A program made the translations under genes and the position numbers. A stretch of DNA of 51,363 bases, counting the filler, from Sphacelaria rigidula (Eukaryota): the NCBI GenBank assembly GCA_964200075.2. It is 4 parts of 4 records of this genome, joined end to end, with 100 filler letters (N's around TTAATTAATTAA, not from the genome) between each part and the next. Parts side by side here need not be neighbours in the genome. Positions count along the whole stretch, not along the records: positions 12,868 to 25,633 come from CAXNAA020003433.1; positions 25,734 to 38,498 come from CAXNAA020003434.1; 2 more parts are not named here. The stretch is one strand, 5' to 3'. Shown in pieces: positions 1 to 51,363 of the stretch. Positions within the stretch are counted from its first letter, which is position 1. Each line of letters opens with the position of its first letter. The notes under the pieces are model-generated. The model did not search any database and was not told where the DNA came from. It worked only from the letters and a program-made list of their open reading frames with translations.

Positions 1-527
1 CGCCTTGTGAACATGACCACATATATAGTAGGGTACATTTATTCCCGAGTTTCCCCCGAGCACCACGTGTCAGTGTTATCAACTAGGTTTTACCATAGGA
101 TGGTGACCCCAAAAAAACGGGGGATGGGAGGTCGGACCTATATAAAATGCAAGTAAATCATGAAAAAACATCGGGAATCCGAGCCCTGACTACTGGGGCT
201 TTCTTTTGCTTCATCAGCTTTTTTGTGGGCCAGGGACAGGGTACACCAACTTTGCAGTGACATCACCCCCGGCGACAGCTCCCCTCAACTGGTCGTTCAG
301 ATGTGGTCGATAAATTTCGCCTCGCCGTGATAAGGCAGGTCTCTCTCAGACTTGTTCATTATTATTTTACTAATACATGGTGAACCCTTTGTTGATGAGC
401 TTCAGTCCCAAAAAATTTCACATACTGTCATAGAACTGAGTTCTTGTTTTGTTTTCCCTTTTTTCATGACATACGCACAAAAAGTAATTTTTTTCTTACC
501 GGAATCCAACGATGATGATAACAAAAG

Positions 528-3500
528 GGTGAAGACGCGTTGAGGACTGGCGAGTGGGTAATGAGCAAGGACGAACGGTACGACGGGCAGGAATCGCGAG
601 TGAGGATTGAACCGTGTGATCTCGAAGGAGGGCCTTTTTACGGGGCGGACAGGGGCATTCTGCTGGAAAAATCACACAAGCACTACGGCCTCGGCGCCAG
701 CTTCGACAAGCCGATCGACAACCATGGCAAGGTGGGCGCTTGATCCGACTCTAACTCATGATACAATGGAACGTTCCCTGCATCCGCGCTCACATGTTGT
801 TCTGCTGTTTGGTGCCTGCATATGAGTGCTGCGTCATGGGATCACTCGGCCGTTGCGGCTATCGTACAGGAGATCACATTTGTTCAATACATTGATCTCA
901 ACTTGTTTAGGTTTGTGCCTCGTCATTTGTGAGCTTTTCGAAGCTCGCCCGGTTCCACCGCGCTCGGTTTCGACGTATTGCAGAGAGTCAAACGATAGTG
1001 CTAATGGGACGTAAACACACATATCAAGAAGACGAAACAGGAAGAATGGCGATGATTGGCAATCGCCAGGAGTTGGTGGTAGCCTTTCCTTGGTAATTTA
1101 GTCACCCTCAGCTGTGTAGTCATCAAGTACATGAGGATCGCGAGCGTTTGTCCCTCGACTGTGTAGCGCATCGTTGCAGAGCACCAAGGCGGCAGTGCGA
1201 CCGAAGGGGTGGATGTCATCACGTACGTATCAAATCGTGCAGCTGTCGCTTCACAAACAGTAACGACTACGGGCACTTCCTGTCTGACTAAACCCGACGG
1301 TATAACTCTTGAGCCGCCGTGAACTCCGTCATACTTGCCGTGGTCGAATATAACCTAGCGTTTTCCTGCTGCCTGGGGGTGGGTGGTGTGCCTCATATGC
1401 CGTCTGGTTTCCGCCGAATGCTCTGTGTTTTCCTTCCATGTGCAGGACCTTGTGATCCAATATGAAGTTCAGATGCGAAACGGCGCCAACTGTGGTGGTG
1501 CCTACATCAAGGTGGGTAGCTAGAGCTCCAAGACCCCCCACCGTGTTGTATCGTCGGGCTCGAAACTCGACTGTCGAAACAAGCGATGTTTAGACCTCGC
1601 CCGAGCGAATTCTGTTGGGCGGTACCAGTTGTAAAGGACAGTGTGGGTGCTATTGTTCAACGTAACGACTACCGTAGTAGAGCTGTTGCTGTTGGTGGTG
1701 TGGGTCGGGGGGGGGGGGGCATTGCTGCTTTTGTCCCTATATTGCGCTACTAATATACTCTTGTGCCTTTGTGTGGTGTGGGTCGGGGGGGGGGTTGCGA
1801 TGCGGCGACGGAATGCTGACGGCGCAGCTCCTGAGGGGAGAGGCAGGCGCGGACATGACTCAACTCAAGAGCGACAGCCCCTACTCCATCATGTTTGGTC
1901 CCGACAAGTGCTTCCGGGAAACCAATAAGGTACAGTTAGGAAGACCTCGTTTATCTTGGCAAGGGTTTTGCATGTTGTTGGAGGATCGGAGAATAATGGC
2001 CACGTCACCAGATACAGGACAACGCGCTGGTCATGCTAACTGGTGCATTTCTCGCGTGTATGTGTGTGAGCGTGTGTTGCGGATGCCGCTGAGTCCCGCG
2101 GACCGAGGGTGTGGCTCTTAGGTGGCGAGGTCTAGCGGTGAAAAGGGCGGTGAAGCCGCAGTGCCGCAGCAGACCCGACAAGTCGCCAATTGATGACGAA
2201 TCTAATCCCCCGAGTGAAGTCCGGGGTCAACAGTTCGTCCGCCCAATGGCTGACGTCAGGGTCGTGGTTAACACCACCCGTCGATAAAGAACGTCCAGCT
2301 AGTTCAAAATTCGCTTGACCGGAAAGATCGATCAATCAGGACGCTGCCGGCCTCTTCTCTCACTTCCCACGGGTGACTGTCGATACCCGCGTGCCGCTAC
2401 CTGTGTGCAGTCTCATGTTCTCCGGCAGTGAAAACAATTTTTTCATCTGTCAATTCCCAAACGCGACAGGTGGGAAAACTTACCTGTACTATCGTACATC
2501 ATACTGCTTTTCCTGCACTCGTTTCTCTGGTCGACTGTGATTCCAAGTTCGGAACTGTCGCTTGCGAACGACATGCATCGTGAAAGTCTGCCCTTTGTCC
2601 TCACATATGCATGAAATGCTCAATGTCTCCCGCCCCCCCCGCTTATCTTCCTCCTCTCTCTCTTTACAGGTGCACTTTATCTTTCAACACCAGAGCCCCG
2701 TGACGAAGGAATGGGAGGAGAAACACTTGAAGGACGCTCCCAAGGTGATGCGTGTTGTGTGAAAACCCCGCCCAATCAGTCCCCGTGTACTACGCACATT
2801 CTTCAAAGCCAGGGCCTCATTTGTACACTTCCCACGTTTTCATGTGGCAGTGGCCAGTCTAGAAATACCACCCGATTCGGCTGACAAGAACTGGTGGAGT
2901 CATTGAGAAGTCCGCGACGTGACTGTATTTTCCGAGAAAATTCTGAGGAATCTTGGACATGCGGAAAACCCGTGTCCAAAATACAGTGGTGATTGGTAAC
3001 CAGAGGAAACGGCGTGGGTTTTTGCTCGTGTTTGCGAGAGCCTGCCATCAGCAAAGTACCTTTTCATTTTTCCGTTGGATGTTCGAGGTTCATTTCTCGG
3101 GACCACTTCCGACTAGAATCTGAAAAAAAGGCGCAAATTTCAAACCGGACGGGATATATTGAAAAAGTCGTCGTGATTTGCGAGGTATGGGCGCGGCTCT
3201 CGGAAGCTGGGAAGCGGTGTAGTTCGGCTGCTGCAGGTTCATTATGAAAGTGTCGAGAGAGCTAAGACACAACTAACTGTGTTTAGTTACAGCCGTAGAT
3301 TTGGCGTTGTAAGGCTGTTGGCCATGTGGTTCACGTGCACCCATCGTTCTATGAGAAATGTGGTAAACTTGACGAGAATACAGCAAGAGTTTCACGCTAT
3401 TGTGATAAACTGTTCCGAAAATGCATGAAACCTCGTACAGCCCAGGAAAGGGCACCAGCACGTCGGGTGTAACTCTGCCGTACATGACTGGGGTTTTTTC

Positions 3501-6500
3501 TATTTGTAGATGTCAACCTTCGAGCGCGGGATTTTCACCGTCGATCGGTTGTGTGGAACTAAGCATGGCGAGGGGAATATCCTGCAGTTTGGAGAAACTT
3601 TTCCGGCAGGAGAAAATGCTTGAAAAATTGTGCAACCTGGAAGAGGGCAAGTGCGTAGGTGGAACTCCATGGAACATGACCGGAGTTCTGTTCGCCGAAC
3701 CAGAGTTCTGAGCGCACTATTTTCACCGTTGTTCGCTTACGTGAGAACAAAATTCGATTGAGAGCTGTACAGTTTTTGATTGATTGATTGATTCATTCAT
3801 TCATTCATTAATTGTCGCACTTTAACTGACCCCCCAGGGATCCAGCTGTTGTCACATGATATTTTGTTCCTCTATGTATCAAATTCGGTGTCGTATAGTG
3901 GATTCGTGTGTCATGCATCAAAATACGGAACACTTACATGTGCAGGTTTAACAAGGACCACTGCTGGCGTTTTTGGGGGGGGGCAATAATGGTTGGTCCA
4001 CCGGTTCCACGGAGGTGTAAAAAGTAAAGTTCACGCTTTGCCTGTCATCGAAATAGATTCTAGAAGCACACGGTGAACCTATTTGATGGCCTGCAGGACT
4101 GCCTCGCTTTTTTTTTTGCCTTGCCTTGCCGGGTATAACAGATGTTTTGGAGAGGGGGATACCAAAGGAAGGACATGAAGTTTGCCCAAATGTGAACATA
4201 CCCCCTCCCACCCCCAATACAAAAAACAAACGCAGATCAAGGACGACGAAGGATTCCACGTGTACACGCTGCACGTCAAGGCGGATAACACGTTCGACAT
4301 CTACATCGATGCGGAGAAGGCGTCATCGGGCAACCTGTTGGAGGACTTCGAACCTTCCGTCAACCCGGACAGGGAGATCCCTGATCCCGAGGACGAACAA
4401 CCCGACGACTGGGTCACCCAGGTACGTCATCGCTTCCTGCGTCTTGTATGTTCACAAGTGAGTGATTGTTATCCATTGTCGACCGCATGTCTTCCCCTGA
4501 TCTCATCATGACGAACGTCGCTTTCAAGCGACGGCGCTACGAGCTGGCCCAGCCAAGAGTAGGTGTGAATCTCGCTCAGGCGACGCACGGCGCGATATTA
4601 GGAGTTGGACGCTGAAATTTTGACAGCAGTTTTTTATGATCGAAATGCGAAAAGATCACGTGAGCAGCAAAGAAAAAAAAGAAGTTATGGGCATTTGAAA
4701 TTTCAGCAAAAACAAGATAATGTAATCGTAAGTCCAGGAAAAAAAGGAGAATCTGCAGCTGCTCACGTGAAGTATGAGTTCCTTGGGTGCAGAAGGTTTA
4801 CCGGAAATTTCAGCTCAAGAGTCGTCGAATTGGGCCACGCGTTCAATATTTTCCGTGACGCTGCTGCACCCCTGTATATCAAGTGATGGGAGACATCAAT
4901 ATGGAGGTCATGAGTTCGAATCCCGACATATGCTATTTTTTTTTCGTCCGTCGTTGAGGTCATACATTATGCAGTATATTTAGCTTCATTTTTTTTTTCA
5001 TTCAACAGCGGTGCCGTGTGTTCCCAGGTTGGTCTACACTTCACAGTGATACGCTTACATCGGGTTCATTCGGGAAACTGGGAGAACTGTGGTGTGAGCA
5101 ACTTTTAGCCGCTTTCAAGCTGGCCCAGCTCGTATCGAGGACCCCCTCCTGTTTTACCCCAGCTTGAGGAACCCCCGCTTGCTATACGCACGCGGCGGGT
5201 GCTGGAAGTCGACCTTCCACCTCCTACGTATTGTCATTCAGCGCTGCAGCACCACACCTGCCCCGCGCATGCCTGGTCGTGTTATTATTTGCCCCTCATG
5301 TGTATTTATTGGTTCTGAAGTTTTTGGGTCCTCCTCTAGCTCTCGAGGATGTGCGTCCGTTGAATCATCAGCTCGTGTTCTCGCGCCTCGTTTGTTTTGC
5401 TGTCTTCCGTGCTGTATCTGGCAGCAAAGAATTCCTGACCCCAATGCGAAGAAGCCGGACGATTGGGACGAGACTGCCCCGCGTAAAATTGTAGACGAGG
5501 TAGGCCGACGGTGAACTGATATATCCTGCTTGGTTGTTTGTTTCATTGCTTGATAAACTGAATCGCATTATTCATGATTCGTGTGTCTGACACGAGCTAT
5601 TGCGATACACAACTTCAGCCATGGTAACAAAATAGATGTATGAAACTCAAAAGTGCGGTGGGATGAACGGGGGAGATGCTCGGTCGAACAACGCTCGAAG
5701 GTGAAGCCGCACCCGATTGGATCTTGAGAAATCGAGTCAGAGCGATGCAATCGCGGTTGAAAAATATTCGACATCATCGGCGGCAATCTCGCGGGCGTTC
5801 CGCGACAGCGAATATATCTCCCGGGGATCATAGGGTAACATGGCGGCCAGAACACTGTTTTCACAAAATATATTTTTGCGGGGGTTTGATCCCATGGGGA
5901 CAGAGTCTGGCAACGATGACCAAAGAGGTGTTGAGGCTCTGGATGTTCAGCACGTGTTGGTTGGACCTCCTGATCGTGGAAGAGGCGAAGAGAAGAGTCT
6001 TTGCGCGGTAGCCAGCTGCGTTTATTATCTTCGTGCCAGAGGACTAATTTGCAGCGAGACTCTCGGAATGATGTTATATACTCGAAGGGAACACGAGAAA
6101 CGTGACTGGGAACAGCACTGCGTGCCCTTGAACATGTGTACATAATTATCAACATATTTTATTGGTCCCTGGGATCAATAACCTTCCGGGTTCGAAAGAG
6201 TATTGGTTGTGTCCACCAATGAGGTATCAGGAACCCCATCTGTTGAGGCGTCCTGTCCAATCGTGGGGTATTGATCGCTTTGGTGAGTGTACAGTAGCGG
6301 GCGGTCTAACTGTTCATTTTGTGGCATTTTGTGATTTTTTCGTAATTGGCGATTTTCTTGGGCTCTTTTTGCTCGCCACCGCTGATCACATTGCGGGTCT
6401 GAACATATTTGTATCCGCTCCACATTCCAAGAAAAAAACTTCATATATACTCAATATTGAGTGACTTACGGGCTGACCGGTCATCGGGGGTCCTGCCACG

Positions 6501-9500
6501 TTTCAGCCCAGATTCTTACTCTTCGGTATTTTCGGTCAATCGAGCCTGTCCCGATCATATTTGTGAAGAAATGTACAGTTTTTTTTCCTACCTACTCATT
6601 GCACTAGAGCCGACAAACTGTGTTTCACGGTCAATAACACCCTTCTGATAAACGGGGTATTCACTCGTATCGCCCGATACTACCAACTAACACTGACTTG
6701 AGCACTGTGTTTCGACGATGATATGCTTTTTGTAACAATATCTACCGACGCTAGCAATTTCAAGCTCTATCGAAGAGTAGTGCGCGGGGAAAACCCCCAA
6801 AACCCCTAAATAGTTAGACCGCCCACTGCTGTAGCTCGAAAAGTTTCCGGTAAATCTAAAAGCAAAATATGATAATTTTGTCGCCATCGACCGTATCCCC
6901 TGTAGCCCCAGCTGTGCAGATGGCCTGTCGGTGGCCTGCCTATTTTGGGGGTCCGGAGTAGTTGTTCTGACGGAAGACACAACGCCTACTTTGAAATAGG
7001 GGAGTCTGGACCTGCCGGGCTGTTGCCACCCACACATGTATCCGTGTAGTGGTTAGTACAGTACAGAGCTATTTACCGTACATTTCCACTGGGTTGGTGG
7101 AGACCACTATGAGAGGTGACCATGCCATCACCGCATGTGATACCGGCATGTATGAAGGTTTTTCAATTCGTAGCCTGTACGGGCGCGCCGCTGAGAGAGT
7201 AATCGCGGCGGTCAGACGACGCCCCCAAAACTCCAACCTGCGTGCTCAACCATGAACGAACACAAGGTGCTAAACTTGCTTGACTCCACAAAAAAGTTTG
7301 CATTTCTGTGTATCTCGTCGCCTAGGGGGCGTGAGAGAGCTATGAACGCACAGAAGTGCCATCCTCCAAATGTCCACGAGAGTGCCAGGCCGTACCGTAT
7401 TCTCCCAACAGGAAGCATTGGGCCCTAAATTAAGGGTCAAAACAAGCGGCCCCTTGTTTTCCATTCTTTTTTTGTGTAGGGTTTCTTGGTGAGGTACTTA
7501 TACTCTGGGTGATTTCGCGCAGCATCTTTGTTCACCTGCCCCCTGCGCCCATTTTCCCCCTCTACGGCTGGCTCCGTCGCGGGCAAATATGCTGTTGTAG
7601 CGCAGGTGCATTTTGCCCTAGTGCCCGTCAGAACAGTACTGTGAAGTACGAGCATTTTTTCCATCTGTTGCTGCTGCTGCTACTGCTGCTGCTGTCGTCA
7701 TCGCTGTGTCCACGTGTAATACATGGCGCGGGACTGTCCCGATGCGGACCTTTACAAGACATAGCTCAATTCTTATATGTTTATCTCGGTGCTGTGCATT
7801 GCTTGAATACATACACACAGTCGGCGGAGATGCCTAAAACATGGCTGGAGGACGCCGAGGAGTACATCCCTGAACCAGGTGTCGTCAAACCTCAAGACTG
7901 GGATGACGAGGAGGATGGAGAGTGGGAGCCCGTGATGGTGAGGATGCGTTGACCTCGTCTCTTGCGTAGGGGGCACAGTAGGAGGAACATATCATTCACC
8001 GGGCACACACTGTGGGGTGCACGCGTGCACTCTGAGTTATTGGGCACGACAGGACCAGATGATCCGTGGAGGCGGGTTTGCATGAGTTCTCTACCATAAT
8101 TCATGGTTGACAAGTGCATCCTAACGTTAACCTCAAGCCTAGCACCACTCCAAGGGATGCTGAGAGGCTGTGAGCAGGGGGGGCTAGGGGGTATCCAAGG
8201 TGAGCAAAAAAGTGTGTGTGCAAGTTGGCAGGGCTCAGAGCGAAGATGCGTGAAGCGCAGGCTGGCGAGCAGAGTGGACTGTCAGCCCCACTAAAAATCA
8301 AAATCTTGGGGACAACTTTGATCGTTAAGTACGTGTGGAGCGCAAGTTATTGACGGAAAAATATCGAGTAGAACTCTGCTGCATCCATGGGTTCCACTGT
8401 GTAAGATGTGCTGGCCTTGTGTCATGGGACTGAACAGAATCGTTGGTTCATTCGGTTGTACAGAAGTATGCCGGTATAGTGCGCGTGTTGCTGAAAGCTG
8501 TCTAGAAGAGGTCAAGATCGATGATTGGCTGTATACAACAAACACATCATTGTTGTCTCTAAAGCAGTCTGTGGGTCATTGACCGCGCCTTTTCTCCTGC
8601 TCCATTAAAGAAATACAGTGAATATGGCTCATTGACCATCGCGCATTGGACCAGCTCTACCGAAGTTGGTCTACTTTTACCGATCTTCGTATTGACTCAA
8701 GTCCTCACCAATTCCACGACAGTAGCTAGGAATATGAACCATAACTGTTGATATTCAAACCGCACTACTGCTACTCCGCCCCATATGTCCAACGACGTAC
8801 CGCGTTGACTACTGGGTCGCCGCCGTTTTTTTGGCAGTACAAGCACACATATCCTTGGTACTTCCCTGCCCTGGACAGGTAGCCTCGATGTTCTGTCTTG
8901 TCTCACAGTACTGGATTGAATAATGACTCGGTGAAAATATGTACAGCGGGTAAGGTCGAGATAACCCATCTCGTGAGAAAGAAGGTCGGGGATGTCACGT
9001 CAAAATAGTACGGCTTGTACGACGAAGCCCGCGGTTCGTGCTCGTACGTGCCTCGTGTCTATTTGGTTCATTGGTTGATTGATTGAAGTGTCGCACGTCC
9101 AACATGGAGCAGATGTACCCGCATGACTTCGACACATCTTGAGGTTCATTGTCCTGCTATGTTGTCCTCTCCCGCTGTGTACACAATGTGCGTTTTAGGT
9201 GCCGAACCCGGCGTGCGTGGAAGCGGCCGGTTGCGGCAAGTGGGAGAAGCCCCTGATATCCAACCCAGACTACAAGGGGAAATGGAGGGCGCCTATGATC
9301 GACAACCCGAAGTACAAGGGAACCTGGGAACCGAAGAAGATTCCGGTATGTTGGAGCAGAAGAAGCGATTGAGGCAAGCGCTTGGATGGTTGGTTGCGGT
9401 GTGGGGAGGAGGGGCCCAGAGAAGAAGTATTCGTTTGAGGCTTTCTACGATAGCCCCCCCCCCCGAAACCAGCCAAAAGTGTCACGAAAAAAAGGCCATA

Positions 9501-10339
9501 CAGCGCCTGATGTTTCGGTTCAGGCTGCATGAGGCGCCTCATATTGGCGACATTGGCTAGAACGAACCCAAGCGTGGGAATTCCCAGCTGCTCGTTGTGC
9601 TCGGCTTTTCCCACTTCGATTTACGTTAAGATTTTGCCTCCGAAAATCATACACTTTTTTTTGGGGGGGGGGGCTATCGTAGACAGTATCGTTTGCCTCC
9701 GCGGAAGTGCTTGTAATCGTGGAAATCGTTGTACCCTTCCAACAGGGGGATATTCGTCCAATCAAAGATCACGGTGATGAAATTAAATGCGCGTCTTTGG
9801 AGTGGAAATAAGAAGAACACGTGTGCGTGTGTTTAGAGAGAAGTGTTCCAGACTGTCCATCGGATTTCTCCCTCTCTCTCTCTGTCTCTTCTCGCCGTTG
9901 TGATCGATGACCACCGGGGGGGGGGCGTGGGCGCAGAGAGAGATCGTTCTGTATAGGGGATGTGTGTAAGGACCAAAGCACCCGGATACGGGGCGATGGC
10001 AGTGTTCCGAATTCTCACCCGTTGCGTTTCGTTCGTCAGTTTAAATATGCCCATTTACGGGCACACTCGTCAGAAGTGGTGAAATGACCCAGTGTCATGT
10101 GTCTGACCATCAGTAGTAAGAAGACACAAATCAATGTCGAACGGGGTGGCGTACCACGAGGATATTTAGAGAGGGTGTTCACATTCCTCTTATCTCATGA
10201 TTGATTTTGCCGTGAAGTGATGAGCACACCCACCGCCTCCGCTGTTCGGGATTCGCCGTCATCCGCCTCGCCGTATCCCGTACATATCATATGTACACAC
10301 TACACCGCGGGTCTCGCTCATTTCTTCTACATGCGTTAG

Positions 10340-10391
<52 letters not shown>

Positions 10392-11419
10392 CCCGCCCTG
10401 CGCNNNNNNNNNNCCCCCCCCTGCTCCCACCCATAATCATTTTTCGCCCCCCCCCCCCGGCGCTCTCCTTTTTTTCTTCCCTTCCGGGCCCCCCCCCCCC
10501 CCCCCCCCCCCCCCACCTCGGCTTCGTGAACGAAGGTGGCATGAAATCGTCTGATGCATTAGACAGTAACGAAAAAACGATGGCTATACTAGGAGATGAA
10601 TGGTGGCCACAGACGACGAAACAGGATGGGGATAAGATATATAAAACGTTTTTGTGTGATGTATGGAAGAAACGTAATGAGCACCCAAGTGTTGAAGGTG
10701 CCTCTAGTAGGAGTAGGAACAGTGCTCCGTCTCCGTCTCGAAAGGGATGCGTGTTCAATGGCCAAACGACTAAGGCAAGCAATAAATGAGTACGACGCCC
10801 CCCCCGACCCCCCCCCCCCCCCCCCCCCCCCCCCAGAGAGCCCTGCGGTGGGGGGGATGTGCAATCTTTTCCCCCCCCCCCACGTACCTTGTGACGACCC
10901 CCTCGGAATGAGTCCGTAGTATGGAGGAATGGATCTATCTCTCCACCCGTACATGGCTAACTTGGCACTTCGTAACCTGGCATTGGATCATTAATTTTAC
11001 TACAGGCGAACAACCGCTGCCAATTAATGCCTTAAAACTATCTCGAAATGGGCACCCATCTATTTTTGTCACTCTTCAGGTACTGGGGTACTACACAGTA
11101 CACTCGAGCGTTGGACTGAGATTCTTTCGAAATGTGCCTACCCCACTACCCCAACTCGCTGAGTCGCTTGTACCTTTGTTGATCCTTCTCCACAAAGCAC
11201 TTGCCGCGAACACAAGCCATAATCCATAATCCCAACCTCTTCGAGTCCTCGAGGTCCTTCCTGACCGTTCTTGCCCATTGCTCCGTGCTACTCCCTGCAC
11301 TATCTACCCTTGAATACCCGTTCCTTCCTATGCAGAACCCCAACTTCTTTGAGGACCCCCACCCGTCGAACATGGCGCCAATGACCGGCCTCGCCGTGGA
11401 GATCTGGTCTGTTGATGGG
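528..11419 (+). CDS. CNX: Calnexin (ER lectin chaperone), partial: 9 internal exons at 528-731, 1446-1511, 1828-1929, 2670-2744, 4236-4421, 5425-5499, 7821-7937, 9199-9345 and 11336-11419; signal peptide and C-terminal TM/cytosolic exons not found in the contig
   Basis: The AG/GT-bounded exons splice in frame. They give [57 protein letters not shown]-domain repeats ([61 protein letters not shown]), the calnexin-type P-tip disulfide [13 protein letters not shown], and GLAVEIWS. Confidence 0.95.
4538..5134. mobile_element. Tc1/mariner-like MITE in calnexin intron
   Basis: Inverted ends TACGAGCTGG(C/G)CCAGC at 4538 and 5134; the outer TA may be the TSD; no transposase ORF. Confidence 0.6.
9444..9683. 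mobile_element. MITE with TCTACGATAG-C(n) / G(n)-CTATCGTAGA inverted ends
   Basis: Perfect inverted terminal match including the C and G runs; 240 bp; non-coding; no clear TSD. Confidence 0.55.
10525..10797 (+). mobile_element. 5'-truncated non-LTR retrotransposon (LINE) 3' end embedded in poly-C tracts
   Basis: Encodes [20 protein letters not shown]...[16 protein letters not shown], homologous to the longer ORF2 fragment at 39430-40165; C tracts on both sides. Confidence 0.75.
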
Positions 11420-11741
11420 GTAAGTCGCCTTTGGCGCCGTTCTTGTTCTCGGGACGGTCCGCGACTTCCATGAGCTTTCTTGTGATGCGAGGGGTTTGCA
11501 ACTTGCGACATGTATAGCAGTCGTGTGCTCCGGCCGGGCGGCAAGTGGAACGTCCTTGTTGTCGCTGGTGTTATGTGGTTGTGTGTATTTTCATTGGTAT
11601 TTTTGCAGGGTCTTATCGCACAACTCGTGAAGCTCGTTCGATGATTCCACGGTCAGGACGAATTATCACGGGTTCGAATCACCAATTCCAAAAGCACTTG
11701 TACCCTTTCCTGTACACGGGGGTCGGATTACCTACAAAAGT

Positions 11742-12006
11742 TCCACGGTTAGGACAAATCATCACGACTCTGAATCACCAAATTCACGATTTCTTCGGCC
11801 TCTGATTGCCCAAAAGGGAGAAAAAAAGGTGACCGCTGGTCCAAGGGGTATCCACGCAACTTTTGCGCCAATCCACGTGTCTGGACTGCGTGTACCTGGG
11901 TTGCAACGCTGAAAACAAAGCCTAGGGATTGATTCGTCTGAGTCGAATCAATGGCACTAACACCAGGTAATTTCCAAACGAATCATTGATTTGTCCGAAC
12001 CTTGGA
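11742..12006. mobile_element. MITE (GG-TCGGAC-AAT-type TIR family); a partial duplicate of its left end lies at ~11646-11690
   Basis: Inverted ends TCCACGGTTAGGACAAATC / GATTTGTCCGAACCTTGGA; the internal sequence matches 47637-47893 in reverse orientation. Confidence 0.65.
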
Positions 12007-12767
12007 TGATCCGATGATTCTCTCACGTTGCACGTGGGTGGTATCAATCGTCATGTAAACACACTTTGCTCTCCTCTGGCGCCGGAAGTCTGATTTGTGT
12101 GAACGATCGGGTACTCGAGCTTCGGGCAGGCTTTTTTTGTGTGTTTATGTGTGGGGGTAGGGTCCTGTGTATCTCGTCCATCATGCAAAGCGTGCGTGTT
12201 TTGCACCCTGCTGCTCTGGCGTGGTGTTTGAATCGTTTTTCGCATGGTGTCTGCGTCATTCTCCAAGTGATGAAAGTCATGTGTCTAATGTGTTGCGTTA
12301 ACGATTTGTTGGATTTTCACTTTTTCCGTTGCGGTTTATCTTTGTTGTGTTGTTGGTTTTTTGCCTGTGGTCATGCTCCAGATGTCAATGCAAACGAGAA
12401 GACATGTGGAATTTTTGTCGCTCGATATTTTGTCGTTTTAGAAAAACTAGTGTGTGTGTGATTGCAGGCGGTTATTTGTATCGTTTGTCTGTCGCCGTAA
12501 TTTGGTCGTTGATTCATCTTTTGCTTCGCGTTTTGTTCGCCTATTGCATGACATATTTTTGCCCAGTTGCTCGTGTTTCAGAGAAGGTCACGTCCAGAAA
12601 AGTAACGATGAAATAGCTAAACACTCTGTTGTCAGTTATCGCGCTTGGTTTCTCTTTCCCCTGTCTTTGTTTTTGTTTGCTTTGGACTCCCCCCCCCCCC
12701 CTCCCCCGCGCTCTCCCACTTACCAAACCCTCCACTATCTCACCACCACCCCCCTCCCCCCCCCCCC

Positions 12768-12867
12768 NNNNNNNNNNNNNNNNNNNNNNNNNNNNNNNNN
12801 NNNNNNNNNNNTTAATTAATTAANNNNNNNNNNNNNNNNNNNNNNNNNNNNNNNNNNNNNNNNNNNN
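12768..12867. other. Artificial contig linker (N44-TTAATTAATTAA-N44)
   Basis: All-frame-stop spacer; identical copies at 25634-25733 and 38499-38598. Confidence 0.97.
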
Positions 12868-13119
12868 AACAGTTCGCAAGTTGGGTTGCCCACTTGAGCC
12901 TCAATTCAGAGTTAAACCTCAATTCTCACAATTTGCTGTTATTACTAGGTATCTGAATCACTCGAACATGATCATCTCTGCTATATACAAATCAACACTC
13001 GTATCTGACCAACTCTGAACAGACCTGCAGTCTCAGGTCTTAGAATACCAGAAATGCAATAGCCGGACTCATCAACGGGTCTGAAGTGGCATAACAGGCT
13101 AATATGCGTCCTCATGACA
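12868..13119 (-). repeat. 3' LTR (short form) of the Gypsy element; purine-rich PPT-like GGGTGGGGTAG immediately upstream (13120-13130)
   Basis: Starts TGTCATGAGG on minus. ~12955-13119 matches 24378-24542 closely; 12868-12947 matches 23268-23350 patchily. Confidence 0.8.
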
Positions 13120-13721
13120 CTACCCCACCCAGACGAACCTTTATTATAGCTGCGAGGATTTATCTTCGAGGCAGCGAAACTAAGGTTTTTCTTTACTCGC
13201 AAGGTCATGAGCGGCTAATAAAGCATGCCTAAGAAAACATTCCCGTACCCAACACTCCCGTACCCACTCCCACACCTCAAAAAGGAAGCATATACTGCTT
13301 CGAGGAGCAGAAAAACTGCTTCGAAACGCGGAAGCACAAACTCCTTCTGCGTGCTAGCGATCAACGAAGAAACACAAATTGCTTCGGCGTCCTAGCAAAA
13401 CGAAGGGGGAACACAGGGAGGTACGACAGGGAGCAAAGCTTCAACCTGGGGGAATCCAAGAGAAAAAACGGCAAGATCAGTATGCGACCAACGCATGTTG
13501 GTCGCAAGCAAAATCTGAAAATTGGTGACCCAAAGAGATCGAGCGCCAGCCGGAAGGGGATAGTTCCCGTAGCCGTAGATGGTGGGTGGCTTCAGTAATT
13601 CTTCGATCGTCGTCCGATGTAGGTGGTCCTGTTGTGGATGTCGTAGAGTACGGTCCTACTGAAGAAGGGAAGGCAAACAGTACTACAGGAGGGGGAGAAA
13701 GTTGCAGCGAAGGAGCGTGGT

Positions 13722-14400
13722 TCAAAGCGGTGCGTGGACGTCGTGGGTGTGGTCAATGTTGCGCTGAAGACCGCGGCGAAGTCCTTTGGACTTGAGGCGC
13801 TGGAGGCACCAGGATCCGCGTGGTGCAGATAGGCTGGTGGTGTATAGTGCTGGCCGGAGTTTGAGCTGTATGGGTCCAGGGTCATCGATGAAGCGCACGA
13901 TGTATGTGTCGGCAGAAACCAGGTTAGCCGAGTGGATCTGACCACGCAACCAGAGGTTGTCGCTGCCTTTGAACCAAAGGTAGCTGCCCTTGGGCAGTAT
14001 TCGCTGGTTTGCGAAGAACTTCGTCTTACAAGTCTTGGTGGGTACAAGTTCGTAACGATCGGCGACGAAGCGTAGTCCCTGATCGCGGTGAAGTTCGCGG
14101 GCTGCTGCGCCACGACGCATGTTGCGATATTTCTTGTTGTGAGCAAGATGCTGAGGTTGAGATTGCGTCCAGTACAGGAGGATTGCACAGCGGTGCAATT
14201 GAACGTCGGATTCGCGTTCCCAAGACGCTCTCCGGAGACCGTACCAGTGGGTCTTATACATGGCAGCAATGTTGCCACCTCGATCACGGGTTATCTGGTG
14301 GCCGGAGATGGTGCACACGGTCAATCGGAGGGGCTGTTCCGTCACGCCGTCGGTGGTAACCTGGTAGGGTGTTTCCGTCAAGAACTTCGCGCGAGTACCG
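13722..14400 (-). pseudogene. Pol C-terminus: chromodomain followed by Tudor/Royal-family-like domain
   Basis: ISGHQITRDRGGNIAAMYKTHWYGLRRASWERESDV..ILLYW fits the chromodomain pattern; GSYLWFKGSDNLWLRGQI..YIVRFIDD fits a Tudor/Agenet-like barrel. Confidence 0.7.
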
Positions 14401-14609
14401 AGAGTGCAGAAATCGACAAAATCAGAGGTAGTGGGCGCTAACCCGCCCAAGACGGCGTCATACGGTAGAGGGTGCGGCCCTCCCATATGCACACCATAAC
14501 AGTTTCTGGGCCCTGGGGGTCGAGGGCGTAAACGGGCGTTGAAAAACGTCTAATCGGGTAAATTCCAAGTTCATCAGGTTCCCTTGAACGGCAAGCCGGG
14601 CAGAAATCT

Positions 14610-15120
14610 GCGGCCGTAGGCGGCAGAGGTAATCGAAAAAGAAGATCAGCGTTCCCATTGGTTTTGCCTGGACGGTGCTCAATGGTACACTGGTATGCTG
14701 CTAGAAACTCCAACCATCGTTGTACACGCGGTTTGTGTTCGCCAACGTTGGCGAGTTGTTTGAGTGCTCCATGATCTGTATAAATCTTCAAGGGCACGGG
14801 AAACAGATATTGTCGAAGGCGCTCAATGGCTCAGGTGATTACTCCGCCTTCCAGTTCTAGCGAACTCCAATTTGCCTCGTTCGGTAGGGTGGCGCGGGTG
14901 ATATAGAGGATGGGTCGTACAGAGCCATCAACCTGAGGTTGATTCAAAACTGCTCCAAATCCGTTTATGCTGGCGTCAGTGTGGAGTCGGGGGAAGCGAG
15001 AGCCATCTTGTACTGCCTCCCAATCAGGAAAGCAGAGTACCCGCTTTTCGGTAAGCGTCTTTAGCAATTCGCGGGTGATATCCTCCATATCGGTTGTGAA
15101 GGTAAACACGGCTCCTTTCT
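14610..15120 (-). pseudogene. Gypsy RNase H (disrupted)
   Basis: LHTDASINGFGAVLNQ..RPILYITRATLPNEANWSSLELE, KIYTDHGALKQL, RVQRWLEFL..IEHRPGKTNGNADLL; interrupted by a stop. Confidence 0.9.
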
Positions 15121-15139
15121 TAGTATCTCAATAAGGGGG

Positions 15140-15900
15140 CGAATCCGTTCGAAAAAGTTCGGCAACATTTTACGGTAGTAAGATGGTCCGCCCAACAATA
15201 AGCGAAGTTAAGAAATGTTAGTTGACATCAGCAAGTCAGTCGTCGCCTTGACGTTGTTTGTAACCGGATGCAGTCCTGCTGGCGAAATGGAAAGCCCCAA
15301 GAAATCAAAGTATGTCGCACCAAGGCGAGCTTTAGATGGAGACAGTTTCAAATCGTGTGTGCGTAGGCCAGAGATGAGTTCTCGTAGAGTGCGGATAGGT
15401 ACAATAGGTAAGGCATCGAAAGCGTTAGCGTCAACTAGGTACATGATGATGTGCTCGAGGCCCTCCGTGACGCGCTGCATTATTAAGCGTTGAAAGCATT
15501 CCGTGGCAGTGGCGGCGCCTTGTAGCATTCGAAGCCACTCGTACAGTCCGGACGAGGTACAAAAGGCCGTTAGTGGGACTGTGTCAGGATGTATAGCATT
15601 CTGAAAAAATCCAGAAGTGAGGTCGAAGGTGCTAAACATTTTTCCTTCGCCTAAGGAGTCGAAGACTTCATCAATGCGGGGAATCGGAAGTTTACCGACC
15701 ACAGTGACGCGGTTCAACCGTTGATAATTCACGGTTATGCGTATGTTTCCATCCTTCTGGGGGACGACAACAAGTGGCGAGGCCCAAGGAGAGGAGGAAT
15801 GATTTATCAATCCCGCTCCCAAATACACGTCCAAGATGGCGTTAACTTTCTTGGTAAGGATTGGGTTGTTCGGTATGATCGAGAAGGTTAGAGGGTAACC
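15140..15900 (-). pseudogene. Gypsy reverse transcriptase (disrupted; YLDD reads YLVD)
   Basis: SSSPWASPLVVVPQKDGNIRITVNYQRLN, PIPRIDEVFDSL, FSTFDLTSGFFQ, TAFCTSSGLYEWLRMLQG, FLGLSISPAGLHP. Confidence 0.93.
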
Positions 15901-16599
15901 TCAAAGGGCAGCGTTTTGCAATGCTGAAGATCCGTCTTGGATCGGAAGAATCGGTCTTCGTATACTGTAGCAGGACACCACTAAGTTCTCGGATGACTGT
16001 CGATTCTCAACCGGGCCCATGAAGGTCAACATTGATGTCACGCATGTGTGGCGGCAGTTGGTGCCACATTTGCAAGAAAATATTCCGAGAATCTGGTGAT
16101 GAACGTTGAAGCACTCCAGCAGGAGGATCGAAATTTGACTGGGCAGGATCCACGTTGTGAACCTGGGGTGGAGTCGCAGAGGCGAGGTCGAAATAAGGTT
16201 CATCGACACAATGGACTGATTCCGTTGGAGATGTGGCGTTTGGCGCGGCAGGCCCTGTTACGCATGTCTCGAGTGGGATGTGCATCAGGGGTGCAGCGGC
16301 GATTCCGAAAATATCGCCGAGTTCCAAGTTAGCATGACCCGTAAGAGGGAGTAGTTGTTGTCCTGCCGAGATCAAATGTTCTGTGTCGGCTGGTGCGCCA
16401 ATACGGAGTAACATTCCGGCAAGATAATGACCCATAAGTGCTGGCATGCCATTTCGGCGAACTGGTGCAACTTCCAGAAGTTGAGGATCGTCGGAGAGTG
16501 TAATGCCAACGTTACCGTTGTATCGTACGTGGTAAGCAGCTCTGGTTGCTTGAGTATTCTTCTGGTAGGCCAGGGCGCCGTGGAGTGTACCAAAGTGTT

Positions 16600-17000
16600 C
16601 AAGGTTGAATTCTGCACGAGGCGTGGAATGTGGCGATGGTGGTGGAAGCGTGCGGTGGATACATTTATTCAACCACATATAGCTATATCTGCCCAATAAC
16701 ATGGCGTGGTGCATTGTGCTGTCGGGGACAATGTATGCCCAGACTGTCAGGCTGGCAGAACGAGTGGTGTTGTGAAAGAGTTGGACACTGAGACGTACGG
16801 ATTTTTGTGTCGTCAGGGGTGCGGCAGAATCACCGAAACCGCCCCATACTCGAGGTTGGGTGGTGGTTTCGCAAGCTGAAGTAGCAGCGCCAGTCTGTTT
16901 CATGTGTTTCCATGCTGATTCTCGAATGAATGTTTGCGGGCTGCCGTTGTCCAACAAGGATACGCATTTCGTAGGCGTGGTAGCGTTTGGACCAGAATGG
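16600..17000 (-). pseudogene. Retropepsin aspartic protease
   Basis: CVSLLDNGSPQTFI (degenerate LDTGS motif) and downstream AMLLGRY, directly upstream of RT. Confidence 0.75.
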
Positions 17001-18458
17001 ATCGCAACGCGTGTAGTGAAAGTGGCCGGATCCACAGACACTGTGCCGCCGACAAGATCCGGACCGTGTTCCAGCAAGGTAAATTGGTCAGGATCAGCGG
17101 GGCTGACAGCAAAAACACACGGCGGGTGATCCGCCGGTGGGTCGGATTTCTCACCAGAGAAGGGGGTGAACGGTATATTATTTCCAGGTGTAGCACGGTC
17201 AGAGTGACTATTCGCGATTTCGTAAATGATCGTCTTTGGTTGACAAGGATCACCGTCCAAGGGGGATCCAGATTGTGCGGGTCTAGAGTCGTCGATTGGA
17301 GAAGTAATGTCGCAAGAAATATTTGATTTTGTTTCTTCCGTGATACTTGATAGAGTTGCGAACTCAAAGTCGTCGCATTTTGGAGAGATTGAGGTGGAGG
17401 ATTTCCGCTCGAAAGAGGTGTACGTGATGATGCGCGCGCGTCCTTGGAGGCATGCTTACGGGGCTTTCTCTTTCGCCGTCACAATGGTCGGGGAACTTCC
17501 AAAACATTTTGAGATGAAACCACAACTGCATCCAGTCGGGTGGATGGGGTCAGCATCGGGGCATGACGGAGCGAAACTTGTGGGCTGCTTTCCGTAGGCA
17601 AGCTTGGCTGGGAGGTCATAGCCGAAGGTATTTTGGGGCGATTGTTATTAGAACCGGCCACAGGTAGTTCCGTGCGTATTGAAAATCGCGGGGAAGGAGC
17701 TCGATCCAACTGAGTGAGAACTACATGATCCGATGTGGTCAAGTTCACATCAGCAACACTTGAGTCAGCTGAAAAAGGCTTGCTACTACCTGTGCGTGCG
17801 GTCGCTGAGGGAAGCCTCTGCCTCAGGGACTGGCGGTTAATCCTCCCACATCTCAGACCCATACTCGGCACTGAAGGACCAAGTTCAGGGCCGGGTGTAG
17901 GTCTGAGTCGCGGGGTGACACAACTGTTACGCGGTGTGTGGAGGGGTGAAGACGGGGGTCGATATGAACGGCCATCAGTTGCCCTCCTGCATAGTGCCGG
18001 GGGAGCCGGGCGAACAGTCTTAGTCGCGGGCCCTGCGGGATGTGTTGAAAATTGTGTGAAGGTTGGAGACGGGGATCGATTTGAACGGCCGTCTGTTGCA
18101 CTTGTGGATAATGCCGGGGGAGTCGGGTGAGCAATGTTAGTCACGAACTCCGCGGGCTGTGTTGAATAAATCTTCGCTAGTGTGTCGGCGGCGCGGAAGA
18201 CCTCAGAACGCCGGCGTCGGCACGTCATGGGTCTATGCGATCCGTAGTGAAGGTACCAGGGTTTTTGGTGTTGGGGTTCGAGTTGTGTGTCGGCTCCGTC
18301 CGTAGGTGTCTATCAGCGGATCGTTTGTTGTCGCGAGAATTGTGATCGCTCTGGCGAGGGCTTGCATTATTGTTGTTTCATCGGCGACCGCGATTAGAGC
18401 TTTCGAATGCCGTTGTTCAAGTCAAATAAACATCATCCCAAGTTTCTTCGGAGAACGG

Positions 18459-20142
18459 CTAACCATTAAAACTCGCACTGGATGCATCTCTGTTACTCTG
18501 AACATGCATAACTGAACCGGCGACCGAGTCGGGGGTCCATGAAGCGCGAGATGAACTCGAATTCCTACCGCGAGACCCTTGGGCATTAGCGGAGGACACA
18601 ACCATAGGTTGTGAACATAGAGGCGTATAAGATTTGCCACGTATGGAGTGCGTTACATTACCCTCTTGATGTACAACAGCAGAGCACATAGCATCAACGG
18701 AGGCGTAAGGCACCTTGTGATGCGCCGAGACACGCGGAAACAACGACGGCATCAGAGCCGGATACTGTTGAGCAACGCTATTGCGAACGTAAGTCTGACA
18801 CATTGCGTCCCTTGGTCCGTTTTGGCGTCCGACACCCCCCGTAGTACCGGAGGCTAAAAGCTCATATTCGCGAAGATAATCCGCGAAGGGGACATCCGAT
18901 GCGATAGCAAAATAATTCAGCCTCTGGATAGCACTTAATTGGTCACTTTTGTCAAAAAAATGCATCAGACGCATTTCCAGATCAGAGAGCAATCCCGGGC
19001 CTGTCTTCCCCTTGGCACGATCCGGATCCATTTCGGCGAGGAAGCCGTCGAGAATCTGTGTTAAAGAAGCAGCAATGTTGGGAAAGCGGCGGCTGATGGA
19101 TCGATGCAATGCTTTATGCAAAGGGGTCTGCCAGTCGTCTACTCAATTGGGATTTTCAAAGCGTTGGACAACAGTTGCATCCGCCAAGTAAAGGGTATTG
19201 CAAACTGTACGGCAAATGGATGTAATGAGGGCAGAAGTAAACTGTCCCGAATCTTCGTTATCCGCAGCAGGCATGTTCTTGATATACCAAAGCTTTTTCA
19301 CATCCATCTGAATATACTGTCTCTGTATTGCAGGTACTCGGGCAGACTCGACTTTGTCGAAATCTGCTGTTTTTACTAGCTTCGGAACGTTCTTTGTCGG
19401 CCGCAGCGATCGCTAAAGCGCGGGCTGCAGTAGAAGACAATGAACAGTCTGGTGTGTCCGTATCAGATAAACCCAAAATACGACACGAAACATCGACCAA
19501 CTTAGGTATCACTTGCCTGGGTGTCGCCGAACCCGAGGGGGGCAAGTCTGTGCTAGACCGGGTCCAGCCTGTCGCGGAAGATCCGGAAGAATTTCCTCCG
19601 GTTTCCTTCCGGGTCAGGCTGCGGTTATTGCGGGCCGGGCGGTTCGGTCCGGAACCGCCCGAGGAGGATCCTCCGCCGCCATCGCGGCGGTGTGTTCTTC
19701 CTGCATCGTTGTCGTCGTCATCCCGCCGGTGGTTCTTCTTATTTCCTCTGCAGTTGGCACTCGTGGGAGTCCAACCATCGTTATCCTGGTCATCGTGGGC
19801 GATGGTGGCGTCGGGATCAGAGTTGTAAGCGGCACGTAGCGCCGCAAAAAGATTGGTGGCAGTTTCCACGTGATGAGGTTGATCAAGGCCGGCGCCAATG
19901 GTCACATGCACGACGAGTTGGCCCAGGGTGAGGGACGGCAAGCCCTCCTCAGGGAAGAATCCGCCCTGGTCCACGTGTAGACGTTGGGACACCAAATTCC
20001 AAGCTTGGCGGGAACAATGGAGGTGATTGGGGCGGTGGAACGGGCCGGCATAGTCGGCCGCGGAACGAGTAAGCCACATTCGTTCGTGGTGCGTGAGTTG
20101 CAGGCCTGGTGTCGGGCCGGCATTGGCAGCCGAGATAGCCAC
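18459..20142 (-). pseudogene. Gag-like region (fragmented ORFs 19258-20142 and 18459-19121)
   Basis: Position upstream of PR; helical capsid-like segment (FDKSDQLSAIQRLNYF..PFADYLREYELL). The assignment is positional. Confidence 0.5.
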
Positions 20143-21204
20143 TCGAAGCGGAGTCTTGGGGCCATCTTGGGGACGGTGGTGGCCGCAGCATAAGACGGTG
20201 GTCGGACTTACGTGGGATTTTGTAAGTCGACTGGCCGGTCTTGGACTGGGCCGTGTGGGCTAAACGCGGGTTAGGAGGGCGACCACTGAGCAGGTTGCCG
20301 GCGGACGGCGGAGAGGCCTGATGGTTGGTCAGCGGGCCACCGACATAGCCGCGTCGTGAGCGGTCCGTCAGACATGGTCTCCCAGGTCCCGCACCCGTCT
20401 CTGGGCCGCCATGGCAGCAGGGCAGCCTTCCTGAAGGGCGCGTTGGGCAGCCATGTTCGTCGTTTGAGCGTGTGAGGCCTGCCGCTGAAGATCCCGTTGC
20501 TTGTCAGCATGCTCCTCCGCGAGGCGGCGTGCAGCGGCGGCGTCAACTTCGCGTTGTTGATCGAGGATATCTTTGGCAAGCCCTGGCGCCCCCGAGGCGT
20601 AATCCTTGATCAACGCCATTTGTTCCGCGCGGGGACGGTTCCTGAACAACCTCAGGGGGAGGCAAGTTGGACAGTGCTCATCACCGAGGAGAGGGAGATC
20701 TTCCACAGACGGAGTCACGGGCATGGCGATATCCGTGACGGAATCAGTTGTGGGCCCACTATCAGCGTCGGTGTCGACGGCAGACGGGGCGGCAACTGTG
20801 GTGGGAGCCGTGACGGTAGTAGCTGTGACCGCAGGCGCGGCGGCCGTGGTAGCAGCGGTGGCAGAGGCAGTGGTGGCGGCAGCAGCGGCGGCGGGTACTC
20901 CTTTGTTTTCCATGGTGGTTTTGGCGAGTCTTCGCTTGATATCTGCGAGTTGTTGTTGCAGAGAGTGAATGATGACAGCGTAAGAGCAGGACGGGGTTCG
21001 CGGTCAGTGCTGGGTCTTCGGTTGTGCGATGAATTACGACTGGACCCCTCTTTTGAGGATTCAAGAGCCGGTGACATTATCGAAAATATATTCTGAATGT
21101 CGGCAACATGTATGGTATTATCATTGCGTAAATGACGGCGGCGTAACCGAGGTGAAGCAGGAGGGGTGCCCGCGGTTGCGTAATCGGCATTCTCAGAACG
21201 CAAT

Positions 21205-21410
21205 TGGGCGCACGATGAATTCGATCTGTTCCGCGAACTATCCTCGTGAGTACGGTCGCGGCCGGCATTCGCCGGGCGCATGGGAGCGCGCGATGAATTA
21301 GAGCTGTGCCGTGAACTACTTTCGTATGTGCGGCCATGAGCGGCATTCTTCGGGCGTGTGAGAACGCGCGATGAATTGAAGCTGTGCCGGGAGTTGTCCT
21401 TGGGGCTGCC
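21205..21410 (-). repeat. ~78-bp (26-codon) degenerate tandem repeat x3; further in-frame duplications at 21961-22170 (~126 bp) and 17951-18130 (~117 bp)
   Basis: GATGAATT recurs at ~78-bp spacing; peptide units SSRHSFNSSR / SSRHSSNSSR / SSRNRSNSSC. Confidence 0.7.
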
Positions 21411-23255
21411 AGCACGGGTGACGTGGTCGTGACCAACTGTCGATGTGTGGCGCCGTCCAGAAGCGCGAGCAAGACTTTGGTGCGAAGTGGAGGAGGGGCT
21501 GGACTCGTGTTTGTTGAAACTCTCATGAGAGACGAACGGAAAACGCGGTGTCGCCCATCGGGACGCCAAACGTACGGGTTTGGGCGCGGTAGGTGCAGAG
21601 TCATCATTGAATTGCACCGAAGCAGAGGCCGATTGGTCTTGGAACGCGGCCCGGCACAAAGCCGTAAATGCCTCGATTAGAGCTGGGACTGACGTGTGCG
21701 CTGACGCCGAAGAAGGGCGAAGCAGATTCTACAGGGCAGAATGCATGGCCACGACTGCTGGTCCGACACTGGACTGCGAAGCAGAGCGCACTGGACTGCC
21801 GAGAGTCGTGCGATTGGGATCCATAACGGAAGCAACCCGCATGACAAAATCTCTTGCTCCAGAAGCGATACGCTTCGTCGGGACTGAGTCGTCTCGAGAT
21901 TTGTCAACCGTCGTCCGACGGGGTGCCACGGTTGAAGCAATCGTTACACGGCCATGCTGGACACGTCTGTCCAGGGCCAACGACTCAGCTGAGGGCACAT
22001 TCCTGTCTTCGGATTTCATATCGGGATCCGGAAGAACAGGCCGCAGCGAGGGGGGTGCCACGGAACCCACGGTTATGGTTTCACTGACATGTCTGTCAGG
22101 AGCCAATGACTCAGTCGGTGGCACAGTCCTGTTCTCTGAGTCCGAATCGGTACTGGAGAGAACAGGTCGCGGCTTCATAGTCTCTTCTTCAAGTCCCGAA
22201 GGATGAGCAGCGCTCGAGAGTTGGTGTTCAAATCCCGAAGATCTAGCAGAGCTCGCGTACGTGCTTCGAGTAGTCGAAGGTGACGCGTTACTGATATCAA
22301 AAGATTTCGAACCGCCAGTAGGTTGGCTCCGTGTCCGGCAAAGCGGTTGGTTTCCCAATTGAGGGGAAGTGTCGGCGTTATTTCTGTGCGACATGAACCT
22401 AATCGTACGCAACTTGTGTGCCTAAAACAGTGGGAGCAGTGTGTTGTCGGGCTTCAATCAAAGGAGCGCGACGCCAAGAAATGCTAGGTGCAACGGCCGA
22501 AGCTTGTATCCAGAAATACCGGATAATGAAGCCTAATAGCGCCTGAAGGGACCTTCGTTGGGAACCTGATGAACTCGAGTATTGTTAGCCAAGCTAATTG
22601 CTGTACGCAATAAAAATGTCGGAGGTCTGGCCTAATACAACTATCTAAGTTGTGGTGGTGGTAATAGCTAGCAACGGAAGCTCGCGATCGCGCACAGAAC
22701 AGGCGCACGGCGTCGAAAAATGCACAAACCCAATTGACTGTAGCGGCGTTGGTACCTGAAAGTAGTGCAGCCTACACGTTTTTACGGTGTCGGCGTCAGG
22801 GGCAGACCACAATTGTATTATCCTGGTTCAAGCGGAGAAACGACTGGCGGTACTCAAGAATAAAAATAATTAAATGAGCACCGAAGGGTCGTGCGGCATG
22901 GGGCAGCACACAAGCTTCCACAAAAGCTTGAAATGGAGACCGTAGGATCGGGCGGCGTAGTGCAGCACGTAGGCTTGTCACACAACGGAGTGGTGGCAAC
23001 GTACGTATATAAAACAAAGTTGGAGTATTAATAGTGCGCAGCAGGGGCAGCGCTGAGGGCGTGTCCCGAAAAAGAGTTACACACCAAAGGGGCACTGGTT
23101 TTGAGTGCCGGTGCTCCAAGTGAGCAAGTAACGCAGGTCTGGAATTTATCAATGCGGCGTGTCAATTAGAGCGTAGTTTTGGAAATCGCCATAATAACTG
23201 AGTTGTGGGGGAGAACAACTAGCGACTGGTAGATTGGAATGTTACAGGCGCGTAT

Positions 23256-24542
23256 TGTCACGAACGGAACAGTCTCGGAACAAATAATTATTTTTGGCCG
23301 ACAGAGGCTCAGAGATAAAACCTCACCGCAGGGTAGGCTGTGTATTACTAATTAACGGCGCCGCTGTACAGATGTGCGAAGCACACTAGAAGAGAACAGC
23401 AACAACAAACTAGCTACGAGTGACGTATATCGCGACGCAATGGGCCGTGCACAATCGATACTAAAATGTGAAAGCGGCAGGTTGCTGGCTTGGCAAAGGG
23501 CTCAGGTCAGGAATAGCAGTTGACTGTGAGAAACGATGCACCCTGTGCAGTGTTTCCTGTAACAAACCTGTGGTAGGACACTTGTCCTGTCAGAAAAAAG
23601 GGGGCTGCAAGGCCAAGTACCGGAGCCAGCGATGGCTGGGCGTGTGACCGTGCTGTACTGGACGACCAAGGAAGGTTGCGCTGTGCAGGTAGCACGCACG
23701 TGAAGTGGAAAGTGCAGGCGCGTATTTCCCAAAATACATAGTAACACAGCAGAGCGGGGCTGGCGTGCGATGCGCGTTGACCCAGCGTGGCACAAGGCGT
23801 CCAGTCAAACGCTGCAGCAAGCAGCAAGCAGCAAGAGTCGTGAGTCACGAGTACTATGACGGGGTAACACACAGGGGAAGAGCTTTGCAGTAACTAAGAA
23901 CTGACTATCTAGCAAGCCGAAAGCAGCGAGATAGGTTTGACTACCTTTATCAAAGATCACAAGGAGAAAATTTTCAACAATAAGCCACGCGCGCGCAGCT
24001 CGAGAAGCAGGGGTTCAATCGGTGTTGAGAAGAGGAACGCAATTGCAAAAGAGGAGACTCCTTTGTCAAACGCCAAATGTCATGGGGCTACGGTGATGGC
24101 AAGCACAGGCTCACTAGGCAAGGCAAGGGGCCAGTCCGCAAACTGAGCGGCCAGGCTAATAAACAGACACCGCCTAACACAGAGGTGTCCGACAGATACC
24201 AATATTTCACGCGCAGGCAGTATCTCCTCTTTTTTTCTTGGTCTCAACCTCCCAGTATTCAATCAATCAATCCAATCTCATGCTCAGTCAATCTGTCCCA
24301 CCGGTGTTAGGCTTCATTGCTGGGAGAGGGGCAGTAGATGGTAGTGATGGTAGGGTGGCTCGGCTTGTGCAAAGACACACTCGAGCCATCACCATCTCTG
24401 CCGTATACAAATCAACACTCGTATCTGACCAACTCTGAACAGACCTGCAGTCTCAGGTCATAGAATACCAGCAATGCAGTAGCCGGACTCATCAACGGGT
24501 CTGAGGCGGCAAGACAACAGGCTAATATGCGTCCTCATGACA
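23256..24542 (-). repeat. 5' LTR (long form, ~1287 bp)
   Basis: Bounded by TGTCACGA...TCATGACA; both ends show similarity to the 3' LTR at 12868-13119. Confidence 0.7.
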
Positions 24543-25633
24543 TATGTGTTTTTGGTTTGCGGGGGCGGTCAATTTCTCCGGTTCACCTTTGGTTGTGATA
24601 GGTTGTGTTGAGCCTTCGTGCGTACTCCCACCACCCATGTTCCTCTTCGGCTGAAAACGAAACAAAAAAAGTATTTCGTGGAATCGGCGTTGATTTTGCA
24701 TGAAAATCGAACTGGCATCCTGTTCAAATGACATGCAGAAGACACGACAAAATTTTCCGCCGCTCTCCATCAACCCTTTGGAGGCGAGAAAAGTAGGTCA
24801 CCTGTTGAAGCGGCGTCAATTTCACTCAATAAAAGTATCCATGATTCAGATTGACTACCGTGTGTAGTCCATGAGCTGCTAAACGGCTTCTCCTCCAAAC
24901 TATGACATTTGACATTACGCAATCCACACAGCTATTTCCGGTGATCATGTACCTTGGCTGTCGATCCACTGATCGTGGCGGCGAAGCCGCAAACACTCTT
25001 ATATAAGAATCAAATTGGGTATGTATGTGCTGTAGCATGGTGCCAATCTCTCCAGCGATTGGGAATCGCCGAACGAGAACACACAGAGGACACGGGGGCG
25101 AGGAGCTTTCTCTCCACCGTTGGTCCCCCGGTGGTACATCGACACGCGTGTACACCGCATTTATTCGGCGCACCTAGCCACACCTGCTTAACTGCTTAAC
25201 TGCGACAGAAGCTTGTTTTGCGAAGATGCTTTCCCTTAGGATAGCTGCTTGTACAAAACCTGGATTTCAGTTTTTTCACTTGAACCTTATTCGAGTGTTC
25301 AATCCAATTTTAGAGGGTCCTCTGATCTGAAGTTGTCAGCTAGTAGTGACTGGCCCAGGGCAAACCCGTTCTTCATATGCTATGGTATACTACCACAGAA
25401 CGCCAGACCTATTCTGTACAAGTCGACCGAAGCACGGAAGACAAAGCATGAAGCTGTGTACCGCTGCTTCACGCGTCATCGTTGACACAAACAATTTCCG
25501 TCGATGCCTTCGAAGCGCCCTCCATCTCAATTGATATACCCCATATCCCTCTCACACGCGGCTATATGGCTACCCCCGAAATTCCTCCAGGTGTGTGATG
25601 TGAAAGTAGTGAAAGCACCTTGGGGAGGTTGTG

Positions 25634-25733
25634 NNNNNNNNNNNNNNNNNNNNNNNNNNNNNNNNNNNNNNNNNNNNTTAATTAATTAANNNNNNNNNNN
25701 NNNNNNNNNNNNNNNNNNNNNNNNNNNNNNNNN
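25634..25733. other. Artificial contig linker
   Basis: N44-TTAATTAATTAA-N44. Confidence 0.97.
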
Positions 25734-25797
25734 ACTCATTTGTTGCTTGCCTTAGTCGTTTGACCATTGACCACGCATCCCTTTCGAGACGGAGCAC
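25734..25797 (-). mobile_element. LINE 3'-end fragment (same family as 10525-10797)
   Basis: Encodes [20 protein letters not shown]; sits at the contig edge. Confidence 0.75.
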
Positions 25798-26043
25798 CAG
25801 AGGGGTGGGATCGAGGGGGACCAAGGCGGGGAGGGCATGGAGGACGGCGATTCCAGCGACGGAGACAGCGACGGAAAGTTGGAATTTCATCGAGTCTCCC
25901 CCTACAAATTTGTTGCTGTTGCTGTGGTTGCTGCTGTTGATGATGTTGCTTGCTGTTGCTGTTGCCTTTGAGTGCATTGATATTTGTATTGGTGTCAATC
26001 AGTTTAATAAAGCTATGTGGTTTGCAAATGCCGCTCGTTGCAG

Positions 26044-26498
26044 ATATCCCTAGCGGCCAGATCGACGAGCTAAGCCTTGTGGACGACGACGACAGCATGG
26101 ACTCGGAGGATGAGATACATGGCATGGAGATTCCGGACGGCTTTCGCATTCAAGTGTCTCCACCCGCAGCTCTTGGCAGTTCCATACTCCAGCGTGGAGT
26201 CCTTGTTAGGCTGGGCATGGGTTGGTTTGGTGAGCTCATCACTCGGCAGTCTCAGGAGCGTACTCGCCATGTTTACGACTACCGTGTACATTTCGAAGTA
26301 GACGAGAGTACGCGTAGCATGAAGCTGCCGTTGGAAATGTACAGTGGAGATTCGGATGTGGTGGTAGGCTCTTGGGTTTTGCTTGAGAGGAGCACGGTAG
26401 AGCAGGTGGATGGGGTGAGAGCTGCAGCCACGTTGGGCGTTAGCAGAGCGGGAAGAGTACGCACTCCCAACGTGACCCTTGTGAACCAGAAAGCGTGA
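26044..26498 (+). CDS. Probable terminal exon encoding an acidic linker plus a Tudor-like GSW domain, probably the C-terminus of a transposon protein
   Basis: Acceptor TTGCAG at 26038-26043; open to TGA at 26498; LVRLGMGWFGELI..YDYRVHF..MKLPLEMY..GSWVLL; four AAATAAG motifs at ~26702-26800 resemble subterminal repeats. Confidence 0.5.
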
Positions 26499-27189
26499 GG
26501 GTTGCATGATGCCGTGAAGTTTTCCACACTTGTACTTTCCAGCGATCGTGATGCTGCGACGCGTTCGAATGTCTGTTGTGCTCACAAGCGTTTTTCAATC
26601 ATCAGGCGGAGAGTGCGTATTTAATACTCATGTCAAGTACTCTGAGTCCTGTAGTTCACCACGAACGGACGTTGCCATACCCCCCTGGAGCACTGGGTGT
26701 TGAAATAAGGACACGAACCCGCGTTTTCAGGGACGAGTGCCTGGCCAAAATAAGAACTAGGCAAATAAGAACAGGTGCTCGGGTTGAGGCAAAAAATAAG
26801 CCTTGAGCCTCACGCAAACTAAGCGGTTCTTAAGTGCGGGCGCCTACTGTATGGCGACCACTTCTCGTCTGACCCCCTTCTTACCTACATATACAAGAGG
26901 AAATCATCGCCAGCCTCAGAGTTTCTTCGGCATCAGGACGACAGTCTCCCCCCGTAGGTCTCTGACTACTCTAGCAATACGACTTCCTTACAGTTGCGTT
27001 TTGATCATATTTTGCGATCTTCATCGCAGTTGGCCACGCGTCTCCCCCCAATACATGGCCGTACTATGGCGCCTACAGCCGCAACCCCTCTATTCCCCCA
27101 AGGCAAAAATATTTCTTCTGCGTCTTTGGAGCTTCGTTTTTCGCCCAACACCCCCACATCGAGTAGCGAAACTCATTTTTCCCATACAC

Positions 27190-27840
27190 CCGTAAAGTCT
27201 CGTTCCTCAACGAGCGAAAATGATTTGCCCTCTCCCAGTAGCGGAGTTGATTCGCGTTCTACGGTAGAACCTGATCTCCACCGACAACTGCCCGGCCTGT
27301 CTTCGATGCGTCGGATTCCTTGCCCTCTACTGTAGAGTCTTATCTCTCTACTACTGCAGAGGTTTCTCCCGTTTCCGCAGAGTCTGATTCCTCGCACGGT
27401 ACGGTAGAGTCTTCACGGACAAATGCCCGGCCTCTTTCAACGAATCTGATTCGTCGTCCTCTACTGCAGAGTCGATTTCCCTACTACCGTAGAGTCTCGT
27501 TCCCCCACGAGTGAGATTGATTACCCTCCTACTGTGGAGTCTGATTTCCCTACCACCGTAGAGTCTCGTTCCCCTATGAGTAAAATTGATTACCCCTCTA
27601 CTGTAGAGTCTGATCTTCCTACTACTGTAGAGTTTTCCCCCGTTGCCGCTGAATCTGATTCCTCATAGTAGTGGAGTCCTGTCCAAACCTTATATAATAT
27701 TAGAGTCGGAAGCGGGCTGTTTTCTATGAGTCTGATTCTTCACCCTACACTGTAGAGTTTGATCTTCCTACTACTGTAGAGTTTTCCTCCGTTACCGCTG
27801 AATCTGATTCCCCGTGTTCTGCTGTAGAATCTTCACCGGC
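27190..27840 (+). repeat. Degenerate minisatellite built on CTACTGTAGAGTCTGAT (STVESD-like units)
   Basis: More than 10 recurrences of TAC(T/C)GTAGAGT with higher-order duplications. Confidence 0.75.
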
Positions 27841-28000
27841 TCATGATGCGTCTACGGCTACTATAGCGTCTCGTTCCCGTACAAAGGAAGTTGGTTTTTG
27901 TGTGGAGCCCCCGAGTGAGGAAAGAGATATTTCATACCATTCCCCCAGTGTTGGTTCACGCCATATCTTCGACGAAGGCGTTGTGTCTCGTCCCCTCGAT

Positions 28001-28666
28001 TGATACAAACAGAACAGTGTTGGCCATAGTTGTTGTTGACATTGTGTATCTCTACTGTAAAAGCCGATGTACTAGAGCGAGGCAACAAGAGCATTTCGGT
28101 CATGCGAGTTACGATGTCTCGCTAGCTCATGCGATTACGACTCACTCTTCCTAAATGAATACATATTCCACCATTCCATTTGGCACACGCTTCGTTTTTA
28201 CTACTGTGTCGACCTTCTTGCATCCGCTCACTGCTTGAATCAAACATCTTACAGTCTCACCGTTATTCCTGAAACAATCGTAAGCTCACAGCACGTCGGA
28301 AAGTCCAACGCAGAACGATACGCGACGAGCGTCAGGATATCCTTGATCACGACTTCAGGCCGATTCGATTTCTCTTTTTCTCTTGGTGGTGTTGACTTGG
28401 CACTTCAGAGAAGTCGCACTTCAAAAGAAGAAGTGAAACACCAGGGTGACAGCTGGGTGAATCGATCCTTGGAAAGAACCGAATCCAATCAGATGTAAAG
28501 AGGCATGTTTATGTATTCCGTCTCTGGACGGATTACATCACCTTCACCCCTGATTGCGGTACTAGCCAGTTCCCGCAATCAGCCCTCCGGGCGTAGTGTC
28601 ATTTTGAAACCGACGGCCCATCATCGTACTACCCTTATCCACCGCGCCACGTCGCGATCCGTAACA
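28001..28666 (-). repeat. 3' LTR (666 bp, TGTTAC...GTATCA)
   Basis: 28001-28577 equals 35641-36217 apart from mismatches at 28092 and 28173; it begins right after the [17 protein letters not shown] (28667-28680). Confidence 0.85.
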
Positions 28667-29279
28667 CCCCCCCTCAGTCCTAGGATTGAAAAACCCTGGG
28701 ACTGAACGTGGTTCACGCGATATATCGCGGCGTTACCATGTCCCTCTTCCCGAGTACTCGGCGTCTTGGTGTAGCCGTCGATCTTGATAACCGTTCTGCT
28801 GGGTTAGACCGCGTAGGGCATTGCAACACCACGCAGCAACGATTCTATCCCGCCCGGGGGGGGTCCTTGATCTTGTTGACCGCTCTGCTGTGTTAGACCA
28901 CGTAGGGAATTCAAACACCGTACAGAAACGATCCAATCCAGTACGGAGAAGTCCTTGATCTTGTTGATCGCTGTCTTCCGTTGGATGCAGCAGCCACTGC
29001 AGCGTAGCATCGTCCTCCCACGCCACTCCAAGGCTTTTCCACACTTCATTCGATGCTGCCAGTTCGCTCCGACCAGACAACCTCACTGTCGAGTCGTCAT
29101 CAAGCGCGCTTGGCTTGACAGCACGGAAGAGGTTCGAAGTTGCCGAATCTCCTTGGCTGGTGAGGTGGTTGGTGGCAACAGCTCCGAGTTTTGGGGGATT
29201 GTTAGACAAGAACCGGACTCACGGCGCCTCCGGCGAAGGTCGAAATCCTGATCGACCCTCAAAAGACACTGTACTCTTG

Positions 29280-29600
29280 TTCCTTTTAAAGAATCTTGCC
29301 CCCAGAATAAACCGTACGGCAATCCATCGATCACCCTAATCCATACTTTCCTTATTCTGTTCTTTGGGTGGAACCGAATCGGGATTACCGCTGACCCCAG
29401 AATCTTCATCGGTGGCGTCCGGCTGTCACTAAGGTTTGCTGCCCTTAGAAATCCTGCTCCCTGTTGCTGCAGCTTGCCTGTCATGTTACCCCAAGTTACC
29501 AACGACTTCCACAACTACTTTGATGCATAGCTTCCCCCCCTCGCCACGGTGTCCAGTAATATCGTTAATGGTAAACCGTGGCTACTTTTCCTGCGGTGCC
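29280..29600 (-). pseudogene. Retropepsin protease, frameshifted
   Basis: GLPLTILLDT(G)GEGGSY with an indel, then MKILGSAVIPIRF..IRVIDGLPYGL. Confidence 0.65.
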
Positions 29601-29706
29601 AAGCTCTAGCTTGCACCCACAGTTGCTGTGCATCACTACCCTTCACTATTGCTCAACTACCCACGTCTACGCTGTCCCCCGGGGACTGCGGCGCCAGGAC
29701 GCACCT

Positions 29707-31910
29707 TCATTCCTCGCTTGTGGCGTCGAAACGGTTGCTCAGTGCATCAACCGTTTCGACTCCCTCCTCCTCTTCGCCGCTTTCCGGTTTGTCCAGCCTG
29801 TGGTCGAACCCCCGATCGTCGTTCTGGCTGTCGATCAGCCCGAACAACTCCCCCAGTGGTAGGCTCATCAGCCTATCCCTCTTGATCTTGGGCTTTGCTT
29901 GGGTCTGCTGCGGCTTCTTGTAATAACCGAAGGGAATGCGGTCTTGGTCTTGGGAATAGTTGCATCCATCTGTGTCCTTGCTGCTGCAGTCTCGTCCGTA
30001 CGCGTGGTTGAAACACACTCCCAGCAATCGTATGGCGACATCACGCTTCCCCTTGGGCGGATTGCGGGCAGGAAGGAACCCGGTCGCCGTTGCTTCTCCT
30101 CGCGTGTCGAACTTGACACGTTTGGTGTGCTCGGCTGACTCTTCCCGCGGACGCTTCCGCGCTTCACGAGTAGATGAGGATGTCCCGAAAGGCGTGCCGC
30201 CGCGTGGTGTTGATGCCTTTTGGTTGCTGAAGGCAGGAACGGAATCGAAGTCTTGTTCTTGGGCCTCCTCCCCTGCTTCTCGCAGGAGTCGCTTCTTGGT
30301 TTCTAGCAACCACGCGTATATGGGCTTGTGCGCGAGGCGTGCTAGGGCTGCAGTGGCGCTACTCATCGCATCTGCAGTCGTTTTAGCACACTCACAGTGG
30401 CGTTGGATGGCAGATATGAATTCACTATATATACGATACGTGACGCGCCCTCGCATCTTCATGTCTGGGCTGCACAGGTTTCCGTGGTGAACTGGTAACG
30501 AGCGGACGTCGTACTCCAAGGCCTTGTTGGGTACTTGTAGTAGCGTATGCGATACCAATTGTGCAGTCGGGTCCTGAATTACCAACTTATGGAAGATGCC
30601 ACAAATCCGCGAGACTAAAAGTTCTGAGGCCGTCCTCCACAAATATTCCTCCTCTGCGAAGTGTGGAGAAGCTGGAGATATCCTGGCCGCCATGGTCAAC
30701 AGTATCAGACGGTGAGCGGCCGCTACGTAGCTCCCATTTTTCAGTAGTTTCACGTTTTGTAGTGCAGCTTCTGCATGGCTTGTACCCATTCTCGCTTCTT
30801 CCGCTACTAGCTTCCTGAGCCACTCTAGGGCGGTTACGTCCCCAAACGGTAAGCGTATGATATCTCCTGCTACGCCAGGTACCGAGATCTGCGTTTCTCT
30901 CCAAGTTGTCATCTCCGTGTACGGCGCTGAAGTGGGCAGCATTACGCGCATCAGGAGATCCTTACGCCTATCTGTATACTGATCCGCTTGTGGTTTCAGC
31001 GGCTTACTTGTCATGTGTGCGTCAGTAGGCACCCTCCAATTTCCCCCCTCATACTAATAAAATACGCCGCCAACGTGGTACGGAAATGGTTCGAAAACAG
31101 GACCGCGGAGTTGTGAAAAGTCAGTTCTGCAGTGTGGTCTACAGACCATCCCTTGTATACGATGGCGACAGTGTCCTTGGAACCGAGCAGCTTGGCTAAA
31201 ATGTTTGCTTGACGGGTCACCGATTGTTGGTGTTTCAGTACCGCCGACCAGTTGAGATCAAACGGGTGAGCAAATGGTGCGGGAATACGAGGGTACGTGG
31301 CCCCACACGGAGTCAACCCGTCCAACCTGGATTGGGATGCCGGGGTTACACCAGAGGGATTGAGGGATCCGTAGAACGGACTGCGGTAGAGACTGACCGG
31401 GCCAGGCGCGACCATAAACCTAGAGCGACGCTGCGGGGGCAACGGCGGTGGAGGTGGTAGCTGGGAACGAGTGAAATTTCTAGCGGCCGGTGCTTGAGGG
31501 CCCCCCTGAGGCGCAGAGACTGGCATTGCCGGCTGAAGAGACGGAGGAACAGACGACGGGACATGCTGAGGCATCGGGCCAAAGTGCCCTTGCTGTTGCT
31601 GTTGCAGAATCTGCTGCTGCTGCTGCGGCGCAGCCGCCTGTTGCGGCCGGAGGGATGCATCAACCTGCTGATGAGGATGCGCGGTTACCTGTTGCTGCGG
31701 AAGAGGTCCAACAACCTGCTGCTGAGGTGATGCGGTAGCCTGCTGTTGTTGGACAGGTCCAATACACTGTTGCTGAGGGGGTGCGGCAGCCTGCTGTTAC
31801 TGGACGGGGGCGAAAGGTTGTTGTTGCTGAGAGGCTTGCACTGGAGGCTGTTGAGCTGACCCGGATGGGTAGAAGGGTTGGGCTTGCGGGTTCAGGGGGT
31901 TTTCACGCAT
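29707..31910 (-). pseudogene. Gag-like polyprotein: PAM2-like motif, Q/P-rich N-terminus, helical core, degenerate CCCH finger
   Basis: ATG at 31910 (MRENPLNPQAQPFYP); CAA>TAA stop at 31797; frameshift at ~31030; CFNHAYGRDCSSKDTDGCNYSQ near 29950-30020. Confidence 0.65.
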
Positions 31911-34900
31911 CTTTTCGCCGAGTTTCGAGTGGGCTATGCGGTACTTGGAACGATCACCTGCACGCATATGCCACATGGGAATACTAACACCAGTTAAACG
32001 CACTTCATATTATCAACACAATGCCTCACCTTCTTCGTGGGCGCATTGGGCGGAATGGGTTGGAAACGTTCTCAACTCATCAACGGCGAGAGGACACGAT
32101 GGGATAGAGCGGACAGCATCACTTTTCCATCATGATACGAAAGTGGACACCAGAAAGGGAAGGCGAACAAGGGGAGAGCAGGAATTTGATCGAGCAAGAC
32201 AGGTTCATGTGAGCATTCGGCCCAGGTTTTTCCTTTGTGGGGAATAACCAAGGATATTTTCCTAGGCCTCAGCCTCCTGTCAACCTGTAAGGGCACGCGG
32301 GGGGAAATATGGCTCCCATATACCTATTCGGACGAGGACGGTCTTGCTATCTTGGGCCTTGGTCCTCCTTCATTTCCCTTTATGTAGTGATTTTCCGCCT
32401 GCTTGTTGTATGAGCTCATTGTATAATACACGCATACTCCGGACTCACGCAAATTTTCCAAATTCATTCACCCGTTGTCTGACTTACATGCTAGCAAAGT
32501 GCATAATGTTCACAATCATGACTCTCGTCGTTCAGTACCAGCCAACCGCCCTGTCGTTTTCTTCTTGATTTATATTTCGGCAAAAGAATGCGTGGAACCC
32601 ATAGACCCTCAAGACCAGAAGCCCTGCCCAGAAGAACGCAGCCCTGTCCTGATGGTGGTCGTGGCATGCACGGATGGACGATCAACGTTTTGGAGTTGGT
32701 TGCCGGTGCGTGCAAATTAGACAGACAACGGGAGTCAGTGTAGTGTCCGTCGGGTAGCCCCGTGCAGGTCTCTTGCTTGCAACACTCTAAGCAGCTGCCC
32801 AATCGTAACAGTGTTGAATTGATCATCGCAGCCATGGGTGGAAAACTCAAGTTCTCAATGACTGATGGTTGATAATCCGCAACCCCGGGGATCGTTGAAC
32901 CAATTCTGTGGAAGAGAGAACAATATTGTGGTCAGTGCAGGAGTGCACTTGGATACGATCCTTCCATGTATTTAAAGTCGTGAACTAACTAAAATACACG
33001 GTTGGGTCTGGTTTATTCACAATCGGAGTAGACACCCCACAACCTTGAGCTATCCTACAGGGAGAACCAAGTTGAGGTAACATCCATTTGCATGACAATA
33101 AACGTTCCGACTATCAATGACCTGCCCCCCCTGACCAGGGCGTAGGGTAAATGCCTCATTTTCGTCTGTTCCAACCTCTCAGTTTCCGTTCAAGACAAAT
33201 TGGCTGCCTAGTCTGGTAGTAGGTGTAATTCGTGATTCAATGGAGACTCACTACAGACAGGTCGCGATGCGTTTTCGGAGTTGATAGACGCAAACATCCC
33301 ACACCCCATGCGTACCGTTCCCTTAACCTCCCGTAAAAACACACTACACGTGCATTACTAAACTGAATACACAGTCAGGGAATCCAGCGATATACTCGTA
33401 CTGCAGGCTCTGAACAGTCAGTACAGTCATCATGTACCGCTCTTCTTGTAAGAGCAGTCACAACTCAATCTAACGGTCGTATGTAGAGGGTTGAATTTGA
33501 CAGCACAACCCAATCTGGAAATGATCAATCACGAATATGTCGGAATACCCCGCTTTCACTAATTCCAGGGTTGCCTGTTTCATTCGAGCGTCATTACAGA
33601 TTCACAGGTAGACTACATAACGTTTTTACGGGAGGATTTTGAAACATGACGGCTGAAGACAACATAACGTTGCTCTTTGCAACTGCATCACTCGGCAATA
33701 ACCGAACGCACAGCTTCCAGCAACGGTGTAGCGGAATGAAGATTCCCAGCATCCTCCTTGGATCCTGTCGAATCAACCATCGTTAATAGATCCGGCTCTT
33801 TCTAGGAAAAGTATTAATCTGGATTACTCAGTGCAAAGATAGGTGCGAGTCTCGAAAGGCGCAACAGCAGCTGTGGCCTGGTGCGTAATGCACACACAAC
33901 GGTGTTCATTACAGGCTAAATCATTAGCCAAATCATTGTCGCTTGAGTTGTGAATACACCCATCGTTGCTCCAGGTTCCTCACTCTATCTTCGTCAGAAA
34001 ATTGATAACATCGGAGGTAGCACCGGCACGTCGCGTTAGGTTACATAAAGCCGGGTGTCTTTTCGCATTGTACTGCTGCATGCACCACATGATGGTCTGC
34101 TCGCACGTCAATAATCTCACCGTCATACAAGGACGTATATCACAGCAATATAGGAAAATCAAGCGTGAAGTGCCCCGCTCTTGAGCTGGTGTCCCTTCAC
34201 GGCGCGGTCCGCAGGCATGGCATAAGTTAACTCGCGTCACCTCCATGCTACTATTCACAACCATAGAGTAGTGGAGGAAAACGGTATCTTGCCTTAGCGT
34301 GGAAGCATGATTTCGAACTGTTGGCGCGCACGGTAACCCGAAAGATATGGGTCATGTGCACACAAAACTACTCGTACGCGTATTTGTGAGATGCAAATTT
34401 TACATTTATCCGAGCCGGCAGACTAGCATACGCTAGTTGCGTAACCCCAGCACCCTACTACAAAGCCAGCATCAAGGTGTCTCATCTCACAGCGAAAGAC
34501 GGTGTACAGCCACATCTATGCGGGGTGTACAGTAAGTCTGGAGCCGCTCCATCCCGCGGCGCGGAGACGGTGTGAAACCTGTTTGCAGCAGATTGTGCCA
34601 GAACCCAATTTTGTCCACCTACGCTGTTTTTAATCGCGTGGGAATTGCACTTCAAACACCTGCATCCTTGAACTTCAAATTCAGTTGATGAGTGATAATT
34701 GCTGCCTAACGCCGTGGACACGGATCTTTGGTGGCATAGGATAAAACCAGTAGGTAGCGACTTTAATCGCACACGGGATTAACCGCGGACACAGTTGATT
34801 TACTTTTACAACCCCAGGCAACGCCTCAGTTTACTTACGATCCACAATCTAGAAAAGAAAAACAGAACGTAGTTTTCGGGCAGGTCCAGAGCTGAACCCA

Positions 34901-35622
34901 ATAGCCCGCAATTATATTGTTAGTTGTACGGGTATGGGCCCGCTGACTCACGTATGTGGGGGTTCTTTACGTTCTCCAGTCATTTCATATGTACGCACGC
35001 ATAACATCACCTCCCGCCTCGGCAGCTGCTGCGTCTTGAAGCTCTTTCCAAAATTATAACCTTGCAGCTTTTGTCCAGACTACCGCCTTTTTGCTCTATT
35101 GAGCGCAGCTCTGTGCATGATCGTGTAATGATGGCTCTGTTGATTGATGTTCGCTCCGGTTTTAGTTTTTCACGCGTTTCGCAATAGAAACATAGCTCTT
35201 GCAATGGAGTACAGATAGGAATCACCCGACTTGGACGTTCGTACTATTTTGTAAAAAGTGCCTTGTTGGTTAATATCTCGATGTTTCCCTCCAACTGCGG
35301 TCGGCTTATCAGGAGTGAGGTGATTGTCGCCTCTTGACCACATGCGTCTCCGCAGTTTGATTACCCCTGTACTGGCGCAAAACGTGAGCGCGTCGCTCCC
35401 AGCGAACATCATGATAGCTGGTAATTTTTCTGTCAAGGTATGCCCTTGCAAAACAAACCTGTCATGGTCATGCGAGCGAAATTGCACCGTGTAATTATTA
35501 TTTCATACTTCGAAGTATAATGAAAATCGAATCCCTGAACCGCTGCTACGCATATCCTCCTGCGTCATGGTACCCTCCTGAAGGTGTGACTAGGCCGCAG
35601 GTGATATGATAGGACACGATAG

Positions 35623-35640
35623 TCCCGGTTGGAAGCACCA
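35623..35640 (-). promoter_or_regulatory. Primer binding site TGGTGCTTCCAACCGGGA (tRNA isotype not determined)
   Basis: TGG-initiated 18-mer directly after the 5' LTR end ...GTATCA; its complement reads like a tRNA 3' end, ...GGAAGCA-CCA. Confidence 0.8.
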
Positions 35641-36217
35641 TGATACAAACAGAACAGTGTTGGCCATAGTTGTTGTTGACATTGTGTATCTCTACTGTAA
35701 AAGCCGATGTACTAGAGCGAGGCAACAAGAGTATTTCGGTCATGCGAGTTACGATGTCTCGCTAGCTCATGCGATTACGACTCACTCTTCCTAAATGAAT
35801 ACATATTCCACCGTTCCATTTGGCACACGCTTCGTTTTTACTACTGTGTCGACCTTCTTGCATCCGCTCACTGCTTGAATCAAACATCTTACAGTCTCAC
35901 CGTTATTCCTGAAACAATCGTAAGCTCACAGCACGTCGGAAAGTCCAACGCAGAACGATACGCGACGAGCGTCAGGATATCCTTGATCACGACTTCAGGC
36001 CGATTCGATTTCTCTTTTTCTCTTGGTGGTGTTGACTTGGCACTTCAGAGAAGTCGCACTTCAAAAGAAGAAGTGAAACACCAGGGTGACAGCTGGGTGA
36101 ATCGATCCTTGGAAAGAACCGAATCCAATCAGATGTAAAGAGGCATGTTTATGTATTCCGTCTCTGGACGGATTACATCACCTTCACCCCTGATTGCGGT
36201 ACTAGCCAGTTCCCGCA
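35641..36217 (-). repeat. 5' LTR, lacking the first 89 bp of U3
   Basis: Near-identical to 28001-28577; similarity stops abruptly at 36217. Confidence 0.88.
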
Positions 36218-36359
36218 TAACGTTGTTCACCGGAAGGGTGGGTAATGAAGCTAGTACCGTCGCCAACCCACCGGCATCCCCGCAGCCGCTGATTCACACG
36301 GTGGAACCCGAGCCGCCACCAACACGCCCGTCGTCAACACGTGATGTAGTGCACCCAAA

Positions 36360-36545
36360 TCTTTTTACTGCTGCTACGCCGTCGCCACCACGATTTCCAT
36401 CCGTCGCCGCGCCGCAACACCCACATATTCCTTCTACTACTGCGCCGCCATCGCCACCATTTCTGTCCTCTGCCGCACCGCAACACCCATATATTCTCAC
36501 TACTGTTGCGCCACCGCTACTATCATTTCCCACTGCATCACCGCA
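36360..36545 (+). repeat. ~69-bp Pro/Ala/Thr-coding-like tandem repeat x2.5
   Basis: Units PSPPRFPSVAAPQHPHIPSTTA / PSPPFLSSAAPQHPYILTTVA. Confidence 0.6.
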
Positions 36546-37533
36546 CAGTCGCCGACAACTCCGAGTGCGACGCAACTGCTGCCAACTTCAATGATATCGT
36601 CGCCGACATTACCGCAGCAACCACCGGCAACTCTGCTTCATTTTACTCTGACGAATTCATCGGTATCGCCGCTGACAACACCACTGCCGCCACCACCGAC
36701 CCAGTCTGCAAAACCTTTTCACGCGTGGCGTCGTCGGTGCCGGTGGAAAGGAGCAGGGGGGCGGTGCCGGTCGCATGGAGCAGAGGGCGCGTGGGCAAAA
36801 AGGAATACAGAGGCCGGAGATAGATTTTGGAGGATAGTATGCTTCAAATGTGGCTATTTCAAGTGTTGCATTATTGACGGCTCGAGCTTGCTAGTAGATT
36901 CATACTTTGCGTCATTTTGATTCTGAATAGGGGTTTGGACCATTGGGCTTCGCATGAAGGCGCATTCATGCGACTACTGTCTGGTTGCAGTGGTCTGATT
37001 GATAGGTATCAGACTTGCGATAGTTGATGATTGGCATGCTTCACTAGGCTTGTTGGGATTTGTTGGGGATTTTCCTACGTAAGGATAGCTGGCGCGCATC
37101 CAAACCGCGTGAATATTACAGGCATATGACTTTGATCTTACGTGGGGATCTCAGTACGACACTTTTGTACTGTATCGTACTGTATGTATTACCGTACTTC
37201 GATTCGAGTTTAACTGTATGAGCCTCGGTTCTTAGTATCACCGAGATGCCAACGTAGTTTGAATTATTCCCTTCGTCCGAGTTTGGTTTCCGACACGAAT
37301 CCAAGTGTTTCCAACCAAGTGCTATGGTCACTAAAGAGTCAGGGCGTCGGTGGATTTGATGACATAAACCTTTTGATGAATCATGGTACATACCGGATTC
37401 TTTTTGGTTGATATAATTGATTGAACCTGGATTTTGAAGCATGTCTTTTTGATGGATTATGAAAGAAACATGGCCTGAGATTTGATGGATTATACTCCCG
37501 CAAATGGGAAAGTGATATAGGCTTGGAACAAGG

Positions 37534-37950
37534 GATTTTGTAAATTGGAAATGAGTTTTTTATTGAGGATGAGAATCCGGAAAATTAAAATCTTCGTATC
37601 CGCATCAAATCTTCGAAAGATGGTTCCATTTCTTCACTTGCTGGTAGCTGTTGACAACTACTACATGTCATATAAATTTGGATTTTGATTACCTAAATGT
37701 TGGGGTCCTGGGTGAAATAATAATTTTGGGGTCCGATCGGATTACCTAAATTCCCCCAACCTTGGTTCTCACTTAGGACCCCAACATGTTGATTATCACG
37801 ATCCCAATTTGTATGGCGTGTAGTAGTTGTCAACAGCTATCAGTAGGTGAAGGAATGGGACTATATTTCGAAGATTTGATGAGGGTACGAATATTTTAAT
37901 TCTCCAGGTTCTCATCCTCAATAAAAACTCCGTCCCCAATTTGTAAAATC
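37534..37950 (+). repeat. Long imperfect inverted repeat (arms 37534-37715 and 37769-37950, ~53-nt loop)
   Basis: Arms align end to end, e.g. TAGCTGTTGACAACTACTACA / TGTAGTAGTTGTCAACAGCTA and TTTATTGAGGATGAGAA / TTCTCATCCTCAATAAA. Confidence 0.9.
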
Positions 37951-38498
37951 TCGTGTTTTAGGGGGGCGTATAATGTAGGAGGTACCATTTTCTTGACAAG
38001 TGTGGTATTTTTCATTGCCAATTGTTTCAGCTTCGCGGTAATCGTATTATGAGAGTTGCTTGATTTTGATGGGAAGGGAACTAAGATTTCACCTGCGTGA
38101 TGATGACATGACCAGGACTACTGTAAGCATAAACAAGGGGGGGTATTAGAATATTGTTGACCTGGGTCCTCATGGATGTGAACTAGGATTGATTCGGGTA
38201 CATTCCAGTGCAGGTTGACTGTGTACTAGATTCACGGGGTGCAGAGATAATGAACCAATCATGGAGTCAATATCGTGCTATGACTAGATGTGCCGTATAG
38301 AAGGCGATGCACTTAGCATGCTTTCATTGCCTCACCTCGTATTTTACGCATTCTGCATACAACAGTGTTTTCGTGAGATTGAGAGTAGATAATACGATTG
38401 AGAGTGGTTTTGATCATTCGCTTTAAGTGAGTCATTTTTTTATTACACGTGGGCTTTTCTTTACCTCCATCATTTGCGTGTGCTTACAGCTACACGTC

Positions 38499-38598
38499 NN
38501 NNNNNNNNNNNNNNNNNNNNNNNNNNNNNNNNNNNNNNNNNNTTAATTAATTAANNNNNNNNNNNNNNNNNNNNNNNNNNNNNNNNNNNNNNNNNNNN
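38499..38598. other. Artificial contig linker
   Basis: N44-TTAATTAATTAA-N44. Confidence 0.97.
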
Positions 38599-38643
38599 GA
38601 GGTCAATGGTCTGATGACTATGGCAAGCATGATCATGAGTACA
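38599..38643 (+). mobile_element. LINE 3'-end fragment, related subfamily, followed by a C run
   Basis: GAGGTCAATGG..GACTA..GCA..ATCATGAGTA-C(n); matches 43940-43990. Confidence 0.55.
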
Positions 38644-39429
38644 CCCCCCCTTCCCCTTCGGTAGGATTGCAAGACGAGTCCGTCGTCTCGAGTAGTCAAC
38701 CCGCCTTTCCTCGGTACCTGCTCTCTGACAACGCATCATTGAATGCTGGGTCAGCACTGCTACATCCCATCAACTTTCGTCGATTTTACCCTACCATCCC
38801 AGCCACCGCGCCCAGGTGGCCCCGTGGTACAAATAGACAGCGACCCCCCCGCGGGTGGATTGAGTTAGACTGTTCCACATTTGGGGGTTCAGAACAGCTC
38901 ATTTTTCGCTGCACAAAACGCCTTTTTCATCAACATGTGGATATTTGGCATCTAAATAGAAAATAGTCCGAGAGAACTCCTGACCGGTTTTGACAATGCA
39001 GTCAATTGCATGCAGAATCAGTGTGTGTGCTGTTTGTCTTCGCTGGATACAACGGCAAGAAACGGTATGAGTGCGCCATCGCTCTTGAGTGGATAGAATA
39101 TACTGCATGTTGCTGATGCCTCCGGTTAGTGTTCAACAACACTACAGACAGTGTGGAGCTATGCTGGCGACACATGAGGCATCATACAGGCTGCACAGAC
39201 CTCGAGCAAAGTACAAGATAACTTATTTGTACCCCCGTAATTTATTGTGGAGATCCCACGACCAAAATGAAATATGCTAGTAGATAGCGAAGTAGTCCAC
39301 CTGTAGGGGAACTACGTGTTCACTTTGACGACCGTAACTGATCATAATGGGCATCCCGCGCCTCTCGGGCCTCGTTCCTGGATTGGAATCTTCTGCCGGA
39401 AACTTCCACAGACACATGGTTGACTTGGT

Positions 39430-40165
39430 AAGCTTTTCTCTGGCCACCATCTATCTCCTAGTATAGCCATTGTTTTCTCCCTACTGTCTAATGCATCGAA
39501 CAATTTCATGCTACCTCCGTTCACGTCCTGCATTTCCCCCTCTAGCACGTCCCGTTCCTCCTTGAATAGCTCACATTCTGCCACTGTATGACTTCTGCTT
39601 TTTATTCTCTTGCCACAGAGGCAGTTCTGTCCATCTACTTCCTCCTCCTTTCGACCACTGGTATATCTCTTTCTTCCTTCTGGCAGGTCCAGGTCCCCCA
39701 CCCAATATCGCAGTTTCATATTTTTCGCAGCGTCCATCGGGCCATGCAAATATGCCTTCATTCCGATCCCTTCCGTCAACCACCCGTATATCTCCGGGTG
39801 TTCTTCCTCGTCTACCTTGCGTCTGAGCGCTCCTTTTTTCCTTGTTTCGATCATGTCTCTTTCTTTTACCTTTTACCCCGCGTCTTCATCTATGGATAGA
39901 ATCTCGTCTTCGTTTCCGCCCATCTCAATCCACACTTTCTCGATTTCTTCATCCCACCTTACGGCACGCCCTTTCGTACTTTTCCTCCATACAGCCCTAT
40001 CAACTATAGCTGGCAATCTCTTTCTTTGCATGTTCTTTACGCTATATTGCCATCTCAATTTCCTCATGCCTCTGTTTGTTTTTAGGGAGTACATGCCCAA
40101 CTCTGCTCTTAAAACTATATTGCTCGTCATTTTCGAGCATCCAAGTATTTTCTTAGCTGCTGATA
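39430..40165 (-). mobile_element. LINE ORF2 C-terminal fragment (post-RT region plus Cys/His knuckle), frameshifted, truncated at both ends
   Basis: AAKKILGCSKMTSNIVLRAELGMYSL..KLRWQY and [32 protein letters not shown]; its 5' junction abuts the G run at ~40166-40179. Confidence 0.8.
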
Positions 40166-40414
40166 GGGGGGGGGGGGGGTATTTTAGGCAGTTTTCTTCA
40201 ACGAAATTCTACTCCAATCGTCGTTGAAAGCAGCAATGTGGTTGTTCGAACGCGCTTTCTCCCGATATAAAACGTTCATTCACACTACCTGACACCGCTT
40301 TTACCCAAATACAAGCGCACCGCGAGTATTTCAGGTCGCGTTTGACGCACTTATCAGCCCATTTTTTCGTGAAATCAACCCCCTCCCCCGTCCCTCCCCC
40401 CTATCGCAGCATGA
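40162..40414. mobile_element. MITE family with CATGCTACGATAG-G(n) TIRs; other copies at 44072-44324 (inverted) and ~51029-51275
   Basis: Three copies share GTTGAAAGCAGC..TTGTTCGAACGCG..ACAAGCGCACCGCGA; the 44072 copy has both TIRs. Confidence 0.75.
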
Positions 40415-41052
40415 CTCTCTCGTCGTTTGAAGCGCGAAGAACATGGGTAACAGAAAGGACTCCATCTACGGGAGTCGACGCGCTGCGAGATTGTTGACCC
40501 CATCCGCGATACCAGAGTGCAAGGCGTGCACCGGGGGAGAATTGGGTTGATCCCTTGATACCACGGACTACTGGTCCCGAGGAAGGGAATGGAAGGGGTT
40601 AAAAGTGGGACGGAAACACGAAAAAAAACACTATTCGAAACATCTGTTTTCTTCAAGAAAGGACTTTTCTCCAATAAATATGTCCTTGCCCTAAATGCAC
40701 ACGCTTCTAATTTGTGAAAGTAATCAACCGTCAAGAGATGGGTTAATTCCTTAAGACCACGGACTCATCCCGAGGAAGGGGAGGGGTACAAAGTGCGACG
40801 AGTGATGAGAATGAACTTTTTTTAAAGTCAACAGTCATTCAGTTTTCCGCATATAATTTGTTTTTTAGTAAACCGAGCGCACATACACACACGTGCGTCG
40901 AGCTTGTCGTGGAAAATAACACCACCGGCGCGAACGAGATCGCATGAACGCAAAAACAAAGCAAAATACCGCTTCTTCATAATAATAATAATATGTGCAC
41001 GCGATTATATGCGTACAACACACGCATTCACACTCTGTATCACACGCTGTAC

Positions 41053-44000
41053 CTGGCAACAGCCCCTTGGCGTGACAGTACACCACGGGCACCGCGAACC
41101 GTACAATCCGGGGCTTGAAGACGGCCGTCCCGGGTGCCAACACCTCCGGTTCCGGACTATACTTTTGACGGTAGATCAGCATCATCGCCGTGGTATGCAA
41201 CGCATTGGCCGCTGTGTGAGAAATACCTCGTAGTCCAGACGCTGCTAGTGCAAGGGGCTGCACGAGTATGGTAGACGCTGTTGTTGGACTTAGAAAAGCA
41301 GTGGCGGCGGCGGCCTTTGTTGAAGATCGTGCGGCGGGAAGGCGCATGCGGGTGAGGACCCGGAGCGGGCGCTCTTCTCCCCACCCCCCGAATATCTTGT
41401 TCGTTTTTTTGTCGTTGATTGGGCGGACGGTGTGTTTTGCGTAGACACCCTCGTGCGACTCAAAGTTGATCTGTCGTGCGCCGAGGGGAAATATCGAGAC
41501 GGAGGTGGAAGATGGGAACGAACGGGGTACGAAAGAGCAATGTAATAACTATATGGCAGGCAGCATGTTGTTGCGATGTGGTGAACGACGTGGAATATAT
41601 AAGAAGAGCGTATTGAAGGTTGCACATTGTCTAGTATGTGCGAGTGTGTGTATGTGAAGTCGTGCTTCGGAAAGGGTGCACTTTGCTGGCCAAAACATGT
41701 CCGCGCTATTTTCACGTTCGAGCAATGCTACGACGGTAGGGGTGCGCTTTTTGCGCAAAATCTTGTCTGCTTCAGGAGCCCTTAACGATTCTAGATGCAC
41801 AAGAATATGGGTCAGGTCATCCCAGTTTAAAAATCCATGCAAGATACCCCTGGTACATTGAAACAGTAATCCTGGCGTACTCTCACATACTTCATAAGTC
41901 GTGTTTTTATGAATAAAGGGCTCTTAACAGTTCTAACCTCGGAAAATATTTGTGCACCCCTATCGTAGCATTACTCCCAACACTCAGACGCAATTTCGTC
42001 CTACTACAGTAACTGCTCTAGGGCGAGTGCGCGAGAGCCTACATCTAACTCCAGTACGCAGGCCCAGGAAAGAAATGTGCACCCCTATACCGTTGCATGA
42101 CGCTGTGATGCATGGAGATCAACCTGGCGGCGACGCAAAGCAGAAGTTGGCAGAAGACAGGCAAACCGGCGGTGCCTAATTGGAGAGGGAGCGTACGGGG
42201 TGGGGCTTGGTGTGTCTATCCAATTCAAAATACCAACAGCACGTGGTCAATGCCCGACACTACTATCGGAATTCTAAGTGAGGTTGCCTGATGAAAATAC
42301 ACAGACAACAGTTTTACAGCGAGCGAAGGCCACCAAGATTACCGTGCTCCACAATTGATTGTTTTCTCGCCGCTTTACGCGGTGGTTACGGTTGTGCGCA
42401 GCCTCGAGCACTTGTGTGCGAAGCAACACTGACCACACACACTACTGGTTCGTATAGGCCGTCCCACCGACCCCCCTCCAACCCGTGCTAAGAACTGCCA
42501 TGTTTTGATGAGCGCACGCGTCATTCATTTTTCGTCGTTTCTCGTGGTGTGAGAGAGCAATGAAGTCAACTAAAAGCCCGCGTCGGGAAGTGCAAGGTGA
42601 AGGACAGCAAGAGAAAGAGAGCGAGAGAAAGAGAGAGGGAGAGCAAGAGAGCGAGAGAGAGATGGAGACGGAGAGAGAGACGGAGAGCGGGCGAGACATA
42701 GGCAGAGATATAGACATAGACATAGACATAGACATAGACATAGACATAGACATAGACATAGACATAGACATAGACATAGACATAGACAGAGATAGAGACA
42801 GAGACAGAGACAGATACAGAGACAAAGACAGAGATAGGGAGAGGTAGAAAACAGAGAGACAGAGAGGCGTGTGGCCTAGTGTGGCACCACGGGAGTGATC
42901 AGGCCGGATAATTTGAAATAAAGCAAAGGCGTCTTCTTCTTCGATTGGGAGCCTGTGCCAGCAGCGTCCGATGCTTCACCTTCAACCATTCTCCTTCCTC
43001 TTGCAGGGCGAGGACCAGCATGTCGTACGTGATAGTCCCAAGAGGTCTTGAGATATCGGTCTGGACAAGCGCATCATCACGCCGCAAAAGCAAGTGTTCA
43101 AACGGTGAGGAAAAATGGAATGGAGTACTCACAACACCACCAGCGAGTACACAGAGGGCAAGACAGAGGGCAACGAAAAAACGACGGAACAAGGAATGAC
43201 TGGTGCGGGTTTCGCGGAGTGGGCAGGCACTACTTATTGTTTCACATTTTGGCATGCCAGGTTTTGGCGATACGGGTCATGCAGGGGCGCGGAGCATACT
43301 AGTGACCTTATTTTCTAACGATCACCGCGGGTGGTGGGCTCCGGACACGCCGGTGCCCGGCACTACAGGTACTTCGCCACACGACAGTTTTCAAACAGTC
43401 CCCATGCGTACACGAAGTAAGGACGAGGTGTTGCAAGTAAGTCAATGATCAACAGTGTGGCATACCCGATCCGAAAGAAAATACTTGTAGGTTAGCGTGC
43501 AATCCTGAGTCCATCAGATACTAAGCAAACGTCGTTAACGTCGACACGGCATGTCGCCGTTTCTTGCTGTGTCCACGCACCGCCGCCTGGAAAACCTGTA
43601 TCTCGGTTTCCTCCGGCATCGACCTCGCGACCTCGAAGAAGTCCGGGAAGCTGTCACCGTCCATCACTCGACGAGCTACGGCGACCAGATCCGCGTTTTC
43701 TTCGAATTTTTCCTGCAGTAAGTATAGAGATCGTCATCCACCAGAGGGTATCACAACAACGAGACGATTCTCGAGGTTACGATAGTAACACTGCTAGTTA
43801 CGCGGGAGCCATTTGAAGTCAATTTCAGACCTCCGTGAATGTCTCGTCATTTGACATCCTGTCCCCCCCTCAATTCGTCAATCCTGGTCCGGCGAAAACC
43901 CGGCGTGCTCCATGCTCCGTCCCGGCTTTGTAGGGATGCGAGGTCAATGGTCACACGACTACGACATGCAAGATCATGAGTAACCCCCTCCCCGCCCTCC

Positions 44001-47000
44001 CCCTATCCCCCCTCAATTTATTTCTCTCGTCCTACTTTCACCCTCCCTGATATATTTCGGGACGAGTCGATTCATGCTATGATAGGGGAGCGGGGGAGAG
44101 AGGGAGGGGGGTTTGAATCCACAAAAAGAGTTTGTCGAATGACCTAAGACATTCGCGGTGCGCTTGTATTGGGGTAAGAGCGGTGCCAAGAAGGATAGAT
44201 GAGCGTTTTTCATTAGAAAAAGGCGCGTTCGAACAATCTTTGCTGCTTTCAACGATGACTTCAAGGTGAATTTCGTGGAAGAATCGGCCCAAAATACCCC
44301 CCTCCCGCCCCCGTCGTAGCATGACTCAGTTCGTAGGCTCGGGGCACCTCCTCTCTCTCTGTACGGATCCATAGTCGCGCGTGGTTAACCCATCCCTCTC
44401 TCGGTGCCGGCTTTGCGATACTGGATTCTCGAGCACTGGATCAGCTCTCCCGCAGCTCTTCGACTTACGCCGAATCTACTTCTGGTATCAAACAACATAT
44501 TCGTGCGAACCACATCACTCCTTTTCTCAGATCTTGGACCATCGTCTTGGTTCTCTATTTGGCCTCAATGAGGGAGTGCACAGCTGATGCACCCCGACTA
44601 CGAGGTGGAAGCCCCTACTCGTAGCAACACTCTACCGGATGGAAGTTACAGCAGTCTCTAAAATCTGCCTTTGAACAAAATCGGTGGCTTTTTCTTCACG
44701 TGCCCGACATGGATGTGTGACGAAACTCTATTACTTGGCCGCACGTACACATTTATGCACGACGTCTTGTTCCCACAAATAAAAGCTTCAACCTTCAGTC
44801 AGGGTGCGTTGCCTAAATAAAGAATCCATCGTTCAGCTCAAAACCGCAGCAAACAAGCATGAATGGCCCAGAACGTGAAAAAAAAAGAAACTACGATCTG
44901 TGTTACACGAAAACGCTGTTTATCTTTGTCCACAATTATCTTGACGGACCCAAGTAAACCATGCCATTACTGTCGGGATTCGAACCCAACTACTTTTACT
45001 CCACCCAAACTCGCCGGTGGTATATAATAGCAGTTTGACCGCCGGGAAGCGGCGGCACGGTAAAACTGAAACTTCGTGTGATAAGACTGTTTCTGCGGTG
45101 GAGATCCTCTATCGTTTCACGCTCAAACGAGCTAGAACAAGAAGAGGCAGTATCGATGCGACAAATTTGCTTCGATCGGGGGAAATTGTTGTACACTATG
45201 CACCTTCCCATTTCGAAGTAGCCCGGGAAGCTGTCACCACCCCTTACTCATCGAGCTGCTATCGTACAGCTTCGGGGTTTTCGCTGTCGCATTTGCTTTG
45301 CTCATGGTCGACCAGATTCTAGCGGTGTGCCCAGCCATCGTAAGCCGAACACACCAGCACGTCCAGCGATAGCGATGCGCATCATGACGACAAGGAGATG
45401 ACGCCCACGACAACTGAGTGCGCGGTTGGTGACAAACACTGACGGTTGCCACCTAACGCTGGAATCCAGGTGGATCTGGAGATTATTTTCGTGTTTTCTT
45501 CTTCGGCGCTTTTTGTGAGCAACATAATGCTTATTCTTCAATCGCCATCGACCACCATATTCGTCGGTCTTTTTTGAAAGAGCGTACACGGGGTGGGTGC
45601 GTCTATGCCGCCACTACGAATAGCTCCATGATGCACATCTCTCGAAATAAATACGGGCGGCGGGGTTAGACTGCCTTCTCCTTTCACCCCAGCAAGCCCT
45701 CCCGCCCCCCCTCCCCTTCCTTCCCCTCCCCTTGCCCAGCACAACCATCGTACCTGAAGAGATGCGTGATTCGCATGCCATTTCGTGTCGCTCAAATGAT
45801 AGTCTAAGGTGTCAGCACTGGAGCATCCAAACTCGTGGCATTCAGGACACAAGAATCGGGGCATGTTCGAATCGCGAAATATATCCGCCGCTTGTAAACG
45901 GGCATCTCGCTCTCCCACCGCCAGAATCACCCGCCGGGCCCACGCGCGCCTCGGCTGCGAGATTTGGATGCACAAGAAAAAGGGCTAGATAATCATATTC
46001 CGCGTGCCGTCGGAAATCGATCAATGCCCACGAGTGTTCAAGGGAGGGAAGCATTCTGGTTGGGGAGGCGCGGTCGATATGTTCATGGCTTTGCTGCCTT
46101 GCCGGCAGGTCAGTCATTGCCCAGGCCTGCTGGAGGGGGGGGGGGGGCGTACTCATTTGTTGCTTGCCTTAGTCGTTTGACCAGGGGACGGGGGATTATT
46201 TCCGACAAAACAATCGCCGATGGCCGATCGCTCTTCCCTGCGTTCCCTAAGGATGACCTCGAGAGGTGCATCCCACTATATCTACAGCAACCCTTGCCGT
46301 CTAAGGAGTTTTACGAGTATTGACAGGTATGCGTTTTTCTTCCCGACATTCCGAGCTCGTCGGGAAAAAACGTTGGCAGTCTCAACCAGGTCAAGCAATA
46401 GATCGATTGAAGAGTGTCTGTGTCTAACGTATTTCTCTGGAATAGTAGCGTTGGACTTTTCCCCGGCATATTTTTCTGGAGAAACGACGGGGGAAAAAAT
46501 CCAAAATTGTCGGAAAAATCCAAAACATTTCAAAGTGTCTGGGATAAAAGTCCCGCTAGGAATACGTTTGAAAAGCCCATGCTGTGTCCGCACTACCTCT
46601 ACGGCTTTCACTCGTTGAAATAGCATTCTATCATCATACGGAACGGCTTGATTGCTCGCGATGTAGCCCATGCGCTCGTGAAGACCGTCAAGCCTGTGCC
46701 GGTTGCCGTGACGTGCAGGGAAAAGTGGAAAACGCGTACTCATCCATTTATGTCATGTTCCAGCAGTCGCATCATCGGTGCACGTTCTCGGAACGCGGCA
46801 GGGGTCCTGAGGATGGTAGCAATCGCGCTGTGGCATATGACTTTTTGTCTGATTATTTTTCACCAGAGGGAGTTTTGGTGGTATGTCGTATTGGCCAGAA
46901 CTGTCAAGATGGGATGAATTAAAAAAAATGGTTTTCGATTAGTCAAGAAACCCATGACTAGCCCCAGGTTCAAGCACATTGCATTGTCCCCGTTGTCGTT

Positions 47001-50000
47001 CCATTCACATGAATACAGTGGGAAACAAGCAAGCAGGCAAGCCCCCCCCCCAAACGTTGACCGCGGGAGGAAAATACGATGGATGAATTGTCACCTTCTT
47101 TAATCTCAAACATTGGTCCACCCACTATCAGCGGGGCGTACAAAAAGGGTAAAACATCGGGTTTGATCGGTGCTGATCACCTCTCCGGCTCTCTCGCGCC
47201 GCCGCAGCTCCGCCTTGAGTCGTCGTGATTGTTTTCGAGTCGCCTTCCGATTCCCCGTCGGCTTTGGACCGTGTGCATGAGTATACCATCGCCACAGGGC
47301 CATCATAGACACCGGCTTTTCAATCCATGGAGGGAGATGAAAATAAAACATACGAATGCGCAGATGACGAGCGGGTACAGCGGGCGTACATAATGTGTAA
47401 ACGGCACAACGGAGCGCCAAAACATGAGCTAACCCTCTCGGGGGTCCGACTGGGATATGTACTGACTGCTTCAACCCTTTTACGAAGCAACGTCTCCCCA
47501 AGACATTTTTGTGCGCCCGTTGAGCAGTGGCTTCAGCACACAAAAAAATAAACAAGCGATTTTGCCCAAGGAGCGCTACTGTAGTGACTCCCGTAATCCC
47601 TGGGGCATTGGAGCCTCCAGGGTTGCACCTCTTCACGGGTCGGACGAATGAATTATTCGTCTGGAAATTACTTGATTTTAGTGTGTCTGATTCGTACCGT
47701 ACGAATCAATCTTTGGGCTGTGTTTTCAGCGTTGCAACCCAGGTACGCGCAGCCCAGGCACGTGAAATGGCGGGAACAAAAGTTGCGTGGACACGATCTT
47801 TTTGACCACCTGTTTTTTTCCCCTCTTTGTTGAGCAATCAGGCCCGGAAAATCGTGGATTTGGTGATTTGAACCAGGGATGATTCGTCCGACCCGCGCAC
47901 CTCTTTAAACACACAGTTGCCCGGATGTGAGTATTCAGAGCCCTCTGAAACAGAGGTATTTCCCACCGCGTATTCTTCCAAACAATTTCAACGGTACTCA
48001 CCACAATACGCTAAGGACCAATCTCTCGGCAGGCTTCATATTCGCTAGAGACACCCGGTCCTGAAAAGGTACAACAAGATGAGCAAGATATTTCTCATGC
48101 TTTCACAACGTACCCGCTCGGAACTTTCGAAAACGTAACGCTCCCCGAGATCACAGACGAACATATACCGTAGCAGGGAACTCAGCGAAACGTGAGGCTC
48201 CATTCACCCGTCTTTCTCTTCCCCCAGTTGTGAACGGTCTCGGGGGGTCCGGAGCTCGCTGCAGACCTGCCCTTCGCGCAGCCTTCTCTCCAGCTTTCTT
48301 CCCGTCTACCTTCGCCGCTTTGGTTTCCTTCGACGGGTGATATCGGCAAGTCGTTACGTCACATGCACGGTCACTTGTTGTCGCACACAGCGCGAACGTT
48401 GCTGTATCGTATTAGACCCATTGTTATCGACATGTTTTGTTTTTTTGTTGGAAAAATCTCAGAAATATTTGGACTTTTCGGACTCTGCGTTCCGACTTCC
48501 CCGACGAAACAAGGCGGCTTGATTTTTCATCCGAAGCTTCATTTTCGAAGATGTCCGAAAAATTTAGACTGTGACACAGTACTTCGGAGAGCTACCCTGT
48601 GTGTGCCCCCGCGGCGCTGGCGATTATTCGAGAGTCATCAGGTACCTTACCGGTCTCCGAAAATTTCGGAGATCTTCGAGAAAACAGTGCCGACAATGAC
48701 AATGGGCCTTAGTTATGTGTTTGTGTCGACGATTTGCATTTCCCTAGTACTTTTAAACGGTTGTTCCATATCTTTTTAGTCTGGAAATTCACCAGGAGAC
48801 AGGCACGCAGGACGCTACATACTCAAACCTCGACGCATACACGGAACACGCTCACTGCGTTCACCAATCGTACAACTGCAGTCCCTATGCGATATCATGT
48901 TTGACAACTTATGGATGATGACAACACCACGAAAATGGTCCAGAATCGCAGAGAGGAAGCTCGTGAGGAGAGGAGAGGGGACATGTGACCTGCCGTATGG
49001 TACGTACCACCTTGCCTCAAGGTTGAAGATATGCACAGACGATAAAGCTCACCCGTAAAGCACACAAATCTACCGTTGGAGAAAACGGTAGAGCGTGCGC
49101 TACATCGCGGCGTACGCGAGCAACCGGTGAATTGACGGGAGCCGGAAATATAACCATGCTGCCAACACCTCGTCGCGCGCAAAGAACAATAAAGATTCGC
49201 TAAAACGACGCATACGCAATGCCTCACTAACTCCTGAAACCCGATGTTTTGTCTTCACCTTAGCCAGCGCCAGTCTGATCGTATCCACTTCCTCCGGTCG
49301 AAGGAACTCTGCCAGTTGCAGCTTCAGCATGAAATCTCCCATCTGAGTCATGTGTTCCCGCGGAATCGCGGAGAGAGCCGGCTGAGAAAACACGTTCGCA
49401 CACCTATCATGTATCTGTATTTTAGAGGATACTAACACCCAGAGTTCGGAAATTCTTCCGAGAAAATTACCCAGAACCGCAAGGCGCGGCCGAAATTTTG
49501 ACTGATTGTGTGCGGCGGTGTAGCTTCCGACGCGTCGTATCATGCGCGGTATTCCGCCGTGATCTTTAGAACGGAGATGCTTGAGTCGCCACGCGAAGGT
49601 AGAGTTCGATGGCGGAGGCATTGGCAGAAGCTCGGTGCAACCAGACACCTACCTCGAAGCGAGAACTTGACACCGTATCGTATGTCCATCAGGTCTTGAG
49701 GTAGATCGTGTCCACTCCCTAGGAGTGGATGCCTGTGACTAACCCTTGAGCACTCTCATATCTATCAACAAGTGTACGGAAGGATATATATATATATATA
49801 TACATATGAAGTATATGTTTAATTAATATATCGCTTCACGTACACATCGAGAGAACTAAACAAAAGTTGCTTTTGGAAACACCTTTGCACCCCGGTGCAT
49901 TTTCAAGCATACTTCACGGCGTACTTGGAAGCACAACGCCAACGGCCGATTCGTTCTCATCACCGAGGACGAGGGTATTGCCCGTACCTCTGAGGCGCAC

Positions 50001-50499
50001 ATCTCCCCGATTCCTTCCGGATCGAATTCCAAAAACGCCTCCATAAAACGCGGACGGTGGGTAGCTTCCCATGCCTTGACCAATTTATACGGGGGCGGTT
50101 GCGTCCCGAGGAGGCGAGACAGAAACGGCGTGTCAGGTATCGGCAGGCAGTTGGGAAGTATAGGTTTGTAGCGCGCTTCAGAGGGTGAACGACGGGCTGC
50201 CGTAGTGTCGTGAGGCATGAACTTCCTCACATTTATTCTACCGCAGTTTTTGGTTCCGCCGTGACCAGCGACAGGGTCGTGTTGAGAAACGTTGGGAACA
50301 GCGGAAGAGCGGGAACATATAGCGTCCTGAGAAAAACAGAGTTGGATTACTTGATAAAAAAAGTTTTGGATAACGACACAACGGTAAAAGGTGGGGGGGG
50401 CGTTTACAAGCAAAAGGGAACGGCGAAGTGTTGTGCAAGCCGTGCCTCTTAGAGGGGGGCTTACTCGGTCGGTATCTTCTGCTCTAATGTTTTTCGGCT
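41053..50499 (-). CDS. Unannotated multi-exon gene, partial (EF-hand-like, C2H2 zinc finger, SH3b-like). Better-supported exons: 50074-49988, 49414-49259, 48327-48169, 47315-47181, 45954-45754, 43712-43581, 43060-42980. Tentative: 50499-50465, 42123-42091, from ~41850, ~41163-41053
   Basis: Seven AG/GT-bounded exons (87, 156, 159, 135, 201, 132, 81 nt) splice in phase 0 without stops. Motifs: FMEAFLEFDPEGIGEMCASE; FLCPECHEFGCSSADTLDYHLSDTKWH; IQVFQAATDISRPLGTITYDMLVLALQEEGEWLK. Confidence 0.65.
42605..42866. repeat. Compound AG-rich microsatellite with (ATAGAC)n core
   Basis: Direct reading. Confidence 0.95.
43870..43983 (+). mobile_element. LINE 3'-end fragment between C runs
   Basis: AGGGATGCGAGGTCAATGGTCACACGACTACGACATGCAAGATCATGAGTA resembles the family 3' end. 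Confidence 0.6.
46148..46183 (-). mobile_element. 36-bp extreme 3' end of the LINE inside a G tract
   Basis: G13-CGTACTCATTTGTTGCTTGCCTTAGTCGTTTGACCA-GGGGACGGGGG. Confidence 0.75.
47637..47893. mobile_element. MITE with GGGTCGGACGAAT TIRs
   Basis: Perfect 13-bp TIR; homologous to 11742-12006. Confidence 0.75.
48415..48708. mobile_element. PIF/Harbinger (Tourist-like) MITE
   Basis: TTA on both sides; ends GACCCATTGT / ACAATGGGCC. Confidence 0.6.
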
Positions 50500-50955
50500 C
50501 TGCACACGGACAGCAGCGATGAAAACGACTACTTTTTTCTCTTCAAGCGTACCAAGGGTGTGATGTAAGCGACGGTGATCATGTGAAGTTTTCTCCTGTT
50601 CAGGCAGGCACCCAATGTGGACTGCAGCGAGCGCGGTACTTTGACTGCCAATGCATGGGGAACCTCTAACAACGAAAAATCCATCTCGCCTTTTGTTGTT
50701 CTCTTGGTGCAGACTCCATCCCATCCTACCCTAGTGAACGTAAAATTTTAACGGCCGATACACACGGGAAGACAGTAGCGACAACTCTAATCTTCTCACT
50801 TTTATCATTCCACAAGCGACGCTAAACTAAACACTGTTTTTTTCACACAGATTCACCGCAACCCCCCCCCAATGTTACCAGACCTGCAAAAATAATCGGC
50901 AGGTTTAAACCCGCCAAGACAATTTGGGTTCCCATCACACGAAAAACTAAATGAG

Positions 50956-51008
50956 TGATGATGATGATGATGATGATGATGATGCTCATGATGATGATGC
51001 TCATGATG
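50956..51008. repeat. (GAT)n microsatellite
   Basis: Direct reading. Confidence 0.9.
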
Positions 51009-51363
51009 GTTTTGCTTCTTTATATCGGCCATGCTACGATAGGGGGGGGGGGGGCGGAGGTATTTTGGGCCGTTCGCTTTCACGAAATTCCACTCAATCG
51101 CCGTTGAAAGCAGCCAATAGTTGTTCGAACGCGCTTGGTCCCGATAAGCAACTCTCGTTCATACCGCTTTCCACCGCGTTTTCCCCAAATCAAAAACAAG
51201 CGCACCGCGAGTGTTTCAGGTCGTTTAACGCATCTATGAGCACATTTTCCCATGGAATCGACCCCCCCCCCCTACCAGATAATAAGGCTACTCATTGTAG
51301 GCTGTCATCCAAATGCAAGATATTCAGTAGGCTTTGGGCCGAACAATCTTCGCAGGATGCAGC

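Follow-up and report, generated by a model that had tools for sequence, protein, structure and literature searches.

The portions of two papers drawn on here describe Royal-family readers fused to the C-terminus of Ty3/Gypsy integrases, an arrangement that is thought to steer integration by chromatin state (PMC11541908, PMC12477816). In the sections of the latter used here, published in 2025, a Tudor domain is reported on one Ectocarpus Gypsy family, Gypsy-10_Ec32, at its C-terminus; it is presented there as the earliest report of a Tudor domain in any transposon, and a homologue is described in Tribonema minus. The consulted part of published work also places the Ectocarpus chromodomain lineages outside the chromovirus clade.

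We analysed a 51,363-nucleotide stretch of Sphacelaria rigidula DNA (GCA_964200075.2; hereafter the window), in which a preliminary description had pointed to similar C-terminal peptides in two otherwise dissimilar proteins. Our overall explanation, to which we assign a probability of about 0.6, is that one Tudor-like domain sits on both of two transposons and would tether the enzymes of both to chromatin.

The two tail peptides and their transposon contexts

Direct translation recovered both peptides at the positions and with the spacing previously described, and W-x4-I, Y-x-V-x-F and KL-x4-Y-x8-GSW-x-L could be read in each. The peptides lie on separate contigs (window pieces 12868-25633 and 25734-38498, with N runs between), and the two stretches show no DNA likeness (blastn-short best E=1.2, matches of 7-12 nt). 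Relatives of the Gypsy Pol tail are referred to below as family A, and those of the second peptide as family B. The features of the two loci are as follows.

15208-15900, minus: remains of the reverse transcriptase of the same degraded Gypsy copy (Pfam RVT_1, E=4.4e-11)
14438-15127, minus: remains of RNase H, with an in-frame stop at 14831-14833 (Pfam RT_RNaseH and RT_RNaseH_2, E=2e-8 to 2e-10)
13722-14549, minus: Pol-tail open frame P0001, 275 aa, stop codon 13722-13724, ending ...WLRGQIHSANLVSADTYIVRFIDDPGPIQLKLRPALYTTSLSAPRGSWCLQ...
14151..14336, minus: chromodomain of this Pol tail, N-terminal and adjacent to the Tudor-like module (translation, Pfam Chromo in relatives, VIA)
13800..14072, minus: predicted Tudor-like module of family A, ending the Gypsy Pol and comprising a leading strand (RFVADRYELV...) and a five-stranded barrel ending GSWCLQ (translation, AF2 model)
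about 13800-13997, minus: family-A barrel proper
25815..25893, plus: last part of the exon before, an acidic linker (...GEGMEDGDSSDGDSDGKLEFHR) read in another frame than the terminal exon
25894-26043, plus: putative intron, with splice sites placed by homology
25944-26498, plus: 184-aa frame containing ...WFGELITRQSQERTRHVYDYRVHFEVDESTRSMKLPLEMYSGDSDVVVGSWVLLE... (translation)
26044..26498, plus: probably the terminal exon of a gene for a pogo-like transposase, with acidic linker, Tudor-like module and basic tail (...SRAGRVRTPNVTLVNQKA); stop codon 26496-26498
26130..26390, plus: predicted family-B Tudor-like module, comprising a leading strand (IPDGFRIQ) and a five-stranded barrel ending GSWVLLER (translation, AF2 model)
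about 26196-26390, plus: family-B barrel proper

The minus-strand peptide had been assigned to the tail of a Gypsy Pol. RVT_1 and RNase H in the copy uphold this assignment, but the integrase is missing from the window copy, and its loss by internal deletion explains why the tail comes directly after RNase H. By tblastn, Pol homology reached up to about 17080. Homology to full-length Pol began at about 14429 with P0277 or at 14369 with P0003, upstream of which lies the deletion junction, where integrase would be expected. The match of P0277 to the window covered residues 24-873 and then jumped to 1595-1834, while residues 566-769 of P0003 matched 14369-13740 with 49% identity, the rest of P0003 having no match. 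Judged by its sequence, the window Gypsy copy is a dead deletion derivative of family A. A single direct repeat was detected, with copies at 12959-13119 and 24378-24542 that share 91% identity across 165 columns; it may be an LTR remnant or unrelated.

Integrase was present in the tail-ending relatives P0003, P0277 and P0279, the last of which has the order NADAR-RT-RNaseH-integrase with the tail at the end; an N-terminal NADAR domain was found in some family-A members. A context survey covered 117 long proteins, 113 of which scored as family A and four as family B. Precomputed Pfam annotation placed rve in 31 and RVT_1 in nine of the 117, none of these among the four family-B proteins. Pfam Chromo was detected in 11 of 50 family-A members (best E=5e-6), and the family-A profile matched the MPP8 chromodomain (E=0.02). 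In the family-A model, residues 12-73 matched the chromodomains of Chp1, HP1 and Polycomb with Z 5.9-6.6 and rmsd 1.5-1.8 Å (by VIA, Chp1 Z 6.6, 1.6 Å over 53; HP1 Z 6.3, 1.5 Å over 51). As read from these relatives, the family-A domain closes a brown-algal Ty3/Gypsy Pol, following integrase and chromodomain.

The second element had been described as spliced and as probably a DNA transposon, with hAT named as a candidate transposase class. The intron before the terminal exon is backed by collinear matches in two frames to the Ectocarpus gene model P0265, residues 782-800 of which align in frame 2 to 25815-25871 and residues 801-819 in frame 1 to 26043-26099, stop codons lying in the interval; homology resumes at 26043, just past an acceptor-like site (...gttgcag). 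The GKLDF stretch of the preceding exon also occurs in P0007. The window contains the last exon and part of the previous one, the further upstream exons of this gene lying beyond the window piece, and DDE_1 is not visible in the window because the piece begins inside the gene. In family-B relatives, DDE_1 exceeded the Pfam cut-off of 22 in P0245 (33.4 bits) and P0265 (37.7 bits) and was sub-threshold in P0110 and P0005, and HTH_Tnp_Tc5 scored below its cut-off of 22.2 (17.6, 16.3 and 10.3 bits). Among the Atlas matches listed for P0005, 10 of 10 feature rows and 10 of 10 structure rows were DDE_1-containing clusters (10% to 100% of members), the structure rows included HTH_Tnp_Tc5 clusters, and all neighbours were pogo/Tigger clusters. 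Family-B tails were found at the end of DDE_1 transposases in Ectocarpus and Ascophyllum.

Since family B stands at the end of pogo/Tigger-like DDE_1 transposases, the second element is indeed a DNA transposon, of pogo-like and not hAT type; the DDE_1 domains of its relatives argue against its being a piece of the same Gypsy family. By homology, the family-B domain closes a pogo/Tigger-like DDE_1 transposase that also has a C2H2 finger, N-terminal in the full-length proteins, and a putative CENP-B-type HTH. The basic tail after the barrel is conserved. Family-B relatives numbered 262 at E<=1e-3 (clusters at 50% identity), with 45 members in one 90% cluster, so that the family is multi-copy, as expected of transposons.

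That the second peptide instead comes from captured Gypsy sequence, from a gene model that is chimeric or from a domesticated gene of the host present in single copy is very improbable. The upstream exon, as far as the window shows it, aligns collinearly with the linker of the P0265 transposase, even though the transposase itself lies outside what the window shows of this gene. Some tail gene models are clearly chimeric (e.g., P0204, with TIMP and WSC domains), but all 117 long proteins scored cleanly as A or B with no intermediates, and copy number is high. Among the 17 family-B proteins with at least 90 residues upstream of the domain, 10 have no recognisable transposase part and seven do; against the former stands the recurrence of the transposase-linker-tail order in seven proteins (P0005, P0007, P0010, P0021, P0110, P0245 and P0265). 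We consider both transposon contexts, Gypsy Pol for A and a pogo-like transposase for B, to be established with high confidence from these homologies.

Homology and predicted fold of the tails

The window peptides compared directly gave a marginal BLASTP match (11/34 identities, E=0.063). At the family level, the profile-profile comparison proposed in the preliminary description returned a match beyond chance. Using 64 family-A and 46 family-B domain rows as input, hhalign gave a probability of 76.7% (P=2.1e-5, score 29.4, 43 columns); none of 150 column shuffles reached the real score (maximum 19.35, mean 10.4), and the reversed profile scored 12.3. The same register emerged when the full alignments were compared (score 32.9, 57 columns, P=6.3e-4). 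Across A versus B comparisons the hhalign probabilities were moderate, at 77%, 74% and 28%, the last being that of the full alignments. In reciprocal searches with a per-sequence threshold of E<1e-3, the A-HMM detected 31 of 46 family-B domains (best 1.9e-7, against 5e-4 for the top one among 920 shuffled sequences) and the B-HMM 40 of 64 family-A domains (best 2.8e-6, against 2.7e-3 for the top one among 1280). The closest cross-family pair, P0164 and P0007, shared 22/53 identities (42%, E=2.2e-7). MAFFT aligned the mixed A and B set in a single register in which GSW keeps its G and its W throughout, and a permissive alignment setting also paired the leading-strand motifs, L..GY.LV in A with IP.GF.LQ in B.

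Small barrels are widely recurrent, and convergence or chance between two unrelated ones, with a common spacing that reflects only a requirement of the fold, would be in keeping with the non-significant window pair and with hhalign probabilities below 80%. We nevertheless judge this very improbable in view of the column shuffles, the cross-family HMM matches beside their shuffled controls (about 1000 each), the 42% identical pair, and identical loop residues outside the strands (A-x2-GSW-x-L and L-x3-Y). In addition, no Pfam Royal-family model was as near to either family, a comparison that is profile-to-sequence and not profile-to-profile. We conclude that the A and B tails are very probably homologous members of one domain family.

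AF2 models were confident for both tails (window:13740-14369(-), mean pLDDT 88.4; window:26028-26495, pLDDT 86-91 over residues 31-120) and presented the same order of elements, namely one strand followed by five barrel strands (106-108, 130-134, 140-148, 155-160, 166-170 and 187-192 in A; 39-41, 57-62, 65-74, 85-89, 94-98 and 116-121 in B). Structural neighbours of both included RDM15, PHF19, PHF1, TDRD3, Spindlin and Agenet domains. The RDM15 Tudor domain matched each model with Z 5.8 (rmsd 2.1 and 1.9 Å, 56 columns), Spindlin-4 with Z 5.4 and 6.1, and the PHF19/PHF1 Tudor domains with Foldseek probabilities of 0.96-1.00 (rmsd 1.7-2.7 Å, 44-54 columns). These matches were weak, both for family A (Tudor, Spindlin and Agenet, over model residues 103-207) and for family B (Tudor and Agenet): no Foldseek row reached E<=0.001 for either model and every Z was below 8, a range that may mean merely a common arrangement. 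Generic SH3-like barrels (TraI, PsaE, KOW) scored about as well as Tudors. The fold prediction that had been suggested as a check thus gave the same Tudor-like (SH3-like) barrel for both tails, with structural scores of Z 5-6. The domain, of about 90 residues, is probably a leading beta strand plus an SH3-like barrel of five strands, Tudor/Royal in kind, and on the models it is likely that both tails fold as a Tudor-like barrel. The family-A module is kept in 64 relatives (alignment rows).

Across the window copies, 50 family-A and 49 family-B members, the domain did not attain the gathering score of any Pfam model. Sub-threshold matches in family A were to Tudor, Agenet and SH3. Pfam TUDOR (PF00567) matched the window copy alone (1/50 family-A members), with 13.8-14.4 bits where the cut-off is 23. 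Agenet (PF05641) matched six of the 50, the best with E=0.026; one example scored 15.2 bits where the cut-off is 27. None of the 49 family-B members matched the Tudor, Agenet or SH3 models. The suggestion of an unnamed family therefore stands as far as Pfam is concerned, but a C-terminal Tudor on Gypsy-10_Ec32 is already in print in the part of the paper cited (PMC12477816).

Cage positions and a possible role in targeting

Family A conserves W132, W140, Y156, F160 and D162 (62, 61, 59, 60 and 63 of 64 rows, respectively), which we take to be the positions of the methyl-lysine cage residues in the 53BP1 and PHF1 Tudor domains. Its pattern W-x-x-x-DG-x-WW-x-G-x-I resembles what we assume to be the Tudor hallmark. 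Of the comparable set, family B conserves just W66 and Y/F85 plus D92. A canonical aromatic cage in family B appears doubtful, since strand 1 has no conserved aromatic residue and L is commoner than F at the strand-3 position.

Under the overall explanation, both tails would be copies of one domain, and this module would tether the integrase or transposase to chromatin through contact with either a chromatin protein or a histone tail that carries a modification. Such tethering would bias the landing sites of new copies, by analogy with chromodomains in chromoviruses. In family A, the Tudor-like module may act in tandem with the chromodomain; if so, the Gypsy-lineage module would be half of a tandem chromodomain-Tudor reader of a combined mark. 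Chromatin-reader targeting by the module, argued from this analogy, has in our estimation slightly less than an even chance of being correct.

The SH3-like C-terminal domains of retroviral integrases and the TraI translocation-signal domain provide parallels for a different use of the module, namely as a small barrel, shared by descent, that reads no histone and serves in DNA binding, integrase or transposase multimerisation, or non-histone host docking. We regard this as somewhat unlikely. The TraI SH3-like domain is the top VIA match for the barrel in both models (Z 5.9 and 6.3), but the majority of Foldseek rows for both are histone-reading Tudor, Agenet, PWWP or Spindlin domains; and while family B has an incomplete set of cage positions and a conserved basic tail, family A retains W, W, F and D where we presume the cage to lie. 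A chromodomain is already available in family A for histone reading. On the other side, the integrase of Gypsy elements comes with a C-terminal domain of its own, placed before the chromodomain: in P0003, some 245 residues separate the rve core (220-320) from residue 566, where the tail match starts.

Returning to chromatin tethering, the ligand, the targeting role, and movement of the module between transposons as opposed to double capture from a common source are matters that we infer. That a retrotransposon integrase and a DNA transposase of brown algae traded the module, or that each took it from a single source, and that it gives both a preference for one chromatin mark, is a tentative idea that we hold to be unlikely. 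Were it true, two mechanistically unrelated transposons would share a landing preference. The discussion of one paper ties the H4K20me3/H3K79me2 state to Ectocarpus transposons, and this state is one candidate for such a mark.

Comparison with known systems

A literature search found no report of a pogo-like Tudor fusion, or of a Tudor-like domain common to both transposon classes. Judged against the portions of the literature consulted, Tudor on an Ectocarpus Gypsy is already known, and the pogo-like fusion and the cross-class sharing are apparently new.

Like the chromodomain-integrase fusions of chromoviruses and of the Ectocarpus lineages ECR-1 and Gypsy-12_Ec32, family A has a chromodomain after the integrase, and its member P0279 shares an N-terminal NADAR domain with the Gypsy-12_Ec32 lineage as partially consulted. 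Unlike the chromodomain lineages in the descriptions used here, family A adds a second, Tudor-like barrel after the chromodomain. Much as a Tudor domain does in Gypsy-10_Ec32, the Tudor-like module ends a brown-algal Gypsy Pol, a likeness of description and not of compared domain sequences. In the consulted part of that account, however, the Tudor lineage and the chromodomain lineages are kept apart, while family A combines the two domains, and no DNA-transposon counterpart of the kind found here is mentioned (PMC12477816).

The modelled modules resemble the histone-reading Tudor, Agenet and Spindlin domains (PHF1/PHF19, RDM15, TDRD3, 53BP1, AGDP3, Spindlin) in having a five-stranded barrel of equal size. 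They differ in their extra leading strand, in the conserved L-x3-Y ... A-x2-GSW-x-L ending of both families, in sequence similarity that lies under every Pfam cut-off, and in the part of the aromatic set that is missing from family B. In the sections of the Ectocarpus transposon paper drawn on, an N-terminal EsV-1-7 domain on TcMar-2_Ec32 is the sole such addition mentioned. Finally, family B resembles pogo/Tigger (Tc1/mariner superfamily; DDE_1 with HTH_Tnp_Tc5) in its above-cut-off DDE_1 and in a weakly scoring, putative CENP-B-type HTH, but its proteins differ in having a C2H2 finger at the N-terminus and the Tudor-like module at the C-terminus.

The two tails and the relation between their families

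The window pieces, each of about 12.8 kb (1-12767, 12868-25633, 25734-38498 and 38599-51363), are split by runs of N; the runs at the joins are paired 44-N runs, and an extra 10-N gap lies at 10404-10413. Two open frames were recovered, one for each of the peptides singled out in the preliminary description:

13722-14549, minus strand: 275-aa open frame in piece 2 (P0001), with the first peptide at its end
25944-26498, plus strand: 184-aa open frame in piece 3 (P0002), containing the second peptide

Both peptides were thus located as described, and the spacings W-x4-I, Y-x-V-x-F and KL-x4-Y-x8-GSW-x-L were all present in each. The DNA of the two stretches showed no likeness, also as described. 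A tblastn search of the window with both tails found no additional copies of either. By BLASTP the lone pair shared 11 of 34 residues (E=0.063), which is unconvincing alone.

The comparison was therefore carried to families of relatives. For the tails that end Gypsy Pol proteins (family A), the query was the first tail aligned with P0003, its sole long relative; of 1346 candidates from a word-indexed search, 76 proteins reached E<=0.01. For the tails that end pogo-like transposases (family B), scanning 1.84 billion cluster representatives in full with HMMER gave 262 proteins at E<=1e-3, 114 of them at E<=1e-10. Domain rows were excised for profile comparison (64 for family A, 46 for family B), and hhalign aligned the two profiles over 43 columns with a probability of 76.7%, P=2.1e-5 and a score of 29.4. 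None of 150 column-shuffled B alignments reached that score (maximum 19.35, mean 10.4), and the reversed-profile control scored 12.3. A second profile comparison, using the uncut alignments, returned the same register (score 32.9, 57 columns, P=6.3e-4, probability 28%) and extended the match to the W..G.I strand. The family-A HMM matched 31 of the 46 B domains at per-sequence E<1e-3 (best 1.9e-7; best of 920 shuffled sequences, 5e-4), and the family-B HMM matched 40 of the 64 A domains at the same level (best 2.8e-6; best of 1280 shuffled sequences, 2.7e-3). The closest cross-family pair, relatives P0164 and P0007, was identical at 22 of 53 residues, and a MAFFT alignment of the mixed set held a single register in which the G and W of GSW were invariant. 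For extended modules the local hhalign alignment alone is informative, the global one being poor (probability 7%) because the strand-1 region aligns badly. At the level of families, the claim that one domain ends both proteins is borne out by the hhalign result and the reciprocal HMM matches; judged from sequence, we put the probability that the two tails are homologous at roughly 0.85-0.9.

The elements that carry the tails

Long proteins bearing the tail were sought with a mixed A+B profile, which gave 117 proteins at E<=0.01 among 8000 candidates scored. Precomputed Pfam annotation assigned rve to 31 of these, RVT_1 to nine, NADAR to two and DDE_1 to one, with none for 83; one was a probable chimera (TIMP plus WSC). 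Family A accounted for 113 and family B for four, with no intermediates.

In the family-A protein P0003 (779 aa), Integrase_H2C2 and rve are followed by a chromodomain-like stretch and the tail, and in P0279, from Ectocarpus sp. CCAP 1310/34, the order is NADAR, RT, RNase H, integrase and tail. The stretch ahead of the family-A barrel is a chromodomain, on the basis of Pfam Chromo matches in 11 of 50 members (best E=5e-6) and of structural matches between residues 12-73 of the family-A model and the chromodomains of Chp1, HP1 and Polycomb (Z 5.9-6.6, rmsd 1.5-1.8 A). One member comes from Sphacelaria rigidula. Family-A tails end in a conserved G-x-L-R-N-I/V-D, unlike the family-B ending. Two architectures stand apart: the 373-aa gene model P0204 links a tail to TIMP and WSC domains, and in the 310-aa protein P0290 a tail adjoins half of a NADAR domain. 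Neither arrangement is likely to be real, chimeric or collapsed gene models being the probable cause.

The window Gypsy copy retains the following features upstream of its tail:

15208-15900, minus strand: RT (Pfam)
14438-15127, minus strand: RNase H (Pfam), with an in-frame stop at 14831-14833
14429-14549, minus strand: junction region of an internal deletion of about 720 codons

Residues 874-1594 of the relative P0277, integrase included, are absent from this copy, the integrase having been lost with the deletion. The copy is dead, a non-autonomous relic in which the chromodomain-Tudor tail is still open. A direct repeat (12959-13119 and 24378-24542; 91% identical over 165 columns, 11.4 kb apart) flanks degraded Gypsy Pol remains and is possibly what is left of an LTR. 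In that case, about 7 kb of the element upstream of Pol (17080-24378) are unexplained, and this part holds long open frames with no Pfam match.

The longer family-B members carry a divergent transposase of pogo/Tigger type. DDE_1 passed its cut-off of 22 in P0245 (33.4 bits) and P0265 (37.7 bits) and was sub-threshold in P0110 and P0005, while HTH_Tnp_Tc5 fell slightly below the Pfam cut-off in P0245 and P0265. In an Atlas search by features and structure, the neighbours of residues 100-580 of P0005 were clusters with DDE_1 in 10% to 100% of their members. Among the family-B proteins, 17 extend upstream of the domain by 90 residues or more; a transposase part was recognisable in seven of these, the rest being short or oddly modelled. 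Named members come from Ectocarpus siliculosus, Ectocarpus sp. CCAP 1310/34 and Ascophyllum nodosum.

By homology, the second element is assigned to the pogo-like DNA transposons. The preliminary description had proposed a DNA transposon, and the DDE_1 matches and Atlas neighbours uphold that part; hAT, a type it had named, gives way to pogo. The second peptide is also no piece of the same Gypsy family, as the tail follows a DDE_1 transposase and the 117 long proteins split cleanly between A and B.

Three further observations concern these proteins. The full-length transposases P0005, P0047, P0265 and P0267 have an N-terminal, sub-threshold C2H2 zinc finger (E 0.001-0.005), which explains why the Ectocarpus siliculosus protein is annotated 'C2H2 zinc finger protein'. 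Part of the tail is duplicated internally in P0005 (two matched stretches); a PFU domain there, at 22.4 bits (cut-off 26.2) and with no individual stretch above threshold, was rejected as spurious, its score being inflated by the duplicated segment. Past the barrel, after a variable linker, lies a basic motif that is conserved in relatives P0004, P0009, P0016, P0245 and P0265 and could act in nuclear localisation or as a second motif for binding:

26442-26495, plus strand: basic motif SR-S/A-GRVR-x-PNV-x-L/N-x-x-Q

No transposase was found in the window, where long family-B proteins match the tail only, because piece 3 starts at 25734. Residues 782-800 of P0265 match 25815-25871 and residues 801-819 match 26043-26099 in a different frame, with stop codons between and an acceptor-like ...gttgcag directly before 26044. 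These collinear matches support the view that the window tail is the terminal exon of a spliced gene, in agreement with the earlier proposal of a spliced second element. In the contigs of four sequencing runs, no joint across the predicted intron (25894-26043) was seen; one short contig from a possibly-RNA run matches from 26046 after 46 non-fitting letters and is too weak to use. The first 65 or so bases of piece 3 (25734-25798) form an extremely abundant short unit, with a summed contig depth of about 1.8e7 in one run against about 370 for the neighbouring gene. Many contigs there have joints that step back by 62-65 and, on either side, loose ends rich in G; possibly-RNA runs show this as well. 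The unit resembles a short repeat or tandem unit of very high copy number, lying within or next to the transposase gene.

Predicted fold and possible function

One AlphaFold2 model per family was built with the family alignments. Mean pLDDT was 88.4 for family A (pTM 0.76) and 75.5 for family B (86-91 across residues 31-120). In each model a short strand leads into a short helix or turn, after which come four strands of the barrel, a one-turn helix at L-x3-Y and, at GSW-x-L, the final strand. Foldseek gave no PDB match at E<=0.001 for either; the weak matches of both were mostly Tudor-type readers, including PHF19, PHF1, PHF20 and TDRD3 (probability 0.96-1.00, rmsd 1.7-2.7 A over 44-54 columns). 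A second, independent structure search returned the same neighbours for both barrels, with Z values in the range where the tool warns of a mere common arrangement:

TraI SH3-like domain: Z 5.9 (model B), 6.3 (model A)
RDM15 Tudor: Z 5.8, 2.1 A over 56 (model B); Z 5.8, 1.9 A over 56 (model A)
Spindlin-4: Z 5.4 (model B), 6.1 (model A)

PHF19, Agenet, LBR and Esa1 Tudor domains were further shared neighbours, and generic SH3-like barrels (PsaE, KOW) were interspersed. Among Royal-family Pfam models, TUDOR matched the window family-A copy only, with 14 bits (cut-off 23), Agenet was sub-threshold in six of 50 family-A members, and none matched any of 49 family-B members. Searched against PDB sequences, the family-A profile found chromodomains only, weakly (MPP8, E=0.02); the family-B profile found only antibody heavy-chain variable regions (E 0.1-0.5), taken as noise. 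Foldseek against viral predicted structures yielded nothing informative (no match at E<=0.001), and an Atlas search with the family-B module no usable match. The models support a Tudor-like small barrel in both families, at fold level only because the Z values are weak and generic SH3-like barrels are mixed in. The domain described earlier as Tudor-like keeps that name as a predicted fold, and membership in any named Tudor family is not supported.

A reader-type barrel at the terminus of an integrase or transposase would most plausibly tether the enzyme to chromatin and bias insertion, as chromodomains do for chromoviruses (cited in PMC11541908). In family A, W132, W140, F160 and D162 (numbering of the model from 13740-14369, minus strand) are retained in 60-63 of 64 rows. 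They lie on strands 1 and 2 and where strand 3 ends, at what we take to be the methyl-lysine cage positions of the 53BP1 and PHF1 Tudor domains. The reader case for family A is thus reasonable, with a putative cage, and the confident whole-unit model suggests that chromodomain, helices and barrel may form a tandem reader. The case is weaker for family B, where strand 1 has no conserved aromatic residue and L is commoner than F on strand 3, a deficit through which its ligand may differ from that of family A. That the module instead has a non-histone role, by binding DNA, driving multimerisation or attaching to a host protein, seems somewhat less likely; chromatin-reader targeting, by analogy with known fusions, is our tentative reading.

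Comparison with known systems

Fusions between reader domains and integrases are the best understood route by which transposons reach safe landing sites, and nearly all reader-transposon fusions known to us are chromodomains on retrotransposons. In the present case, a single Tudor-like module that escapes Pfam occurs on a retrotransposon and on a cut-and-paste transposon of the same lineage, which suggests an exchange of targeting modules between transposon classes and offers a natural experiment, with the same module on two different integration chemistries. Since transposons of brown algae bear unusual chromatin marks, the identity of the ligand could reveal how these marks are read. In practical terms, the alignment can seed a new domain model, which would improve the annotation of brown-algal genomes, in which the tail proteins are currently named 'unnamed protein product' or 'C2H2 zinc finger protein'.

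In its available text, a 2025 survey of Ectocarpus transposons (PMC12477816) describes three Gypsy lineages with chromodomains, one of which also has a NADAR domain (example Gypsy-12_Ec32), together with a C-terminal Tudor domain on Gypsy-10_Ec32 and an N-terminal EsV-1-7 domain on Tc1/mariner elements; that text mentions neither a C-terminal reader on a DNA transposon nor a domain common to both classes. The word Tudor is absent from a 2025 preprint on brown-algal centromeres, and among the titles and abstract openings listed by full-text literature searches none describes a Tudor-bearing pogo-like transposase. Family A, with a NADAR domain in P0279 and a chromodomain, looks like the Gypsy-12 type when set against the published description of that lineage, in which case the Tudor-like barrel would be an unreported addition. 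The barrel could equally be the published Tudor of Gypsy-10_Ec32; both Gypsy-10_Ec32 and ECR-1 were considered as candidate identities of family A. Reader-transposon fusions across eukaryotes have already been surveyed (bioRxiv 10.1101/2021.11.30.470311). With reader domains on transposon enzymes already known, the interest of the present case is moderate and lies in one module, lacking a Pfam model, that serves two transposon classes.
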